From Streptomyces virus Yaboi (lineage: Duplodnaviria > Heunggongvirae > Uroviricota > Caudoviricetes), in IMG/VR virus record IMGVR_UViG_2974625447_000001, positions 57,808 through 121,807 of that record: a stretch of DNA of 64,000 nt. One strand, written 5' to 3'. Position numbers and translations under genes: made by a program. The notes under the pieces were generated by a model, which had not been told where the DNA came from, did not search any database, and saw only the letters and a list, made by a program, of their open reading frames with translations. Of the stretch, positions 1 through 64,000 are shown piece by piece (within the stretch, counting starts at the first letter, position 1; each line of letters starts with the position of its first letter).

Positions 1-103
1 TTACAACGCACGTAAGAACTACTACATCAACGTTCTCGTTGATCGTGGCGATGGCAATGAGCCAGAGGTTTATGTTCTAAGTCGTGGTCTTAACTCTTCA
101 TTC

Positions 104-466
104 GTGGCTGACCTTATGGAAGAGACCGACGAAGAGGGTTCCATCACTGAGAAGACGTACAAGCTTACTCGTCGTGGTACTGGAACTGACTCCACTTACT
201 CAATTCGAGAGGTGAAGAACGACACTACTTTCGATGCCGTTGATTTCGACAAGCTAGAGATCTTCGACATTGAGGGCCAGGTTCTTCGTAAGATTCCTTA
301 CGAGACCGACTACGAGAATCGCGTATTCAGTCAGGAGCAGTTCTACACTCAGCGTCCTGGTGACTGGAAGCGAATCTTCGCTAACGATGACGATGACACT
401 CAGTCATCCTCAACTTCTACTCAGAAGACCGAGGACGCTGCCACTTCAATTGAAGTCGGCTGGTAA
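104..466 (+). CDS. hypothetical acidic protein
   Basis: 120-aa ORF with ATG start; acidic Ser/Thr-rich C-terminus; followed by GC hairpin terminator at 483-505. Confidence 0.4.
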   Translation: MADLMEETDEEGSITEKTYKLTRRGTGTDSTYSIREVKNDTTFDAVDFDKLEIFDIEGQVLRKIPYETDYENRVFSQEQFYTQRPGDWKRIFANDDDDTQSSSTSTQKTEDAATSIEVGW

Positions 467-506
467 TAAACTTTGTGAGACGGCCCCCGCAAGGGGGCCT
501 TCTTGC

Positions 507-535
507 TTGACAGGCCCGAACAGGGCTGATAGTGT
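507..535 (+). promoter_or_regulatory. sigma-70-like promoter TTGACA-N17-TAGTGT
   Basis: cTTGACAggcccgaacagggctgaTAGTGTagacc upstream of dnaE, after terminator 483-505. Confidence 0.5.
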
Positions 536-561
536 AGACCTACACAACAAGAAAGGTAACC

Positions 562-3500
562 ATGAATATCACTGAGCTTCACCTTCATGATTACTACTCA
601 GCTCTAGATGGACTTAACTCACCAGACGAGTATATGGCTCGGGCGAGAGAGCTGGGGATGACACATCTTTCTCAGACTAATCACGGAACACTGGCAGGAC
701 ATCGAGACTTTCAGCGCGCGGCAAAGGATGCAGGCATTGTGCCTATCCTTGGTGTAGAAGCCTACATCTCCGAGACTGGACGTTTCGACAGGACTGCAAA
801 GAACAAGCGTACTGACGGCACCAGCGTTTACAATCACCTCATCATCCTTTCTCAGAATGAGACTGGCCTCAAGACCCTACAGACCATTAATGAAATTGCG
901 TGGCGCGAAGGATACTACTACAAGCCACGTATCGACATGGAAGTTCTTGAGGAGCACAATGACGGGCTGATTGTTCTCTCTGGCTGCCTCAATGGTCTCA
1001 TCTGCAAGGCCCTCGAAGCCGGTAATGCAGAGAAGGCAATTCAGATTGCTCAGAGATTCAAGAGCATTTTTGGAGAGCGATTCTTCATTGAGGTTCAGGC
1101 TCACAATCCGCTGGAAATGAATCAGGGACTCCTGCATATTGCAGACTCTCTCGATATTCGCCCGGTGGTAACGAGTGACTGTCACTATGCTCGTAAGGAA
1201 GACCTATGGATTGAAGAGGCAATGCTGATTCTCTCCACCAATCCTAAGAGCATCAAAGATGCCGAGTTCAACATGGCTAAGTCTCAGAAGATGGAAATCA
1301 TGGAGAGGTTTAATTACCTCTATCCTGACAGAACGATGACGTTCCAGGAGATTGAAATCTATCTGCGCTCCGCAGAGGAGCAGAGGAATGCATTTCTTGA
1401 GCAGGGTATTGATCGCACCGATATCATTACCAACACTAATCTAGTAGCGGACATGATCGGTGAGTATCCGTACCACTCTGGCCTTGATCTGCTTCCTAAG
1501 CCTAAGAACGAAGATCCACAGGCTTTGCTCGAAAAGAAGGCTCGTGCTGGTCTAAAGAATCTTGGACTCGACAACAAGAAGGAATACATCGAGCGTCTTG
1601 AGGAAGAACTCAGGATCATCAAGGAGAAGGACTTCTCTGTATACTTCTTGATTGTTGGAAACATGATCAAGTGGGCCAAGGATCAGAAGATTCGCGTTGG
1701 TCCCGGTCGTGGTTCTGCCGCTGGAAGCCTTGTGTGTTACGCACTGGGAATTACAGAAGTAGATCCGATCAAGTGGGGCCTGCTGTTTTTCCGCTTTATC
1801 GACATCGGCCGTGATGACTGGCCTGACATCGATGTTGACTTTGCTGACCGTGATCGTGATAAGGTCAAGCAGTACCTTCGTCGTCAGTACAAGCATGTGG
1901 CTGAGATTGCTACGATTAACAAGTTCCAGGGTAAGGCCGCTGTAAAGGCTGCTGCTCGTGTATTCCGAGTCCCGGTGGGAGAGGTCAACTCTGCTACTAA
2001 GGACGTAGATGCACCTGCCGATAAGCCAGACCTGTTCTTCGACCTCTTTGGTAAGTCAGAAAAGGGCAAGAAGTTCACCGAGAAATACCCAGAGGTTCTT
2101 GAGCTTGCTCATCACCTCAGTGGTCGCATTCAGTCAATGGGTAAGCACCCTGCTGGTATTGTGGTAGCTAAGGAAGAAATTTCTCGTTACGCTCCAATCG
2201 AAACGGCAAAGGACCCTAACGATGCGAATGCACCACGACTTCCTATCGTTGCGTATGACATGAATGAGGCTGCGGACATTGGGCTAATCAAGCTGGACGC
2301 CCTTGGTCTAAAGACTCTGACTGTTATCGATGACACCCTTGAGATGATCAAGGATCGCACTGGTAAGGAAATTGATCTGCACAAGATCAATCTGGAAGAC
2401 CGAAGTGTATATCAGATGCTTGCAGACGGCTACACTCTCGGTGTATTCCAGGCAGAGGGAAATACCTTCACCAAGTGGATTCTTGAGGCCGGTGCTAGTG
2501 AGTTCAACGATCTAGTTATTGGTACATCAATCGCCCGTCCTGGTCCACTCAACACTGTTGGTGTTAATTACAAGGCCAGGAAGAAGGGCAAGGAGAAGGT
2601 CGAGTATGACCACTTCATTATGAAGAGGCACACTGAGGAAACTCTTGGTCTCATCATTTATCAGGAGCAGGTCATGCTTGCGATGACTGAGCTTGCCGGA
2701 ATGTCAATGACAGAGGCAAACAAGGTTCGTAAGATCATCGGTAAGAAGCGCGACGCAAAGGAATTCGAGCAGTACAAGGACAAGTTCATTGAGGGAGCCA
2801 GCACAAAGGTTCATCGCGCGGTGGCTGAGAAGCTATGGCACGACTTTGAGCAGCACGCTGGATACTCATTCAACAAGTCTCACGCGGTTGTATACTCTAT
2901 GATCACGTACTGGACTGCTTGGTTGAAGAAGCATTATCCTCTGGAATTCATGTGCGCTCTGCTCAAGAATGAAAAGGATACAAGCAAGAAGACTTCAAAG
3001 CTGACCGACTATCTCATTGAGGCCAAGCGTCTGGGAATCAAGATTCTCCTCCCTCACGTAAACGCTTCTAAGGAGGAGTTCAGCATTGAGGAAAATGCCA
3101 TCAGGTTCGGCATCACCAACGTAAAGTACATTCGTGGAAACACGGGTAAGAGGCTTCTGGAGCATGCTCCGTATGCCAACTACGCCGAACTTGAAGCAAA
3201 GGTTATGGAGAAGGGCAGTGGAATGACTGTCCGAGTGCTTACAGCGCTTAATGCCGTTGGTGGGGCTGCCTTTGAGGACAATCCACGCAAGGGGAATGAG
3301 CGTGACAACTTCTACGAATATCTGATGATTCCTGCTTTCGGAACACAGAAGGTTCCTCCACGGGTTCAGAATCAGTTCCGGACCTTGGATGAATACTCTG
3401 CAAAGGGTGCCTTCCCAGTTCTTGCAATGGTTAAGGACGTTCGTAGGGGTGAAGGATGGGCTCGTGTAGAATTGGTTGACGAGACGGGTACGGCTGGCGT

Positions 3501-3882
3501 GTTCACCGATAAGGAAACTCCTATCGAAGCAGGCCAGATGTATGCTATCCTGGTATCTGACAACCGGGTCCACAGGTATGCTACGATGGATGAGTTGATC
3601 GGTAAGATCGACACCCCGTTTGTCGAGTATCTGTATGCGAAGGACTACAGTGATATTCCTGCGGGAATGTTCAAGGTCTTGAGCTTCATGCCATACAAGA
3701 CAAAGGCAGGAAAGATGATGGCCTATACGATCTTGGCAGACTCCGAAAAGAATCTGCTTCCGGTCATGGCCTTCCCGACTACATTCCACAAGGCTTACGG
3801 AAAGTGTAAGCCCGGTGCAGTGATCGATCCTGTATTGAAGCAGACCCAAGAGGGCTCATACTTCTACGACAACATTCTGTAA
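562..3882 (+). CDS. dnaE: DNA polymerase III alpha subunit (DnaE-type replicative polymerase)
   Basis: 1106-aa ORF; N-terminal PHP motif (LHLHDYYSALDG...HGTLAG); long pol III alpha core; RBS aagaaaggtaacc upstream. Confidence 0.9.
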   Translation: MNITELHLHDYYSALDGLNSPDEYMARARELGMTHLSQTNHGTLAGHRDFQRAAKDAGIVPILGVEAYISETGRFDRTAKNKRTDGTSVYNHLIILSQNETGLKTLQTINEIAWREGYYYKPRIDMEVLEEHNDGLIVLSGCLNGLICKALEAGNAEKAIQIAQRFKSIFGERFFIEVQAHNPLEMNQGLLHIADSLDIRPVVTSDCHYARKEDLWIEEAMLILSTNPKSIKDAEFNMAKSQKMEIMERFNYLYPDRTMTFQEIEIYLRSAEEQRNAFLEQGIDRTDIITNTNLVADMIGEYPYHSGLDLLPKPKNEDPQALLEKKARAGLKNLGLDNKKEYIERLEEELRIIKEKDFSVYFLIVGNMIKWAKDQKIRVGPGRGSAAGSLVCYALGITEVDPIKWGLLFFRFIDIGRDDWPDIDVDFADRDRDKVKQYLRRQYKHVAEIATINKFQGKAAVKAAARVFRVPVGEVNSATKDVDAPADKPDLFFDLFGKSEKGKKFTEKYPEVLELAHHLSGRIQSMGKHPAGIVVAKEEISRYAPIETAKDPNDANAPRLPIVAYDMNEAADIGLIKLDALGLKTLTVIDDTLEMIKDRTGKEIDLHKINLEDRSVYQMLADGYTLGVFQAEGNTFTKWILEAGASEFNDLVIGTSIARPGPLNTVGVNYKARKKGKEKVEYDHFIMKRHTEETLGLIIYQEQVMLAMTELAGMSMTEANKVRKIIGKKRDAKEFEQYKDKFIEGASTKVHRAVAEKLWHDFEQHAGYSFNKSHAVVYSMITYWTAWLKKHYPLEFMCALLKNEKDTSKKTSKLTDYLIEAKRLGIKILLPHVNASKEEFSIEENAIRFGITNVKYIRGNTGKRLLEHAPYANYAELEAKVMEKGSGMTVRVLTALNAVGGAAFEDNPRKGNERDNFYEYLMIPAFGTQKVPPRVQNQFRTLDEYSAKGAFPVLAMVKDVRRGEGWARVELVDETGTAGVFTDKETPIEAGQMYAILVSDNRVHRYATMDELIGKIDTPFVEYLYAKDYSDIPAGMFKVLSFMPYKTKAGKMMAYTILADSEKNLLPVMAFPTTFHKAYGKCKPGAVIDPVLKQTQEGSYFYDNIL

Positions 3883-4056
3883 GGAGCACAATGGAAGAAG
3901 CAGTTAAGGCGGAGGATCTTCTTCGCCTTCTGCTTCTCGCCAAGGGTAACATTGTTATCACGGCTGAGGAGCTAGAGAGGGCGGTCAATGATCGCACTCG
4001 TTATTCAGTGGGTCTAAGTCATGACCCGCTCAAGAAGGAATTTACATTTCACCTGA

Positions 4057-4416
4057 TTGGAAACGATGAACGACCTGTCAATGACTGACTATCAGCAGAT
4101 TGCTGCTGAAACTGCTATTTACAAGGGCGCTGGCGAAGCCACAACCGAGGCAATCAATTACACAATCCTCGGTCTAGCTGGAGAGGCTGGCGAATTGTGC
4201 AATAGCTTCAAGAAGGCTCTGCGGGACGACAATGGCGTTGTAACGGCCGAGCGGGCAGAGAATCTGGCGAAGGAGCTGGGAGACGTATTTTGGTACGTTG
4301 CCAACCTTGCTAATGAGCTTGGTTACCCTCTAGAGCTGATTGCCAAGCAAAACTTGCAGAAGCTAAAGTCTCGCCAAGCTCGTGGGGTTCTTTCAGGTAG
4401 TGGCGACAACCGCTAA
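4057..4416 (+). CDS. MazG-like nucleoside triphosphate pyrophosphohydrolase
   Basis: 119 aa; MazG helices (EAGEL...LGDVFWYVANLANELG). Confidence 0.7.
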   Translation: METMNDLSMTDYQQIAAETAIYKGAGEATTEAINYTILGLAGEAGELCNSFKKALRDDNGVVTAERAENLAKELGDVFWYVANLANELGYPLELIAKQNLQKLKSRQARGVLSGSGDNR

Positions 4417-4580
4417 GAGCTGATATACTGGCTTCATGAGCACAGAAGCATATTTCCTCCGGGGAGTCGAAGACGAACACCTATTGGTATTCCGAGGCGA
4501 CGATCCGGAGGAAATTTTGTTTATCATTAAGCGGTTGGCCGCCTGCCGCGATAAGAAAATAAAGGCAATGGCAGAAAAAC

Positions 4581-5612
4581 TTGAAGAGGAATGGAACCAA
4601 AGAGAATATGGAAATCGAAGAGGAGATCCTAGCAAAGCTAAGTCCCAAGGTGCTGGCACGGGCAAAGATGGGCTCAGAAGTAATTCTTCAAAAGCAGCCG
4701 ACTCCAAGCACCGGACTTAATGCTGCATTGCGTGGAGGTATCGGCTACGGCCGTCAAACCCTTATTTGGGGGAGCAAGTCAGCCGGTAAGTCAACGTTCT
4801 GCCTAGGAACACTAGGTCTTGCACAGGCAGCCGGTAAGAAGGTAGCATTTATCGACTCAGAGCAGTCCTTTGATCCATCTTGGGCTGAAAGACTGGGAGT
4901 CGATACAAGAAAGCTAATCTACACAGACGTTAAGACAATCGAAGATATGGTTGGGGCCGGTGTCGAGTTTATGAAGGCTGGCATCGATGTTGTAACCGTA
5001 GACTCTATTTCAGCACTTCTGTCATCTGCATACTTTGAGAAGGATAAGAAGGGTGATGAGCTAAAGGATCTTAGCGGTACAAAGCAGATCGGCTCAGAGG
5101 CTCGTGAACTTGCAAATGGTGTTAAGATGCTCAATTACGCCAACAGAAACACAGCTCTACTACTGATTTCTCAGGTGCGTAACAAGATCACTACCTATGG
5201 TGCAATGCATCAGGCGACAGGTGGTCATGCGGTAGACTTCTTTAGTTCTACAGTGATTAAGCTATGGTCATCTGCACGTGAAGCCGATCAGATTCAGGGA
5301 GAAGTCTTCAATGGAGACATGATCCTCAAGGAACCTATCGGGCGAGAAGTCACTTGGAGCATTGACAAGAACAAGCTAGGACCGCCTAACAAGACGGGTA
5401 GTTACAATCTATTCTACGATGGTTCCTTCATCGGAATTGACAATCTTGGTGAAGCAATTGACCTGGCTATCGCTCTGGGAATTGTAGAAAAGAAGGGTAA
5501 CTGGCTCTACTACGAAGACATTAAGGAAAACGGTAAGGCCGGATTCACAGCCGTTCTACGTGCTAACGATGAGCTTTCCACTAAGCTGATTGGCCAGGTG
5601 GAAAATGCGTAA
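4581..5612 (+). CDS. RecA-superfamily recombination ATPase (RadA/Sak4-like)
   Basis: Walker A GSKSAGKST; RecA-like core; true start may be 4608 (MEIEEE). Confidence 0.6.
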   Translation: MKRNGTKENMEIEEEILAKLSPKVLARAKMGSEVILQKQPTPSTGLNAALRGGIGYGRQTLIWGSKSAGKSTFCLGTLGLAQAAGKKVAFIDSEQSFDPSWAERLGVDTRKLIYTDVKTIEDMVGAGVEFMKAGIDVVTVDSISALLSSAYFEKDKKGDELKDLSGTKQIGSEARELANGVKMLNYANRNTALLLISQVRNKITTYGAMHQATGGHAVDFFSSTVIKLWSSAREADQIQGEVFNGDMILKEPIGREVTWSIDKNKLGPPNKTGSYNLFYDGSFIGIDNLGEAIDLAIALGIVEKKGNWLYYEDIKENGKAGFTAVLRANDELSTKLIGQVENA

Positions 5613-6829
5613 TCCTTTCGAAGACGCCCCGGCGCAGAAGAAGCCTGTAGAACCAGGGATTCTCATTGATGGAAGCTTCGCATGTATGACGTGTGGAGAA
5701 GTGGTGGACGAAGCAGAGTATTTGCCAGTCGATAAGATTCTCGGCTGGCTTTGCTCAGAAGGGCATAAGTCCTTGATTGAAAACTTTAATCTAGGAGCGT
5801 AGTGACAGAGCTAAACGAAATCAAGAGAGATGGCGGAAAGGCTCAAAAGAATTCCGGCCGAGGAAAGATTCAGAAGGGAGATGCAAAGCTAGGTCCCTTC
5901 TGTTATGACATCAAAGAGTATGCTAATTCCTTTAGTGTTTCTAAGGATGTCTGGGGAAAGGTTTGCACAGACGCCTTTCGGTCTGGTAGGATGGTACCGG
6001 CACTCAAACTAGTTCTGGGAACTGGTGATGCGAAGACCCGCGTATGGGTAATTGGGGACAACATGTTCCATGAGATGCTAGAAGCCTGGGAGGAAAAGTA
6101 TGGCGAAGCTAATCAGGATTGAGTATATCCGTCGTGACAATGGCGGATGGCTGGCGTACAAGAAGTACGACGACGGCAGCGAGTATGGCGGCCCGGTGGA
6201 AAAGCATGAAGTTGAAAGCATGATTGCAGAAATGTTTGAAGACTTTGGCGGACCACTCATGCCAACCGATCTAGTAAAGGAAGAAAATGAAGCTGATAAT
6301 CACAGTTCCTGAACAGGTATTTGAATACGAAATTCCAGAGGCGACAGCTAAGCGTTACAGAGAACTTCTTGCCCGCGAGCACGAAGACTGGGCAGAGGAA
6401 GATTTCTGGGACGCTTGGACTTCTGATACTTGGCCAGAGTCATATCTGGAGGTAATTGATGACGACTCCGAATGAAGAAAATCCTCTCATTCTTATTTCA
6501 AGGATTTCTGAGTTTCAGGAGATTCACGAATTCATGGAGGATGAAGATCTGGACAAGGCTCTGCATTATGTCATTAAGCTAATGATGAAGCCAGATGTTC
6601 AGAATCCGCTAAAGGCTCAGCAGCTCATCATTCAGCTACAAGCCTTTGCAGCTAAGTTCGCCATGCTGGCAACGATCTATTCCACAATCAAGAAGGATCG
6701 CGCCGGAACTCCGAACAACAACAAGAAGAACATCTACTACACAGCCGCAGCCGAACTGGATAAGGTTGTTCAGTCCTTGAAGTATTCATTCAAGACTCAA
6801 GTATGATACAATGATATTCGCTAAGAGAA

Positions 6830-7612
6830 ATGGATACTATGTCTACAGGACTAATCAAAACAGTACGGCTAGGGAAGAAGCTGTCTTTCGACACTAAGAA
6901 GTTTCTTTCTGTAATTGAGCAGGCTTATGTCAACTCAAGGCCGAAGAGTAGAGTTACCAAGAAGGTTTCCTTTTCTCCGTCTTCTGTAGGTTATGGTGCC
7001 GGTACTTGTCCAAGGTACTGGTACCTAGCTTTTACAGGTGGAGAATTCGTTGATACCTTCGACGGACTAAGTGTCGCCAATATGGCAAACGGTACAGCAG
7101 CTCACGACCGAATCGAAAAGCTTTTTGCTGACGCTGGTGTACTGGAAGAAGCAGAACGTGAAATCACCCATCAGAATCCCCCAATCAGGGGATTTGTTGA
7201 TGTTATCGTGAACTTTGAAGGAAAGCGTGTAGTCGGAGAGTTTAAGACAACTCGCCAGGAGTCTTACATTCATCGTGAGGCAAATGGAACGGCTATCGAT
7301 TACCACAAGGTTCAAGTCCTAATCTATATGCGTGTCCTCGGTCTTGATGAGGGATTTGTTCTTTACGAGAACAAGAACACGCAGGAGCTATTCCTTGTGC
7401 CAGTCATCATGGATGAGGCAAATACGGAATATACGGACTACATCTTCAATTGGATGAACGAGGTAAGAAGGCTTTGGGAAGAAGAGAAGCTTCCTACTCG
7501 TCCATTCAGTCAGAAGAATAAGGCATGCAAGTCATGCGCGCTATTCAATCTGTGTTGGAACGAATCTCCAGAAGGCGACATTACTTACCCACCATTGGAG
7601 GTGAAGAAGTAA
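6830..7612 (+). CDS. Cas4/RecB-like PD-(D/E)XK nuclease with Cys cluster
   Basis: GFVDVIV...GEFKTT (D...ExK) nuclease motifs; N-terminal Cys plus C-terminal CKSCALFNLC (Fe-S-like). Confidence 0.65.
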   Translation: MDTMSTGLIKTVRLGKKLSFDTKKFLSVIEQAYVNSRPKSRVTKKVSFSPSSVGYGAGTCPRYWYLAFTGGEFVDTFDGLSVANMANGTAAHDRIEKLFADAGVLEEAEREITHQNPPIRGFVDVIVNFEGKRVVGEFKTTRQESYIHREANGTAIDYHKVQVLIYMRVLGLDEGFVLYENKNTQELFLVPVIMDEANTEYTDYIFNWMNEVRRLWEEEKLPTRPFSQKNKACKSCALFNLCWNESPEGDITYPPLEVKK

Positions 7613-7874
7613 TTGATTTGCGCCTATGGAGAATGCGGCAACATGTTTGAGCCCAAGACTCATAATCAAAAGTTTTGCAGCTCAGCATGTTGCCGTAAGG
7701 CGACCAACGCACGAATTATGGAAAAGTATTATGCCAGACGTGATCGCAAACGAGGAAAATTGCGAACATGTTCTGAGTGCCCGACCGTTCTTTCCAGATA
7801 CAATAGCTCAGACAAGTGCGAGGGTTGTCATGGAAAGGCCCGGCGGGATGAGAGGGCCGAACTTTTGGAGTTGA

Positions 7875-8450
7875 TTGGTAGTGCCTCTTTCTGACCTTCA
7901 TAAAACGAAGGCTCAGAAGGTAATGGGTATCGACTGCTCAACCAAGTCAATTGCATTCACGATTTTTGACGGAGAAGATTTCTACAGATGTGGAGAGGTT
8001 AATTTCACCGGCTCAACAGTGTTCGAAAGAACCTATGACGCTCACGCAAAGACTTTAGCACTGTTTGAAGAATTTACTCCAGACTTCGTAGCAATCGAAG
8101 CGGCGATTATGGTTAGAAGCACATCAGTTGCCATCAAGATGGCATATGTTTTTGGAGCCGTGATTGCCGCGTTGCTTAGAAGGGGAGCGAAGGTTATTGA
8201 AGTTCCTCCTATGAGCTGGCAGTCATTTATCGGAAATAAGATATTGACCAAGGCTGAGAAGGATGCGATTAAGGCTGAGTTTCCTGGCAAGTCTGCAAGC
8301 TGGTATCAGAATAAAGGCAGGCAGATCAGGAAGCAGAGAACCATTACCTTTGCCAAAGACAAGTTTGGCATTGAGCTAGAAAGCGATAACGTGGCTGACT
8401 CACTTGGAATTGCGTGGTGGGCAGTCAAAAACAAGACTAGAAGGGATTAA
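7875..8450 (+). CDS. RuvC-like Holliday junction resolvase
   Basis: N-terminal MGIDCSTKSIAFTIF (RuvC motif I Asp); about 190 aa. Confidence 0.6.
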   Translation: MVVPLSDLHKTKAQKVMGIDCSTKSIAFTIFDGEDFYRCGEVNFTGSTVFERTYDAHAKTLALFEEFTPDFVAIEAAIMVRSTSVAIKMAYVFGAVIAALLRRGAKVIEVPPMSWQSFIGNKILTKAEKDAIKAEFPGKSASWYQNKGRQIRKQRTITFAKDKFGIELESDNVADSLGIAWWAVKNKTRRD

Positions 8451-8916
8451 CATGATAGTAGCGGGAACTGGACATAGAGATCTGAGGGACCGTGACTGGA
8501 TTGCTGCCCAAACTGAGAAGGCCCTCATCGATATGGGGGCCTCTCTTGTTTACGTAGGCATGGCGTCAGGTTTCGATCTGCTATTGGCGAAAACAGCTTG
8601 GGGTCTAGGCATCCCATTCATTGCTGCAAAGCCCTGGAGGGGCCACAAGCCTCGCAGAGTAGATGAGTATGACTACAGCCGAGCACTGCACTACGCAGAT
8701 GAGGTTGTCAATGTAACCAGTTATGATGATTACCCTGGTGCCTGGGTGTACGAGGAGCGCAACCGATTTATGGTTGACAACGCAGACGCTTATCTGGCAG
8801 TATTGGAAGCTGGCAGGACTGGCGGAACATACAACTGCGTCAAGTACGCATCTCGTAAGAATAAGCCAGGGATGATTATTGACCCATTGATGAAGGAGGT
8901 GACTCGCCTTGGCTAA
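8451..8916 (+). CDS. Rossmann-fold SLOG/DprA-LOG-like protein (tentative)
   Basis: MIVAGTGHRD...LEAGRTGGTYNCV; Gly-rich nucleotide-binding-like motifs; weak. Confidence 0.3.
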
Positions 8917-8934
8917 GCTTTATGAAAGCAGGGC

Positions 8935-9843
8935 TTGGTTGATGGAAAGATACAGAACAAGGACGGCGAAGCAAATTGCCGAAGAGTGCAGAGTGTCAGA
9001 AATGACGATCACTCGATGGCTAGCAAAGCACGGCATTCCAATCAGGAGAAGTCGATGAGATATAACTCTCGTGAAGAGGTAGAGCGTGCGGGGGTGCGTG
9101 GTGCAAAAAGTGAAACAGACCAGCGCGGCACTCGCTACTGGATGCTAGATAGCTTCTGGATGTACGCAGAAGACGATGACTACGCAATGACTCCTCATTT
9201 CAAAGAGGGCCGGTGCTATTGGGAGAGCTGGGTTACAGCTTACATATCTCAAAGAGTAGAGCCTGAATCAGTATTTGTGGACGTAGGTGCCAATGTCGGA
9301 TACTATTCTTTGTGGGCCGCCAATCATGGCTGCAATGTTTTTGCATATGAGCCCAATCACGATCTATTCATGAAGCTTTACAATTCCAAGAGACTGAATG
9401 GATTTGAGATTACTCAGGGCCATCAAGCGCTGGGGGACTCATGGGACCTTGAAGAGAGAACTCTTTACATTCCCAAGAATCACTCTGGCGGGGCGAATCT
9501 CTACGGAATTGATGGAGAGTACACAGAGCAGACTGTGTATGTACAGAGTTTCGATTCAGCGAATTTAATCCCGATGAATTATGATGGAACTGTGTACATG
9601 AAGATTGATGCGGAGGGTGCAGAACCAGAAATCTTCGCTGGAATGAAGTGGTGCTGGAGACAACTTCCAATGGTTCTATTCATGGAATGGGATCTGACGA
9701 GATATGATAGATCATTCGGTGAGAAGCTTGTTGACAGTGGAAAGGTTAGCCTGATAGAGTACGATGGTACAGCCAGAGAACTAGATCTTGATGGCCTGCT
9801 AGGATTGAAGGAACTACGAATGATTGTGGTGGAAAATGATTAA
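8935..9843 (+). CDS. FkbM-family methyltransferase
   Basis: VDVGANVGYYSLW SAM-binding motif typical of FkbM family; true start may be downstream (9056). Confidence 0.5.
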   Translation: MVDGKIQNKDGEANCRRVQSVRNDDHSMASKARHSNQEKSMRYNSREEVERAGVRGAKSETDQRGTRYWMLDSFWMYAEDDDYAMTPHFKEGRCYWESWVTAYISQRVEPESVFVDVGANVGYYSLWAANHGCNVFAYEPNHDLFMKLYNSKRLNGFEITQGHQALGDSWDLEERTLYIPKNHSGGANLYGIDGEYTEQTVYVQSFDSANLIPMNYDGTVYMKIDAEGAEPEIFAGMKWCWRQLPMVLFMEWDLTRYDRSFGEKLVDSGKVSLIEYDGTARELDLDGLLGLKELRMIVVEND

Positions 9844-10453
9844 AATCGGAATGACCGGTGCTCATGGCACTGGGAAAACATCAATGGCTCAGGCCATGAT
9901 AAACAGCCCGGCGTTTAAGGATTTCGTCCTTGTTCCTTCTACAGCTAGGCAAATCAATAGCTATGGTCTTCCCATTAATAGAGAGGCTACGGAACTAAGT
10001 CAAATCCTTGTTCCAATTCTCAGAATGGTAGACGAGCACGAAACAACGACAAATCCCCAGAACACTCTTTACAAGCATGGGATCATTTCTGATCGCACGC
10101 CTCTAGATTCTCTGGCATACACATTCTATCAGAATGAATATGTATGGGAAAATGGCGATCTAGTGGAAAACGTCGCCAGGCGTCTGACAGAAATGCACAT
10201 GAAGACTTATCACTTCGTTCTGTACTTCCCCATTTATTGGGAGATGGAAGAGGACGGTGTGAGAGACCCAGATGAGTCTTATCGAGTCAAGATTGATGAC
10301 TACATCATTCAGTGTCTAGAAATGCTCAACGTCCCATATCTGACTGTTCCAGATGTTAATGCTGATGATCGAGTGGAATGGTTCATCGAAGAGGTTCAGG
10401 CTCTTTATGCAGAGGCGGAGCGTCAAGCGCGGCGCTTCAATGGTCTGCTATAA
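9824..10453 (+). CDS. P-loop nucleoside/nucleotide kinase (dNK/NadR-like)
   Basis: IGMTGAHGTGKTS Walker A; ISDRTPLDSLAY resembles dNK ERS motif. Confidence 0.45.
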   Translation: MWWKMIKIGMTGAHGTGKTSMAQAMINSPAFKDFVLVPSTARQINSYGLPINREATELSQILVPILRMVDEHETTTNPQNTLYKHGIISDRTPLDSLAYTFYQNEYVWENGDLVENVARRLTEMHMKTYHFVLYFPIYWEMEEDGVRDPDESYRVKIDDYIIQCLEMLNVPYLTVPDVNADDRVEWFIEEVQALYAEAERQARRFNGLL

Positions 10454-10787
10454 TAATCTTGAAAGCGAGGAGATATGGGAACCCCTACTAAGAGACGTTC
10501 CAAGGTAAAGAACCCTGATTCATGGTGGCAGCAAGCCTACCTTGGAATTGACTATATCGTTCCCGCGTACGAGTTTGAACTTGACGGAGAAACCATTCTT
10601 CCGAAGGCTCTGATCAAGTTCAAGAACACGCGAGGCGTTTACAAGTTTCGATGCGTAGCCACGAACATCAAGACTGGCAAGACCTGGATTGACTGCATTA
10701 ATGTAGACACAGGTGAATGGAAGTCATTCTATGTGGAAAAGCTTAAGGGACTAGTAAAGCCTAAGCACCCACGTAGAAGGAGAAAGG

Positions 10788-11312
10788 TTGCCTAAAGAAC
10801 TAGAGCAGATCGACCGAATAGAAAGAATGAATGAGGTCGTCACTGCATATCTAAAGGGCGACAATCCTACACAGATTGCCAAGATCACTGGGCTTAAGCG
10901 CGCCGAGGTGCTTGAATACATTGAAGAGTGGCGAGTCGTCGCTCAGAATAACAAGACAATTCAGGCGCGAGCTACAGAAGCATTGACTTCCATGGATGAA
11001 CATTACAACATGATCATCCGAGAATTGTGGGAGACAATGGAGCAGGCAGACCTAAACAACGATTTTAAGCTAAAGGCTACCGTTCTAAAGTCTCTTGCAG
11101 ATGTAGAAGGAAAGCGAGTTGACCTTTTGCAAAAGGCCGGGTTGCTGGATAATCAGCAAATCGGAGATGAGGTTATTGAAATGGAGAAGAAACACGAGAT
11201 TCTTATCGGAATTCTCCGCGAGGTAACTTCTGATTGTCCTCACTGCAAGGTGGAGGTCGCCCGAAGGCTTTCCAGCGTAACTGGCAAAACGGAGACTATT
11301 GTCGTTCCCTGA
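10788..11312 (+). CDS. HTH protein, possible terminase small subunit
   Basis: NPTQIAKITGLKRAEVLEYIEEW helix-turn-helix; sits immediately upstream of terminase large subunit. Confidence 0.35.
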   Translation: MPKELEQIDRIERMNEVVTAYLKGDNPTQIAKITGLKRAEVLEYIEEWRVVAQNNKTIQARATEALTSMDEHYNMIIRELWETMEQADLNNDFKLKATVLKSLADVEGKRVDLLQKAGLLDNQQIGDEVIEMEKKHEILIGILREVTSDCPHCKVEVARRLSSVTGKTETIVVP

Positions 11313-11317
11313 TCAAT

Positions 11318-11372
11318 AATCCTATATCCTTTCATGATATACTATTGCATATGAAAGGATATAGGATTTTTT
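11318..11372 (+). terminator. 18-bp perfect inverted repeat plus T-tract abutting the terminase start codon
   Basis: aatcctatatcctttcat-N15-atgaaaggatataggatt-tttttTGATG; right arm contains the only RBS-like AGGAT for terminase. Confidence 0.5.
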
Positions 11373-13194
11373 GATGTCAACCGACTTTACTGAGTTTTTC
11401 AACGCTCTCTCCGATGAAGACTTCGAAGAGATTCCTGTTGATATTGAGACTTTTGTTCAAAGCCCTGATTACTTGGGGATGCCTCATCTGTCAGAGTATC
11501 AATATCAACTTATTCGTGCTTCCAGCCAAATCTACAAGGAGAGCACTCTTTATAACATTTATGAGGCACAAAAGGCCCGGCAGCGATGGGAAGAAACCTG
11601 TAATGAAGTAATTGCTTGTCTAGGCAAGGGTAGTGGCAAGGACTTTACATCTACTATTGCATGCGCCTACATCGTTTACCTCTTGCTATGTCTGCGGAAT
11701 CCAGCAAAGTATTTTGGCAAGCCTGCTGGAGACTCCATTGACATTCTGAATATTGCTATCAATGCCGCACAGGCCAACAACGTCTTCTTCAAGGGTTTCA
11801 AGAGCCGCATCGAAGGCTCACCATGGTTTGTAGGAAAGTTCACAACCAAGTCTGGTCATATCGCTTTCGACAAAAACGTCAACGTCTACTCAGGCCACTC
11901 CGAGCGAGAGGCGTGGGAGGGCTATAACCTGCTGTACTGCGTCCTTGACGAGATCTCTGGTTTTGCACTAGACTCAACATCAGGTAACGAGCAGGCCAAG
12001 ACAGCCGATGCCGTTTATAAGATGTATCGAGCATCCGTAGACTCTCGATTCCCGGCGGAAGGAAAGGTAGTTCTTCTATCATTCCCTCGCTTCAAGAATG
12101 ACTTTATTTCACAGCGCTATGAGGCAGTAGTTGCAGACAAGCAGGTTGTAGAGAGAAGTCATACATTCAAGCTTGATCCAGATCTCCCAGATGATATTGA
12201 AGAGAACAAGTTCACTATCAAGTGGGAAGAAGATCATATTATCTCCTACAACATTCCACGTGTGTACGCTCTAAAGCGTCCAACGTGGGAAGTTAATCCT
12301 ACTCGTAAGATCGAAGACTTCACCACAGCATTCTTTACTGACCCTGTTGATGCCCTTTCCCGTTTTGCGTGTATGCCACCTGACGCGATTGACGCATTCT
12401 TCAAGGATAAGGAGAAGGTTGAGGCCGTATTTGTAAAGCCTAACGGTGTTGACGAGACTGGCGCTTTCAGGAGTGATTTTGTGCCGAAGGAAGGCGTGCG
12501 TTATTACGTTCACGTTGACCTTGCGCAGAAGCATGACCATTGTGCCGTGTCTCTTGCCCATGTTGAGAAATTTGTTCAAAAGAAGATCGGAGGACAGCTC
12601 AACGAGGTTTTGCCATTTGTTGTAGTGGATGCTGTGCGCTGGTGGACACCCAAGCCAGGCAAGGATGTTGACTTCGCTGATGTTCGAGAGTATATTGTTG
12701 GATTGAAGCGAAGAGGTTTCGATCTCCGTCTTGTAACATTTGACCGCTGGAACTCTGAGGACCAGATGAAGTATCTGCGAGGAGTCGGTATCAACTCCGA
12801 GATTCTTTCAGTGGCAAAGAAGCACTATGAAGACCTGAGCTGGGTCATCTATGACCAGAGGCTTTTGGGACCGGACATTCCTCTTCTGAGAAAAGAACTT
12901 CTTTCTCTGAGAATCATGCCAAATGATAAGATTGATCACCCTAGAACTGGATCAAAGGACTTGGCGGACGCAACTTGTGGAGCTGTGTTTAATGCAATTG
13001 CGCATACACCACGAGAGCAAGATGCTGTCATTGAGATCCAGACCTATGAATCTTTGAGGCGTGCAGAGATAGAGGCTCGACGCGAGGAGCTTGACACATC
13101 ACGTGAACGTGATAATGTTATTGTAGCCCCTCGTGAGAGGCGTGAGATGCCTGATGATATTCAGGAATATCTCACAAGGCTAGAAATTATCTAA
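11371..13194 (+). CDS. terminase large subunit
   Basis: 607 aa; Walker A-like LGKGSGKDFTST; C-terminal nuclease-like region; TTG-ATG start (MM). Confidence 0.8.
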   Translation: MMSTDFTEFFNALSDEDFEEIPVDIETFVQSPDYLGMPHLSEYQYQLIRASSQIYKESTLYNIYEAQKARQRWEETCNEVIACLGKGSGKDFTSTIACAYIVYLLLCLRNPAKYFGKPAGDSIDILNIAINAAQANNVFFKGFKSRIEGSPWFVGKFTTKSGHIAFDKNVNVYSGHSEREAWEGYNLLYCVLDEISGFALDSTSGNEQAKTADAVYKMYRASVDSRFPAEGKVVLLSFPRFKNDFISQRYEAVVADKQVVERSHTFKLDPDLPDDIEENKFTIKWEEDHIISYNIPRVYALKRPTWEVNPTRKIEDFTTAFFTDPVDALSRFACMPPDAIDAFFKDKEKVEAVFVKPNGVDETGAFRSDFVPKEGVRYYVHVDLAQKHDHCAVSLAHVEKFVQKKIGGQLNEVLPFVVVDAVRWWTPKPGKDVDFADVREYIVGLKRRGFDLRLVTFDRWNSEDQMKYLRGVGINSEILSVAKKHYEDLSWVIYDQRLLGPDIPLLRKELLSLRIMPNDKIDHPRTGSKDLADATCGAVFNAIAHTPREQDAVIEIQTYESLRRAEIEARREELDTSRERDNVIVAPRERREMPDDIQEYLTRLEII

Positions 13195-13207
13195 GAAAGG
13201 TCATGCC

Positions 13208-13735
13208 ATGCCCGCCTTAAAGCAAAGCAGACGAGAAATCGTCCAAATGCTTCTCAAGCGCGATGGTGGTTTATGTAAGCACCCTGATTGTGGACTTCCA
13301 TTCACCAAGGAGAAGCCAGCAACAATTGATCACTGGTTACCATTGAGTGCCGGTGGAACATGGGACTTAGAAAACCTCAAGCTCATGCACCAAAAGTGTA
13401 ACGCAGCCAAGGGAGACAAGATCCCGCTTGACGACGGCACGTTGCCTGTGGTAGAAAAGAAGAAGAGGGTTGACCGTGCGGTAAAGCGTGCGGCACGCCC
13501 AGTAGTTTGTGAACGCTGTCAGTCTGGTAGACTGCTCGGTCCAGACGAAGAGTGTGATCAATGTGGAAGCGGTCCTATGCCGCCAACATACCCTCAGTGG
13601 TCTAAGATGAAGCCAAACGAGTGTACGCACGAAGGCATCTGGTGGTGCTGGTGCTGCATGTCTGGTATCATCGAAAGAGTTCCAGCAAGTAAGTACGTCT
13701 TTAATGACGGTGAGCCGGGCATCGACCCGGCGTGA
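13208..13735 (+). CDS. HNH endonuclease
   Basis: IDHWLPLSAGGTWDLENLKLMHQKCNAAKGDK HNH motif plus extra Cys zinc ribbons. Confidence 0.8.
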   Translation: MPALKQSRREIVQMLLKRDGGLCKHPDCGLPFTKEKPATIDHWLPLSAGGTWDLENLKLMHQKCNAAKGDKIPLDDGTLPVVEKKKRVDRAVKRAARPVVCERCQSGRLLGPDEECDQCGSGPMPPTYPQWSKMKPNECTHEGIWWCWCCMSGIIERVPASKYVFNDGEPGIDPA

Positions 13736-13744
13736 AAGGATTAA

Positions 13745-14365
13745 ATGTCTACTACTACAGCTATGTTGCTCATCGTTGACCGATCTGGTAGCATGTCTAG
13801 TATCCAGATGGAAGCAGAGCAAGCGCTGAATGACTTCCTTGATCGGCAGAAGGCCGTAGATGGCCGATGCGGAATTAAGGTCGTTCAGTTTGATAACGAA
13901 GTAGAAGATCTATTTGGTCCAGTTGCCCTAGCTAATGCTCCTGAGATCAAGCTCATTCCTCGCGGAATGACGGCACTACTTGACGCAATAGGCAAGAGTG
14001 TGACAGAATTTAGGCAGACGATGGATCATATGCCGGTGGATAACAAGCTAGTCGTTATCCTCACAGATGGTCTTGAGAATGTCTCTCGGGAGTGGAAGCT
14101 AGATGCAGTTAACAAGCTGATTAGTGAGTCAAGGGAGCTGGGCTACGAGTTCATCTTCCTTGCTGCTAATCAGGACGCCATTGCAACTGGTGCCCAGATG
14201 GGTATTCCAAATGCTTCAAGTTTGACCTTTGCGGCCAGTCCGGCTGGTGTACGTGGCATGGGAGCAACCATGGATGCGTATGTCACTAATTATCGTGAAG
14301 GAAAGAGAGCAGAATTCACTGATCAGGATCGCAAGACAGCCAGCGGCTTGACAGACGAAGACTGA
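13745..14365 (+). CDS. von Willebrand factor A (vWA) domain protein
   Basis: MIDAS motif LIVDRSGSMSS; ...ILTDGLEN. Confidence 0.65.
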   Translation: MSTTTAMLLIVDRSGSMSSIQMEAEQALNDFLDRQKAVDGRCGIKVVQFDNEVEDLFGPVALANAPEIKLIPRGMTALLDAIGKSVTEFRQTMDHMPVDNKLVVILTDGLENVSREWKLDAVNKLISESRELGYEFIFLAANQDAIATGAQMGIPNASSLTFAASPAGVRGMGATMDAYVTNYREGKRAEFTDQDRKTASGLTDED

Positions 14366-14471
14366 TCTGTTAGAGTATTAAATGTGGGTCGAAGGGCTCG
14401 GTCGGTTATCTTACTTGGAATCAGATCGCCATTAAATTGGCACCCGACTCCCAACACTTATCCACATTATT

Positions 14472-14542
14472 GCGTCGGTAGTTTAATGGTAGAACGAGAG
14501 CCTTCCAAGCTTTCGGCGCGGGTTCGATTCCCGCTCGGCGCT
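14472..14542 (+). tRNA. tRNA-Gly (anticodon TCC)
   Basis: acceptor gcgtcgg/tcggcgc; anticodon loop cTTCCaa; T-arm gcggGTTCGATTCccgc. Confidence 0.7.
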
Positions 14543-14673
14543 CGAAAACCTGGATCTGCCCCTGCTACTTTCGTAGTAAGCAACCAGCGGAATGTAGTCT
14601 AGAATGCATTTCGGTTTCTGACCCGGAAACGTAAAGGGAGAGGCAGGCTCCAATAACTGCCAGGGTGTTTCAT

Positions 14674-14745
14674 TCCCCATTGGTGTAACTGGCAACACAG
14701 CAGACTCTGAATCTGTCATTCCTAGTTCGAATCTAGGGTGGGGAG
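14674..14745 (+). tRNA. tRNA-Gln (anticodon CTG)
   Basis: acceptor tccccat/gtgggga; anticodon loop ctCTGaa; T-arm cctaGTTCGAATCtagg. Confidence 0.7.
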
Positions 14746-14973
14746 CTGGAACGTACAGAAGTTGGGAAAACAAGGAATCTGGAACACACATAATAACCAT
14801 GGTAAAAGTGTGGAAAGGTGAACGGAAGTTCCTGACAAAGAGTGGGCACGATCCCTCACGTTCCGCCAATTTGTGGCCTAGTTGCAGGCCAGCATAAAAC
14901 AATAGATTTCCCTGGGTGTGGCGCTTACGCCGTCTATTGTTTGAATGCGAAGGGGTCACGCCCGAGCAACTAT

Positions 14974-15045
14974 GCATCCTTAGTGTAATGGTCAGCACAC
15001 GAGCTTCCAAACCTCTTAGAGTGGGTTCGATTCCTACAGGATGTG
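14974..15045 (+). tRNA. tRNA-like, probable tRNA-Trp (anticodon CCA) with imperfect anticodon stem
   Basis: acceptor gcatcct/aggatgt; D-arm gtgtAATGGTCAgcac; loop ttCCAaa flanked by only 3 bp; T-arm gtgggTTCGATTcctac. Confidence 0.45.
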
Positions 15046-15099
15046 CTTAACAATTAAAGCCCGGCGCTAAATGCTCCGGGCTTTAGCATTAGGAGCAAT

Positions 15100-15546
15100 A
15101 TGGGATACTACACACGATATCAATTAGAGATTGTGACAGACAGCGAGCGCGCCAAGGATCTTATCGATGCTGCCGACAGTGTGACAATTCCAGGAAGCTA
15201 CGAACTGAGTCTATCTAGACTGCTCAATGGCAACTATGATACGATGAAGTGGTACGACTGGGAAAGCGACATGGCAGCTCTTTCAAGAGATTGGCCAAAC
15301 GTTCTCTTTGCTATCAGTGGTGAAGGCGAGGAACCTGGCGATCTCTGGAAGGCTTGGGTAAGAAATGGCAAGGTCATCAAGGTGCAGGGCAGAATCACGT
15401 ACGATGTCCCAGACCTTGACAGAGAGCTTCCAGTCAACTACGATGTAGAAGAGAAGTACAAGGCAGAAAAGAAGGCTGAACTTCAAGCTACAATCAAGGA
15501 TCTTGAAAGTCGGCTGGCCGAATTAAAGGGACTATCTAAGGATTAA
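15100..15546 (+). CDS. hypothetical protein with C-terminal coiled coil
   Basis: 148-aa ORF between tRNA genes; plausible start MGYYTRYQ. Confidence 0.35.
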   Translation: MGYYTRYQLEIVTDSERAKDLIDAADSVTIPGSYELSLSRLLNGNYDTMKWYDWESDMAALSRDWPNVLFAISGEGEEPGDLWKAWVRNGKVIKVQGRITYDVPDLDRELPVNYDVEEKYKAEKKAELQATIKDLESRLAELKGLSKD

Positions 15547-15711
15547 GATGGCACTCGTTGGAAGCGGCGATACCTGTTGGTTTCAGCGATGTGGCAACAA
15601 ACCGATCCATCCTATTAGGTACCACAACAAGACTGTAATGGTCTGCAACAAGCACAAAAGTCTCGATGGAAAGGGTTGTGCGCCTAGTCGCAGAAGGCCA
15701 AAGGGATAGGC

Positions 15712-15740
15712 TTGACAGACGGTACGAGGTCTGTTAGTAT
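15712..15740 (+). promoter_or_regulatory. sigma-70-like promoter TTGACA-N17-TAGTAT
   Basis: gcTTGACAgacggtacgaggtctgtTAGTATtaagt upstream of tRNA-Pro genes. Confidence 0.5.
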
Positions 15741-15769
15741 TAAGTACAACGCAGCAAACAAGCTGCTAT

Positions 15770-15841
15770 CTGGCACGGGGAAGATGGTAATCCATTCGCT
15801 TTGGAAGCGTAAGAAACCCGGTTCGATTCCGGGGTGCCAGA
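15770..15841 (+). tRNA. tRNA-Pro (anticodon TGG), atypical A37
   Basis: acceptor ctggcac/gtgccag perfect; anticodon loop ttTGGaa with one U-U stem mismatch; T-arm cccggTTCGATTccggg. Confidence 0.55.
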
Positions 15842-15967
15842 CCGAATGCAGTTCTTTGAGCTGCACGTCCTGCGAGCGTGATGCTGGAATGGTAAGGTGA
15901 TGTCCTGCCATCAAGGTTCGACTCCTTGCGCGTTGCGAACTGGGTGTGATACGATAACTCACAACTA

Positions 15968-16041
15968 CGGGATGTAGCTCAGCTTGGTAGAGCGCGCCGT
16001 TTGGGGCGGTGAAGTCGCAGGTTCGAATCCTGTCATCCCGA
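15968..16041 (+). tRNA. tRNA-Pro (anticodon TGG)
   Basis: acceptor cgggatg/catcccg; D-arm gctcAGCTTGGTAgagc; anticodon loop ttTGGgg (G37); T-arm gcaggTTCGAATcctgt. Confidence 0.8.
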
Positions 16042-16115
16042 CAATTTGGGTCGAATGGGACACGGTTATCATACAATGGATAATAGGTTCGATTCCTATC
16101 GCTGGGTTCGCCCGG
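16042..16115 (+). ncRNA. tRNA-like element X1 abutting tRNA-Pro (paralogue of X2)
   Basis: starts cAATTTGGGTCGAATGGGACACGGTTATC (shared with X2) and contains T-arm-like ataggTTCGATTcctat; no canonical cloverleaf. Confidence 0.3.
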
Positions 16116-16203
16116 TAGATAAAGTCATCTGAGATTGTGTGTGGTAGGATGACATTAAGGACTACACACTCTCCGTTCCCACCTTATACCTAAAGGATTT
16201 ATT

Positions 16204-16725
16204 ATGACGGTACTTCTGCGAACAATTCATGGAAGCCATCTGTATGGCCTCGCTCACGCAGACAGCGATAAGGATATCTACGAAGTAGTTACAACCACTC
16301 GCACTAAGCGTAAGCGAAACATTAAGCAGACCATTTCAAATGGTGTTGACAAGACGACGGTAGATATGTCAACATTTATGAGGATGGTTGATGATTGCGT
16401 ACCTCAAGCACTTGAAGCGCTATGGACGCCGGTAGCTGAGATCGATAAGATCCACGAATTCCGGACACAATATCGAGTGAATCGCGCCAAGATGAAGGAT
16501 GTGTACGTAAGAACTGCTCTGAATTTTGCCAAGAGTGACGGAATTAAGCAGAAGAAGCACGCAGTGCGGCTCTTGCTGAACCTTGGTCACACTTTGGAAT
16601 TTGGAAAGTTCAATCCTCGATTGGATGCAATGGATAAGATCATTATCAATGCATCTGTCGGAGATGCGGGAAAGTATGATGCTGTGTTCGACGCTCTTAT
16701 TGATGAGGTCGGCCGGTGGATATGA
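16204..16725 (+). CDS. Pol-beta-superfamily nucleotidyltransferase
   Basis: HGSHLYGLAHADSDKDIY = GS-x9-DxD NTase signature; 173 aa. Confidence 0.5.
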   Translation: MTVLLRTIHGSHLYGLAHADSDKDIYEVVTTTRTKRKRNIKQTISNGVDKTTVDMSTFMRMVDDCVPQALEALWTPVAEIDKIHEFRTQYRVNRAKMKDVYVRTALNFAKSDGIKQKKHAVRLLLNLGHTLEFGKFNPRLDAMDKIIINASVGDAGKYDAVFDALIDEVGRWI

Positions 16726-16734
16726 TCCCACCAT

Positions 16735-16811
16735 TGGGGCGTATACCCTCTGTCTGATAAACAGTTGAAAGGTTAAGTGGTCACATGTGGGTTCAACTCC
16801 CACCGTCCCAA
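16735..16811 (+). tRNA. non-canonical tRNA-like gene W1 (anticodon-like loop GAT, Ile)
   Basis: acceptor tggggcg/cgtccca (7 bp) and T-arm gtgggTTCAACTcccac are canonical. The only anticodon-like hairpin (tctgt-ctGATaa-acagt, U33/A37) sits at positions 15-31 directly after a 7-nt linker tataccc. A 21-nt region with a D-loop-like AAGTGG follows. Confidence 0.45.
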
Positions 16812-16851
16812 CTGGTCTCCTTGGAGAGACATTAGCAGAAAAACTAAAAAG

Positions 16852-18660
16852 ATGGTGAATTTCAACAAGACTCATTCAAAAGAACTTGTGAAACTCCCTG
16901 ACTCAGACCTAGAGCTTAGCTCTAGGTCTTTTAGGCTTTCCAGTCAGGGTGCACTTAAGCATGTCTCCGGAGGAGCGCGTCTAAGTGTGAAGAATCTGAT
17001 TGACTGGTTGACCGTAGCAGACTATAAAATCGAGATTGCTAAGGCCAAGCACGAGGGGAACTTCGAGAAAGCCCGCAAGCTTCGAATGGAACAACAGAAG
17101 CAGGCACAACCACGCCGAAAGCATTTCTACATTTCCCTAGGGGCGATCCTAGCCGTCACAGCATGGCTAACTAGCGCCTTCGGAGCTGTCACTTTTGGCG
17201 CGGCAGCAGTGAGCCTCTTGATTCTCTTTGCCATCGTAGGTGTAACTAATAAGACTTACATCTTTGGAGAAGAGACAGCCGAAGAGGAAGAACCAATGGC
17301 ACCATTTCCAATTGCTGACGCTCGCAACAGAGAAGAGGCTATTGAATGTCTACGCAGAGCCCTTCTTGCGGAAGGCATCACACCAAGAACGATTCTTGAT
17401 CCGACAAGATATAATTGGGGATGGGAGTTCACGGTTATTCTTCGCAAGGGCAAGCCAGATGATGTAATGGCTAAGACCAAGGATATGGAAACTCTGATGA
17501 GATTGCCTTCTGATGGAATGCTTGTCGCAGCTACCAGATTCCGAGCAGAGGTCATTATCAGACTAATGCAGTCAGACCCATTTGCTGATCTAACGCCTCA
17601 GCCAAGAGCAGAGCCTTTGTCACGGTCAATCAAGAATAAGTACAAGGTTGCCCAGAGAATGGACGGAAAGCATCTTGAGCTTAGTCTGCTGAGAAATCAC
17701 GCAGTCATTATCGCCGCGCCTGGTGGTGGTAAGTCTATGTTTATGCGAACACTGGCAGATATCACTACTAGCTGTAGAGACTGTGTAACTTGGGACATTG
17801 ACCCCGGCGGAAATGGTCTTGAGGTATTTGGAGACGCTATTGCACGTAGAGGTAGAACCGAAGCTGAAATTGAAGAAATGCTAACTGAGGCTCTGGAGTA
17901 CACCAAGATTCGTGCAAAGAAGCTCACAAAGCTTCGTATGGGCGATAACTGGCAGCCAACCAGAGAACACCCTGCCCTTGTTATCTTCATTGATGAGTTT
18001 ATTCAGCTCAACAAGAAGTGCAAGGATCTGGCTATTGACATCATTCGCAATGGACGCAAGTCAGCAATTACTGTAATTCTTGCAGCACAGCAGGCAACCA
18101 AGGATCAGCTTGGAGCGGCTATCGCAGACTCTGTGTCAATTAAGGTAATGTTTGCCTCTCGTCATGCCGACGTTCCTTTGGTATTTGGAGAGGGGGCCAT
18201 CAGCCAAGGATGGAGGCCAGATAAGCTTCACCCTGCTTCTGGAGAAGATATTGAAGATGCAGGAAAGTGTTACATCATGGGTGGGGGATCAAGAGAGCCT
18301 TATCTCTACAAGGCGTTCCCACTTGATCCAGAAGAGGCAATTGAAATCGGTGACGAACGTGCCGGTGAAGGAATTGTTGAGCTAGACAAGGACACTTATC
18401 TTGATGTAACAGTCACAGATGTAACAGACAAGAGGTTGCTGGAAGATGTTCTAGACATTTTTGAGAACTTTGATGAGCATGACTGGCTACCAGCAAGTAT
18501 CTTGACCAAGGAGCTTCGAGGCTACGGACACATCTTGACAGCCCGTCAGCTACATGAGATCCTAGGTGATACCGGCAGAGAGAGCCGCATCTGGGAAGGC
18601 TCTAAGTATAAGGTTGCCGGTTACTTTAGAAAGAACATCGAGAAGCAACTGGAGCGGTAA
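16852..18660 (+). CDS. FtsK/SpoIIIE-like DNA translocase ATPase with N-terminal TM segments
   Basis: TM helices (ILAVTAWLTSAFGAVTFGAAAVSLLILFAIVGV); Walker A IIAAPGGGKSMFMRTL; Walker B VIFIDEF; ORF track starts at 16777 but that overlaps a tRNA-like gene. Confidence 0.6.
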   Translation: MVNFNKTHSKELVKLPDSDLELSSRSFRLSSQGALKHVSGGARLSVKNLIDWLTVADYKIEIAKAKHEGNFEKARKLRMEQQKQAQPRRKHFYISLGAILAVTAWLTSAFGAVTFGAAAVSLLILFAIVGVTNKTYIFGEETAEEEEPMAPFPIADARNREEAIECLRRALLAEGITPRTILDPTRYNWGWEFTVILRKGKPDDVMAKTKDMETLMRLPSDGMLVAATRFRAEVIIRLMQSDPFADLTPQPRAEPLSRSIKNKYKVAQRMDGKHLELSLLRNHAVIIAAPGGGKSMFMRTLADITTSCRDCVTWDIDPGGNGLEVFGDAIARRGRTEAEIEEMLTEALEYTKIRAKKLTKLRMGDNWQPTREHPALVIFIDEFIQLNKKCKDLAIDIIRNGRKSAITVILAAQQATKDQLGAAIADSVSIKVMFASRHADVPLVFGEGAISQGWRPDKLHPASGEDIEDAGKCYIMGGGSREPYLYKAFPLDPEEAIEIGDERAGEGIVELDKDTYLDVTVTDVTDKRLLEDVLDIFENFDEHDWLPASILTKELRGYGHILTARQLHEILGDTGRESRIWEGSKYKVAGYFRKNIEKQLER

Positions 18661-18923
18661 TGGAAATGTTGATGGTTGGCCCGGTGTTCCTGTGGGTTCT
18701 GGTCACTCTCTATCTTGTAAAGAAGAAGGGTAGGCAGTGGCCAGACCTCTTTTGGGGAATTCTCGGCGGCCTGATTGTTGCCAAGCTGTTTCCTCAGACT
18801 CCGGACACGATTTTCAATCTGTTTGCAGGAGCATGGGATGGCCTGGTAGGAATCTTCCAAAGCGTCAGTGGTTGACAGACTGCCTGACAAACTGTAAGCT
18901 GTAGCTAAAGGTCTTCGGACCGA

Positions 18924-18997
18924 GCGCCTGTAGCATATGTGGTTGATGCGCCAGTCTTATAAACTGGAGAAAGCGGGTTCAAATCCTGCCAGGCGTA
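18924..18997 (+). tRNA. tRNA-Ile (anticodon TAT)
   Basis: acceptor gcgcctg/caggcgt (G1-U72); anticodon arm ccagt-ctTATaa-actgg; T-arm gcgggTTCAAATcctgc. Confidence 0.6.
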
Positions 18998-19200
18998 CGT
19001 ATTATTGTCAACGAAGGGACCACAGTGGCTCTTTCAAATCTATTTCCTGTAGGTCAGCGAGTTAAGGTTGTTCGTGGATCATACAAGAATAAGCAAGGAA
19101 AGGTCGAGCGGGTCGGTGGCAGTAAGGTCGTCATCCTTGATGACAATACTGTTCTGTACGGCGCAAGCGACGAAATGGTTAAGCGGGCCTGAGTGCCCTA

Positions 19201-19273
19201 GCTCCTATAGCCCAATGGCAGAGGCAGGTGCCTTAAAAGCACTAAAGTGTCGGTTCAAATCCGACTAGGAGCA
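19201..19273 (+). tRNA. class-I tRNA with anticodon TAA (Leu-type anticodon, short variable arm)
   Basis: acceptor gctccta/taggagc; D-arm gcccAATGGCAGaggc; anticodon arm ggtgc-ctTAAaa-gcact; T-arm gtcggTTCAAATccgac; A73. Confidence 0.55.
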
Positions 19274-19796
19274 CATGATGACACTAAATGAACTGATGAA
19301 GTGCAAGCGTTGCCATCGACACGAGCCTTTGTGGGCTCACGATCTTGGTAATTTCTGCATTGAATGTGCGCATCTGGCGGATCAAATAAAGGCTGATGAA
19401 TGCAAGATTCTTGCATTTCTTGCGTATGAGCCACATGAATTCGCCCAGGGAGATGCTGTCTGGGATCTTATAAGCGGAGATCGTGGATACTTCTTCACCG
19501 AAGGCTTGCATTGCTATCACGTTCTTGTCGATGGCGAAGTTAAGCAATATCCGAAGATAAATATTTATCTGTCCAACGTGGAGGACTAATGGATAGCAAG
19601 AAGGGACTTAGCGTCGGAACCAAGGTTATCGTTGGTCCCGACAAGGCTAAGGGTGAGATCTGGGATCTTGGAACGAATCCCACTCTTGTTAAGGTTCTGA
19701 TGAAGGAAGGTACTTGGGAAGGTCAGGTTATGCTGGTCGTCCTTAAGCAGATCAAGCTTGACAAGTAAGCAAAGGGCCTGATAGAATCAGGCTATT

Positions 19797-19881
19797 GGCG
19801 GGTAAGCGATTGGTTAGCAGTCGTGTTGGAAGCACGATAAGGGTGTTAAAGCCCGGCAGAGTTCGATTCTCTGGCCCGCCG
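19797..19881 (+). tRNA. tRNA-Ser (anticodon GGA), class II
   Basis: acceptor ggcgggt/gcccgcc; anticodon arm tcgtg-ttGGAag-cacga; long variable arm; T-arm cagagTTCGATTctctg. Confidence 0.7.
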
Positions 19882-20126
19882 CTTCCGATTAAGTGAGGTA
19901 TCGCATGATTATATGCGGAACAGAAGTCCGTGTAAAGGACGGACGGCCAAAGGTCTCTCCAGAGTATTATGGAGAGAAGGGAGTCGTATTCAAGAGGACC
20001 CGATTCTTGAAGGCTCTTGGTGCCGGTGAATATGAAATTCGCTTCTACGATGATTCTCTAAACAGAATCAATGGAGTCACTGGCGGATTTATTGAAGAAG
20101 ACCTGGAGATTTTGTAATCTCCACCT

Positions 20127-20214
20127 GGAAGTGTTAACGTTGGCAGCGTGGAAGGCTCTTGAAAAGCCTACGGCATAGTGATATGCCGCGTGAGTTCGAA
20201 TCTCACCACTTCCG
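20127..20214 (+). tRNA. tRNA-Ser (anticodon TGA), class II
   Basis: acceptor ggaagtg/cacttcc; anticodon arm aggct-ctTGAaa-agcct; variable-arm hairpin ggcata-gtga-tatgcc; T-arm gtgagTTCGAATctcac. Confidence 0.7.
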
Positions 20215-20470
20215 CTTACCCGGTACAAAAGTGCCGGGCATTTTTATATCTAAGGAATGGAATGAATCCAGAAGAGGAAATTCGCTTCTACGAAAATCTC
20301 AAGAGGGATCTCCCTGGCAAGGAGAGGGAGCTTTCACAGCTTGAGAGATCTATGAGGGGGAAGTCTGGTGACGAATTGAAGAAGATTCGAAACAAGGCTA
20401 CTATTCTCGCAATGGAAATTGGTGGCATGAAGAATACTATGAAGGCCATCAGACACAAGAGAGGGCTTAA

Positions 20471-20863
20471 GTGAGCGCTGCTCTCGTTGGCGTTCTATTG
20501 CACTTTGTTGGTGACTATCTCATCCAGACGGATTGGATGGCCCAATTAAAAACAAAGAGGTGGACACCGGCCATTCTTCACGGAGTGACCTATGGTGTTC
20601 CATTTCTTTTTGTCACGCAGTCATGGCTAGCTCTACTAGTCATCATTGGAACGCATATCATAATTGATCATTATCGCCTGGCTCGACATGTAGTCTGGGC
20701 AAAGAACCAATTGGCTCCGCGCGAGTTTAGATACTCATGGGCCGAAGGTAGCAAGACAGGGTATCGAGATGATGCGCCAGTTTGGCTAACGACCTGGCTC
20801 ATGATCATTGCTGACAACACCATACATGTCACGATCAACACACTAGCCATCCTCTACCTGTGA
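20471..20863 (+). CDS. integral membrane protein
   Basis: 130 aa with 3-4 hydrophobic helices. Confidence 0.4.
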   Translation: MSAALVGVLLHFVGDYLIQTDWMAQLKTKRWTPAILHGVTYGVPFLFVTQSWLALLVIIGTHIIIDHYRLARHVVWAKNQLAPREFRYSWAEGSKTGYRDDAPVWLTTWLMIIADNTIHVTINTLAILYL

Positions 20864-20872
20864 GGGTGGCTT

Positions 20873-21037
20873 TTGTCATGTCACAATCTTGTCATTTCTG
20901 TCATGACATCCTGGTGACATCCTGGTGACATGTCACGGTGACAGTGACACTTCTGTCACGGCGTCTGTCACGGTGTCACACATTGCGAAATGTCACGGTG
21001 TCACTCTGTCACATCTGTCATTTTCTCATTTGTCACG
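20873..21037. repeat. dense array of about 20 TGTCAC/GTGACA/TGTCAT hexamers (direct and inverted)
   Basis: tgtcatgtcac...tgtcat..tgtcatgacat..ggtgacatcctggtgacatgtcacggtgacagtgacac..tgtcacg..tgtcacggtgtcac..tgtcacggtgtcac..tgtcac..tgtcat..tgtcacg; includes palindromes GTGACATGTCAC and TGTCACgGTGACA. Confidence 0.8.
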
Positions 21038-21768
21038 CGCCCGGCGGCGGGCGGCGGAGGGGTTCTGCCTTTGTCGTTCTCTATATACTAAGAAGAAGCA
21101 AGGGAAGGGGTGACTTGACAGAGCAGGAGAGACCTGTTAAGGTAAATTATACTGGGAAGAGAAAAGAAAAAGAGTAACTTAAATCGATCTTCAAATCGAT
21201 AAGAGATAATAATATAGGGATATTATATATGAGACTGTTCGAGCTGCACAGAGATATTGATTCATCAGGCGTCAGCGGCACAGGCATCGTTGCTCAGGGT
21301 GTAGAGTTTGACAACGGGCAGTGCGCTATGTCATGGTTGTCTCAGTGGACCTCAGTCGCCTTGTATCCAGACATTGAGACGCTGGAAGCGATTCATGGAC
21401 ACAACGGCAACACTCGTGTAGTATGGCTAGAAGACGACGAAGACTACTGGGCAGGCTATCAGTCAGCTCCAGTCCGACCTTGAGGATCTAAATGTTCAAT
21501 GGCTTCGGTGAGTTCCTTGACATGGTTGACAAGGGTATGGCACAGTGGGAAGCAGAACAAGAAAAGATTCGTGAAGCATTCAAGGATGGTGTAACCGTCG
21601 AGTTTGAAGACGGAGAAGTGCGAGAGTACGGACCGTTTGACAAGCCCTCACCTTGATGCTACTGTAGTTAGTAGGTGGTCAGCCATAAGGCGGTAACGTT
21701 GAATTGGCCCGCCACTCGTGAGTAAGTTATCCCTACGCCTTGGCGGAGAATCCCTGCTTGCTCACTAT

Positions 21769-21845
21769 GGCCTCTGGGACTGCTAGGTTGTGGTCACTGC
21801 CCTGTCAAGGCAGACATCAGGCGGGTTCGATTCCCGTAGGGGTCG
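21769..21845 (+). tRNA. tRNA-Asp (anticodon GTC)
   Basis: acceptor ggcctct/aggggtc; anticodon arm ctgcc-ctGTCaa-ggcag; T-arm gcgggTTCGATTcccgt. Confidence 0.6.
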
Positions 21846-22086
21846 CTTCTGTAACCAATATAAGGGAAAATAATGGCCAATAGCGAATGGCATGTTAAGG
21901 GCACCATTAAGGTAAATGGCAAGAATGATGTCGTTGATGACATTGTTACTGCTCCTTCTGCTGAGAAGGCTAAGAGAGTCATGTATGATCGACTTGAGAG
22001 CATGAAGGGCGGCCCAGTTACATACACTGATCTCAAGATTACTAGTGTTCGTCTGTATCGGCGATAATATTGCCCTTCGGGGCTAA

Positions 22087-22157
22087 CCCGGCGTAGTGTA
22101 ATGGAAACACGATTCGTTGTCAGCGAATTATCGAGGGTTCGATTCCCTTCGTCGGGA
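22087..22157 (+). tRNA. tRNA-Asp (anticodon GTC)
   Basis: acceptor cccggcg/cgtcggg; anticodon arm attcg-ttGTCag-cgaat; T-arm gagggTTCGATTccctt. Confidence 0.7.
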
Positions 22158-22232
22158 CTTTTGGGTCGAATGACTATCGGTTATCTGTCTATGAAACAGA
22201 CTGAAACACGGTTCGAATCCGTGGCTTGCTTT
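22158..22232 (+). ncRNA. tRNA-like element X2 abutting tRNA-Asp, candidate Y-RNA-like/tRNA-mimic near rsr
   Basis: starts cTTTTGGGTCGAATG, contains hairpin gtct-atgaaac-agac and T-arm-like acacgGTTCGAATccgtg but no pairable acceptor; homologous to X1. Confidence 0.35.
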
Positions 22233-22713
22233 GGATGCTAGGTTTACGGTCGATGTCAACAACTTACCCATACAATTTTATATCGGGCCGAAGAGTATCG
22301 ATTATCTTACACTGCAAATGAAAGATCGATATTCACCAACTTGCCCGATCTTTTCATTTCTACGAAAGGATCAAAGGTTGGACACCGAAGCGCGCATCGC
22401 ACGTTTCAAGGAGCTTTGGCAATCAGGCGAAAGCTATTGGGCAGAAGACATTGTTGATGAAATCAATGGTGAGCTGTCAGACGATGAGTTCAAGCTGAGG
22501 CATGTAGATCAAATCGAAGAGGACACCTCTCGATGGATGGATCACATGTTGGATATCGTTGAAATTAACGAAGGTGTCTTCGTTGGAGTACGCTGGGAAA
22601 GCGGCAAGACGGAGATGCAAGAGAATATGTATGAAGACGATTCCGTCTATCTGCTTGAGCGAGTAGAGAAGGTCATCACTACTGTTGAGTGGAATGATCT
22701 AAAGACTCTCTAA
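22231..22713 (+). CDS. hypothetical acidic protein upstream of Ro60
   Basis: 160-aa ORF. Confidence 0.4.
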   Translation: MDARFTVDVNNLPIQFYIGPKSIDYLTLQMKDRYSPTCPIFSFLRKDQRLDTEARIARFKELWQSGESYWAEDIVDEINGELSDDEFKLRHVDQIEEDTSRWMDHMLDIVEINEGVFVGVRWESGKTEMQENMYEDDSVYLLERVEKVITTVEWNDLKTL

Positions 22714-22748
22714 TATCAATTGCCCTAAAAGGGCCGGAAAGGAAAGAA

Positions 22749-24374
22749 ATGTCCAACGCACTAACTAACGCCGCAAAGGCAGCAAACAAGACTTCTCAGT
22801 CAATGAAGGCTAAGGCTGGACAGGTTAAGAACAACGCTGGTGGATTCGTCTTCCAGGTTTCTGACCAGGCCCGCCTTGAGCGTTTCCTTATTCTGGGAAC
22901 TGACGGAGGAACGTACTACGTCAATGAGGTTAACCACACTCAGAAGAACGTAGATTTCCTTAACGAGTTTATTGCTCGTGACGAAGCTGCTGTCCTGAAC
23001 ACGATTGTTGATGTCTCTGTCAATGGCCGTGCATACAAGCAGTCTCCAGCCCTTTTCGCCCTTGCTTCTGTTATTGTCAATGGCAAGGACAAGCAGGCGG
23101 TAAAGGCTGTATTCAACAAGGTCGTAAGGACTGCTACTCATCTCTACGAGGTGGTTAACTACCTTAACGAGCTTGGTGGATGGGGTCGCGCAAAGCGCGA
23201 GATCGTGGCTGGCTGGTTCGATAGGGACGCTGATAAGCTTGCTTATCAGGCAGTCAAGTATCGTTCCCGTAAGTTCGGTGGCAACACCTGGACGCTACGA
23301 GACGTGATGCGAAAGGCTCATCCACAGAACGTTGATGCGAATGTAGCTGCCTTTATCACAAAGGGGGATGTTGTAACAGACTCTCCAGTTGCGATTAAGG
23401 GTTTCGCCCGAATGCAGAAGGCAACTTCTGTTGAGGAAGTCCACAGCGTTCTTCGTGAATACGAGATGCTTTCATGGGAGACAATTCCAACACAGTTCCT
23501 CACGGATGCCAGTGTTTGGAAGCGACTCTTTGCTAATGGTCAGCTTCGCGGCCAGGCTGCTGTTCGAAACATCACTCGCCTTGCGCGTATTGGTGCCTTC
23601 AAGGATATGCGTTTCGCTGCGAACTTTGCTAGCCAGCTAACGAATGAGGAAATGATTCGTCAGTCTCGACTGCACCCAATCAACTTCCTTAACGCTGCCG
23701 TTGTTTATGCGGAAGGCCAGGTGGATCGAAAGACCTACTATGGTGGTCGTGTGAAGAACTGGGAGACTGAGGGCGTTATTGTCGATGCTATCGATGAGGC
23801 GTTTCACAAGTCATTCAAGACCATTGAGCCAGCGGGAAAGAGGACGATGCTCGCCATCGACTGTTCCGGTTCAATGAGTGCACTTGCGTCAGGTCTCGAT
23901 CTAACTTGTGCACAGGTCGCTGCTGCAATGGCAATGACTGTTGCACGTACTGAGCCAGCTCACATTATTCGTGGCTTCTCCAGCGCGGGTTACAACTGGC
24001 GTGACAGTGGTCTAGCTGAGCTAAAGATTACCGGCCGTTCCTCTCTTGCCCAGGCAATGAGTGAGATGCGAAAGGTGAACTGGGGCGGAACTGACTGCTC
24101 ACTGCCAATGACGTGGGCTCTTGAGAACAGGGTTGAAGTTGACACCTTTGTTGTTATCACTGATAACGAGACATGGGCTGGAAAGATTCACCCATTCCAG
24201 GCTCTCAAGCAGTATCGCAAGAGCATGGGAATCGATGCGAAGCTTGCTGTTCTAGGAGTTTCTGCAACTGATTTCTCTATCGCTGATCCAAGTGATCGCG
24301 GCATGATGGATTTCGTTGGCTTTGATAGCAACGCTCCACGTGTTCTGGCTGACTTCTCTGCGGGTCGTCTCTGA
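22749..24374 (+). CDS. rsr: Ro60/TROVE-domain RNA-binding protein (Rsr homologue) with C-terminal vWA
   Basis: 541 aa; N-terminal RLERFLILGTDGGTYYV matches Ro60 RLHRFLCFGSEGGTYYI; PALFALASV matches Ro60 PMLFALAIC; C-terminal vWA MIDAS LAIDCSGSMS; RBS ggaaaggaaag; terminator 24376-24405. Confidence 0.85.
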   Translation: MSNALTNAAKAANKTSQSMKAKAGQVKNNAGGFVFQVSDQARLERFLILGTDGGTYYVNEVNHTQKNVDFLNEFIARDEAAVLNTIVDVSVNGRAYKQSPALFALASVIVNGKDKQAVKAVFNKVVRTATHLYEVVNYLNELGGWGRAKREIVAGWFDRDADKLAYQAVKYRSRKFGGNTWTLRDVMRKAHPQNVDANVAAFITKGDVVTDSPVAIKGFARMQKATSVEEVHSVLREYEMLSWETIPTQFLTDASVWKRLFANGQLRGQAAVRNITRLARIGAFKDMRFAANFASQLTNEEMIRQSRLHPINFLNAAVVYAEGQVDRKTYYGGRVKNWETEGVIVDAIDEAFHKSFKTIEPAGKRTMLAIDCSGSMSALASGLDLTCAQVAAAMAMTVARTEPAHIIRGFSSAGYNWRDSGLAELKITGRSSLAQAMSEMRKVNWGGTDCSLPMTWALENRVEVDTFVVITDNETWAGKIHPFQALKQYRKSMGIDAKLAVLGVSATDFSIADPSDRGMMDFVGFDSNAPRVLADFSAGRL

Positions 24375-24375
24375 G

Positions 24376-24405
24376 CAAAACCCCTCTTCGGAGGGGTTTT
24401 TTGCT
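24376..24405 (+). terminator. rho-independent terminator after rsr
   Basis: aaaacccctcttcggaggggttttttgc. Confidence 0.7.
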
Positions 24406-25325
24406 ATACTAGATAGATGATTAGTAAAGAAGAACGAAAACAATTGAAGCTTGCAAGGTCAAAGGCAGAACTTGTAAGAACCGTAACGAGCATCTTCCAG
24501 ATGATTATTGGATCTGCCACCCTCATCATTCTGGTCTATGTCAACTTCGGACGTTGACAAGTCGTCGGGGGTACGCTACCTTAGAGACATGAACAGAGAG
24601 ACACCAGGAGTGACGCTCTCTAGCCTGTTCCGAATGATCTTTCAGAGATCTGCTAAGGAGCGCCCGGCGGCAGTAGAGTCCACTTGTGGTCATTGTAAAA
24701 CCAAGTACAATGTCAACGTAGGGCATATGTGTCCCTACATCAAAGAACTCTATACTAAGCTGAGGGAAGAATGAACTACACAAGCCGAACCTATCGATTC
24801 AGTGGTTCCAACAAGTTGGCAGATGAAATCGCGTACCTTGCGGTAAAGAATCACCTTCGTGTCAGCACTAGGACTTCAACTGGTCTTCTAAGGAAGAACC
24901 ACATGTTCGTCGTCTTTGGCGACACTGACGGCCTTGGTCGATTTGAATCTGAGATGGAAAACGCCAAGCGGAGGATCAAGTGACATTTGAGCAGAAGTTC
25001 AAGAAGGCGTTCCGAGAGGTTCGTAAGCACGACGTAGCGGCCAAGATGCAGGTCTGGGAGTGTTGCAGGGGCTGTATCGGAAAGGAAAAATTGGGCATGG
25101 CCTCCGACGCCGACCCGTATGTTTACACATATGCAGGTCAGGGTTCAAGGCTTCGGTTCAATGGCGATTCAGTAGTGTATGCTGACAGTCGTCGGGCCGT
25201 TCCTCACATCTACGTTTATCACGGAAACGGCGGCGGCGAGAGGTTTGCCGAGGTTGCCAAGTCCCTTGGTCTTGATGTAGAGTGGGATGGAAGCAAGTGG
25301 CAGGCAATCGTAGTAAAGGTGCCCA

Positions 25326-25643
25326 ATGAAGAACTGTCCGATCTGCGATAAAGACAAGAAGCTCGATGAATTTGGAAGGCAGATAACAAATCCTTCCAAG
25401 TTCTACAAGTGGTGTCGTGATTGCAGGCTCTCGATGGCCAGACGGAAGAGAAACGACTTTAACGAGGGTCGAGAGCTTCGATCAAAGACTGTTCAGCTAA
25501 GAAAGCTGACAGACGCACAGGTTGTAGAAGTCAAACTTCTTGCCGAATGGAACACTCCATATTCAGAAATTGCACAACAGTATGGAGTTTCTGCAACTAC
25601 AATTTCAAAGGTCGTAAACAAGGGATATGCAAACGTTTACTGA
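25326..25643 (+). CDS. zinc-ribbon plus HTH putative transcription regulator
   Basis: CPICDK...CRDC zinc ribbon; C-terminal HTH LTDAQVVEVKLLAEWNTPYSEIAQQYGVSATTISKV. Confidence 0.45.
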   Translation: MKNCPICDKDKKLDEFGRQITNPSKFYKWCRDCRLSMARRKRNDFNEGRELRSKTVQLRKLTDAQVVEVKLLAEWNTPYSEIAQQYGVSATTISKVVNKGYANVY

Positions 25644-27354
25644 CATGACTGGTCGTCCGCTTAATGTGGGCGATAAAGTCATTTTCGCGCGGCCACAAGG
25701 TGGCAATTCAAAGGGGGGATTCCTGGATTCAGGAGAGATCACCAAGATGAATCCAGAGACTAACTACATCTCAATCCGTGTTGACAGCGAGCCTGAGACT
25801 CGGTACAGTAAAAGAGTGGTTGGAACTCCTTACCACATGAAGAAGTTCTATAAGCTGGAGGGCTAATGTCTAATAGCTGGTTTCATGCCGTAAGCAGCTC
25901 ACGTAAGTGGGGCGGCAAGCCAGAAGACTATCTCCACATTCATGAGTGGATTGATGGATCAAAGGCTCATTTTGGTGACGCTCGTCACCGGGCGCTTCGC
26001 CATCACACCGAAGGATGCTGGGAAGCCGAACGTGTCTTCGGGCCTACCATTACAGTAGAAAAGAAGAACGGTATGGGCACTCATCAGGTTCCTGTTAGGG
26101 AAATTGCAGAGCAGCACGTTTTTGAGGATCTGGGACGTATCCCTAGCCTCGCTGACTGGCTGGAGTGCATGACCTTGAAGACCTGGATGGGTGGAAAGAT
26201 CAAGAAGTTCCTAGGACGCGAGGACGTTCTAAACAACGTTGTTAAGGATGCTAAGTGAGCGAAGTAGAAGAAGTAACCGGACGCCCAATCACGGGTGATC
26301 GTCAGTACGCCTCAAGCCATATGGTTGAGCAGCGTGATCCACGAGAGTTCATTGAGGCCATGGATGCTGTACTTGCGCATCCCAATGTGGTTGCTGTAAA
26401 GTGGACTCAGTACACACCAGGCTTCAATGATGGTGAGCCATGTACTTTTGATGGTCATTCACCAGAGGTAAAGCTTGTTGGCTTCACCGATGTCGATGAG
26501 GGCGTTGAGCTGGAGTCAGGAGATTATCTCGATGACTCAGAAGATGGCACATGGCTATCAGAGTATGATCTCTATCAGTATCGAAATGAGGCCGGTGAAG
26601 TAGATTACCGTAATGGTAAGCGAGTCTACGAGGTATGTGGACTAGACACTACTGAAATCTCTAAGCTACTTGGAGACTTCGAATCCGCTGTAACAAGTGG
26701 TGCACACGATGTATGGATGAACACTAACTTTGGTGATCCTGCGGAAGTCGTTGCCACACCAGAGGGTTTTGAGGTAGAGTATTACGAGTGCGGCTACTGA
26801 GGAGTTAAATGTCAATTGAGAAGGTGGATGCAGATCGCATCCTAGATGTTCTAGCGAGTCAGGTTGACGGAGACTGGAATGATGGTCTAGAGTGTTATGT
26901 GAGCGCATCTCACGATGGCGAGACCTTGAAGGTAACCATCACAGACGATGATGACAAGAAGAAGGTTTTCTACCTCACGCTCGAATCTGACTGATCTTTA
27001 GAATCTCATCTGTAGTACAATGGACACCGAAGGAGGTGTTATCATTGGCTTACATTGAGATCAACAGTTTCCATTTTGACACGGAGACTGGTAACATTAT
27101 CGTACAGTTCAGTAGACCTGTTAATGTATCTTATGAACATGAGGACATTGCTCAGGCTTATGAGAATCTTGAGGGCGAGCTATACCTTGACGCAAGCACA
27201 TCAGTGATTGGTAACTGGTGGCCAGCTTCTCTTGATGGTACGATTCAGCAGGGCCAGTCAGGAAGACAGGTTGGGCAGACTAGGAACGTAGTCCCTGATG
27301 TTCCTCTCCAGCCAGTTCCCACGTCAGAAGATGTTCCTCAGCCAGAGGAGTGAC

Positions 27355-27383
27355 TTGACAGTCTAGATCGTAACATGTAGACT
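27355..27383 (+). promoter_or_regulatory. sigma-70-like promoter TTGACA-N17-TAGACT
   Basis: acTTGACAgtctagatcgtaacatgTAGACTagt upstream of the tRNA-Glu cluster. Confidence 0.5.
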
Positions 27384-27427
27384 AGTAACACAGCGCAGGA
27401 CGGAGCGCAGCAATTAAATCCGTTCAT

Positions 27428-27503
27428 GCCCCGGTAGGATAGTCCGGTCCAATCCGCCAGACTCTCAATCTGGAAATCACGGGTTCAAATCCCGTTCGGG
27501 GTG
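27428..27503 (+). tRNA. tRNA-Glu (anticodon CTC)
   Basis: acceptor gccccgg/tcggggt; D-arm ggat-11nt-atcc; anticodon arm ccaga-ctCTCaa-tctgg; T-arm acgggTTCAAATcccgt. Confidence 0.65.
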
Positions 27504-27758
27504 CGTGCCAGCAAAGATACCAACCCAAATAGAAGCAAGAATAGTAGTGGCCATCTTAAGTGGAATTATTGGCGCACTACTATCAAGCATCCTCTTAATG
27601 GGTTGCATTGCAGAAGGCAATGAAACGAGCAAGATGAAAGCTTGTGTCTCCAAGAATATGGAGTGGGTAAACGCGCCCGGTGGCCCTGAGTGCAGGAAGC
27701 CACTTGACAGACTACCTGAACCAAGCTACAGTAGTACAAGTAAGCCAGAGTAAAGCAA

Positions 27759-27830
27759 GCCCCCATCGTCTAGTGGCCAGGATCTGAGACTTTCAATCTC
27801 AAGAGGAGGGTTCAATTCCCTCTGGGGGTA
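27759..27830 (+). tRNA. tRNA-Glu (anticodon TTC)
   Basis: acceptor gccccca/tgggggt; D-arm gtctAGTGGCCAggat (Glu-like); anticodon arm tgaga-ctTTCaa-tctca; T-arm gagggTTCAATTccctc. Confidence 0.75.
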
Positions 27831-27898
27831 CGTGGGCCGTGACGCAACAAACTCTTTAAGAGAAAATCCTATGACGTACGCATAGGAACACGGCTTAT

Positions 27899-27971
27899 GC
27901 GGGTGTCGTCTAGCGGCAAAGGCTCCTGCCTTACAAGCAGGTAATCGGAGGTTCGAGTCCTCTCACCCGTA
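27899..27971 (+). tRNA. tRNA-Val (anticodon TAC)
   Basis: acceptor gcgggtg/cacccgt; anticodon arm cctgc-ctTACaa-gcagg; T-arm ggaggTTCGAGTcctct. Confidence 0.7.
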
Positions 27972-28013
27972 CTGCGCCAGGGTCGGTTTAACTGCCGGTT
28001 CTGTACGCGCATT

Positions 28014-28091
28014 GGGTCTGACAGGTGTGACGTTACTGAAAGCCGACAATGGACCGGTAACGGATAGTGGGTTCGACTCCCACCAGATCCA
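28014..28091 (+). tRNA. tRNA-like gene, anticodon undetermined (atypical middle region)
   Basis: acceptor gggtctg/cagatcc and T-arm gtgggTTCGACTcccac are canonical. The interior has a 6-bp stem cgttac/gtaacg around a 20-nt loop that contains AATGG, with no 5-7-5 anticodon arm. Confidence 0.35.
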
Positions 28092-28112
28092 CAAGTGATT
28101 TATTCACTATAT

Positions 28113-28187
28113 GCTCCCATAGCCCAATTGGCAGGAGGCACAAGGCTTAGACCCTTGGTAGTGTCAGTTCGAATCTGACTGGGAGTA
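28113..28187 (+). tRNA. class-I tRNA with anticodon TAG (Leu-type anticodon, short variable arm)
   Basis: acceptor gctccca/tgggagt; D-arm gcccAATTGGCAGGaggc; anticodon arm caagg-ctTAGac-ccttg; T-arm gtcagTTCGAATctgac; A73. Confidence 0.55.
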
Positions 28188-28200
28188 CGTAAGAAATGAT

Positions 28201-28281
28201 GGGCTCGTGGTGGAATGGTATACACGCCAGTCTTAGGAACTGGTGCCGAAAGGATTGTGAGTTCGAGTCTCACCGGGCCTA
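28201..28281 (+). tRNA. tRNA-Leu (anticodon TAG), class II
   Basis: acceptor gggctcg/cgggcct; anticodon arm ccagt-ctTAGga-actgg (G37); 13-nt variable arm; T-arm gtgagTTCGAGTctcac; A73. Confidence 0.65.
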
Positions 28282-28334
28282 CTTTGACTAACATCCGGAG
28301 TTAGTCAAATGCATATTGGGTCGCTCCCAATGTG

Positions 28335-28448
28335 AGGAGTGTAGTTTAATTGGCAAAACCGCGAAATGCACTGCCGAAAGTGATGTGGCGTAGCCCGCAG
28401 TGAGTAGGTAACAGAGTAGCAGTTGCGGGTTCGAGTCCCGTCGCTCCG
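28335..28448 (+). ncRNA. tRNA-like RNA with about 40-nt internal insertion (pseudo-tRNA or insertion-containing tRNA)
   Basis: 5' acceptor-like aggagtg plus canonical D-arm gtttAATTGGCAaaac; 3' T-arm gcgggTTCGAGTcccgt plus cgctccg; 64 nt between them with no anticodon arm. Confidence 0.3.
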
Positions 28449-28585
28449 CTAGCCTGAGACGACGATCCGATGTAGGTCCCCTAGGGCTTGCGCAGGCCCG
28501 AAGGGCATTCGGGAAAGGTTCCTAGCTAGGTCCGTCTATCAATAGGGTGAGAGTTTTGACAGTTTCCTCATAATAAACTGTCCCC

Positions 28586-28657
28586 GGTCCTTTGGCAGAG
28601 AAGGTAATGCACTCGGTTGAAGCCCGAGATATCTCAGTTCGATTCTGAGGGGGACCA
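28586..28657 (+). tRNA. tRNA-Phe (anticodon GAA)
   Basis: acceptor ggtcctt/ggggacc; anticodon arm ctcgg-ttGAAgc-ccgag; T-arm ctcagTTCGATTctgag. Confidence 0.7.
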
Positions 28658-28730
28658 CAATGAGTAGGCAGGGAACGGTTCGATTCCGTGTTTCGCGCGT
28701 TGGTGTATGGTGCATAGGCTTGCTCAGTAA

Positions 28731-28801
28731 TCCGCAGTAGTATAATGGTAGTACGTCACTTTGCCAAAGTGATAGCGCGAGTTCGATTCTCGTCTGCGGG
28801 A
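28731..28801 (+). tRNA. tRNA-Gly (anticodon GCC)
   Basis: acceptor tccgcag/ctgcggg; D-arm gtatAATGGTAgtac; anticodon arm tcact-ttGCCaa-agtga; T-arm gcgagTTCGATTctcgt. Confidence 0.75.
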
Positions 28802-28878
28802 CTTTGCTGGAAGATGATAGACTCTGGGGAAGGCCAGATAAATAACGAAAGCGCGGTGCGAGTCCGCCAACAGCGTAT

Positions 28879-28956
28879 GCCCTAGTATCGCCACTGGCTT
28901 CTAACCAGTCGTTAACAGCGTAATGGAGTATGCAGGTTCGAGTCCTGTCTAGGGTA
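28879..28956 (+). tRNA. non-canonical tRNA-like gene W2 (anticodon-like loop TCT, Arg)
   Basis: acceptor gccctag/ctagggt; 7-nt linker tatcgcc; hairpin actgg-ctTCTaa-ccagt at positions 15-31; 22-nt region with AATGG; T-arm gcaggTTCGAGTcctgt; same layout as W1 and W3. Confidence 0.45.
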
Positions 28957-29474
28957 CTTTCTACAATGGAGGCAACATGCCTGTAACGATGACTGAGCTG
29001 TTCCTTGCTGGTGTGATTGAGCATCACGGAGTAGAGGATAATGGCGAAGCTCTTGTGAAAATCAACTGGGATGTGCTTCGTGAGTACAACTATGATCTCT
29101 ATGTTCATATGAAGGCGGCGGAGATTGACGCCGACCTAGATGATGATACAATGGACTCATGAATACATACGAAGTAGCTGTGAGCCTATTGGTTACAGTG
29201 GAAGCCCCAGATGAGTCAGATGCAAGAGAAGCGGTCCAAGATGCATTTGACGTAGGTGAGTTTTGCGGACTGAACGTCAAAGACGTAGAGGTTGAGATTC
29301 TTGAATCTTGATTTCAACACAGTCTCCAAAATGGTAGATGATGTTCAGTTCATGTTAAAGTGTACTTTCTGTACAGAGCCAGCAACTACAGAGTTGACAG
29401 TAGAGGTTGGGCCTGATATGGTAGTACCAATGCCGAGCTGCGAGGGCTGCAAGGCTAACGGCTGAAAAGCCAAT

Positions 29475-29546
29475 GGGCGATTAGTGTTAATGGTAGCACG
29501 TCTGTTTTGCAAGCAGATAGAGGGGGTTCGAGTCCCCCATTGTCCA
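29475..29546 (+). tRNA. tRNA-Ala (anticodon TGC)
   Basis: acceptor gggcgat/attgtcc with G3-U70; anticodon arm tctgt-ttTGCaa-gcaga; T-arm gggggTTCGAGTccccc. Confidence 0.75.
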
Positions 29547-29711
29547 CAACTTCCTGCGCAGGAGGTGGTAGAATGCGAGAAGGCAGTATCCTATGGACGA
29601 TTGTCGCTATTCTAGCGATCGTCGCTCTAGTAATTTTCATCTTCTAAGATTTATGGCTGGCCGATACGAACCCCCATCGTATCCTTGCCCGAGGGTTAGG
29701 GACCAGCGCTT

Positions 29712-29786
29712 GCCCCGGTAGTTCAGTTGGTTTAGAACAGCGGACTCTTAATCCGTATGTCGTGAGTTCAAGTCTCACTCGGGGTA
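29712..29786 (+). tRNA. tRNA-Lys (anticodon CTT)
   Basis: acceptor gccccgg/tcggggt; D-arm gttcAGTTGGTTTAgaac; anticodon arm gcgga-ctCTTaa-tccgt; T-arm gtgagTTCAAGTctcac. Confidence 0.7.
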
Positions 29787-29841
29787 CGTAAACCACCCAG
29801 TCCCTAGTGGGCTGGGTTTCTTTTATGCTACAATAGTTGTT

Positions 29842-30396
29842 ATGACTACACCAAAGAAGTACACACCAAAGCCCGGCGACATTGGACTTACTCGCATTGG
29901 TGGTCTCACAGGCGTCCTAGTGGGACTAGGACAATTTATCCTAAGAGATGCCAGCCGATACACTCACGTGTTTGTTGTATTGGACAGAGGAGAAGTCGTT
30001 GAAGCCATGCCCGGCGGAGCGATCATCAGTCCGCTGAGCAAGTATGAAGGAACTACCAAATATGGTAGCCCACTAGCTGTCTACCTGGACATCAAGTTGA
30101 CAGCAGAGCAGCGAGCACGTATCGTAGAAGAAGCTAGACAGCTCGAAGGAACGCCCTACAGCTTCCTTGACTATGTTGCACTAGCTCTTGAACGTCTTGG
30201 CATTAATTGGAAGTGGATCGAGAACAGAGTTACATCTTCTAAGCATATGATCTGCTCTCAGCTAGCAGACGAAGCTTACAAGCGTGCTGGCGTTCATCTG
30301 TTCGAAGATGGTAGACTATCTCAGAAGGTCACGCCAGGTGATCTTACCTACGTTGGAATGGACCAGCGATATGAAGAAGAACTGCCTGGGCTGTAA
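29842..30396 (+). CDS. permuted papain-fold (NlpC/P60-like) hydrolase (tentative)
   Basis: His (YTHVFVV) precedes Cys (MICSQLADEAY), a permuted NlpC/P60-like arrangement. Confidence 0.4.
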   Translation: MTTPKKYTPKPGDIGLTRIGGLTGVLVGLGQFILRDASRYTHVFVVLDRGEVVEAMPGGAIISPLSKYEGTTKYGSPLAVYLDIKLTAEQRARIVEEARQLEGTPYSFLDYVALALERLGINWKWIENRVTSSKHMICSQLADEAYKRAGVHLFEDGRLSQKVTPGDLTYVGMDQRYEEELPGL

Positions 30397-30751
30397 GAAA
30401 GACAAGCCTGAGAATCAGTTTGGCTCAGTCGGCATGGACAGGGCCTTGTGCGCAAGTTGTCGATCTGGTAGGATGAAGGTAACAAGCCAGAGGAAGTCTC
30501 GCGGCGGCAAGATTGCTGATGCTATAGGAGACTTTTTCGAAGGGCTTGGTGACCTTCTTGACTAGAAGTAAGCTTCTTGGTATCCTTGAACACAAGGTGA
30601 AGATAGCTAAGCGAAAAATGTCCGAGGCAAATCAGCGCGATGATCGAATAGAGACTCGTGCGTATGCTGTAGAGGTAAAAGAAACAAACGCCTTTATACA
30701 GGCACTCAAGACTTTAAAGAGTCTTGATTGAACAACGCCCGAAAGGGCTAT

Positions 30752-30823
30752 TCCCCGGTAGCCAAGTGGTAAGGCAAGTGACTGTTAATCACTGTATCGC
30801 TGGTTCGAATCCAGCTCGGGGAG
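30752..30823 (+). tRNA. tRNA-Asn (anticodon GTT)
   Basis: acceptor tccccgg/tcgggga; anticodon arm agtga-ctGTTaa-tcact; T-arm gctggTTCGAATccagc. Confidence 0.75.
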
Positions 30824-31064
30824 CTGGCCGCCAAAGCTAGAGGAGATAGCTACCTCTGGCAAGGATAAACCGGATGGTAGGTCATAGTTTTCTAGATACG
30901 CTATGACTGATGATAAGGTGGAAACCCGGAGGCAAACCGGGGCACGGCCAACCAATTGATGTGGTAGCCCAACTACAAGAGGCAGCCAGCAACCTGGAAA
31001 GTCCCCTATGCAGTCTGACTACAAGGTTAGGGGTAGTGCGGGTGGAAGTCCCGTCCACATCATC

Positions 31065-31093
31065 TTGACACACTAGCTATCACACACTAGGAT
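31065..31093 (+). promoter_or_regulatory. sigma-70-like promoter TTGACA-N17-TAGGAT
   Basis: tcTTGACAcactagctatcacacacTAGGATggaagcATG. Confidence 0.45.
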
Positions 31094-31467
31094 GGAAGCA
31101 TGAACGAGATTGAAGCTTGGCTTCTTAATATCGAAGGTGTTCCCACCTGGAAGGGCCTCTATCGTGAAGAGGCTGTAATAGTGAATAATGAGATCTGGGT
31201 TTGGTTCAAAATAGACGGCGGGCAATGGGCTCTCCAAAAGCCACAGTGGATCGTTATTCCTGACTGACTTAGCTCACGGCACGTAGATTCATTAGCTTGA
31301 TGGGGTTTTACGTCTTTTCAAATCCCGGCGGCGGTGATGAAGAACAGTTTAGCGGCTGTACTTGTACAAGAGGAAGACGTTGAGTACAATCGTGCCAGAG
31401 TGAAAGAAGCTGACGGACAGCTTAGAGCAAGAGACCTCGCTCAAAGAGGGAGTGCTGCATCCGACTA

Positions 31468-31539
31468 TGGCCTATAGCTTAACGGCAGAGCGATGGACTG
31501 TTAATCCATTAGGTGCTGGTTCGAATCCAGCTAGGTCAG
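31468..31539 (+). tRNA. tRNA-Asn (anticodon GTT), second copy
   Basis: acceptor tggccta/taggtca; anticodon arm atgga-ctGTTaa-tccat; T-arm gctggTTCGAATccagc. Confidence 0.7.
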
Positions 31540-31567
31540 CTCCAACAACAGCTAACAAAGGATATAA

Positions 31568-32437
31568 ATGGGTTACCTCATTTTTGCGGTAATTTTTACA
31601 CTGCTCACTGTAGGTGGAATCGGTCTCTATCTCTTTACAAAGGATAAGGGATCTCTGCTAGTGGGAGCTGTTGGTGGCATGGTGCTGATTGGTGGATCAT
31701 TTCTTTGGTCTATCACAGTAGTAGACAGCCGTAGCGTTGGTATTCAGACTTCATTCAATCGATACCAGGGAACGCTTGACAGTGGTTTCCAGCTAACGGC
31801 TCCATGGTCAGAGCATGAAGACTTCACTACCCGAATCCAGTACCTCGACCTTGACGGTGAGAAGTGGGAGGATGGTGCGCCTGTCACCTTTAAGGGCGGC
31901 GGTCGCGGTGTGGTTTTTGCTACTCCTCGCTGGAAGATTGATGAGGAGTCCGCTGGTAAGCTTTGGAACAAGTACAAGACTTTCGACAATGTTCGGGACC
32001 AGCTTGTTCGTTCCTCAGTGAAGGATTCATTCCGAGCTGTGCTTACCGATTACACTCCGAATGAGGCTCGTGAGAATGTTCGTGAGATCACTCGTGAGGT
32101 AGAAAAGGATCTGGCTACTACCCTTACTGATGATGGTATTAAGATCGACTCCATCAGCATTAAGGACATCAAGCTTGACGAACGTACTCAGTCTTCACTA
32201 GACAAGATTGTTCAGGCTAACAACGACATTGAGCGTGCTCGTGCTGAGCAGGAGCGTGCCAAGATCGATGCCGAAACTCTCAAGATCAAGGAGAAGGCTG
32301 GTAACTTGACCGAGGGTGGTCTTATGGACAAGTGCCTGACCATGATGGACAAGTGGGATGTCAAGAAGAACGGTAACCTGCCTGCGGGCTTTAGCTGCAA
32401 TGGCTCTGGCGCTCCGTTCACCGTCACCAACAAGTAA
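31568..32437 (+). CDS. SPFH/band-7 (prohibitin-like) membrane protein
   Basis: N-terminal TM; SPFH core; C-terminal coiled coil; strong terminator 32488-32513. Confidence 0.7.
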   Translation: MGYLIFAVIFTLLTVGGIGLYLFTKDKGSLLVGAVGGMVLIGGSFLWSITVVDSRSVGIQTSFNRYQGTLDSGFQLTAPWSEHEDFTTRIQYLDLDGEKWEDGAPVTFKGGGRGVVFATPRWKIDEESAGKLWNKYKTFDNVRDQLVRSSVKDSFRAVLTDYTPNEARENVREITREVEKDLATTLTDDGIKIDSISIKDIKLDERTQSSLDKIVQANNDIERARAEQERAKIDAETLKIKEKAGNLTEGGLMDKCLTMMDKWDVKKNGNLPAGFSCNGSGAPFTVTNK

Positions 32438-32487
32438 TAAATTTCGCGGTGAGATTACTTCAATCCGCTCTCGTCATGCCGGGCCTT

Positions 32488-32515
32488 CGGGTCCGGCTTT
32501 TGGCGGTTAGAGGCC
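32488..32515 (+). terminator. rho-independent terminator after SPFH gene
   Basis: gccgggccttcgggtccggcttttgg. Confidence 0.7.
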
Positions 32516-33196
32516 CGGTGGAGAGTAGGTTGACACAGGCCCTTGCCTCTAGTACAGTAGTAACCAAGCAAGCAAGGACTAATTGTGGTATCCTTTAATA
32601 ACAATTGAAGGAGACTACAATGCTTAAGTTTGCGAAGAATCTACAACCTGGCGATATTACACCGTATGGACGTGTGGTTGCCAATCAGCTACTATGGGCT
32701 AACAAGACAGTCCAACTCACATTGGCTGAGCAAAGTAAGAACGTTTATCTGAAAAAGTACAAGATCGTTCGAACTAACAAGGGATAAGAATGAGCATCGA
32801 AGACGAGATCGCTAAGGAAGTTGCCAAGGAGGCCGAAGAGGAGAAGGCTTCTGGTAAGTCCTGGAAGGTAATCGCTGCTGAGGCGGCCTGGAAGTTCACC
32901 AAGGAAAAGGGTTATCCTGCCTTCAAGGCTGGAGCTAAGTACCTTTACGCAAAGGGCAAGGACGTCAAGAATCGCCCCGAGAAGCCCAGCGAGAAGAAGG
33001 CTTCAAGCCTACGCCCTGGTGACGTTACCGCTCTTGGGCAGGTTGCGGAAGCCAAGCGTGATCCGGTCGAGAAGAATAACTATCAGATCTCTTTCATCGG
33101 TTCCAATGGAATTCGAATTGAGAGGGTTCCTGGAAACAAGAAGTTCGGCGTTGTAGAGCGTCGAAGCGTTAAGTAATAGCGCGGCCTTCGGGCCTA

Positions 33197-33273
33197 GTCT
33201 CCATATCTCCTCTGCCTCCTAAGCAGTTGAAAGAGTAACCGGATACATGTGGGTTCGACTCCCACTGGGGACA
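33197..33273 (+). tRNA. non-canonical tRNA-like gene W3 (anticodon-like loop CCT, Arg)
   Basis: acceptor gtctcca/tggggac; linker tatctcc; hairpin tctgc-ctCCTaa-gcagt at 15-31; 21-nt region tgaaagagtaaccggatacat (near-identical to W1); T-arm gtgggTTCGACTcccac. Confidence 0.45.
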
Positions 33274-33275
33274 CG

Positions 33276-33304
33276 TTGACAGATCGGCCCGGTGAGGGTA
33301 GAGT
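33276..33304 (+). promoter_or_regulatory. sigma-70-like promoter TTGACA-N17-TAGAGT
   Basis: cgTTGACAgatcggcccggtgagggTAGAGTagtt. Confidence 0.5.
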
Positions 33305-33516
33305 AGTTAACAGATCGACAGTGAGCGTCTGGAGTACACTACACTGGAGGTCAAATGAAGGTCTGGATCGTAACGACTGACATCTGTTGCTGCGGCGAAG
33401 AAGTCATTGAGGTTTTCTCAACAGAAGAGAAGGCTCAGGAGTTCGTTGACAGCGGAGAAAAGTTCAAGTACGCTGAGATCACAGAGTGGGAAGTGCAGTA
33501 AACCCGAAAGGGTTTT

Positions 33517-33591
33517 GGGGGCGTAGCTCAGTCTGGTCGGAGCAATGCACTGATAATGCATCGGTCGCTGGTTCAAATCCAGCCGTTCCTA
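33517..33591 (+). tRNA. tRNA-Ile (anticodon GAT)
   Basis: acceptor gggggcg/cgttcct; D-arm gctcAGTCTGGTCGgagc; anticodon arm atgca-ctGATaa-tgcat; T-arm gctggTTCAAATccagc. Confidence 0.75.
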
Positions 33592-33664
33592 CGTAGCAAG
33601 GAGTCTATCGCTGTAACCGATGGAATTAAATGCCCGCAATTCAGGAAGGGGCGTCCTAGCTTAT

Positions 33665-33737
33665 GGGGTCGTAGCATAACTGGTAATGCACTTGTATGGC
33701 ATACAAGCGATTGTGGGTTCAAATCCCATCGACTCCA
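33665..33737 (+). tRNA. tRNA-Ala (anticodon GGC)
   Basis: acceptor ggggtcg/cgactcc with G3-U70; anticodon arm cttgt-atGGCat-acaag; T-arm gtgggTTCAAATcccat. Confidence 0.65.
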
Positions 33738-33972
33738 CTCTTTTAATGGTTCTTCACAGAGGTGATAGTAACCATGCGGGTCAGCTCTAGCAGGCTGATA
33801 TTGGGTGCAAGGTAATAGCCCGTACATACCCCTTGCAGCAGACATACCACATGTGCTAGCATGGTCTGTAGATGGTGGAGAGCTGGTAACTCAAAGCCAT
33901 TGATTATTTCCCGAGGAACTGACGCGCTATGCGCTAAGCCTCTATTCGTCCTAGGGTACCCTAGGGCAACCA

Positions 33973-34045
33973 GCTCCGGTAGCTCAGTTGGTAGAGCAGT
34001 TGACTCTTAATCATCAGGTCCACGGTTCGAGTCCGTGTCGGAGTA
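33973..34045 (+). tRNA. tRNA-Lys (anticodon CTT), 28-42 U-U mismatch
   Basis: acceptor gctccgg/tcggagt; D-arm gctcAGTTGGTAGagc (E. coli Lys-like); anticodon arm gttga-ctCTTaa-tcatc; T-arm cacggTTCGAGTccgtg. Confidence 0.6.
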
Positions 34046-34171
34046 CAAAACGAGGTTGCAAACTCGTTCAATCATAATGTGGGTTCGATTCCCTGCTGGT
34101 GCAGCATTATGGTGTAATTGAGCGGAAAAGGCGGCACCATTATGCGGTGCGCTGTCTGGCCTCTCTCTTAT

Positions 34172-34245
34172 GATCCAGTCGCACAATTGGCCGTGCAATG
34201 GGCTCTTAACCCTTGCGGATGTGAGTTCGAGTCTCACCTGGATCA
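34172..34245 (+). tRNA. tRNA-Lys-like (anticodon CTT), third copy with 28-42 mismatch
   Basis: acceptor gatccag/ctggatc perfect; D-arm gcacAATTGGCCgtgc; anticodon arm atggg-ctCTTaa-ccctt; T-arm gtgagTTCGAGTctcac. Confidence 0.55.
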
Positions 34246-34607
34246 CGTTTGGAAGCAGGCAAGCACACGCCCCACGACTAGCCCAGAAGCCTGTGTAAGC
34301 TAGTCCGGCATAGAAGCGGCGCAGACAAGGGAAGGGCCGCCAGGTGGGAGTACCGCTACAATGTGGCGATTGTAGTAGGCACAAGGGATGAGACCACCAG
34401 CCATCATTTATCCAATCCTCTGAGGAGCTATGGCTAATAACAAGGTCTGGAAAGTCGGAGACAAGGTAAAGTCTAATGACAACAGATATGTTGGAGTTGT
34501 CAGCAAGATCGTTGATTCAAATCATGTGAATGTGAATGTCAACGGTCACGGAGAAATGCAGTTTCGCAACAGGGAACTTAAGCGCCAGTTTGGTGGCTGA
34601 GGCCCAT

Positions 34608-34682
34608 GATTCCTTAGCTCAGTTGGTAGAGCACCAGACTTTTAATCTGTTGTGGTCCTCGGTTCGAGTCCGAGAGGAATCA
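34608..34682 (+). tRNA. tRNA-Lys (anticodon TTT)
   Basis: acceptor gattcct/aggaatc perfect; D-arm gctcAGTTGGTAGagc; anticodon loop ctTTTaa; T-arm ctcggTTCGAGTccgag. Confidence 0.7.
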
Positions 34683-34837
34683 CGTGAAAAATGGCGATAT
34701 AGTAAAGATAATCGAAGGTCCGAACAAGGGTAGGGTAGGGTCAATCGAAGGAAAATCTGGAAAGACTTACATCGTCAGAACAAATTCGGGAACATATTAC
34801 GTTCACGAAAAGCACGTAAAGAAGGCGTAAGCCTTAT

Positions 34838-34911
34838 GCCTCCGTGGCGCAAATGGATAGCGCAGCGGTCTTCGAAGTCGTTGGTTGGGGGTTCGAATCC
34901 CTCCGGAGGTG
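34838..34911 (+). tRNA. tRNA-Arg (anticodon TCG)
   Basis: acceptor gcctccg/cggaggt; D-arm gcgcAAATGGATAgcgc; anticodon loop ctTCGaa (stem has 3 G-U pairs); T-arm gggggTTCGAATccctc. Confidence 0.6.
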
Positions 34912-35044
34912 CTTGACATAGCCAGACTGGTGATGTCATACTACAGAGAGAGCACACGGACAAGGCTTAGGCGGGTGAAACAAACCGGTGGGATGCGAGT
35001 GGTGATGCTCTCTCTTTTAATGTCCAATCTCAACAAGGAGCAAC

Positions 35045-35836
35045 ATGGGATTTCTTTCCCGCAAGATGAAGTCTTTCGTTCCGGCTCAGAACCTTTCAGC
35101 CAAGAAGACTGTTACGCTTACTCCTATTCAGGCCGGTAAGCCTGCGGCAAACGTAAGTCTGATTAAGCAGAACGGCGTAAGCTTCGAAAAGAAGGTTGAT
35201 AGCGCTGTTAAGCTACAGAAGGATCTGGGTGTAGCCAATCGATTTGACGTCATTGCTCTGATCGATGAGTCATACTCTATGGATACGCTATTCGCAAACG
35301 GCACTGTTCAGGCTATTACTGAGCGAGCGCTAGCCTGGACTGCTGGCGTTGATGCTGACGGAATGGCCCCGGTGGGAGGATTTGCCAATGGCTTCCAGTG
35401 GCACGGTGAAATTGATCTGCGTAACGTTATGGGATGCGCTTCTAGCTGGCGTCCTTGGGGTGGTACGGATCTAGCGGCTGGTCTTCGAGAAGCTTTCGAG
35501 GTTGCTAAGGCTGCTGACAATCCTGTGTACCTGTTCGTAGTTACTGATGGATCTCCTAACGACCGTAATGCGGTTGTTCGTCTGGTGAAGCAGATGTCAG
35601 AGTATCCCATCTTCATCAAGTTCCTGCTCGTTGGCAACGACCAAAGAGGCAAGCAGTTCCTTGAGTACCTTGACGATCTAGAGCAGCACGAGGGTCCGTC
35701 TCGTCTCTTTGACAACGTAGACACTCAGCACATCAAGGACGTGTCTCGTGTGAGCGATGACGAATTCAACAAGGCAATGACTGAGGAAGTCCCATCAGCC
35801 ATTGATGCAATGCGTCAGGTTGGCCTAGTTCGCTGA
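35045..35836 (+). CDS. vWA domain protein (TerY-like)
   Basis: MIDAS ALIDESYSMD; ...FVVTDGSPND. Confidence 0.6.
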   Translation: MGFLSRKMKSFVPAQNLSAKKTVTLTPIQAGKPAANVSLIKQNGVSFEKKVDSAVKLQKDLGVANRFDVIALIDESYSMDTLFANGTVQAITERALAWTAGVDADGMAPVGGFANGFQWHGEIDLRNVMGCASSWRPWGGTDLAAGLREAFEVAKAADNPVYLFVVTDGSPNDRNAVVRLVKQMSEYPIFIKFLLVGNDQRGKQFLEYLDDLEQHEGPSRLFDNVDTQHIKDVSRVSDDEFNKAMTEEVPSAIDAMRQVGLVR

Positions 35837-35837
35837 T

Positions 35838-35866
35838 TTGACAGGCTCTACGTGATGATGTAGAGT
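35838..35866 (+). promoter_or_regulatory. sigma-70-like promoter TTGACA-N17-TAGAGT
   Basis: atTTGACAggctctacgtgatgatgTAGAGTagtt (nearly identical -10 context to 33299 and 46600). Confidence 0.5.
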
Positions 35867-36038
35867 AGTTAACAACAACCCGCTCAAACTTGGCCTAAGA
35901 AGCCCGGTGGCGTTCAGGGAAGCGGGGGCGTGTGGTAGAGTGAACGTACCCACACCGCAGAGCCTAGGCTTCGTAAGTTCCTAGGAAGGACCGGCTAGCT
36001 CGTGCTACACTAAAGTGTATCTAGGCGAAGGTCCGAAT

Positions 36039-36111
36039 GGCTCGATGGTGAAAGCGGTTATCACGCATCTCTCATAAAGATGTATTCCGGGTTCGAATCC
36101 CGGTTGAGCTA
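36039..36111 (+). tRNA. tRNA-Met (anticodon CAT), elongator-type
   Basis: acceptor ggctcga/ttgagct; anticodon arm catct-ctCATaa-agatg; T-arm ccgggTTCGAATcccgg. Confidence 0.65.
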
Positions 36112-36113
36112 CT

Positions 36114-36182
36114 TGCAGAGTAGTGAAACGGTATCACGCGGGGCTCATAATCCCGAATAGCGGTTCGACTCCGCCTCTGCCC
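36114..36182 (+). tRNA. tRNA-Met (anticodon CAT), initiator-like
   Basis: unpaired 1-72 (U.C); anticodon stem cgggg/tcccg has three consecutive G-C pairs next to loop ctCATaa; D-arm gtgaAACGGTAtcac; T-arm gcggTTCGACTccgc. Confidence 0.5.
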
Positions 36183-36601
36183 CCACTTAAAGTGAAAGTG
36201 AAAGGAAGCATCGCGTTGATGCGATACGACTAAACTCCCTCTACTAACAGTAGAGGGAGGTGGAAAATGCCAGGACCAATGAGTCGCCCTGATGGAGTTC
36301 GTGAAACTCCGGAACAGCGCAAAGAGCGCGGGCGGAAGATTGTAGCGGGAAAGCCTGTTAAGACAGGGAAGACTGCGAAGAAGTGAGGTGTTGATGGCTG
36401 AACGCTTCGTCAAAGATCTTGGCGAGGCCAATAATGAAGAACACGCTTGGGATATCTGCGTAAGGCTTCGGCAGAATATGTCAAAGGGAGCAGAAAAGGA
36501 ATTCAAGCGTAAGAATTATGTCTTCAAGGCTCACAGGATTAAGGGCAAGTGGCACGCCTGCTTGTTCGAAAAGATTTAAGCTTAACGGCCTTCGGGCCTA
36601 T

Positions 36602-36683
36602 GCGTAAGCGACGAAGTTGGAGAGTCGTGGCGGTCTGTAAAACCGTTCCTTCGGGTGAGTCAGTTCGAATCTGACCTTACGCA
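36602..36683 (+). tRNA. tRNA-Tyr (anticodon GTA), class II
   Basis: acceptor gcgtaag/cttacgc perfect; anticodon arm gcggt-ctGTAaa-accgt; variable-arm hairpin cc-ttcg-gg; T-arm gtcagTTCGAATctgac. Confidence 0.7.
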
Positions 36684-36758
36684 CGCGAGGTTTGTAGTTC
36701 GCCCTCTGTACAGCAAGAGCGCAGCATCCATTAAGTTGGGGTACAGAAAAACTACATT

Positions 36759-36830
36759 GGTTGCGAGCCAGGGATAAGCTAGGCGGGTCTGTAAAACCCT
36801 ACCTTGGGAGTTCGAATCTCCCCGCAACCA
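36759..36830 (+). tRNA. class-I tRNA with anticodon GTA (Tyr-type anticodon, short variable arm)
   Basis: acceptor ggttgcg/cgcaacc perfect; anticodon loop ctGTAaa on 4-bp stem gggt/accc; T-arm gggagTTCGAATctccc. Confidence 0.45.
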
Positions 36831-36832
36831 CT

Positions 36833-36905
36833 GTGACGTAAGCCGAGCGGTTAAGGCACTTGGTTGTGACCCAAGGTTTGGCGGGTTCGACTCCCGTACG
36901 TCACC
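36833..36905 (+). tRNA. tRNA-His (anticodon GTG) with encoded G-1 and C73
   Basis: 8-bp acceptor gtgacgta/tacgtcac including G-1:C73; anticodon arm cttgg-ttGTGac-ccaag; T-arm gcgggTTCGACTcccgt. Confidence 0.75.
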
Positions 36906-36907
36906 CT

Positions 36908-37234
36908 ATGAAAAGAATGAGAATAGCAGCCAGTGCTGTTATGCTTCTCGTTCTTGTTGGTTGCAGTTCAGATGAAGATAATCTAACTCCACGAGACAAG
37001 GCATATGTTAAAACACTGAGAGAAGAGATCACTGGCGTAAAGGATATGTCTGATGGCAAACTAGTTGCTATAGGACATGAGGCATGTGCCTCTGCTGATA
37101 AGGCTAGCAATATCGAACAGGTGGTTGAGAATATCAGCCGCTACGATCTAACTCCTAGTGATTCTGCATATGTGGCTGGAGCGGCTTTGGCAGCCTACTG
37201 CCCAGAAAATCTAGAACTTCTTCCTGGAGGGTGA
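36908..37234 (+). CDS. lipoprotein
   Basis: MKRMRIAASAVMLLVLVGCSSDED: signal peptide plus lipobox LVGC; ORF track start 36860 would overlap tRNA-His. Confidence 0.45.
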   Translation: MKRMRIAASAVMLLVLVGCSSDEDNLTPRDKAYVKTLREEITGVKDMSDGKLVAIGHEACASADKASNIEQVVENISRYDLTPSDSAYVAGAALAAYCPENLELLPGG

Positions 37235-37519
37235 AATGCAAATCGGTTTCGAATACATTGAGGGCGATGGACCGTTCACAGTAGTAGGCTATATTGGTGA
37301 CAGCTTCAATCCGATGAAGCAGCCCTTTGAGCTTCACTATCACGACGGTTTCGCAGAACTGATTATTATCACTGATGACTATGTTGTTCGCGCCACTGGT
37401 GAATACAACAGAGGCATAGGAATTCTCAATGCAGGAGAGACCGGTCAGCTCATCTTCAATCTTGTTCATCAACTTGACAAGGAAGACTGACTGCTGTAAT
37501 GTAGTTATTGGCGGCGTTG

Positions 37520-37595
37520 CAGAGAGTTTCTGCCGGTAGTCTGCAAAACTACTCGATTTAGAGGGTGCGACTCCCTCCGTTGCCTCTGCCGAAAG
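37520..37595 (+). tRNA. tRNA-Cys (anticodon GCA), unusual T-loop TGCGACT
   Basis: acceptor ggcggcg/cgttgcc; D-arm gcagAGAGTTTctgc; anticodon arm gtagt-ctGCAaa-actac; T-arm gagggTGCGACTccctc (G at position 55). Confidence 0.6.
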
Positions 37596-37637
37596 GCTAG
37601 GAGCCCTTTACCGAGGCCAATGACAGTATCGGTTCTT

Positions 37638-37712
37638 GCCGGATTAGCTCATTTGGTGTAGAGCGTCTGTCTTGTAAACAGAAGGTGGTCGGTTCGAAAC
37701 CGACATCCGGCT
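37638..37712 (+). tRNA. tRNA-Thr (anticodon TGT)
   Basis: acceptor gccggat/atccggc perfect; anticodon arm tctgt-ctTGTaa-acaga; T-arm gtcggTTCGAAAccgac. Confidence 0.75.
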
Positions 37713-37804
37713 CAATGAAGGACCAACCTGGGGAGAATGCAACCGAACCAGGCAATGGGAATTCAGGACGGTCTAGTACCTAGTTGCAGGGGAACGGCCT
37801 TTAT

Positions 37805-37876
37805 GCCCCCATAGTGCTAGTGGTAACACATATCCTTGGTACGGATATATCGTCAGTTCGATTCTGACTGGGGGAT
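37805..37876 (+). tRNA. tRNA-Thr (anticodon GGT), 1-72 G.A mismatch
   Basis: acceptor gccccca/tggggga; anticodon arm tatcc-ttGGTac-ggata; T-arm gtcagTTCGATTctgac. Confidence 0.6.
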
Positions 37877-37995
37877 CTGGGAAGGAGTGATTGAAATCAA
37901 TCGCGTAAAGCTACTTGTAGCAAAGCTAAAGCCCTATCTACCAATGGCTCTCATTTGGTGGAAGAACCGTAAGAACAAGGCTCGCTAAGAGCTAT

Positions 37996-38069
37996 CTCTC
38001 TGTAGCTCAATCGGACAGAGCGTCTGACTACGAATCAGGAGGCTGGAGGTTCGAATCCTCTCAGAGAGA
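37996..38069 (+). tRNA. tRNA-Arg (anticodon ACG)
   Basis: acceptor ctctctg/cagagag perfect; D-arm gctcAATCGGACAgagc; anticodon arm tctga-ctACGaa-tcagg; T-arm ggaggTTCGAATcctct; terminator 38072-38096 follows. Confidence 0.75.
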
Positions 38070-38071
38070 CT

Positions 38072-38102
38072 GGCCGGTGCTAAATGCACCGGCCTTAATT
38101 CA
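38072..38102 (+). terminator. rho-independent terminator after tRNA-Arg
   Basis: ggccggtgctaaatgcaccggcc + ttaatt. Confidence 0.6.
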
Positions 38103-38265
38103 TGTTTAAGGTGATTTAACATGTGTGAAATCGAACGGTGGGAGAGTGAAGGAGGTAGACCCATCAAGTTGCCTTGCATCTTCCATGGAAAAGAATACAA
38201 ACAACACGACTTCTACTATGGAGATGAATGCCGTAGGTGCGGAGTCAAGAAAGATGAGGTAGAAC

Positions 38266-38820
38266 TTGAAGATCTTCTATGATACCGAATTTTATGAAAC
38301 TGGCCCAGAGGAGCCTATTAGGTTCATTAGTCTAGGCGCGGTGCGTGAGGATGGCGAGAAGCTGTACTTAATCACCAACAATCTGTATGCGCTCAACAGA
38401 GCAAATGAGAATCCGTGGCTGGCAGAGAACGTCATCAGCCATTTGCCAGTAAAGCAGAACGGCGATGGAAGCCTCTCCTGGGACACTCAGCACCCTGACT
38501 ATGCAAGGGTGTTGCCCAACGAAGCAATTGCTGGTCTGTGGAGAGATTTCGTTCTGGACTACGATGAACGTGACTACCTTGACAAGCCTGAGCTGTGGGC
38601 ATACTATGGTGCTTATGACCACGTGGTTGTCAGCCAGCTCTTTGGCCGTATGATCGACTTGCCAGATGACATGCCGATGTATACGATGGATCTAAAGCAG
38701 CGCTGGCACACAGAAGGTATGCCTGCCCTTCCTCCGCTGGAAGGATCAGAGCACAACGCCCTTGACGATGCCATGTGGAACAAGGTAGTATCAGAGTATC
38801 TGGACTCCCTTAAGGGATAA
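38266..38820 (+). CDS. DEDD-family 3'-5' exonuclease (DnaQ/RNase T-like)
   Basis: Exo I FYDTEFYE; Exo III HNALDDA; TTG start. Confidence 0.7.
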   Translation: MKIFYDTEFYETGPEEPIRFISLGAVREDGEKLYLITNNLYALNRANENPWLAENVISHLPVKQNGDGSLSWDTQHPDYARVLPNEAIAGLWRDFVLDYDERDYLDKPELWAYYGAYDHVVVSQLFGRMIDLPDDMPMYTMDLKQRWHTEGMPALPPLEGSEHNALDDAMWNKVVSEYLDSLKG

Positions 38821-39259
38821 CGAAACTTAGGCGAAGGGCAAAAAATGGGTGATCGCACCAATGTTGGGGTAGTAATGCGCGCTTCTAATGGGCGCGACAA
38901 GGAAGGCATCCTTTGGGTTTATTCTCACTGGGGCCTGCCAGGTATTACTGCATCAATTGCAAAGGCTCTTGACAATGCCAAGGGTCGATGGGATGATGAT
39001 ATGTATGGACAGCGAATCTTCGTTCAGTCCATCATGGAGGCCGGTGGCATGGAGTCTAGCTCCGAGCTAGGCGGTGGTCTCAGCTTTAACTTCATTGCTG
39101 ACAATGAACACAAGCTTTGGGTGGCAGACTTCTACGACCAAACGATGTATCTCTTCCCAGAGTATGAGGGCAACCTTGACACACCAGAGCCTCTTGCGGT
39201 AATATCATTCCAAGAGTTCGTCACTACTTACCTAAAGTGACACAGCCCTTCGGGGCCTA

Positions 39260-39537
39260 GGGGATGCCTTGGTTTCGACTGGCGCGGATAACCTTAGTTT
39301 GCAGCCTGACATTGAGGAGATGTCATTAAAAAGCCTCAAACCTATAAATGCCAACTCTAACGTTGCATCTGCCTACGCCCTAGCGGCGTGATGGCCGGGC
39401 GGCAACTGCCTAGGAACAGAAAGTTGCGAATGTTTGGCCCGGTGGGGATAAACACATGCAGTACCTGCTTGACACATGGCTGTGTATAGACTACTGTTAG
39501 ATTCGTCAGGACGCGGGTTCGACTCCCGCCATCTCCA
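39260..39537 (+). ncRNA. ssrA: tmRNA (ssrA), tag reading frame ANSNVASAYALAA
   Basis: 5' GGGGATGCCTTGGTTTCGACTGG resembles E. coli tmRNA 5' end; 3' GGACGCGGGTTCGACTCCCGCCATCTCCA nearly identical to E. coli tmRNA T-arm/acceptor; acceptor ggggatg/catctcc with G3-U70; internal frame 39350-39391 GCC AAC ... TAC GCC CTA GCG GCG TGA. Confidence 0.8.
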
Positions 39538-40150
39538 CTTAAGGATCATCATGCAGATGACTGCAAGGTCTACTATGATAGACTTTGATCTCACCGAGCG
39601 CGATGCTCGAACAATTCAGAAAAGCATGAAGACTGGACCAGTCACTCTCAAGGTTACTAGGGTTCAGATCAGCTACACATATGGTGCCGTTCTTGTTGGC
39701 ACTGAGCGTAATCCTGGTCCTCACTACAAGGTGAGGGTGTCAGGATATCGAATGAAGGCTGGCATGAAGCAACGGGATACTGTTGTCCAGCACAGCTATC
39801 TCAACCCTAATCTGCCGGATTGGCTGGAGCAGATGGTTGTTGACAACGCCCCAAACTGGTACTAGGATGTAGACATGCCGAACTGGATGCGACTACCTAA
39901 CACACGCAAGGATGTCTCACTCGGATACCGAATGGGATCTGCGTTCGAAAATGGCTATGGCGATGAGGGACCTCTCGCCAGGGGCCTTGTTGTTGGAGGA
40001 TGTGTTTTCCTCCCCCTTCTAATTGTCATCGCTCTCTTTGGCGGTGCAGCCTACGGACTCTGGGAGCTTGCCACATGGCTCTGGACTATGATAGCCTGAT
40101 GAAGAAGTGGATGGACACCATCCGCAAGATCGAGCAGCGTAAGGACTGAA

Positions 40151-40555
40151 ATGCGTACCAAAACAGTTACCAAACTGGTGCGTAATCTCACGCAAAAAGA
40201 GTACAGCCAGTGTAAGTCTCTGAACTTCCGCTACGATGGCTGTATGATGTATGATCTGCCGTGGTCTAAGAAGGCTTATCCGAAAGACGCACGAGTAGTC
40301 ATGATCAAGGATGCTGAGACTGATATGCTCATTGCATGGTGTCTCGCTTATCCAAATAACAGCGGAGACAACTTCATCACTCAGTATTACACTAGGGTGA
40401 AGTTCCGTGGAATGGGCTATGGGAGTCGCTTGCTGTATCATGTCAGGAAGTTTGCTCCGAGTCCTGTAGTAATGCCGCATGACGAACCAAGTCGTGCATT
40501 CTTCCGAAAGCACGAAGACAAGATCACTGTTCGTGCATCTCACTCACTTTACTGA
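40151..40555 (+). CDS. GNAT family N-acetyltransferase
   Basis: motif A VKFRGMGYGSRLL (R-x-x-G-x-G/A). Confidence 0.5.
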   Translation: MRTKTVTKLVRNLTQKEYSQCKSLNFRYDGCMMYDLPWSKKAYPKDARVVMIKDAETDMLIAWCLAYPNNSGDNFITQYYTRVKFRGMGYGSRLLYHVRKFAPSPVVMPHDEPSRAFFRKHEDKITVRASHSLY

Positions 40556-41046
40556 AAGGCCCAAAATGGCTAAGCGTGTTAAGGCTTTCGAGCTTCGTTC
40601 CACCGACCGTGACAACTTTTTCAACCTCTATGTCGGTGGTAATTGGAAGGGTCTCGTAGAGACCAGCAAGGTTGGCCGCAAGACCAACTTCCGTGTTCAC
40701 GGTGCAAAGCGTAACTTCGAGGACTTCACTGGAACCAAGAAGGACTTTGAGGCTTTCGCCAAGGACCGCTTCTCTAGCTGAGAGGCACCAATGTTTGACA
40801 GGGTAGTTAAGAGCTGGGATTATTCCTGCTACGCCTGTCCGGTGATTGTGGATGGCTTCCTTAAGACGGGGGAGCCATTCTATTTCCGCCTCCGTCATGG
40901 TGTTGCTAGGCTTGTTCTAGAGAACACAAAACGCGCGGCGGTGATGGATGCAATTGACGGTCTAGACGGTACATGTAGTGACGAGCAATTCAAGCGAATG
41001 TTCAATCGACTCTATCTTGAAATCGTAATGGGCTGAAAGGCCCTAA

Positions 41047-41116
41047 TGCTACGTAGCTTAATATGGCAAAGCAACTCTTGGCCAGGGTGTCACGTGGTTC
41101 GAACCCCGTCGTAGCA
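41047..41116 (+). tRNA. degenerate tRNA-like (pseudo-tRNA?)
   Basis: perfect acceptor tgctacg/cgtagca and D-arm gcttAATATGGCAaagc, but T-arm (cgtggTTCGAAcccc) and anticodon arm (loop ttGGCca) are imperfect. Confidence 0.3.
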
Positions 41117-41667
41117 GCAATATCAATTAGACTTCATAATCACCTTCCTGTTATACTAATGGTGCCCTAATCCATCAGAGGCAGGAGGATTGAATATGGA
41201 CTTTGTGGAACACCTAGGTTACCAGTACCTCTCTGATCTTCTGACGGAAATCCGACAGGGCCAGCAGAGATTGGAGGATAGAATGGCAGACCTAACAACT
41301 GAGGTTGCAAACCTCCGCGAAGCGGTATCTGGCGTAAGTTCAAGAGTTGATGCCCTTGTTGGCCCTCTTGCGGACGCCGTTAGAGAGGCACAGGAAGCTC
41401 TACAGGCAGAGCGTGACGCCGCTGAGGCATTGCGTGTATCTGAGGACGCCGAAGATGTTGAGCAGAATGCTGCATTGCAGGACGCTCAGGATCGTCTTGA
41501 TGCTGCACTAGCTCAGGCTTCCGATGCAGCCGATCAGATCAGTGTTGAGACAGCTCGTCTAAATGAGGTCGCAAAGCCAGCAGAGGAGCCTACTCCGGAG
41601 CAGCCAAGCGAGCCAACACCTGATGAGCCATCCGGCCCTGGTACCGAGCTTTGATAGAAAAATAGTT

Positions 41668-41706
41668 GACAGCCAGCTTAATATAATGTTAGGCTGGCTG
41701 TCGCAT
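41668..41706 (+). terminator. stem-loop (10-bp inverted repeat gacagccagc/gctggctgtc), terminator-like
   Basis: perfect inverted repeat around a 15-nt AT-rich loop ttaatataatgttag, directly after CDS ending 41654; overlaps an apparent TTGACA hexamer. Confidence 0.45.
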
Positions 41707-41734
41707 GCTGGGGAAGTTCTTTGGTAAGAGCAGC

Positions 41735-41763
41735 CGCTCTATAGCGTCACTTCATTGTGCACG
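41735..41763 (+). promoter_or_regulatory. sigma-70-like promoter TTGACG-N17-TAGAAT
   Basis: tTTGACGccttctagtagcgctgcTAGAATgacag; transcript leader carries a T-arm-like hairpin before gene at 41853. Confidence 0.45.
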
Positions 41764-43424
41764 GTGTTTTGACGCCTTCTAGTAGCGCTGCTAGAATGAC
41801 AGAGATGGAAGGTTGCGGGTTCGATTCCCGCCCCCGGATTTTAAGGAGTATCATGAAAGATGATCTGATTGAGATCTCAGATGAAGAGTTTCGAGCGGCG
41901 TACCAAAGAAGGTTGAAGGCTCTAGGAATTACTGAGCAAGATCTTCTACGTCAAGCTGCGGCAGGAAACTTTGACACACATCAAATTAGAATGCTATGGT
42001 TTACAGTAGGCGGCTGGAAGAACGGCAAGCCTGTAGTCATGGCGTGAGGAGTGAAATGAACTACAACCCTGGTTAAGTAGCTTGACAAAGCTACACAACA
42101 ACAACTAGGATGTGATGTATGGCTACTGGCAAGGAGCGAGGCTTCAAGGACTGGAAGGGCTCCAAGGAGTTCCGCCGAAGCGCTCGTAATTACACTGAGT
42201 CCGAGACCGTTGGTAAGGGCAAGAAGAAGAACACTCGCAAGTGGTGCAAGGGAAAGGTCGGACGTAAGCACGTCCTTGGGCTTTTCAACAAGTACACCTG
42301 GCGACACGGGTACAAGTGCATCAATTGTGGGCGCGAGTTTCTTTGGCATTTTAGCGACCCGAACCGTGACAAGTTCGACTATGTTCCCGTAAGCTGGGAT
42401 GACCCTAGGGCGAACTGATGCAACTTAAGATGTACGCAATTGCCTGTGACCAAGCAGAAGCTATAAAGAACTGTTACACAGGCAAATATACAAACCAACC
42501 ATTCTGGCCTGATCATAAAACTCTGCTCCCATATCTGGAGCGAGCTAAGGCCGACAATCCTGATCTCCCATTGAAGATCTTTGTCATTAAGGTGAGTGGA
42601 TAAAATTGGCCGGTAACAAGAACAGCCGTAAGAAGTGGCTTTGCCTTGATTGTGGTGTAGACACTGGCAGGGTTGGCGAACACTTCTTTCTGATCAACGA
42701 GGTCTGGTCCTTGACAGGACTTGGGCACAAGGGTATGCTCTGTATTGAGCACGTTGAGAAGCGCATCGGTAGGCGTCTTGTTCCGGCCGATTTTGCTTCT
42801 GTGTGGATCAATGGACCGCGCGGCGGAATGAAGAGTCAGCGCCTTGCCAATCGATTGGGATACAAATGAATTGGAATTGGGTAGACGCGGCTCCAGAGGC
42901 CGTAGCTTATTACAAAAAGAAGAAGGCTGTCAAAGTCAACACAGTTGGCGACATAGAGGTCTGGCGAGATGTTTACGGCTATTCACGATTGATTCGTGAA
43001 AAGGACGGTAAGATTCAGGTCAGCGGTCGAGACTTCTTCACGATCAAGGACGCCACCGATGCAGCCTCTGCGTGTTAAGGTTGGCGATACTGTCTGTGAT
43101 TGCAGATACCTCCACCAAAAGGTGTTGAAGATCTGGCCAGACGGTGATACAGTAACTCTAGAAGATGGGGCAAGCTGCTCCATACGGCACTGCCTTGATG
43201 AAGCAAATCACGAATGGCAGCACCCAGAAGAAAACTAATCAGGAGGCCCGATGAGCTGGTTCAAATCAAAGAAGGGAAAGACTCAGCAAATCACTGAGCC
43301 TTCAAGACTGAGCCTAGATATTCTGGACATTCCAGGAATCGATGATGAAATCGACCAATGTGTTTGTGCGGAAGATTTTCTTGATCTCCTCGAAAAGTAT
43401 CGGAAAAATTAACCAGGAGGACCG

Positions 43425-44501
43425 ATGAAGTTCACCAAGATTTTCTCTCAGGAGCTTCTTGACGAGATGATCGCTGAGGGCTACGTCCGGGTGCAAACTC
43501 ATCCGGTCCTGCCTCTCAAGATTCTTAACTACTCTGAGAAGACTCAGTTCGCCGGAAAGTGGAACGAGTGCACGCTTAACTGCCGAGGCACAATTGTTGA
43601 CTTTGACGGCAACCTGATCGCTCGTCCTTTCATGAAGTTCTTTAACCTGGGTGACTCTCAGTCTGCACAGCTTGACTGGGATGCTCCGGTTGAGGTTACC
43701 GACAAGAAGGACGGGTCTATGGGAGTCTTGTACTCCTATAATGGAGAGCTGGCAATTGCAACTCGCGGCTCATTCATGTCAGATCAGGCAATTCACGCGA
43801 CTCGCGTTCTGAACGAGCGATACAGCCACATTCAGTTCGTCTCAGACTACACATTCATCTTCGAGATCGTTTACCCTGAGAACAGGATCGTTCTGGACTA
43901 CGGTTCACTTGACGACCTGATTCTGTTGGGTGCGGTTCACAAGGAGCATGGGTACGTCTGTGGCCCTCTGGAGGCTCAGGCAATTGTAAATTGGGACGGG
44001 CCGGTGACGGAGGTCTTCAATTACTCATCATTGCGTGAGGCGGCAGGGGCGCAGTACAGGAAGAACGCAGAGGGTTTCGTCGTCCGATCAGGCTCTAAGA
44101 TGGTCAAGATCAAGCAGGCAGATTACGTTGAGCTGCACCGCATGATCTCCATGCTTTCAGAGCGCTCTGTATGGAGTCAGCTCACCGAGGGAAAGACAAT
44201 TCTTGAGATTTGTGAGGCACTGCCTGACGAGTTTCACGGATTCGTCAAGGATGTCGGTGGCAAGCTGCTGGAGGAGTACAAGCGCATTGAGGTTGAGGTT
44301 TACGGTATCTACCAGAACCTTCTGACTTCTTTGGGCGAGGGCTTCTCACGCCGAGACTTCGCTATGGCTGCAAACCGAATTGATCTGTACCGATCTCACA
44401 TGTTCAACCTGCTTGACGGGAAGAGCATCGATGAGCTAATCTGGAAGCAGATCAAGCCGGAGGCCAAGCGAGAGGACGTACACCCTACTAATGCAGGCTA
44501 A
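43425..44501 (+). CDS. ATP-dependent RNA ligase (covalent nucleotidyltransferase, KxDG motif)
   Basis: motif I VTDKKDGSMGVLY (KxDG lysine nucleotidylation site); 358 aa; adjacent to polynucleotide kinase-phosphatase. Confidence 0.7.
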   Translation: MKFTKIFSQELLDEMIAEGYVRVQTHPVLPLKILNYSEKTQFAGKWNECTLNCRGTIVDFDGNLIARPFMKFFNLGDSQSAQLDWDAPVEVTDKKDGSMGVLYSYNGELAIATRGSFMSDQAIHATRVLNERYSHIQFVSDYTFIFEIVYPENRIVLDYGSLDDLILLGAVHKEHGYVCGPLEAQAIVNWDGPVTEVFNYSSLREAAGAQYRKNAEGFVVRSGSKMVKIKQADYVELHRMISMLSERSVWSQLTEGKTILEICEALPDEFHGFVKDVGGKLLEEYKRIEVEVYGIYQNLLTSLGEGFSRRDFAMAANRIDLYRSHMFNLLDGKSIDELIWKQIKPEAKREDVHPTNAG

Positions 44502-45230
44502 TGAAGAGTGGCGCAACGATCCTCGACGTAGGTATTTGGCCGAGCACCTTTGTAAGAAGCGTGCTCGGCTGTACCGTATGATGATTGAGGATCTTGAGAA
44601 AGCAGACCGTTGTCTCCAGATGATTCAGGAGACAGGTGAAGAAGTGCCGAATGCATTTAATGGATACCGAACAATGAGTTTTGCGAGGGATCTAGAAACT
44701 GCCCGGCGGAAATACAAGCATTATAACAATCCAACTAGTGTCCTCATCGGCAACATGGCTGCCTTTGGGGAAGGGGCATAATGAACGAGTTTATTGCTAA
44801 GCATCCTGTGGCTTTCGCCATCACATTCTTTGTGATTGGATGGGTTATCGGATGAACGGGGCTCGCAGGAAGGCGCAAAGCGCCATTTCAAAGGGCAAGT
44901 GTGTAAGTCTTGCCGGTCTTCCAATTGGTTGTGGAAAGACAGTTGATCCCAACAAGGAGTTCAAGAATGAGCTGTCTCGTAGAGAGTACGGAATCTCAGG
45001 TCTCTGTCAGTCTTGTCAAGACAAGTTTGACGACATGTTCTCCGACTAACGGATTCAAGTGTACTGAGTGTGGGTACGAATTCCCATATCATGCTGACAG
45101 TTGTCCTTACCACCCGGACAATCTGTGATGATTGCAGCATTGATCGCAGGCTCCAACGGAGCCTGCGTCTTTGTTTTCGGACTCATAGATGGGTTGACAG
45201 GATCAGCATGGTTCGATAGTCTTAAGACAG

Positions 45231-46139
45231 ATGAACGAAGGAGGCAGCGTGCAGCTTCTAATTCTCCGGGGCGTTCCCGGTTGTGGTAAGAGCACCTGGG
45301 CACACGATGTGTGGCTCAAGGGAAACCCGAATGGTGTTCGTGTAAACCGTGACGACATTCGTATGCAGCTCTTTGGCCGGGAGACCGGAGTAGATGAGGA
45401 GCTTGTAACTCGAATTGAGCACGGAATGGTGGAAGGCGCTCTGTCAAAGGGCTACTCTGTCATTGTCGATGACACCAACATTCGACACAAGTACATCAAG
45501 GAATTTGTCAAGATTGGTCAGCGTCATGGCGCTAGCGTTGCTGTAAAGCAATTCGATGTCTCTCTTGAGACGGCAATTGCTCGAAACAAGGCGCGTGCTG
45601 AGGCCGGTGGCCGAGACGTTCCTGAGTCCGTTATCCGTAGAATGCATCAGTCTCTCAAGTCTAGTGGAATTTTCACTGACTTCCACACTGATGTTACGGC
45701 CGTTCGTCCTTATGAGCGTCCCGAAGGTGCAGAGAAGGTCTACCTCTTTGACATTGACGGCACGCTTGCTGAGATGAATGATCGTGATCCCTTCAATTGG
45801 AGGGAAGTTGGAACGGATGATCCGCGACGACAGGTGATCCTTACTGCTCAGGCTCACGCCAAGGCAGGATACAAGATCATCGTCATGAGTGGACGAGATG
45901 GCTCATGTCGCAATGAAACAATCGCTTGGCTGAACCTGTACGACATTCCTTTCTCAGAATTGCACATGCGTGCTGAGGGGGATATGCGCAAGGACTCCAT
46001 CGTCAAGCAAGAGCTGTTCGATGAGCACATTCGGGACATCTATGATGTTGTGGCTGTGTACGATGATCGTCAGCAGGTTGTTGACATGTGGCGTGCGATG
46101 GGCATAGACTGTTTCCAGGTAGCACCCGGAAACTTCTGA
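45231..46139 (+). CDS. polynucleotide 5'-kinase/3'-phosphatase (Pnkp, T4 PseT-like)
   Basis: N-terminal P-loop LRGVPGCGKSTWA kinase; C-terminal HAD phosphatase LFDIDGTLAEM; terminator 46141-46170. Confidence 0.85.
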   Translation: MNEGGSVQLLILRGVPGCGKSTWAHDVWLKGNPNGVRVNRDDIRMQLFGRETGVDEELVTRIEHGMVEGALSKGYSVIVDDTNIRHKYIKEFVKIGQRHGASVAVKQFDVSLETAIARNKARAEAGGRDVPESVIRRMHQSLKSSGIFTDFHTDVTAVRPYERPEGAEKVYLFDIDGTLAEMNDRDPFNWREVGTDDPRRQVILTAQAHAKAGYKIIVMSGRDGSCRNETIAWLNLYDIPFSELHMRAEGDMRKDSIVKQELFDEHIRDIYDVVAVYDDRQQVVDMWRAMGIDCFQVAPGNF

Positions 46140-46140
46140 C

Positions 46141-46172
46141 AAAAGGGAGCTTCGGCTCCCTTTTGTTGTTTG
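46141..46172 (+). terminator. rho-independent terminator after pnkp
   Basis: aaaagggagcttcggctcccttttgttgtttgg. Confidence 0.7.
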
Positions 46173-46576
46173 GAGATATATGGAAATCATAGGAATGATT
46201 GCAGTCACGCTGCTCTTTGGCTGGCTAGCACTCATGGGAATTGCAATTAATATGATTCCGGCAGAGATGACCCCGGTGCAAAGAATTCTTGTATTGGCAT
46301 GGTCTGTAGGATGGATCTGGCTCTGGTGGATCGTAGTAGGATCTGATATTCAAGTGACGGTGAAGTGATGTTGCCAAACCCTGAGAAGTACGTTAGCATC
46401 TATCCTTACGAGGTTAGTCACGGATCTTGGTCTGTGCTTGGCACTGATGGATATCGATCCCAGACTATTCAGTCTGGCTTCAAAAGCAAAGACCTTGCGC
46501 AAGCATGGATCAGGGTGTATCTTGAGAACTACGTCAAGCAAAGCATGCTTCGAGGTGACGAAGAGTACGAGCTTCC

Positions 46577-46605
46577 TTGACATGCAGTGCCTAGCACGAT
46601 AGAGT
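46577..46605 (+). promoter_or_regulatory. sigma-70-like promoter TTGACA-N17-TAGAGT
   Basis: ccTTGACAtgcagtgcctagcacgaTAGAGTagtacc upstream of lipoprotein gene. Confidence 0.5.
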
Positions 46606-46634
46606 AGTACCAACAACAACGACGAAGGGTCGAA

Positions 46635-47015
46635 ATGAACAAGCTGACTAAGATCGCTGTCTCATCCGTTGTCGTCGGTGGACTTGCCTTTGGGCTGGTT
46701 GGCTGTAACGATGCTCCGGAGGACTTTAAGAAGCGGTGTGACAAGGCCAATGGCAAGGTCATGAAGGAGAATGATTTCGAGGGCGAGACCTTGGGAATGG
46801 CTCCGGTTGCCTTTGTTGCTGGTAAGGGCGGCGGCGGAAGTCGTGGTGGATCTAGCTCAAAGAGCAGTGGTTCAAAGTCTAATGGATCTAAGTCCAAGGG
46901 CTGGGACATGGGCAGTGGTGAGGGCACTAAGCCCAAGCCTAAGAAGAAGTCTAAGAAGAGTGACAACGACTGGATCTGCGTTAAGAACAACGAGATCCTT
47001 TTCGAAGAGGACTGA
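46635..47015 (+). CDS. Gly/Ser/Lys-rich lipoprotein
   Basis: signal peptide plus lipobox LVGC; low-complexity GGGGSRGGSSSKSSGSKS. Confidence 0.4.
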   Translation: MNKLTKIAVSSVVVGGLAFGLVGCNDAPEDFKKRCDKANGKVMKENDFEGETLGMAPVAFVAGKGGGGSRGGSSSKSSGSKSNGSKSKGWDMGSGEGTKPKPKKKSKKSDNDWICVKNNEILFEED

Positions 47016-47580
47016 TAAATGGGATTTATGGACTTTCTTACTGGCGTGGGTAATCCACTAAGTGCGACCTCTCGCGCCGGTCGAAAGCTCGAAGTAGAGG
47101 CTTTGCGCTGGGCGTGCAATCGGGTTAAGCTTCACACGCCATATTATGTTCGTTCTGAGATTCATCCTCGGCACAAGGCAACTTATGCTGACACGAATCC
47201 TGACGGATATGTGTACTTTGAGTACATCTTCGTAAAGAAGACTCGAATTCACAAGATTCCTGTCACTGCGCATGGCACTCGTGCTAATCAGATCTATTAC
47301 TACTACAATGGTGAGATTAGCGAAAAGCGTCCAAAGAATTATCTGACCAATAAGCAGCTCAAGGCGCTAGAGTCACGCATCATGCGTGAGTGCTCTGAGG
47401 GGTTCACCTTTGACTAAGTACAAGAAGGGTGATAGGGTCGAATTCATCCGAGGAAAGCTGGATGGAAAGAAGGGCAAGGTTTCATTTGTTACCGCACACG
47501 GCAAGTTGCTCGTTGACTTGAACGATGGTAGCGATGTATACTGTAACCCAGAAGATGTTAAGCCTGCGTAAGCAGGCCCC

Positions 47581-47662
47581 GCGCTCATGGTGGAATGGCA
47601 GACACACTAGACTGAGACTCTAGGCTCGAAAGGGCGTCCGGGTTCGAGTCCCGGTGGGCGTA
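47581..47662 (+). tRNA. tRNA-Leu (anticodon GAG), class II
   Basis: acceptor gcgctca/tgggcgt; anticodon arm ctaga-ctGAGac-tctag; variable-arm hairpin; T-arm ccgggTTCGAGTcccgg; A73. Confidence 0.7.
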
Positions 47663-48237
47663 CATGGTTTATCTACGAGTTGGCGGCTGGGCAATGGTTG
47701 TAGAAGATCATTGGATTGGTCGTGAAAACTACAAGAATAGATATGGTCGAGTAGTCATGATGACTCGTAGGAAGATTGTCATTGACTTCCCTGGCCTAAA
47801 GCAATTTGAAGATGTTCCAACAAAGAAGGTGGTTGCTTACCAGCCGCCGGATAAGGAAATCAATTGAGCTGGTGGGTAATCGTTCTAATTACAATTGGAA
47901 GTCTGGCAGCGGCTGGCTTTGGATTGTTCGTCTGGGCAATGATTCGTGTAGCTAAGTCCCCTGGTGGCTGGGGACTGTGAGAGGATAAGATGAATTCTGA
48001 TCTCAAGAGGGTCGTAGAGGCAGGCAAGTTTTTGGGCACAGTTGCTCTTGACACTGCTGAACTTGCGTTGCTTCTTCGTAATGCCGATACTGCCCAAAAG
48101 AAGGCGGCACAGGCTTATCTGTCTGCCTTTGAGGAGCAGCGGGGAAAGTGCAAGACTCGGGAAGACTGGAAGATGCTCTACAACGGTGTGAAGAAGCGTC
48201 TGACAGTTTGAAAAATAGGAGTGGCAACACTCCACCC

Positions 48238-48308
48238 GCCCGCTTAGTTCAATGGAAGAACACCTGCTCGACACGCAGGATACGGGAGTTCAATTCTCTC
48301 AGCGGGTA
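48238..48308 (+). tRNA. tRNA-Val (anticodon GAC), unusual C33
   Basis: acceptor gcccgct/agcgggt; D-arm gttcAATGGAAGaac; anticodon arm cctgc-tcGACac-gcagg; T-arm gggagTTCAATTctctc. Confidence 0.55.
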
Positions 48309-48331
48309 CTCCATCGACCGAAAGGGTTTCA

Positions 48332-48769
48332 ATGAATCTCGTTCGAGCCGAGCGCCTTGCGCGCGATCTTATGTGGGAATTCGACCTCTTCACACGAGGA
48401 TGGGAATTCGGTTGGAATCGTATGGTGAAGACATACGGGACCACATACCACGTTCAGAAGATGATTAAGCTGTCAAAGACCTGCACTCCCAATCTGACCG
48501 AGGATCAGGTAGACAACGTAATCCGACACGAAATTGCACACGCCTTGGTTGGGCCGGGGCATGGCCACAATGCGGTATGGCGGGCAAAGGCAATTGAGAT
48601 TGGTTGCACGGGAAATACCTGTGAAAACTATACTCCTGCTACGCCTAAGTGGAAAGCTGTTTGTCCTGACGGACATACGGCAGGAACACGTTACCGCCGC
48701 CCGGCGCGAGGCAGGGTCCTTGTTTGCGCCGTTCATCGTAAGCGAGTAGATTGGGTAAGCAATGTCTAG
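48332..48769 (+). CDS. SprT-like zinc metalloprotease
   Basis: HEIAHALVGPGHGH (HExxH) followed by a Cys zinc ribbon. Confidence 0.6.
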   Translation: MNLVRAERLARDLMWEFDLFTRGWEFGWNRMVKTYGTTYHVQKMIKLSKTCTPNLTEDQVDNVIRHEIAHALVGPGHGHNAVWRAKAIEIGCTGNTCENYTPATPKWKAVCPDGHTAGTRYRRPARGRVLVCAVHRKRVDWVSNV

Positions 48770-48980
48770 TTCAGAAGTAAAGGTCGGCATGATCATCGCA
48801 TCAGTGTTCATTTCACTGTTTGTTGCGATTGGTGTAAGCGTTAACTATTCTGACTATCTAAAGAATCAGACAGCTCAGAAGTGTATTTCTTCTGGCAAGG
48901 TCTGGGGTGAAGGCGCTTGTGTTGACAACGTAAGCGATCTCAAGTATATTGATAATGACTGATCGAGGCCGAAAGGCCAT

Positions 48981-49055
48981 GCCCACGTAGCCCAATCGGC
49001 AGGAGGCGGCTCTCTCAAAAAGAGTACAGTGGCGGTTCGAATCCGCTCGTGGGTA
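48981..49055 (+). tRNA. class-I tRNA with anticodon CAA (Leu-type anticodon, short variable arm)
   Basis: acceptor gcccacg/cgtgggt; D-arm gcccAATCGGCAGGaggc (same family as 19201 and 28113); anticodon arm gctct-ctCAAaa-agagt; T-arm ggcggTTCGAATccgct; A73. Confidence 0.55.
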
Positions 49056-49289
49056 CATGGAATATGAACTAGGAGAAGCGCCAGAAGGTTACGAATGGAC
49101 TCTTGAATCTTCCGAGGGTGATCCATTGTTTATGGGTCGTGCTGGAATGACATGGAGTATTGTCGTAACAAAGAATGGCGAATTTATTCAGCGCCAGGGA
49201 GTTTTTGTCCCGGCAGATCAAGAAAGTGAAACGCAGGAGTTCATCTCAGGAATGGAAGAAAGCCTGCGCCAGTCCCTCTAAGGGACCCT

Positions 49290-49378
49290 GGAAGGGCAAG
49301 CCAATTGGAGATGGCAGCGGATTGCTAATCCGTCGAACTGCGAAAGCGGTCTTGCGAGTTCGACTCTCGTTCCTTCCG
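49290..49378 (+). tRNA. tRNA-Ser (anticodon GCT), class II
   Basis: acceptor ggaaggg/tccttcc; anticodon arm gcgga-ttGCTaa-tccgt; long variable arm; T-arm gcgagTTCGACTctcgt. Confidence 0.7.
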
Positions 49379-51282
49379 CAATGATATAATATCTTCATGG
49401 AAATTAATCATCGAAGAAAAGAGGGGAGCTTTGTAAGGCGTCACAGTCTTTCAATTGCTCTCCTCTTTGTTTTTACATTGCAGTCCACCATCGTATGGTT
49501 CTCAGGTTATGAAGACTGGGCCGGTGATCAGATGGTTCATGGGCAACCTGTTGACATCTGGCCTGGTTACCTGATACATTGGATCTATGAGATGGCAGTG
49601 AGCCTAGTGGCCGATACATACGGGGCACTACTCCTGGTCCTCTTTGCAAAATGGTTTTATGAACAGGGTAGTCCAGAGAGCGAGGATTAATGTTCTATTT
49701 GAATTGTAGTCGATGTGGGGCTCACTACAGCGACGACGATTACATGGAGGATGGCGTCTGTGCTCCCTGCCTCCTTGTAGAAATAACTGAGGAGTTGGGA
49801 CTTTATGAGTCAAAGAACGAAGTGGATTAAGCCTGGTTCCAGAATCATGGACCGAGCTTACATGTATGATAAGAGTGGAAATGTCCACACTGGTGAAGCC
49901 CTATTGCTAGCGCTGCTCCTGCATGCCAAGGGAAAGACAAAGCGCGGCGAAAAGGAACTTCTTGAAGTAAGCAAGATTATGCGCGATCCAAATCTACCAA
50001 AGGATAAGAAGTGATCCAGAGCGTCAAGCCTGAGCTTGTTAGTCGTTACGAATGGCACTACATTGACATGGAAGAGTATGTCAAGAGTCTTTTCGGTCAG
50101 GAGTATGAGGCTGCCGCTGCACTGGGATTCCCTAGTCAGGACACATATCATGACTTTGATGTGACCGGCGGCATTGTCGAAGAGGGAATTAATGCCGAAG
50201 GGGAAAAGAAGTTCGGCCGGTGGATGGATGAGCAGAATACACTTGAAGATGCTGTCAAGCTGATCGAGGCTTTCAAGGTTGACGGCATGCCCCGCGAGGA
50301 GTATGCTGATCCTAGTGTTGAGCTGATGCTCAACTGGCTTGCGTATGAAGGTCACATTCCTACGGGCAATTACCGTATTATCGTCTGGTGGTGACAATGT
50401 ATACTCCAAAGCGCGAAGTGTACTACACGATGGATGCATTTGATCTGAATGAGCTGGTGGAGAAGGAATTCAACACCAATTGGGATTTCGTCTCAGCAGA
50501 GGAATGCAGCAATGACAGTGCCCATGTAGTTCATCCAGATCTTGACGGTTTTGGTGAAGATGGGACGGAAGATGATGAGGGAATGAGCTACGCTTCTGCT
50601 CGCCAGGTGATTGGTGAACTTATTAAGCGCAACACTCTTCCTTCTGGCAAGTATCTGATTGAGGTGTGCTGGTAATGGGTTGGGGATCAGGAACAAGCTA
50701 CTTTGACGTACCTCTAAATCTCATGCTAGAGTATGTCCCAGAAGACAAGCGCAAGGAAGTTGTTGAACGTCTGTACAGACATGTGCGTGACGGCGACTGG
50801 GATACTGTTGATGAGTCAGCATATTTTGACTTGCTTGTCGAATATGACATTGATGGTTACGGAAGGTATGCGGATGAACTTGAGGACGAAGCAGAGGAAC
50901 CTTGGTAAGTGCAAGTGTGGTCGCCCAATCTTGACTGGCTATCTTCGCACTTACAATGGCTCCAACACCAATCTCTGTCCGCAATGCAATGCAGAAAGAA
51001 TCATCAATGAAGTCACCGGTCGTGATCGTGTTGACAACTCTGATTCTGATGGGCACACTAGGGAATCTGGCACTGATGATCGCTCTGAATGAAGCAGAGC
51101 AAAGATTTGTAAAGGAAGTCAATGAGGTACAGCGAACTGCGCGTTGACATGCCAATTAAGCATATCAAGACTAAGCGCACTGCTATTGTTGCTGAGATCA
51201 AGAGCGGTAAGTTCAAGATCGTAGACAACAAGGGCAAGACTGAAACGCTTGACAGGTATTACGCTGGTGAGTGGGAGCGCAA

Positions 51283-51650
51283 TGGCTAACGGAGAATCGA
51301 CCGGTCTTTCTAAGAAGGACCGGTCATTCCTGTCTCTTGCTATGGAGCTGTCTGCCAACTCTAACATGAAGCAGAAGCATGGAGCTGTGATTGTTAGGTC
51401 TGGCAGGGTTCTGGCACGTGGCTGGAACATCTTGAAGAACAATCCTGAAAATGTTAGTGATGAGCACATTGAGCGGTTCTGCTCTGTGCATGCTGAACAG
51501 ATGGCCATCGCCCGGTGCAAGAAGGCCGCTGGAGCAATTATTTATATTGCTCGCAACAAGGACGGGCAGGGAGTTTTCTCAAAGCCCTGTAGTGCCTGTG
51601 AGAAGGCGATCAGACTTGCTGGTATAAAGCGTGTCATCTACACATGTTGA
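51283..51650 (+). CDS. dCMP/cytidine deaminase-fold zinc enzyme
   Basis: HAEQMAI ... PCSACEKAI (H-A-E ... PC-x2-C) zinc-binding CDA signature. Confidence 0.75.
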
Positions 51651-51703
51651 CGGCTTGATCAGCATGTGTTAATGTTGTACTAACAACGAACGAAGGGAAC
51701 AAC

Positions 51704-52474
51704 ATGGCTAAGATCATGATCGCCGGTGACTGGCATGGCGACACTGTTCATGCCCGTAAGACTGTCCGACGTGCGGATGCCATGGGCGTCCGTAAGATCA
51801 TGCAGGTTGGTGACTTCGGTTACTGGGAGCATGATGAGGATGGTGTCACTTATCTCGACGCTCTGAATGAGGAGTGCCGTAAGTATGGCGTCAAGGTTTA
51901 TTTCGTTGCCGGTAACCATGAGAATTGGGACCGACTCGACTGGCTTGAGGCCAATAACCCGAAGACCTACAATGGTCTGACAATCATCCGAAGCCATATC
52001 CGTTACACTGGGCGAGTTAATCGCTGGCGTTTCGATGACAGGTGGTTCCAGGCCGTTGGTGGCGCTGTTTCAATTGACAAGAACCGGCGCAAGCTTGGAA
52101 AGACTTGGTGGGCTCAGGAGGCTGTTCCTGAGAAGGTTGTCAAGCAGCTTGAGATAGTTGGAAATCAGTCCGACATCCTCTTGACGCATGACTCTCCTAC
52201 TCATGCTCCGTTCGGATTCCGCTTGAAGGATGATCCTGACTCAACGGCTCATCGTCAGCTAATGGACAGGGTTGGCCGTGTGGTCCGTCCGACATTGTGG
52301 TTTCACGGCCACTATCACACGTGGATGGAGAATTACCCATTCGCCCACCAGCTTGGTGAGGCCAGTGTTTATGGCCTTGAGATGAATGGCATGTTCTACA
52401 ACTACTGTGTTCTTGACACGGACAACATGTCAGTCCAGACTGCTACTGGAAAGATCAACCACCTTCTTACTTGA
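51704..52474 (+). CDS. calcineurin-like metallophosphoesterase
   Basis: GDWHGD, GDFGYW, GNHE motifs. Confidence 0.75.
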   Translation: MAKIMIAGDWHGDTVHARKTVRRADAMGVRKIMQVGDFGYWEHDEDGVTYLDALNEECRKYGVKVYFVAGNHENWDRLDWLEANNPKTYNGLTIIRSHIRYTGRVNRWRFDDRWFQAVGGAVSIDKNRRKLGKTWWAQEAVPEKVVKQLEIVGNQSDILLTHDSPTHAPFGFRLKDDPDSTAHRQLMDRVGRVVRPTLWFHGHYHTWMENYPFAHQLGEASVYGLEMNGMFYNYCVLDTDNMSVQTATGKINHLLT

Positions 52475-53240
52475 TCCGCCTCATAAACAAGTCTGTGTTA
52501 TTCTTTTAGAGAATTCTTCAAGAATGCGCAGACTTGGAGAGAAGGAGGTGAAAGTAAAAGATGGCAGATAACAAGGATTACCGTTACAAGTCTTCACAGG
52601 ACGTTGTTGCACCACACCTTGACCCACTAGCGGATGAGGACGTAAAGCGTGCTGAGGAAGCCGGTGTAAAGGATTCTGCATACGTTGACTACGAGGTAGC
52701 TCTAGACAACTACCAGTCTCGTCCAGACGTTGAGACCCTAGCGGCTCGTCGTGCTCGTGAGGCAGGTTGGCAGTTTGAAGATGCTGCATTCCGTCGTTCT
52801 GTAGAGGATGATGAGCTAACCGGTGGTGGAGTTGTTACCACTGATGAGGCAAGCGGAAAGACGGCTAAGAAGGAAGATGCGAAGGTCGATGCAAATTCCT
52901 CACCAGCCCGTAAGTCAAGCAAGTAATCAGACTTTGTAGTACAATTGAACAGGAGGGAATATTTCCTTCCTGTTCTTTTGTATCTCACAAACAAATAAGC
53001 ACTACTTAAGGAAAAACATGTCTGTTGTTCTGGATTTTGATTCAGTCGAAAAGTTCGTCAGTGAGCAGCGCAAGCTAAAGAATGACGTTCGATGGGACGG
53101 CTGGACGCTAGTATTCTTCCGCAAGAGCCGGAAGAATCTCGGTTGGAACAAGCGTGAAGGCGCTTACCGTAATGGCAACTGGGGTTTTGAGACTCGTATC
53201 GCGGTGGGCAATGATGGGAAGTGGAGGGTTCCTTCTCGCA

Positions 53241-53552
53241 ATGTCCGGAATTCTTGAGCAGAGGGGCATAAGTCCGGAAGAAGTACAGTGGGAAGACTTG
53301 GCTCTGTGTCGTGGTCTTCCCACTTCCTTCTTCTTCGAGACTTACGAAGAGGATAAAATCTCTGCCCGATACGTAGATGAAATGTGCCTTCGCTGCCCGG
53401 TTATGAAGCAATGTGCAATGGCAGCCAAGGAGAACTCAGGCTTCGGAGTCTGGGGCGGTGTTTATTGGAACGCTGCTAGGGTAGACAAGTATCGTAATGC
53501 CCATAAGACTCCGGAAACATGGGAAAGGATCAAGGAGAGGTTGAGTGAATGA
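53241..53552 (+). CDS. whiB: WhiB-family Fe-S transcription regulator
   Basis: four Cys (C-x-C-x2-C-x5-C) plus hallmark GVWGG followed by basic tail; start chosen downstream of overlapping ORF 53018-53257. Confidence 0.7.
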   Translation: MSGILEQRGISPEEVQWEDLALCRGLPTSFFFETYEEDKISARYVDEMCLRCPVMKQCAMAAKENSGFGVWGGVYWNAARVDKYRNAHKTPETWERIKERLSE

Positions 53553-54592
53553 GCGCTGAGAATGTAGCGGCACTCATGGCCGTAGAGAACGTCAGGAAGC
53601 TGTTCAGGGAATTTCGTTTTGAGCCGGGCACCGGATTCATGTGTGACCTTGTTCAATACCCTGCAACGCAACACGACGTTCCCAACTTCGCTCTAAGAGC
53701 CTACAGCAACACCTTTGACAACCTTTCTCAGAAGAACAGGCTGCTAATCACCGAACAGATTGGCAGTCTGATTCAGAAAATCCGTTCTCTTGGTGTTAAC
53801 TGTATTTTGGAGGTATATGATGCACCGGGAAAGCCAAGTGGTTCTGGTAGTTAGTGAAGGTGTCTACGGGATTATCACCGAAGTTCATAGCTATATGTGC
53901 AAGGTGCAGTATTCCGTGGGTGGAATAGAGTACAATGAATATTTCGAAAACGATGACCTTGAGGTCATTGGAGAGATTGGATATGAGGAGGAGTGAGCGA
54001 ACTGGTTTGTCAGATCTGTGACAAGCAGAGGAATTCACTGGTGAATTACAAGTCAAAGCTTAATCCAGATATGGATTTCATGGCTTGCTCTCCGTGCGCC
54101 AATGGCGAGCTAGAGCCTAGATGGCTTGTAATTCTGATGGCCCGATCAGGAGCCAACGTGAGCAGATGGCTTGAGAATAAGCTTTACGTTGGTGAGGACA
54201 TCACTGAGAAGCATTTGAATTAAGCCATCAGGCCGGGTATACTAGCCAAGACTAGGGAACTACGGGGTTCGAATCCCTACCGGCCGCAATTGATCCCCTT
54301 GATGGGAGGACGATGTATTTTGAAGATGAGCCTTCAACAGCGCAGTGTATAAAAGATTTGACCAAAGAGATCTGGGTGACCATCAAGATGGTTTTGAGAT
54401 CAGAAGCAACTCCGGAGGAAATTTCCGGTGCTGCTGAAAGGGCCAAGTTTCTGCGTTTGTATATCGACAGATATCACTCAAAGGACATGGATGCTCTAAC
54501 CGAGACAGAAATTTGGCTCGCTCAAGAAGTAGCCGATGCCGTTGAAGACTTGATTGATTGACTTTTAACTCATCAATGACTACAATTCGTAT

Positions 54593-54994
54593 ATGTCCAA
54601 GATATCAGCAGGTCTAGTTAAAGCTTATGCTCATCCCCTCGTGATTATCGAGGTGATAATAGCTGTTGGTCTTTTGGTCTCCGGATTGTATACGATGAGT
54701 TGGTTGTATGAGCCTAGTTCCAATACGCCAATTGGACAGGCAATTGATTCAACCTATGTGAGAATGACTATTGGAGTTTTCTATTCCTTCTCTGGATTGG
54801 CGATTATGGCCGGTGCAAAGAGGGGAAGCTCACGGTGGGAATCCACTGGTCTATTCATGGCTTCACTGAGTTATGGTTTCATGACCTTGCTTAGATGGCT
54901 AACAATTGGCTTTACACCTTTGACTTGGGTATTCAGCCTGACTCTCATGTTCATCGTAGCATTCCTATACTTTAGGATAAGGTTGCTGAGATGA
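54593..54994 (+). CDS. integral membrane protein (4 TM)
   Basis: 133 aa with four hydrophobic helices; followed by a TM plus coiled-coil ORF at 54991-55293 (holin/spanin-like arrangement is speculative). Confidence 0.35.
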   Translation: MSKISAGLVKAYAHPLVIIEVIIAVGLLVSGLYTMSWLYEPSSNTPIGQAIDSTYVRMTIGVFYSFSGLAIMAGAKRGSSRWESTGLFMASLSYGFMTLLRWLTIGFTPLTWVFSLTLMFIVAFLYFRIRLLR

Positions 54995-56208
54995 TGCCCG
55001 AGATGACTACGGCTTGGATTGCCCTATTGGGAACAGTGCTGGGTGGGGTTGGACTAAAGTTTGTCGAACACTGGCTCAGCCGTAGCAAGGTTCGGGATGA
55101 TACGGCGGCTCAGCTCAGAACAGAGCTTAGGACCGAAATTCAGGGTCTAAAGCAGGAGCTGAACAATGTAGAGGCCGACCTAGATAAATGGCGTGGAAAG
55201 TATTACGAATTGATGGATAACTTCATCAAGGTAAAGAGTGAGCTTGAAGCGGCTATGAGACAGCTACAAAACAATCAACCCCCTAGCCCATAAGCTAGGG
55301 GTGTTGTGCTAAGTAAGGAGCAATATGCAAACAGTTGCGGAACGTCCGCTGAATAAGACAGAAGATCGTTGCGACAAGTGCAACGCACAGGCTTTCGTTA
55401 TTGCAGAAAAGGAAGACTTTGTTCTTCTGTTCTGTGGGCATCATGGCAAGCAGTACAAGCAATCACTTGAAGTAAAGGGATGGAGTCTACTAGACTTCAC
55501 AGACGAGATCGGATGATCAATGGGTTACATCGAAGTATGGGTAGATGAAGATGAATTCGAAGACGAGTTCCTTGACGCCCTACGAGACGGCGAGTATGAT
55601 GAACATGTAAGGCGAAGGGCAGAGGCACTTGGCCTAGACTTCTCTCTGGCTCAGAAGTATCATGAGCTACTGCATCCACAGGGTACGTTGACAGTGGAGC
55701 GGTGCAGAGAGTATCCTTGTAATGAGGTCGAGCTGGAGGCAATGTGAATCTAGAAGTCGGAACCATCGTAATTCTTAAGAGAGACCCTGACGCTGGAACA
55801 GGCTGGGAAGGTCTTCGATGCGAAGTTGTTGAGCCCGATGAATTCAGAAATGGATACGTGTGGGTTCGACCTTTCACCGATCGGCCGGACGGTTTCAAGC
55901 TGTCTCCTTTTTTCTGGAAGCGCACTCAAATGAGGATTGATGGCACCACTGAACCTCAAGAGGCAGGGGAATCAATGCCTGTTGGAACGCGAGTGATGAT
56001 CGTTAACTCTTACGAGGAGCTTCACCAAAAGCCCTATCTGGAGAAGTGGCAGGGTCTTGTCGGTCGAACGACTGGAAAGCCTTTTAAGGGCAAGGTTCGT
56101 ATGAAGCTTGAAGGCCCTCGCCCTGATGGAATCGATATTGATTCCAATGATTTCTTCTGGAATCTCACCGGTCTTATGACTGACTGATTTCATGCCCTTC
56201 GGGGCTAT

Positions 56209-56283
56209 TCCCCCGTGGTCTGCTGGCATGGCCCACCTGACTTTGAATCAGGTTGTTCGTAGGTTCGATTCCTGCCGGGGGAG
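56209..56283 (+). tRNA. tRNA-Gln (anticodon TTG)
   Basis: acceptor tcccccg/cggggga; anticodon arm cctga-ctTTGaa-tcagg; T-arm gtaggTTCGATTcctgc. Confidence 0.7.
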
Positions 56284-57701
56284 CTTTCTATGAGGGGAGA
56301 AATATGGCTGCACAGTTCAGCTTTAATGATCCAAAGGGCAGGCCAGTCAACAAGGTTGATTACGTAAAGATTAAGAGTGCCCCGAAGAATCTGAGGGAAT
56401 GGAATAATGTGGTCTGCATGGTCATGAGCGTTCCACTTCCTGATGGGACTGTTCTTCTTTCTATTGAGAAGAATCGGCCAAAGCGCTACACGGATCGTCT
56501 GGTATACATTCCTACTCAGTACCTCTACCTTGAGAAGAAGAGGACTTGATTTGGAAGACATGGCAGGCAACAAGCTATATGGAAACAGTGTGGTTGAGTT
56601 GTACCACGAAGGACCCTGGCATGGCTTTAGAGCAAAGGTTTTAAACCGCCGGGGGAAAGAGTTGGTCTGGCTTTCTCCAATGTCTCCTAGGCCCGATGAC
56701 AACGGCATGAACAAGTTTGTATGGCCACTAAACAGTTTGACGGTGGTCAACTAATCAACTACTATAGAGGTAGTTGAAAGGAAGACATGGAAAACTACAG
56801 GCTAACTATCGAAGGAGCAGTTCTAGACTCTGACAAGGCAGCAATTCGCAGTCTTAATATGGGTATGGCACTGCTTCTTTCTATTTTGATGGAGCAGGTT
56901 GAAGATCCTGACCATTACACTAAAGAAGCATTCGTTGTAACTGCACAACTACATGACGCCGTGGCAATGTACCTTGAGAGGCACGGCGAGTGGAACTAGA
57001 GGAAGAACTAAAGAGACTTTTTGACGAGAAAGAATATCGTTGGAGAGTCAACGGAAGGCTAAAGAAGCCTACCCTCCGCGACCTGAGCGACACTCTTGAA
57101 AAAATCAAAGAGAAGCTTAAGGACGAGCCTGTTGGAACCTGGCTTTACGTTGGTCGCCTGATCATCGTAAAAGATGCGGAGGGCAAGCTAGATGTCTATG
57201 CGCATCACGGAACAATTGAAGAGGAAAATGCGGATTCTGATTAACAGAGTTCGTAAACTCATCTACGAAGGAATCAAATGAACTACCTGTATGAATTCCC
57301 TTACACCGACCACTTCACCGCAAACAGCAGCGTAATTGCTGCGGTGTATTACAACAAGAATGAGCAGTTGCTTGCCATTCTTTTCAAGCGTGGGGATGTA
57401 ACTGTCTACTCTGGAGTTGATTCAGAGGAGTTTAGCCGTCTTCACTCTGCTCTGAGTGTTGGTGTTTATTACAACCAGCGAATCAAGGGTCAGTACGGTT
57501 CACAGAGCTGGGGAGATCGTGTCAAGTTCTACAAGCTTGCTGAGAAGAAGACTCTAGATCAGCATCCTGAGTTCAACACGGCAGAAGAGAAGTCCGGCGA
57601 TGTAAATGTCACCATTAACATTTATGTCAATGGAAATCCGGAAGATGTTGCAAGGGCGGTTGAGCGTCTGGCTCCATCATTCCGAGCTATGAAGAGGTGA
57701 A

Positions 57702-57998
57702 ATGATAAAGGTAAATAACCTGCATGATCTGGGTCGCCACGCGGAAAAGGCCGTTGTGGTTTTCTCAGCTCCCGCATGGTGTGCGCCTTGTCGTGCTCTA
57801 CAGCCTCACGTCGAGAAGCTAGCTGAGAAGCTTGACTATCCTGTCGTATATGTAGACATTGACCAGGCAGAGGAAATCAGAGAAGAGTACGGTATCATGT
57901 CAGTGCCGCGCATTTACGAATTCGCCAACGGCGATCCTGTGCGCGAATTGAAGGGTCGTACAGTTCTTGCCCTCACCACGGAACTGGCCGCTGAGTAA
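57702..57998 (+). CDS. thioredoxin
   Basis: active site APAWCAPCRAL (WCxxC); 98 aa. Confidence 0.8.
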   Translation: MIKVNNLHDLGRHAEKAVVVFSAPAWCAPCRALQPHVEKLAEKLDYPVVYVDIDQAEEIREEYGIMSVPRIYEFANGDPVRELKGRTVLALTTELAAE

Positions 57999-58018
57999 TC
58001 AGCGGCCTTTGCCGTACC

Positions 58019-58047
58019 TTGACAGATAGTGACAACAGATGTATCTT
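58019..58047 (+). promoter_or_regulatory. sigma-70-like promoter TTGACA-N17-TATCTT
   Basis: ccTTGACAgatagtgacaacagatgTATCTTttaacc. Confidence 0.35.
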
Positions 58048-58390
58048 TTAACCATGAACGTCTACATAGCACAACTAATTGGTTTAGTTCTGGGTGTTGT
58101 CGGAGTGATCATAGGTCATTACTCATATGAGTTGACAAGCCGCATAATTCATCGAAGGGGATGATCAAATGACTTGTGCTGCATGTGGTGGGGAATGTGA
58201 CGAAACAGTTTGTTTCGAAACATTTGGCGAGAAGATAAGAAGACTTTTCTTCTGTAGTATCGCTCATCGGGCCGCATGGTTCTTCGGGATGGTAGTATGA
58301 GAATTATTTTAATTGGGGCCATAGTAATATGGCTCCTTTTAATTCTACTTATTTGCAGGTGGTTTTACGTCGTCAGCGAGAGGCGAAAAA

Positions 58391-58873
58391 ATGAGGGTAA
58401 GCCCGATAGTCAAGTTCGTTGGTGAGCATTATTTTCTCTCCAACTTCTATTCAGCTCCAGTAAAGCTGGGAAATCTCACATTCAAGAGCAACGAGGCTGC
58501 ATTTCAGGCTGCCAAGTACAAGGTGATGACCGGGACGCAACAAGAGCAGTATGCATACATTGCTGCAATTCTTGAGTGTGACAAGCCTGGTGATACTAAG
58601 AAGCTTGGCAAACGTGTCTCAATAGACCTTGACAAGTGGGAGCAAATCAAGGTACGTTGTATGAGAGACATCGTAAGAGCTAAGTTCGATCAGAACGAAG
58701 ATCTAAAGATCAAGCTCATGGCCACCGGAGCCGCTTTGCTAGTCGAAGGCAACGACTGGGGAGATACGTTCTGGGGCCGGTGCGATGGAAAGGGTGGTAA
58801 TGTCCTTGGCTCCATCCTAATGGAACTAAGAGGCTTTTACTACTGGTCAGAAACGGATTCAATAAACTTCTGA
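58391..58873 (+). CDS. NADAR (YbiA/DUF1768) domain protein
   Basis: N-terminal FxxExYFLSNFY...AFQAAK motif characteristic of NADAR N-glycosidase/ADP-ribosyl processing family. Confidence 0.7.
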   Translation: MRVSPIVKFVGEHYFLSNFYSAPVKLGNLTFKSNEAAFQAAKYKVMTGTQQEQYAYIAAILECDKPGDTKKLGKRVSIDLDKWEQIKVRCMRDIVRAKFDQNEDLKIKLMATGAALLVEGNDWGDTFWGRCDGKGGNVLGSILMELRGFYYWSETDSINF

Positions 58874-60599
58874 GAGGATCAGAATGCTCACTCTTGACAG
58901 GATTGAGTTCAATGGCGTAAGCCACACGGGATTCGCAAATTCCGTAGAAACATTCCTCATGGCCGTTACGCCGTCAGGCAAGAGGGCTCTTGATGTTGTG
59001 ATTCCCGACAAGCTTCCGAAGATGAATAATCGCAGGTGGCTTACCAAGGGTAAGGATGTCAAGCCTAGCGCTCTTTTCGATGAGGCTCGTAACCTCATGA
59101 TTAAGCACGGCAAGGCGAGAGGGATTGCAGTAGATGCAAAGGGTCAGATCTGTGTAGGTTTCGCTCTTTGGATGGCGGCAACAGGCAAGAAGGCGAACAA
59201 CGCTTCTGTTGTCCGAATGCTCCAGTACGCAGCAGTTGAGTCTGCTCGTCTTGGTTATGAAGGTCGGGCGGCATATGTTCAGCTCAATGACAACAGCCGT
59301 ACAACCTTTGCAGATGTTCTTCGTTATCTTGAGGCGGCAAGGGATCGTGCCCGAGTTCGAGGAGAATGACTGGGAGCTAGCTGGATATGCTACCGAAGCA
59401 GATTTCCAGCTAGACCAGGCAGATTGGGAAAGGGTGGCTGAGAGCTTCGCCAGGATGACTGAATCCTTTGCAAGAATTCAGGCGGCGGTGCAGGACGCCC
59501 AGCTTTCTATCAATTCATTTAGAGGGGACGATATGGCTGTGGACATAAGGCGCAGTGAATACCCAATGACAGACGGCTATGGAACCTATTGGTACGACCC
59601 AAGCGGTATGCATTCCAATGAGCCGGGCGAATGTTTTATGTGCAAGAAGCTGACAAACAGGATTGACATTGACTTTCATGGTTACTTCTGTGACTCAGAT
59701 GAATGCAACGAACAGATCCGAATAGATCTTGAAAGGGCAAACAGTGAAGATCGGAATCGAACTGAGGACGATCAATAAGACCTCTCACTTCTCAGACTTG
59801 CTAGACTTGTCTGACAAGACAGAGGATGAGATCGCAGATATCAAGGACGACATTGAGTCAATTCTCGGCGGCGTTTCTACGGGTGACGGATTGACCATGC
59901 TTATTGAAGGCAGAACGTATGCCTTCCCGCCAAGCGCAATTGAATATGTAACAACATACGAGGCCGATTGACAAATCCATATGTTCTGATCTAGCATGAG
60001 AACATTATGAGATATACAATCGTAAAGGAGCCTCTTAAAAGAGGTCGGGTGGTGGAGGGCTACAATTACTGCATCCTTGATACAAAGGTTGGCAAGGTAG
60101 TCTTCCGTCATTCATCAGAATTCAAGGCTGAGTTCATCAAGGACTCCTTCAATGACGCAAATGTAAGCAGCCGGTTTGAATACGAATTGCCAGGCGACGA
60201 AAGCATTGAAGATCTAGATGAGTCAGCATTCCGAGGAGAATGAATGCTGGAAAAGCTAGCCTGGCGATATTTGGCCCGGCGCATGGAAGTCCATCGTAAG
60301 TCAGGTAGACACCATGAGGCAGACCATATAAGAGCAGCCCTTGCAACTAGACAACAAAAGCAATGCGCACTCTGCTGCATACTGGAGAATACCGATTGGC
60401 TCTCTTGGGCAACAAGATTCGACCCAACGTCCGACATGGACAAGGACAGTGAGCTATATGCAAGTGTTATTAAGGATGAATCCCGGTTTGGAGATGTGGT
60501 TCGGAGAAGTGGTCTGGACTGACGAAGACTGGGATTGGGATGAAGAGGACCGGCTTATTGCTGGTCCTTTCCCATTTTCCAGAGGCAACTCAAATTCCA

Positions 60600-61720
60600 C
60601 AGATTTTTAGTCAAAGTCCGATTTTTTAGTCAGAAGTGGCTCCAACGAATTTTTAGTCACAAATCGCCCGGCGGCGTGGCATCCCCCATACATATAAGAC
60701 TCATAAGACATAGTGCATATAAGACAATACCGAAGCTCTGTGAGCCTTTGTAATAAAGAAGGGGCAGTAGGAGACATGGTTCATTTAAAATAACGGGAGA
60801 GAGCAACGCAGGCATGCTGTCAGCCTTGATAGAAGACGTATAGAGCAGTGGCAGAAACAGCAGACATATCTTGATGTCGAGATAGTTATAGCAGCAGAAC
60901 TGCTGTCGGCAGGCGAAGTTATCCACAACCAAACGCACAACCTGTGGATAACTTTCTGAGATCATTCGTTATCTTGACATAGAGATACTTTCTAAAAGTT
61001 AGTGTGTAATGACGCAGGTAAATCAGCGGCGAAACACACGCATTTCCTTCATTTCTAAGGCCAGAAGGGGGTTCCAGCCTTCAATATGCAGCCAAGATAC
61101 GCAGCCAGCCTTTTAAATCCATCAATCAGGCCCTAAAACAGCCCTTCAAAACAAGGAGAAATCGGCCTGTTTCCTTCCAAAATCAATCAAAAATGCCCCA
61201 AAACCTGCGAAAACTAGCCAAATCTGCAAAATTTTGGACACTTTCGTAAAGGGCATGCCAGATAGACCTTAGAATCATAGGATGTTGGGCAGATTTTGCC
61301 TTCATTCGTAAAGCAGCCTGGCTAGACAGCCTGATTATGCAGCCATGATAGTCAGCCAGAGTATTCAGACATGACAGACTGATTGTTCTCTGTGTCTTAT
61401 ATGTAGAATTGACCCGGTGGGTAGTAGTTAGTTGTTATATGTCTTATATAGAGCAAGGGCACCTAGACCACCGGCCCAACATCTCTCCTTGTACTATGTC
61501 TTATATCGTAAAACAGAAGAAGCCTGCCAAAAAGAACTGGCAGGCTTTGTTGCATGTCTTATATAAGACAGACCGAACTAACGATCTTCAATTTGAATTC
61601 GTAAAATCGTCCGGGTTTTCAGGCCCATTCGTAAAGGCCCGGAAATTCGAGCCCGGAAATTTTGACGCCTATCGTAAAGGGCGAAAAATCGGACATCAGG
61701 GTCAAATCAAAAAATAGATG
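60600..61720. repeat. iteron-rich non-coding junction (candidate replication origin / partition or packaging site)
   Basis: ATTTTTAGTCA x3 (60603-60659); CATATAAGAC x3 (60691-60725) and inverted copies ATGTCTTATAT x4 (61391-61570, including 14-bp palindrome GTCTTATATAAGAC); TCGTAAAG x5 (61244-61680); GCCCGGAAATT x2 (61636-61661); GCAGCC(A) repeats 61088-61350. Confidence 0.75.
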
Positions 61721-61920
61721 TACAGTGATGCTGTTAGTTAGAGTAAGCAATGAACCGCCCCGGCTAGCGCTACGCGCCACAGGATAAAATTGAAAGGTCC
61801 CTGGGCTGCTGCCGACCATCAGCTATTTAACCCCTTGCCAGAACTGACTGATAGGGGACCCAGGAACACAACCTCATGACCTCACTACAATAGTGTAACA
61901 AGGTCATCGCTCTGTGTCAA

Positions 61921-62124
61921 TCACCACTCCAGCTCATCGACCACACAGTAGTGAGAGACGAACGGAACGACCCACCGAGTGTTGAGCAGCTTGCCCCTTT
62001 CCTCCCACAGAGTGAGAGTCTTGGTTTCGTTGTTCATCTCGATACCGTTGGTCATGATCCCTGTGAATTCCAGCTCCCTTCGGACGCCTTCTTCGAGAAC
62101 GATCACAGTTACGGTGTGAGTCAT
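61921..62124 (-). CDS. hypothetical protein (minus strand)
   Basis: 67 aa; RBS gaagggaatcgcATG on minus strand; TAGACA-N17-TAGACT promoter upstream. Confidence 0.4.
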   Translation of the reverse strand: MTHTVTVIVLEEGVRRELEFTGIMTNGIEMNNETKTLTLWEERGKLLNTRWVVPFVSHYCVVDELEW

Positions 62125-62219
62125 GCGATTCCCTTCGTTGGTACTAGTCTAACAGAGTACAAGGGACATGTCTACCACCGGCCAAAATAGCCGGGGCGGC
62201 CCGAAGGCCGCCCGTGGGC

Positions 62220-62537
62220 TTAGTTCCAATAGGACTCGGACTCGTAGTCCTCCATCATTTCCTCGAAAGCCTCAGCGAGCCACACAGCCCGCTCCTTACG
62301 ACGGATCTCACGGCGGAGGAGAGGACCCTTCTCACCCTCATCCGCGTAGCGGTGGGGCAGGATGCGGCTGCTGGCACTGACACCGCCGTTGGCGCTGGAG
62401 TTCTGAGAGCAGAATCCGCAGCGGCAGCTACGACGACCGGTGCCGGGAATCGGAATGCCCTTGGCACTGTTGGCAAAGGCGACGGAGCGACGGTGGCCCA
62501 CGATGCGGTCCTGAGTGAGCGCGTAGTAACCCATACA
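62220..62537 (-). CDS. small Cys-containing protein (minus strand)
   Basis: MGYYALTQDRIVGHRRS...CRCGFC; RBS gggaaggaattgtATG; start refined from track ORF 62220-62633; terminator 62183-62206. Confidence 0.4.
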   Translation of the reverse strand, partial: CMGYYALTQDRIVGHRRSVAFANSAKGIPIPGTGRRSCRCGFCSQNSSANGGVSASSRILPHRYADEGEKGPLLRREIRRKERAVWLAEAFEEMMEDYESESYWN

Positions 62538-62550
62538 ATTCCTTCCCTCG

Positions 62551-62581
62551 AACTGATACGAGTCTAGCAGAGTAGTCGGCC
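62551..62581 (-). promoter_or_regulatory. minus-strand promoter TAGACA-N17-TAGACT
   Basis: minus strand reads gGTAGACAatggccgactactctgcTAGACTcg upstream of gene 62220-62537; same motif upstream of 61921-62124 (plus coordinates 62140-62172) and of 62638-63705 (63742-63775). Confidence 0.45.
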
Positions 62582-62637
62582 ATTGTCTACCCGAACCGGG
62601 GCGGCCAAAAGCCCCCGCCGAAGCGGGGGCCATTGAC

Positions 62638-63705
62638 TCAGGAAGCCAGAGCGAAGCCCAGGACAGCCCTACGGATCTTGTTCTTCTCGGAGTTGATCAC
62701 CGGGTCGAAACCGGAAGCAGCGGCGAAGAGGTTGTCCACCTCGCCCTTACGCGGCATGCGGTACCAGTCCAGACGCTCCGTCAGGGCGTTCAGCGCACCC
62801 GCCATGGTGCCCTGGAGAGACTGAGTGGTCTTGGGGCCGTCGCCCGTGTCGGTGAAGATCCCCATCAGCAGGTCACGCTTGTTGTCCCACTTGACCTGAG
62901 AACCCTTGACGTTCTCCTTGGGACGGTCGCCGTAGACCTCACGGATGATCTCATCGAACTGGTTCTTCGTGCACTCCGTGCGGAACAGCTCGTTCATCTC
63001 ACGCTCGAACTCATCGGCGTAGGCGAACGTGATGCTCAGAGCCTCACGCGCAGCGGCCATGCGGCCCTCGATAGTCTGCGTGTGGCGCATCTTGAACGTC
63101 TGCTTCACACCGTTACGGAGTGCGAAGTTCAGCGTGTTCTGACACACGACACGGACCGGGGTGACGCTCGCCTGCACCGCAAGAGAGCCGTCGTGGGAGG
63201 TGTTGACCAGAAGATACATGTTGGTCACGTCGTCGTCACCGACCAGCACCTCACGGCCGATACGCAGAGATCCGAAGACCTGCGTACCATCCTTGATAGA
63301 ACCGGCAGTTTCCCACGTGCCACCGCCCGCGAGGATGCCGTCACCGAAGGCGAACAGCTCCTCATTCTGGACGACCTTGTATCGCTCCGCGACGATACCG
63401 AGAGAGTCCGCCTCGCCGTCGAACGGGTTGGTACGGATCACCTCGAAAGCGTTCTTCTTTGTGCGCCCCTTGCGCTCCAGCAGTTCCAGCCGGACGTTCC
63501 AGTTGGAAAGGTGTGCCAGGTCCAGCATCTCTCGCGTGGACAGCTCACCCTCGAAAACAGTGCCAAGGTTGTGCCAGGCAGGCTCAGCGCGGGTGGCGAA
63601 GGCGACCTGACCCCTGGAACCAATCTCAAGACCGTGCATCTTTGCTCCTAGTGTAGTCGTTTCTTCTAGCTTACTGCCATCATGACTGTCTGTCAAAGTA
63701 GTCAC
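62638..63705 (-). CDS. 355-aa protein, DUF932-like (phage/plasmid family) or structural protein
   Basis: contains NTSHDGSLAVQ motif that I recall from DUF932/TIGR03299; RBS ggagcaaagATG; terminator 62594-62622. Confidence 0.4.
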   Translation of the reverse strand: MTTLTDSHDGSKLEETTTLGAKMHGLEIGSRGQVAFATRAEPAWHNLGTVFEGELSTREMLDLAHLSNWNVRLELLERKGRTKKNAFEVIRTNPFDGEADSLGIVAERYKVVQNEELFAFGDGILAGGGTWETAGSIKDGTQVFGSLRIGREVLVGDDDVTNMYLLVNTSHDGSLAVQASVTPVRVVCQNTLNFALRNGVKQTFKMRHTQTIEGRMAAAREALSITFAYADEFEREMNELFRTECTKNQFDEIIREVYGDRPKENVKGSQVKWDNKRDLLMGIFTDTGDGPKTTQSLQGTMAGALNALTERLDWYRMPRKGEVDNLFAAASGFDPVINSEKNKIRRAVLGFALAS

Positions 63706-63838
63706 GCTGGCCTGCCGAACGGGGTTTCCCCCTGTTCATGTTCTTAGTCTAACAGGGTCGGCCTGATCTGTCGAAGAGATTTGGGACATGATCATTTCGC
63801 CGGGGCGGCTTTGCGGCCCCGGAGGGCCGCTAGCCAAT

Positions 63839-64000
63839 TAGGGAATCATGCCGAGCGGTTCCCACGTTTCGATAATCTCGTCATCCGTGACAGCCGCTAC
63901 AGCCTGGTACTCACCCTCTCGCACGTTCGAAGAGGTGTCATAGACAACGACACGGTAACCCGCATCGTCCAAGTCGTAGCCGAAGTTTTCGAACCAGCGT
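63839..64000 (-). CDS. hypothetical protein, C-terminal fragment (gene continues beyond window)
   Basis: minus-strand frame ...ETWEPLGMIP* ending at TAA 63839-63841; terminator hairpin 63797-63822. Confidence 0.35.

What the first reader, a model, noticed from the sequence alone, without database searches (positions are those of the whole stretch)
43425..46172. tRNA repair (healing and sealing) module: RNA ligase plus polynucleotide kinase-phosphatase next to a full tRNA complement
An ATP-dependent RNA ligase (KxDG motif KKDGS) lies a few small genes upstream of a bifunctional P-loop kinase/HAD phosphatase (Pnkp). Together they form the T4 Rnl1/PseT-type pathway that reseals tRNAs cleaved by host anticodon nucleases (PrrC/RloC-type) or toxins. 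Combined with about 48 tRNA genes, a tmRNA and Ro60, this phage seems to invest heavily in maintaining the translation apparatus, which implies hosts armed with tRNA-targeting defences.
Basis: partly seen in the sequence, partly recalled or inferred. Interest (0 to 1): 0.6.

Follow-up and report, generated by a model that had tools for sequence, protein, structure and literature searches.

The report
Phage RNA ligase plus kinase-phosphatase repair genes
Streptomyces phage Yaboi carries a T4-type RNA ligase and a polynucleotide kinase-phosphatase that most likely re-join broken RNA such as cut tRNAs; both genes are real and intact but are already named in the public record, so the finding is ordinary.

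Summary

Ligase, a few small genes, then kinase is an order conserved in BE1 phages and in Francob-type phages. In an uncultivated relative the two genes flank an RlaP nucleotidyltransferase.

GenBank already names both genes, and the pathway is textbook. Substrate (tRNA) and trigger (host anticodon nuclease) remain untested. The low-GC codon usage of the phage (AGA+AGG = 31% of Arg codons) explains the tRNA set at least as well as defence does.

The most interesting things lie outside the finding:
- a widespread, unannotated family of rearranged tRNA-like genes (three copies here, at least 119 viral contigs);
- a Y-RNA-like element upstream of the Ro gene.

The parts
43425..44501 (+). Rnl1-family ATP-dependent RNA ligase (Yaboi gp206, 358 aa). 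Nucleotidyltransferase domain about residues 1-245; all-helical C-terminal domain about 246-342.
44491..44781 (+). gp207, 96-aa ORF of unknown function; its start overlaps the ligase stop codon (possible translational coupling).
   Evidence: ORF list and sequence. No Pfam, PHROG or NCBIfam hit. Not conserved in Paradiddles or Francob at this position.
44852..45049 (+). gp208, 65-aa Cys-rich small protein (…GLCQSCQD…).
   Evidence: phrog_19722 E 7e-14. A homologous ORF is present but unannotated in BE1 phage Paradiddles.
44967..45128 (+). Small conserved ORF with a zinc-ribbon-like C-terminus (…FKCTECGYEFPYHADSCPYHPDNL). Not annotated in Yaboi, where the record instead has gp209 on the minus strand (window 45055-45186).
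   Evidence: Homologue of annotated Paradiddles gp189 (…FRCSECQYQFPYHADNCSYNMNNK), in the same +1 frame relative to the gp208 homologue.
45145..45177 (+). Terminator-like hairpin (10 bp, 8 G-C) followed by TCTTTGTTTT, between the small ORFs and Pnkp.
   Evidence: Consensus scan and sequence. Function not shown.
45249..46139 (+). Bifunctional polynucleotide 5'-kinase / 3'-phosphatase, T4 PseT type (Yaboi gp210, 296 aa from GTG 45249). N-terminal P-loop kinase, C-terminal HAD phosphatase.
   Evidence: Pfam AAA_33 plus HAD_PNKP; phrog_505 E 1e-103. PDB: Pnkp1 4xrp E 1e-45 and T4 Pnkp 1ltq E 1e-42, both end to end. Counterparts of T4 K15, S16, D35, R38, R126, D165, D167, R176, R213, D254 and D278 are all kept. 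RBS AAGGAGG before GTG 45249.
16204..16725 (+). RlaP-like (RNA-ligase-associated Pol-beta) nucleotidyltransferase, Yaboi gp110. Probable third member of the repair set, 27 kb upstream of the ligase.
   Evidence: Pfam PF10127 RlaP, 26.6 bits against a cut-off of 23. 44% identical (E 6e-52, full length) to the RlaP gene that sits between the Rnl1-like ligase and Pnkp on contig ERZ25039498:contig_123952. RlaP adds 1-2 nt to damaged RNA 3' ends (PMC12776372).

Best explanation
gp206 and gp210 form a T4-type RNA 'healing and sealing' pair. [quoted passage not shown] The RlaP-like gp110 probably restores a nucleotide lost from the 3' end before sealing. The most likely substrates are tRNAs, host or phage-encoded, cut in the anticodon loop by host nucleases or toxins during infection of Streptomyces. 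Shown here: family membership, intact active sites and conserved gene linkage. Inferred: the enzymatic steps (from T4 Pnkp and Rnl1 biochemistry), the tRNA substrate, and the existence of a host nuclease.
Against: There is no biochemical or genetic data for any BE-phage protein. No host anticodon nuclease was sought or found. The ligase scores far below the NCBIfam T4 RnlA equivalog cut-off (77.9 against 242). A profile alignment to a T4-like Rnl1 stops at residue 258, so the C-domain that gives T4 Rnl1 its tRNA specificity is at best remotely related. A terminator-like hairpin separates the two genes, so they may not be co-transcribed. RlaP is 27 kb away in Yaboi. Some relatives carry only the kinase half of Pnkp, so full end-healing is not universal in this lineage.
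Confidence: 0.7

Rival explanations
1. The pair performs general RNA maintenance rather than countering a dedicated anticodon nuclease. It would repair any phage or host RNA (the ~47 phage tRNA-like RNAs, tmRNA, rRNA, mRNA) damaged by toxin-antitoxin RNases, secreted ribotoxins or stress, possibly alongside Ro/Y-RNA quality control.
For: The window also encodes Ro60 with a Y-RNA-like element upstream, an Rv2179c-like 3'-5' exoribonuclease next to the tmRNA gene, and RlaP. The ligase C-domain is only remotely like the tRNA-specificity domain of T4 Rnl1.
Against: These genes are scattered over 30 kb with no operon link. All characterised phage Rnl1/Pnkp biology concerns tRNA anticodon-loop breaks (my knowledge of the T4/PrrC literature). 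This rival differs from the main explanation only in substrate range.
Confidence: 0.2
2. The enzymes act on DNA. Pnkp would clean 3'-phosphate/5'-OH DNA ends, and gp206 would serve as the phage's DNA-sealing enzyme, because no DNA ligase is annotated in the genome.
For: No DNA ligase is annotated in the parts of the Yaboi record that were read. T4 Pnkp also acts on DNA ends in vitro (my knowledge). 324 Mycobacterium phage records have a Pnkp hit, while Mycobacterium is not among the ten commonest genera for the ligase hit, which suggests Pnkp without an Rnl1-like ligase.
Confidence: 0.05
3. gp206 is kept for the second, non-enzymatic activity of T4 gp63, which promotes tail-fibre attachment. 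This is what the RefSeq product name ('RNA ligase and tail fiber protein attachment catalyst') suggests.
For: The PHROG and RefSeq names carry this label.
Against: The label is inherited from T4. BE phages are siphoviruses (PMC5764925). All ligase catalytic residues are invariant across 61 diverse homologues, which indicates selection on catalysis. The gene sits among tRNAs and next to Pnkp, far from the tail genes at record positions 33-51 kb.
Confidence: 0.03

Closest known systems
Bacteriophage T4 RNA ligase 1 (gp63/RnlA) with T4 polynucleotide kinase-phosphatase (PseT), the tRNA restriction-repair pathway that counters PrrC
   Same: Same two enzyme families, the same domain order in Pnkp, and the same catalytic residues. 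The same fold for the ligase, including an all-helical C-domain. Found in a lytic phage that also carries tRNA genes.
   Different: Only 25% (ligase) and about 33% (Pnkp) identity to the T4-type proteins. Lys119 of T4 is an invariant Arg in this clade. Below the NCBIfam RnlA equivalog cut-off. The C-domain is not alignable by sequence to T4. The two genes are near neighbours here. The host is a Gram-positive actinomycete with no known PrrC-type partner. The phage is a siphovirus, so the tail-fibre role of gp63 is unlikely.
Phage and bacterial RNA-repair gene sets that include RlaP (Burroughs and Aravind's RNA-repair systems; jumbo-phage survey PMC7824862; RlaP biochemistry PMC12776372)
   Same: ATP-dependent RNA ligase, kinase-HAD Pnkp, RlaP nucleotidyltransferase, a Ro/TROVE protein and many tRNAs in one large phage genome. 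A relative has ligase, RlaP and Pnkp as one gene block.
   Different: In Yaboi RlaP is 27 kb from the ligase. The genome is 131 kb, so this is not a jumbo phage. No RtcB, 2H phosphoesterase or Hen1 was seen in the window.
Bacterial Pnkp1-Rnl-Hen1 repair complex (Capnocytophaga gingivalis, PDB 4xrp; PMC4411300)
   Same: Pnkp1 is the best PDB sequence match to gp210 (E 1e-45, full length).
Fungal/plant tRNA ligase Trl1 (Rnl1-type ligase plus kinase plus CPDase; tRNA splicing)
   Different: Trl1 is one polypeptide with a GTP-dependent kinase and a 2H cyclic phosphodiesterase, and it leaves a 2'-phosphate. The phage uses a HAD phosphatase on a separate protein. I found no intron-containing tRNA that would need splicing.

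Membership tests
Rnl1 (T4 RnlA) family of ATP-dependent RNA ligases | Match to the family profile (Pfam PF09511) above the curated threshold | tested here: met
   58.5 bits against a cut-off of 28.3, residues 52-233; phrog_562 E 9e-83 over residues 3-350.
Rnl1 (T4 RnlA) family of ATP-dependent RNA ligases | Covalent nucleotidyltransferase motifs with the Rnl1-specific essential residues (T4 R54, K75, F77, K99, D101, G102, K119, E159, E227, G228, K240, K242) | tested here: met
   All are conserved at aligned positions except K119->R114, which is a conservative change and an invariant Arg in 61 homologues. The residue list comes from my knowledge of published T4 mutagenesis.
Rnl1 (T4 RnlA) family of ATP-dependent RNA ligases | Rnl1 fold of the adenylyltransferase domain, closer to Rnl1/Trl1 than to Rnl2 or DNA ligases | tested here: met
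Rnl1 (T4 RnlA) family of ATP-dependent RNA ligases | All-helical C-terminal domain that confers tRNA specificity in T4 Rnl1 | tested here: inconclusive
Rnl1 (T4 RnlA) family of ATP-dependent RNA ligases | Equivalog-level similarity to T4 RnlA (NCBIfam TIGR02308 cut-off) | tested here: not met
   77.9 bits against a cut-off of 242.25. It is a divergent member of the superfamily, not a T4 RnlA equivalog.
Rnl1 (T4 RnlA) family of ATP-dependent RNA ligases | ATP-dependent sealing of 3'-OH/5'-PO4 RNA ends, preferentially in a tRNA anticodon loop | not testable with these tools
   This needs a purified-protein assay.
T4-type polynucleotide kinase-phosphatase (PseT/Pnkp) | N-terminal P-loop kinase with GxxxxGKS and the catalytic Asp/Arg residues (T4 K15, S16, D35, R38, R126) | tested here: met
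   GVPGCGKS; K20, S21, D41, R44 and R122 in numbering of the 302-aa ORF; AAA_33 E 5e-27.
T4-type polynucleotide kinase-phosphatase (PseT/Pnkp) | C-terminal HAD/DxDxT phosphatase with T4 D165, D167, R176, R213, D254 and D278 | tested here: met
   DIDGT; D174, D176, R185, R222, D255 and D279; HAD_PNKP E 2e-52.
T4-type polynucleotide kinase-phosphatase (PseT/Pnkp) | End-to-end collinearity with T4 Pnkp (both domains in one roughly 300-aa chain) | tested here: met
   Residues 9-302 align to 4-301 of 1ltq, E 1e-42; residues 8-302 align to 12-312 of 4xrp, E 1e-45.
T4-type polynucleotide kinase-phosphatase (PseT/Pnkp) | 5'-kinase and 2',3'-cyclic/3'-phosphatase activity on RNA ends | not testable with these tools
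   This needs an enzyme assay.
tRNA restriction-repair conflict (host anticodon nuclease against phage Pnkp and Rnl1) | Host encodes an anticodon nuclease (PrrC, RloC or another) that is activated by the phage | not tested
   No host genome was examined. A literature search for Streptomyces anticodon nucleases gave only general reviews.
tRNA restriction-repair conflict (host anticodon nuclease against phage Pnkp and Rnl1) | Genetic linkage of the healing and sealing genes across related phages | tested here: met
   Conserved neighbourhood in BE2, BE1, Francob and two uncultivated contigs.
RlaP (PF10127) RNA-ligase-associated nucleotidyltransferase (for gp110) | Profile match above threshold and genomic association with an RNA ligase | tested here: met
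   26.6 bits against a cut-off of 23, covering only the N-terminal 97 residues. The association is not seen in Yaboi itself. A 44%-identical orthologue lies between the ligase and Pnkp on contig L144.

The most novel reading that the evidence does not exclude
The ligase, Pnkp and RlaP would be the enzymatic core of a phage-borne RNA-maintenance system dedicated to the phage's own translation set. That set comprises about 47 tRNA-like RNAs, including rearranged-core tRNA-like genes that supply AGA/AGG decoding, a tmRNA, and a Ro/Y-RNA particle. The system would keep this parallel tRNA pool functional against still-unknown tRNA-cleaving defences of Streptomyces. On this reading, a divergent Rnl1 clade with its own C-domain has evolved specificity for phage-type rather than host tRNAs.
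Probability: 0.15. Interest if true: 0.6.

Novelty: new member of a known kind. Interest (0 to 1): 0.25.

Why it matters
The finding itself matters little. It is one more instance of the T4 heal-and-seal toolkit, and both genes are already named in GenBank. It has two uses. First, it marks cluster BE Streptomyces phages as a tractable actinobacterial system for asking whether tRNA-cleaving defences exist in Streptomyces: knock out genes 206, 210 and 110 and screen hosts. Second, it defines a divergent Rnl1 clade (invariant Arg in place of T4 Lys119, distinct C-domain) linked to RlaP. That clade could be used to test how RlaP, Pnkp and Rnl1 cooperate. The by-products, a widespread unannotated family of rearranged tRNA-like genes and a minimal Y-RNA-like element, are probably of more interest than the finding.

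Tried and rejected
1. Intron-containing phage tRNA needing protein-mediated splicing. An alignment of seven BE phages instead shows a conserved irregular central arm with a variable-length terminal hairpin and no anticodon arm. Rejected as an intron.

2. A canonical YrlA Y RNA next to Ro in Yaboi. There is no RF02553 hit. Only a short stem element matches a nematode stem-bulge RNA model. YrlA-type partial hits do occur in Ava3 and Francob.

3. Sequence-level homology of the ligase C-domain to T4. hhalign stops at residue 258.

4. Conservation of the small genes between ligase and Pnkp. gp207 is not conserved across subclusters. Only gp208 and the small zinc-ribbon-like ORF are.

5. An Rnl2-like second ligase in Yaboi, as found on contig L144. 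tblastn found none in the parts of the genome that I held.

6. A DNA ligase elsewhere in the genome. None is annotated in the regions read.

7. Literature on the rearranged tRNA-like family. Four full-text searches found nothing. This is not proof of novelty.
Full report
IDENTITY OF THE WINDOW. Megablast of 43000-46600 gives a 100% match over the full length to Streptomyces phage Yaboi (MH727564.1 / NC_048730.1; 131,250 bp; genus Karimacvirus; isolated on S. lividans). Five near-identical phages follow, then about 80 further Streptomyces phages at 60-90% identity. Window position equals record position minus 57,807. The record already annotates gene 206 as 'RNA ligase', gene 210 as 'polynucleotide kinase' and gene 130 as 'Ro-like RNA binding protein'. 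It also annotates one tmRNA, 44 tRNAs inside the window and one more outside it. The window has about 49% G+C. The paper describing the sister subcluster BE1 reports 50% G+C, about 20 points below the hosts, and 43-48 tRNAs. It proposes that the tRNAs either counter tRNA-degrading defences or compensate for codon usage (PMC5764925).

THE OBSERVATION. The ORF at 43425-44501 (358 aa; AGGAGG 5 nt before the ATG) matches Pfam RNA_lig_T4_1 at 58.5 bits (cut-off 28.3) and phrog_562 at E 9e-83 over residues 3-350. The ORF at 45231-46139 matches AAA_33 (E 5e-27) and HAD_PNKP (E 2e-52), and phrog_505 at E 1e-103. Its likely start is GTG 45249, which has AAGGAGG 5 nt upstream, as in the record. ARAGORN finds 41 tRNAs and a tmRNA. 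With the extra annotated and non-canonical elements described below, the total is about 47. Ro60 is confirmed by TROVE plus vWA_Ro60 and by NCBIfam Rsr at E 2e-138.

THE KINASE-PHOSPHATASE. gp210 aligns end to end with Capnocytophaga Pnkp1 (4xrp, E 1e-45) and with T4 Pnkp (1ltq, E 1e-42). All residues that I know to be essential in T4 Pnkp are conserved: kinase K15, S16, D35, R38 and R126; phosphatase D165, D167, R176, R213, D254 and D278. This is an intact bifunctional T4-type Pnkp.

LINKAGE. Between the two genes lie gp207, gp208, a small unannotated zinc-ribbon-like ORF and a terminator-like hairpin.
- gp207 (96 aa) has no homologues detected, and its start overlaps the ligase stop codon.
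- gp208 (65 aa) is Cys-rich and matches phrog_19722.
- The small ORF at 44967-45128 has a zinc-ribbon-like end. It is annotated in Paradiddles but not in Yaboi, whose record instead has a doubtful minus-strand gp209.
- The hairpin at 45145-45167 is followed by a T-run.

The order ligase, 2-3 small genes, Pnkp recurs in BE1 phage Paradiddles (ligase 73% identical) and in Francob (48% identical). In Francob the 'Pnkp' is a 141-aa kinase-only protein. By tblastn the ligase occurs in 133 and the Pnkp in 140 Streptomyces phage records.

Two uncultivated contigs were informative. On a 262-kb contig the ligase is followed by an 82-aa gene and a kinase-only gene. On a 137-kb contig four contiguous genes encode an Rnl2-like ligase, the Rnl1-like ligase (48% identical to gp206), an RlaP nucleotidyltransferase and a full Pnkp (51% identical to gp210). 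Yaboi gp110 (window 16204-16725, annotated 'nucleotidyltransferase') matches Pfam RlaP above threshold. It is 44% identical over its full length (E 6e-52) to that RlaP. RlaP enzymes add one or two nucleotides to damaged RNA 3' ends and restore aminoacylation of over-trimmed tRNA (PMC12776372). The repair set in Yaboi therefore most likely has three members, with the third dispersed 27 kb upstream.

MECHANISM AND ITS LIMITS. By homology to T4 the mechanism would run as follows. The HAD domain removes the 2',3'-cyclic or 3'-phosphate. The P-loop domain phosphorylates the 5'-OH. RlaP may refill a lost nucleotide. The ligase seals the break via Lys94-AMP. Family membership, intact active sites and linkage are shown. 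The chemistry is inferred from the characterised homologues. The substrate and the biological trigger are inferred only. No host nuclease was examined.

The argument that the large tRNA set implies tRNA-targeting defences is weak. In 63 plus-strand ORFs of the window, AGA and AGG together make up 31% of Arg codons. From my own knowledge, these codons are rare in high-G+C Streptomyces. Codon supply therefore explains the tRNA set at least as well. The comparative-genomics literature already describes this exact toolkit in large phages and interprets it as counter-defence: tRNAs, ATP-dependent RNA ligase, kinase-HAD phosphatase, RlaP and a TROVE protein with a tRNA-like partner (PMC7824862).

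RIVALS. I consider three rivals.
- General RNA maintenance rather than a specific anti-nuclease role is not excluded. It differs from the main explanation only in substrate range.
- A DNA-end role is unlikely given the fold ranking and the absence of an OB domain. However, no DNA ligase is annotated in the parts of the genome I read.
- The 'tail fiber attachment' label in RefSeq is inherited from T4 gp63. It is implausible for a siphovirus whose ligase active site is under strict conservation.

NOVELTY. Both genes are already named in the public record, and the pathway is textbook. What is new is modest: a divergent Rnl1 clade (invariant Arg for T4 Lys119, own C-domain), its link to RlaP, and kinase-only variants in relatives. 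I rate it a new member of a known kind, with low interest.

SEEN IN PASSING: REARRANGED tRNA-LIKE GENES. Three 77-78-nt elements (16735-16811, 33197-33273, 28879-28956) reach only 30-33 bits on the Rfam tRNA model, and ARAGORN misses them. They share one architecture:
- a 7-bp acceptor stem, then UAU;
- a 3-bp helix that encloses a 4-bp hairpin with a perfect anticodon-type loop (CU-NNN-AA, where NNN is GAU, CCU or UCU);
- a D-loop-like AAYUGGUYA segment placed after that helix;
- a canonical T arm and a discriminator A.

Blastn finds the same core at 79-86% identity inside tRNA arrays of a crAss-like Bacteroides phage, a faecal virus and a Microbacterium phage. It is unannotated in all of them. 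The anticodon-like triplet is UAU in 84 of these, GAU in 25, and ACG, UCU or CCU in one each.

On 36 distinct sequences the proposed structure pairs 96.8% of cells, against 71% in shuffles. It has 184 double-change cells against 55, and 0 of 500 shuffles reach the observed score. Slid controls give 40-48%. A covariance model finds exactly the three copies in the window, at 96, 87 and 48 bits, while normal tRNAs score 23 bits or less.

The only UCU and CCU anticodon-like loops I found in this genome are in these elements, while AGA/AGG are common codons. They may therefore be working tRNAs with a permuted D-arm topology. Four literature searches found no description.

SEEN IN PASSING: OTHER RNA ELEMENTS. 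A 73-nt Y-RNA-like element (22279-22351) lies 400 nt upstream of Ro and carries the GNCGAAG Ro-binding motif. It matches Rfam RF01656 at its gathering score. BE1 and Coruscantvirus phages have a longer version with a tRNA-like T arm at the same place, with compensatory stem changes. Phage Y RNAs as such are known (PMC4201824). Finally, a 115-nt tRNA-like RNA (28335-28449) is conserved in 77 BE phages. It has covarying acceptor and T arms, a conserved (invariant) D arm and a long irregular central arm. Its function is unknown.

Noticed in passing
window 16735-16811, 33197-33273, 28879-28956 (+); also L012 2488-2577, L013, L014, and IMG/VR loci from L015 on: A family of 77-nt rearranged tRNA-like genes. 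Layout: acceptor stem, a 3-bp helix enclosing an anticodon-type hairpin (GAU, CCU and UCU here; mostly UAU/GAU elsewhere), then a D-loop-like AAYUGGUYA segment, then the T arm. Strong covariation (96.8% paired; 0 of 500 shuffles reach it). At least 119 viral contigs, including crAss-like and Microbacterium phages. Unannotated or mis-called: 28879 is annotated tRNA-Val(aac). They carry the only UCU/CCU anticodon-like loops I found in this genome, while AGA+AGG are 31% of Arg codons. Not found in four literature searches.
   Followed up: yes
window 22279-22351 (+), between tRNA-Asp and gp129, upstream of Ro (22749-24374): An unannotated 73-nt Y-RNA-like stem-loop with the GNCGAAG motif and a 3' U-tract. 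Rfam RF01656 scores 38.2 bits against a gathering score of 38; folding z-score -3.2. BE1 NootNoot and Mandalore have a longer version with a tRNA-like T arm at the same site, with compensatory stem changes. YrlA partial hits lie upstream of Ro in Mycobacterium phage Ava3 and in Francob. Phage Y RNAs are known in principle (PMC4201824).
   Followed up: partly
window 28335-28449 (+): A 115-nt tRNA-like RNA conserved in 77 BE phages (72-100% identity, 108-143 nt). Acceptor (6 bp) and T arms covary and the D arm is conserved (invariant). The anticodon arm is replaced by a long irregular helix capped by a variable-length hairpin. Unannotated except as 'tRNA-Tyr' in Mildred21. Function unknown.
   Followed up: partly
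window 44967-45128 (+) against annotated gp209 at 45055-45186 (-): Probable mis-annotation. A small plus-strand ORF with a zinc-ribbon-like end (…FKCTECGYEFPYHADSCPYHPDNL) is conserved with Paradiddles gp189, while Yaboi annotates a 43-aa minus-strand gene over it. Conversely, the gp208 homologue is unannotated in Paradiddles. The two ORFs overlap in the same +1 relation in both phages.
   Followed up: partly
window 38266-38820 (+), gp189, just upstream of gp190 and the tmRNA gene (39260-39538): Annotated 'DnaQ-like DNA polymerase III subunit', but its best Pfam match is the Rv2179c-like 3'-5' exoribonuclease domain (E 1e-8). It may be an RNA-processing enzyme rather than a replication enzyme.
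   Followed up: no
L003 6477-6902 (Francob gp152); Comrade gp146 (hit H91); L142 5341-5784: In Francob/Comrade-type Streptomyces phages and on a 262-kb uncultivated contig, the gene after the Rnl1-like ligase encodes only the kinase half of Pnkp (141-147 aa). No HAD phosphatase is nearby.
   Followed up: partly
window 41047-41118 (+): The record annotates tRNA-Pro(tgg). ARAGORN at a relaxed threshold calls tRNA-Ala(ggc), and a tRNA between the tmRNA and the ligase in Paradiddles, possibly its counterpart, is annotated tRNA-Ala(ggc). The anticodon assignment in Yaboi may be wrong.
   Followed up: no
window 27997-28091 (+): A weak hit (21.8 bits) of the rearranged-tRNA covariance model, in an unannotated 140-nt gap between tRNA-Val(tac) and tRNA-Leu(tag). 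Possibly another degenerate tRNA-like element.
   Followed up: no
window 35045-35836 (+), gp173: This 'hypothetical protein' inside the tRNA array has a vWA-TerF-like domain (E 2e-26). It is the second vWA-containing protein in the region besides Ro.
   Followed up: no

Follow-up and report, generated by a model that had tools for sequence, protein, structure and literature searches.

A repeat-rich convergent junction at the terminal-repeat boundary of Streptomyces phage Yaboi as a candidate end-generating and packaging-recognition region

Introduction

Phages such as T5, SPO1 and the BE-cluster actinophages have very long direct terminal repeats (DTRs), and little is understood of how they recognise and duplicate their genome ends. 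Streptomyces phage Yaboi (cluster BE, genus Karimacvirus) carries between two converging genes a segment crowded with short repeats, which raises the question of what such a segment serves. A first-pass annotation, made from the letters of the DNA, had likened it to iteron-type replication origins, parS-like partition sites or packaging recognition sites. The window analysed here is a stretch of 64,000 nucleotides (positions 57,808 to 121,807 of IMG/VR record IMGVR_UViG_2974625447_000001); it is 100% identical to NC_048730.1, and the complete Yaboi genome comprises 131 kb. Yaboi is virulent and has no plasmid state (PMC10690885). A search of open-access texts gave no account of a boundary architecture such as the one described below for BE, Karimacvirus or Samistivirus phages.

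Setting and composition of the junction

The junction (60611-61920) lies between the annotated gene gp261, which is encoded on the plus strand and ends at 60610, and the annotated gp263 on the minus strand (61921-62124), both small hypothetical genes, and straddles the start of the right terminal repeat. The first-pass description of a convergent junction is thus confirmed, and the convergence arises because the leftward-transcribed genes of the repeat abut the rightward-transcribed unique genome. The GC content is 0.447 in the junction, 0.486 in the left flank and 0.592 in the right flank. The region had also been called AT-richer than the rest, which is correct for both flanks but only mildly so for the bulk of the genome; a sharp step leads to the GC-richer repeat genes.

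No conserved open reading frame was found in the junction. Comparison with related phages bore out the earlier view that no convincing ORF is present, as five related species have frameshifts or stops in gp262 and in three other ORFs. In addition, the counterpart of gp262 is unannotated in Karimac, Amabiko, Wofford and LukeCage. Judged from these comparisons, gp262/gp1 is probably not a gene, which would remove a doubtful call from the annotation. The features of the region are listed in Table 1.

Table 1. Features of the Yaboi junction and its surroundings (window coordinates).
Feature	Position	Strand	Remark
(A/T)TTTTTAGTCA, three direct copies (60604, 60623, 60650)	60603..60659	+	Overlaps gp261 stop codon; conserved in Karimacvirus
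Left arm of inverted array: GCCCGGCGG, then three CATATAAGAC-type copies	60664..60726	+	93% conserved
Perfect 12-nt inverted repeat AAGTTATCCACA / TGTGGATAACTT	60916..60954	.	Two consensus-type DnaA boxes
Most AT-rich stretch of the region, between palindrome and cut	60948..61010	.	GC minimum 0.28
Invariant TAGTGTGTAATG	61000..61011	+	Left end formed directly after; 100% invariant
First 2,989 bp of right-hand 12,432-bp DTR	61012..64000	.	Identity to genome positions 1-2989
Invariant block GAAGGGGGTTCCAGCCTT	61063..61081	+	52-70 bp inside repeat; 100% invariant
Two 13-bp-periodic CAGCC units	61085..61108	+	Repeat and conservation analysis
ATTTTG..N..TTCGTAAAG family, about 26 nt, two copies (61229-61254, 61291-61316)	61229..61316	+	Repeat and conservation analysis
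Four tandem 13-bp CAGCC units	61310..61359	+	Repeat and conservation analysis
Right arm of inverted array: TGTCTTATAT, four direct copies and one inverted	61393..61570	+	100% conserved, 98% invariant
Annotated gp262/gp1 "hypothetical protein", probably not a gene	61496..61717	+	Spans terminator hairpin
Hairpin GAAGCCTGCCA / TGGCAGGCTT with T-rich tracts on both strands, likely bidirectional terminator	61519..61548	.	Minus-strand terminator match
TTCGTAAA(G/A) family, three further copies (61598, 61628, 61671), with two GCCCGGAAATT	61598..61682	+	Repeat analysis
Structured RNA, 71 nt, three-way junction	61797..61867	-	Covariation
Sigma-70/HrdB-type promoter-like TTGACA-17-TACACT with TG extension	61890..61920	-	10/12 matches

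Terminal repeat and left genome end

The part of the window from 61012 onwards repeats the start of the record, and the complete DTR measures 12,432 bp. Position 1 of the genome, its left end as deposited, corresponds to 61012 (record about 118.8 kb), so that the cut falls between 61011 and 61012. On sequence identity, this point is the DTR boundary and matches the deposited left end. In BE-cluster phages, ends have been defined experimentally by pile-ups of read starts and two-fold coverage (PMC5764925). Each position N of the Yaboi repeat corresponded to record position N +/- 1 in 34 of the 34 matched related records; the deposited left ends of all these relatives, which span two genera, therefore fall on the homologous nucleotide.

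The sequence (G/A)T(G/A)TGTAAT(G/A/T) precedes the left end in every junction read. In Karimacvirus the twelve nucleotides to the left of the cut are 100% invariant, against only 67% conservation in the twelve to its right. The motif precedes the start of the repeat in more than 15 genomes and in three metagenome contigs, one of which terminates exactly at the cut, and is retained in Samistivirus. Within the 131-kb Yaboi genome TGTGTAATG occurs a single time. Invariance of TAGTGTGTAATG and uniqueness of TGTGTAATG together give the position the character of a conserved, sequence-specific cleavage point, as in cos- or pac-like sites. At the opposite boundary of the repeat (record 12432|12433) conservation is just as high, with different motifs on the flanks. 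A recognition sequence shared by both boundaries was considered and discarded, as the resemblance is limited to TGTAAT(G)| and TGTAT| and is too short to count.

DnaA-box palindrome and AT-rich stretch

To the left of the cut, a perfect inverted repeat provides two DnaA boxes (60918-60952), which are separated by 15 nt in Yaboi and by 3 nt in Wofford. Nowhere else in the genome do two DnaA boxes lie within 150 bp of each other. In both genera the start of the right box keeps a fixed place relative to the cut (-69 to -71), with the intervening sequence diverged, and conservation of the 12-nt arms extends past the 9-nt DnaA box. Between the palindrome and the cut, the minimum GC value is common to the 50-nt windows starting at 60948-60961, which places them in the lowest 0.14% among all segments of this length in the 64-kb window.

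Repeat families

Counted on both strands, the 1.32-kb junction contains 97 shared 9-mer pairs, compared with a genome-wide median of 14 and a 95th percentile of 33. In 500 dinucleotide shuffles, 9.7 +/- 4.0 such pairs were obtained (maximum 28). The junction is the top-scoring repeat window across the whole genome, and its motifs are essentially confined to it and to its left-end copy. For instance, TGTCTTATAT with up to one mismatch has nine matches in the window, where 3.1 +/- 1.7 are expected, and seven of the nine are located in the junction.

All repeats named in the first-pass annotation were recovered in place, with small corrections to their number. At the left margin, the TTTTTAGTCA triple contains the 11-mer ATTTTTAGTCA in two exact copies and one copy with a single mismatch. 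A twin of this triple is present inside the repeat (record 10487-10530), around a repeat-gene promoter at about 10.5 kb. Exact copies of CATATAAGAC at 60691 and 60716 and a degenerate copy, TCATAAGAC, at 60701 belong to the left arm of the inverted array, which is separated from the cut by 285-348 bp. In the right arm, TGTCTTATAT is found in direct orientation at 61393, 61440, 61497 and 61555 and inverted at 61561; the inverted copy gives rise to the 14-bp palindrome GTCTTATATAAGAC (61556-61569). Three copies and four inverted ones had been proposed for this array; the palindrome stands, and the count for TGTCTTATAT becomes four direct and one inverted.

On the repeat side, TCGTAAAG occurs four times (61244, 61306, 61629 and 61672), and the fifth copy counted earlier is situated outside the region, at 60020. 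The variant TCGTAAAA adds two more sites (61506 and 61599). The pair of TTCGTAAAG-family copies encloses the fully invariant block TTCGTAAAGGGCATGCCAGATAGACCTTAGAATCATAG (61243-61280), and the two copies of GCCCGGAAATT, at 61637 and 61651, represent a duplication of the Yaboi clade. GCAGCC was found four times on the plus strand (61088, 61101, 61313 and 61339) instead of the five or more counted earlier. The wider CAGCC core has ten copies, six of them in units with a 13-bp period (61085-61108 and 61310-61359). Spacings are 62, 323 and 43 in the TTCGTAAAG family and 47, 57 and 58 for TGTCTTATAT, where they vary between species.

Conservation and replacement of motifs between genera

Motif columns in Karimacvirus are 88-100% conserved, compared with 68% for the spacers; the spacers drift and the motifs are kept. 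The CATATAAGAC/GTCTTATATG arrays of this genus are replaced in Samistivirus by CCCCTATATACAT/ATGTATATAGGGG at equivalent positions and in equivalent orientations. The left motif CCCCTATATACAT is located at about -306/-262 in Samisti12 and Mildred21 and at -268/-223 in a third lineage, and the right motif ATGTATATAGGGG at about +473/+537. The TTCGTAAA core with its flanks is repeated in Samistivirus too, from about +213 to +683. Replacement at matching positions is the pattern expected for sites that co-evolve with a DNA-binding protein. Motif spacing differs between species by a few bases, and in Wofford by as much as 14 nt, so that no rigid nucleoprotein machine needs to be assumed. The first-pass annotation would have been contradicted by a terminal-repeat region whose repeats have no relation to protein binding. 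The region is indeed the DTR boundary, and motif conservation together with the exchange between genera suggests that its repeats are not unrelated to protein binding.

Likely terminator, promoter-like site and structured RNA

The hairpin inside the doubtful gp262 is likely a bidirectional intrinsic terminator. Its pairing is kept with changed sequence in three clades, which possess GCCTGCCA/TGGCAGGC, GCCTCCC/GGGAGGC and GCCACCC/GGGTGGC, respectively. The promoter-like site follows directly after the stop codon of gp263 and lies directly upstream of the structured RNA, and Samistivirus has an equivalent at the same place, TTGACA-17-TAACAT. A minus-strand transcript from this site would be expected to begin near 61883. 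The TATA-containing motif arrays were also considered as ordinary sigma-70 promoters. This was rejected, since they include only weak plus-strand sites without proper -35 partners.

The RNA consists of the helices P1 (61867-61858/61806-61797), P2 (61857-61853/61835-61831 plus 61848-61845/61840-61837) and P3 (61823-61820/61811-61808). In an alignment of 16 sequences and 23 pairs, 99.7% of the cells were paired and eight pairs showed compensatory change; the minus strand was assigned because of an invariant U.G pair. The single-sequence fold is unremarkable (z = -1.5), and support for the RNA comes from covariation. Each genome carries two copies. Between 60400 and 62300 no Rfam family was matched at the gathering threshold and nothing relevant at E<=1; the sole match at E<=1 was SprX, located elsewhere, with 19 bits against a cut-off of 80 bits. 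A scan of IMG/VR with the RNA pattern recovered only BE-type phages and two uncultivated contigs. A scan of 185,579 bacterial genomes yielded no copy, and the RNA is therefore not host-derived or prophage-borne there. By its covariation, this element is a previously undescribed, conserved small structured RNA, which adds to a phage group notable for more than 40 tRNAs and a tmRNA.

Proposed function of the region

The region probably generates the genome end and serves in packaging recognition in this long-DTR phage; we infer the link between the repeats and packaging from their position and conservation. In replicating concatemers, one copy of the repeat would separate the unique regions, and the concatemer junction would be the substrate of the packaging nuclease, which would recognise and cut it to form the left end. 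The cut-proximal DnaA box, at its fixed distance of about 70 bp upstream of the cut, would act as a recognition or architecture element. The easily melted, AT-rich 50-60 bp between palindrome and cut, the facing motif arrays (about 300 bp left and about 380-560 bp right of the cut) and, within the repeat, the TTCGTAAAG and CAGCC arrays with their common orientation may all be elements of the end-generating complex. Candidate binding proteins for these elements are Streptomyces DnaA, the candidate terminase subunits of the phage (gp47 and its neighbours), the boundary-adjacent HNH endonuclease gp28 and the DNA-binding proteins gp8 (Lsr2-like) and gp36. The repeat-side part would also belong to the early, leftward-transcribed repeat module, with its bidirectional terminator and promoter-driven 71-nt RNA. 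For the terminator, the RNA gene and the TTTTTAGTCA triple, a transcriptional role is the simpler explanation.

In lambda cosQ-cosN-cosB and SPP1 pacL-pacC-pacR, a sequence-specific cut lies between repeated protein-binding sites, and a bend or architectural site keeps a constant distance from it. The Yaboi region appears to share this layout, and the elements of its end complex would be analogous to cosB and cosQ around cosN or to pacL and pacR around pacC. However, it is several times larger, and the Yaboi ends are blunt-defined boundaries of a 12.4-kb repeat, in place of the 12-nt cohesive ends or headful series of lambda and SPP1. In the concatemer junction of T7 and T3 (pacB), the DTR must be duplicated during concatemer processing, and short repeat arrays flank the boundaries. 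Yaboi is similar in both respects, but the T7 repeat is non-coding and has 160 bp, whereas that of Yaboi has 12.4 kb and about 27 genes, and the two have no sequence similarity.

Alternative explanations

Packaging or end recognition fits best among the three functions that the first-pass annotation had offered. The parS-like option, in which repeat-encoded ParB-like proteins would bind a partition site, is very improbable. The repeat does encode two small annotated proteins with a ParB N-terminal-like domain, gp10 and gp14, but these are short (103 and 118 aa) and showed no DNA-binding domain; furthermore, the region has no match to the parS consensus at up to three mismatches, the annotation lists no ParA in the stretches inspected, and the phage is virulent. 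A DnaA-dependent phage origin is also unlikely. Here, host DnaA would occupy the box pair, the AT-rich 50-60 bp would unwind and the direct repeats would be iterons for a phage initiator. The conserved, consensus-type box pair adjoins the region's most AT-rich 50-nt segment, in the manner of DnaA boxes beside an unwinding element, and several repeat families share one orientation. Moreover, a DnaB-like helicase, a primase and an SSB are among the proteins of the phage, whereas none is annotated as an initiator. Like lambda ori and plasmid oriV, the region combines DnaA boxes and an AT-rich segment with several repeats of about 20-26 bp that share one orientation. It differs from such origins in the irregular spacing of its repeats (three or more helically phased direct repeats of 17-22 bp are typical of iterons), in their placement to either side of a physical DNA end and in the lack of an adjacent initiator or replication gene, as the helicase and primase genes lie at record 54.8-57.4 kb, about 60 kb away. 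Only two DnaA boxes are present, and conservation of the arms beyond the 9-nt box suggests a different, dimeric binder. The GC-skew analysis proposed earlier placed the cumulative minimum at record 18.5 kb and the maximum at the junction, opposite to an origin, and this is not decisive, as the skew is confounded with gene orientation and is weak evidence. The case for a classic iteron origin is at most weak, and the conserved DnaA-box pair with its AT-rich 50-mer may still have an origin role.

We give a similarly low probability to a purely transcriptional control region, in which operators, terminators and the RNA gene insulate the rightward unique operons from the leftward repeat genes and the overlap with the genome end would be a secondary matter. 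The covarying bidirectional terminator, the promoter with its structured RNA, the recurrence of the TTTTTAGTCA triple around the promoter of a repeat gene and the convergent layout all agree with it. Nevertheless, it leaves unexplained the invariant cut-site motif, the fixed distance from palindrome to cut and the occurrence of the main motif families nowhere else among about 230 genes, and the TATA-containing motifs have no usable -35 partners. Rather doubtful, too, is a T5-like control of first-step transfer, in which the right repeat enters first and entry pauses at the inner boundary during early-gene expression. It draws on the topology, as an untranslated DnaA-box repeat region of 1.2 kb straddles the inner boundary of the first-entering repeat of T5, of which Yaboi would be the mirror image, and on the genes, since part of the T5 repeat genes (1-6022) and all Yaboi repeat genes in the right copy run from terminus to boundary. 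The roughly 14-20 self-contained units of the Yaboi repeat are expected of a takeover module. Yet no evidence for two-step entry exists for any BE-cluster phage, the two DnaA boxes of Yaboi lie outside the repeat against about eight inside that of T5, and the DnaA-tether model of T5 is itself unproven. No Pfam or PHROG annotation for homologues of T5 A1, A2 or dmp was obtained for the eleven larger of the about 27 repeat proteins, where remote homology could escape detection. An extended form seems just as improbable to us: the right repeat, with about 20 early units and two RNA copies, would enter first, entry would pause at the DnaA-box/repeat-array junction, and the second copy, at the left terminus, would be the packaging start. 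If true, two-step DNA delivery would be a convergent strategy of long-repeat siphoviruses, extending to Gram-positive, high-GC hosts.

Comparison with T5 and SPO1

T5 possesses an untranslated region of 1.2 kb with repeats, palindromes and DnaA boxes, which extends 270 bp past the boundary of its repeat (bioRxiv 10.1101/866236). This segment, known as Repeat Region 3, marks the boundary of the 10.1-kb left terminal repeat and is the putative injection stop signal region; the Yaboi junction may be regarded as its mirror-image analogue. Both phages are long-repeat siphoviruses, and both have about 1.2-1.3 kb of untranslated DNA that is packed with palindromes and with direct and inverted repeats and exceeds the neighbouring ORFs in conservation. 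In both, this DNA straddles the DTR boundary and reaches into the unique part, by 270 bp in T5 and by 400 bp in Yaboi, contains TTATCCACA-type DnaA boxes and has a second copy at a genome terminus. Yaboi thus has the untranslated repeat and palindrome region at the inner boundary of a long DTR by which the injection stop of T5 is characterised. However, the two regions have no sequence homology, the orientation is mirrored and the host of Yaboi is an actinobacterium. Furthermore, the DnaA boxes of T5 are paired with 3-bp spacing in 131-bp inverted repeats, unlike the one pair of Yaboi with its 15-nt spacing.

Beside T5, the BE-cluster phages could become a second, independent model for the biology of terminal-repeat boundaries. 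The comparison supplies a precise cut-site motif conserved in two genera, a fixed-distance DnaA-box palindrome and genus-specific motif arrays, for which cognate proteins could be sought. The long repeats of these phages have previously been compared with SPO1 (PMC5764925). This likeness concerns the gene content of the repeat and not the boundary region, and involves no homology. The 13.2-kb terminal redundancy of SPO1, a host-takeover module, and the Yaboi repeat both contain many small early genes with their own strong host-type promoter and terminator; in Yaboi these are organised as about 14-20 self-contained early transcription units, in each of which a terminator is followed by a promoter.

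Identity of the region and the terminal repeat

The 1.7 kb surrounding the region at 60600-61900 are 100% identical to Streptomyces phage Yaboi NC_048730.1 (131,250 bp, linear), which belongs to Karimacvirus, Stanwilliamsviridae, actinobacteriophage cluster BE. Positions in this record (record positions) minus 57,807 give window positions. The 1.7-kb query had two match sites in every related record, and a terminal repeat was therefore suspected. Window position 61012 is record position 1, and the 2,989 bases from there to the end of the window are identical to record 1-2989, which gives a direct terminal repeat (DTR) of 12,432 bp. The region spans the start of the right DTR copy, with approximately 400 bp of unique genome and 900 bp of repeat. 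The ends of cluster BE genomes were set experimentally, by read starts piling up at a single base and approximately two-fold coverage between both ends (PMC5764925), and BE phages are known to have DTRs of 11-12 kb (PMC10690885). It is near-certain that this site is the DTR boundary and cut site (61011|61012, from which the signed distances below are counted).

In Jay2Jay (NC_029098.1), the 10,778-bp repeat listed in PMC5764925 conflicts with its record. The sequence matching record position 1 sits after TAGTGTGTAATG, approximately 660 bp further left, and implies a repeat of approximately 11,438 bp. The repeat genes (61921-64000) have a GC content of 56-59% versus 48.6% in the unique genome (1-60610). 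This sharp step suggests that the repeat module differs in origin or selective regime.

Cut site and the other repeat boundary

The left end lies after a conserved motif that is unique in the genome. The first 129 nt of the repeat matched 34 related records. In all of them, position N of the Yaboi repeat corresponds to position N or N ± 1 of the record, so that their deposited left ends are homologous. A seven-species alignment shows no variation in the 12 nt directly to the left of the boundary (TAGTGTGTAATG) and only 67% conservation in the 12 nt on its right. The consensus across Karimacvirus, its sister genus Samistivirus and uncultivated contigs is (G/A)T(G/A)TGTAAT(G/A/T)|(G/A). This motif precedes the repeat start in Mildred21, Samisti12, Paradiddles, NootNoot, Peebs, Jay2Jay, StarPlatinum and two IMG/VR genomes, among others, and occurs in three of the five soil-metagenome contigs recovered. 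The soil-metagenome contig JACCDR010176796.1 terminates exactly at the homologous cut. Contig JGI24746J21847_1000051 (11,590 bp, about the size of the repeat) begins 30 nt before it, and metagenome assemblies appear to break at the DTR boundary.

The other boundary, record 12432|12433, is equally conserved in both genera and reads ...TATGCGAAGCATGTAT|C(A/G)TACA...AAAATTACTAACATTT (left flank also written GCATGTAT). An HNH endonuclease gene on the plus strand always ends approximately 187 bp inside this boundary, and is the sole plus-strand gene annotated in the repeat besides the doubtful gp1, the left-end copy of gp262. The HNH endonuclease is a possible partner in end formation.

Repeats and coding content

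All repeats listed in the first-pass annotation were recovered, with slightly corrected counts. The 1.32 kb of the region contain 97 shared 9-mer pairs (both strands), versus a genome-wide median of 14 and a 95th percentile of 33; dinucleotide shuffles of the region gave 9.7 ± 4.0 (maximum 28). No genome window scores higher, and the next distinct region is the other DTR boundary. TGTCTTATAT, TGTGTAATG and exact copies of TTCGTAAAGG are confined genome-wide to the region and its left-end copy, and TTTTTAGTCA has one extra cluster at record ~10.5 kb. This second TTTTTAGTCA-type triple (record 10480-10530) flanks a CCGCCCCGG element upstream of gp23 and mirrors the triple at the left edge of the region, which suggests a common regulator.

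The AT-richness claimed for the region is slight towards the unique genome on the left (GC 0.447 vs 0.486) and clear towards the repeat genes on the right (0.592). The genes do converge here, as had been proposed, with gp261 (+) ending at 60610 and gp263 (-) at 61921-62124. The absence of a convincing ORF was likewise borne out: gp262 and three other ORFs (66-102 codons) are disrupted by frameshifts or stops in five relatives (Amabiko, Karimac, KentuckyRacer, Wofford and LukeCage). Moreover, gp262 reads through a conserved hairpin, a putative terminator, and is unannotated in most relatives. The region is therefore non-coding for protein.

Features around the cut (61011|61012), in window positions
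Feature	Position	Strand	Remarks
TTTTTAGTCA, three copies	60603-60659		unique side
GCCCGGCGG, then three CATATAAGAC-type motifs	60664-60726		unique side
Smaller conserved blocks	~60746-60765, ~60806-60818		unique side
Perfect 12-nt inverted repeat AAGTTATCCACA N15 TGTGGATAACTT	60916-60954		unique side
Most AT-rich stretch of the region	60948-61010		unique side; GC 0.28, in the lowest 0.14% of 50-nt stretches across the 64-kb window
Invariant GAAGGGGGTTCCAGCCTT	61063-61081		repeat side
CAGCC units, 13-bp period	61085-61108, 61310-61359		repeat side
~26-nt family with TTCGTAAAG at its end			repeat side; four full and two partial copies, one orientation
Fully invariant 38-nt block	61243-61280		repeat side
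TGTCTTATAT, four direct copies and one inverted	61393-61570		repeat side
gp262	61496-61717	+	sole annotated ORF inside the region
Hairpin, putative terminator	61519-61548		repeat side
Candidate structured RNA and promoter	61797-61920	-	repeat side
CCGCCCCGG or complement CCGGGGCGG	62191, 62596, 63800		record 1180, 1585, 2789

Conserved motifs and facing arrays

The comparison with related phages, which the first-pass annotation had put forward as a check, revealed conserved motif columns, no conserved ORF and homologous left ends. Across six Karimacvirus species, identity in the motif columns is 88-100%, versus 68% for the other 877 positions. The motifs around the cut are under selection and partly genus-specific. 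In KentuckyRacer, Enygma, Spilled and CeilingFan, an endonuclease VII/HNH gene has been inserted after the last unique-genome gene, ahead of the TTTTTAGTCA repeats, and the aligned segment after the insertion begins at the second TTTTTAGTCA copy in KentuckyRacer. Insertion of a mobile element is tolerated at this left edge of the region.

Copies of CATATAAGAC on the left (~-320 to -295) and of GTCTTATATG on the right (~+381 to +550) oppose each other across the cut. The four Samistivirus-type genomes compared (Samisti12, Mildred21 and two from IMG/VR) lack this motif and instead possess CCCCTATATACAT at ~-306/-262 and its complement ATGTATATAGGGG at ~+473/+537, with the GC-rich flanking arm (CCGG..) inverted too. 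The architecture is thus kept and the motif sequence altered, a swap between genera that is hard to reconcile with chance or simple sequence drift. Judged from the sequence, the facing arrays follow the pattern expected of recognition sites co-evolving with a binding protein, and are candidate protein sites.

Both genera share the TTATCCACA palindrome, whose right box begins 69-71 bp left of the cut despite the diverged sequence between. Its spacer is 15 nt, down to 3 nt in Wofford. The conserved arms (12 nt) exceed the 9-nt DnaA box, so the binder may be host DnaA or a dimeric phage protein. The palindrome is the genome's sole site with two DnaA-type boxes at most 150 bp apart.

Terminator and structured RNA

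Pairing in the hairpin is kept by different sequences in three clades (GCCTGCCA/TGGCAGGC, GCCTCCC/GGGAGGC and GCCACCC/GGGTGGC). With T-rich tracts on either strand, it is read as a putative bidirectional terminator.

The stretch 61788-61920 is the sole part of the region detectable by blastn in more distant BE phages. Sixteen minus-strand sequences, drawn from the two genera and from two uncultivated viral contigs, were aligned, and the consensus fold is a three-way junction of 71 nt and 23 pairs, with standard pairs in 99.7% of 368 cells. Compensatory double changes occur in eight pairs, none of 500 shuffles matched the covariation score, and shifting the partners by 1-3 columns lowers pairing to 36-61%. 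An invariant U.G pair, and a second pair that is U.G in seven sequences, would become A.C mismatches if the plus strand were transcribed, which identifies the minus strand as the RNA strand. A promoter-like TTGACA-17-TACACT with TG extension lies directly upstream (TTGACA-17-TAACAT in Samistivirus). The RNA had no match in Rfam, a scan of 185,579 bacterial genomes detected no copy, and its matches in IMG/VR and metagenomes were BE-type phage contigs only. It is a candidate new RNA family, or may alternatively belong to the 3' UTR of the gp263 mRNA. Lying inside the repeat, it has two copies per genome.

Transcription units of the repeat

Record 1-12,488 contains 22 copies of CCGCCCCGG or its complement CCGGGGCGG, and the 106-kb unique part contains none. 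Fourteen copies are intergenic, upstream of leftward repeat genes, in a module of terminator hairpin, CCGCCCCGG, nnAAAAGATCTT (also written AAAAGATCTT), TTGCAT (-35), ~17 nt, TAGACT (-10), RBS and ATG. The repeat is thus a chain of self-contained early transcription units driven by host-type promoters. A similar organisation in separate transcription units is known from the SPO1 terminal redundancy and the pre-early region of T5; comparison with SPO1/T5 has been drawn on repeat size (PMC5764925).

ARAGORN predicted 41 tRNA genes in window 14472-56284, all on the plus strand, as is a tmRNA at 39260-39538 with tag ANSNVASAYALAA. Rfam gave four further weak tRNA-like hits, one of 115 nt at 28335-28449.

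Proposed function

The first-pass annotation had proposed an iteron-type origin, a parS-like site or a packaging site. Since the region holds the DTR boundary and cut site, we favour the last option, and it is probably the end-generating and packaging recognition region of a long-DTR phage. In a concatemer with one repeat copy per junction, a packaging nuclease would cut here to form the left end and at record 12432 to form the right end, and the repeat would be duplicated during cutting of both ends. In T7-type models, the repeat is duplicated during concatemer processing. The cut would be placed by recognition or architecture elements, namely the palindrome at its fixed distance, the AT-rich segment and the facing arrays. 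Immediately inside the end, the arrays of one orientation may tether the packaging complex to the DNA awaiting packaging, a role likened to that of lambda cosB.

The DTR and its approximate size were already known for cluster BE. We found no description in the open-access literature of how the boundary is built, of the cut-site motif, of the facing arrays that differ between genera, of the DnaA-box palindrome at its fixed distance or of the structured RNA. By analogy, the nearest counterpart of this terminal-repeat boundary and packaging region appears to be T5, and its description should be useful, rather than astonishing, to specialists in phage packaging or T5-like entry. A T5-like injection stop is nevertheless improbable here. 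The topology is the exact mirror of T5 Repeat Region 3, an untranslated 1.2-kb stretch that extends 270 bp past the boundary and is packed with repeats, palindromes and DnaA boxes, but DnaA box number and placement are unlike T5, and no A1- or A2-annotated families were found among eleven of the larger repeat proteins. A purely transcriptional insulator or operator region, which would account for some elements, is unlikely because it leaves unexplained the cut-site motif, the fixed distances and why the motifs are restricted to this locus. The search for a parS match gave that proposal no support, and a parS site is highly implausible. These roles, the packaging role and the replication origin considered next are not mutually exclusive.

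A DnaA-dependent replication origin also seems doubtful. The box pair adjoins the AT-rich stretch, as such an origin would have it, but the spacing of the supposed iterons is irregular and a nearby initiator gene is absent. The suggested GC-skew analysis also spoke weakly against it: the junction is the cumulative maximum, with the minimum at record 18.5 kb, although skew here follows gene orientation. That minimum coincides with a divergent strand switch (record 17857-18410), and a TTATCCACA box, of which the genome has four, lies approximately 330 bp from the switch, at record 18739. The divergent strand switch would be an alternative site to examine for the replication origin.
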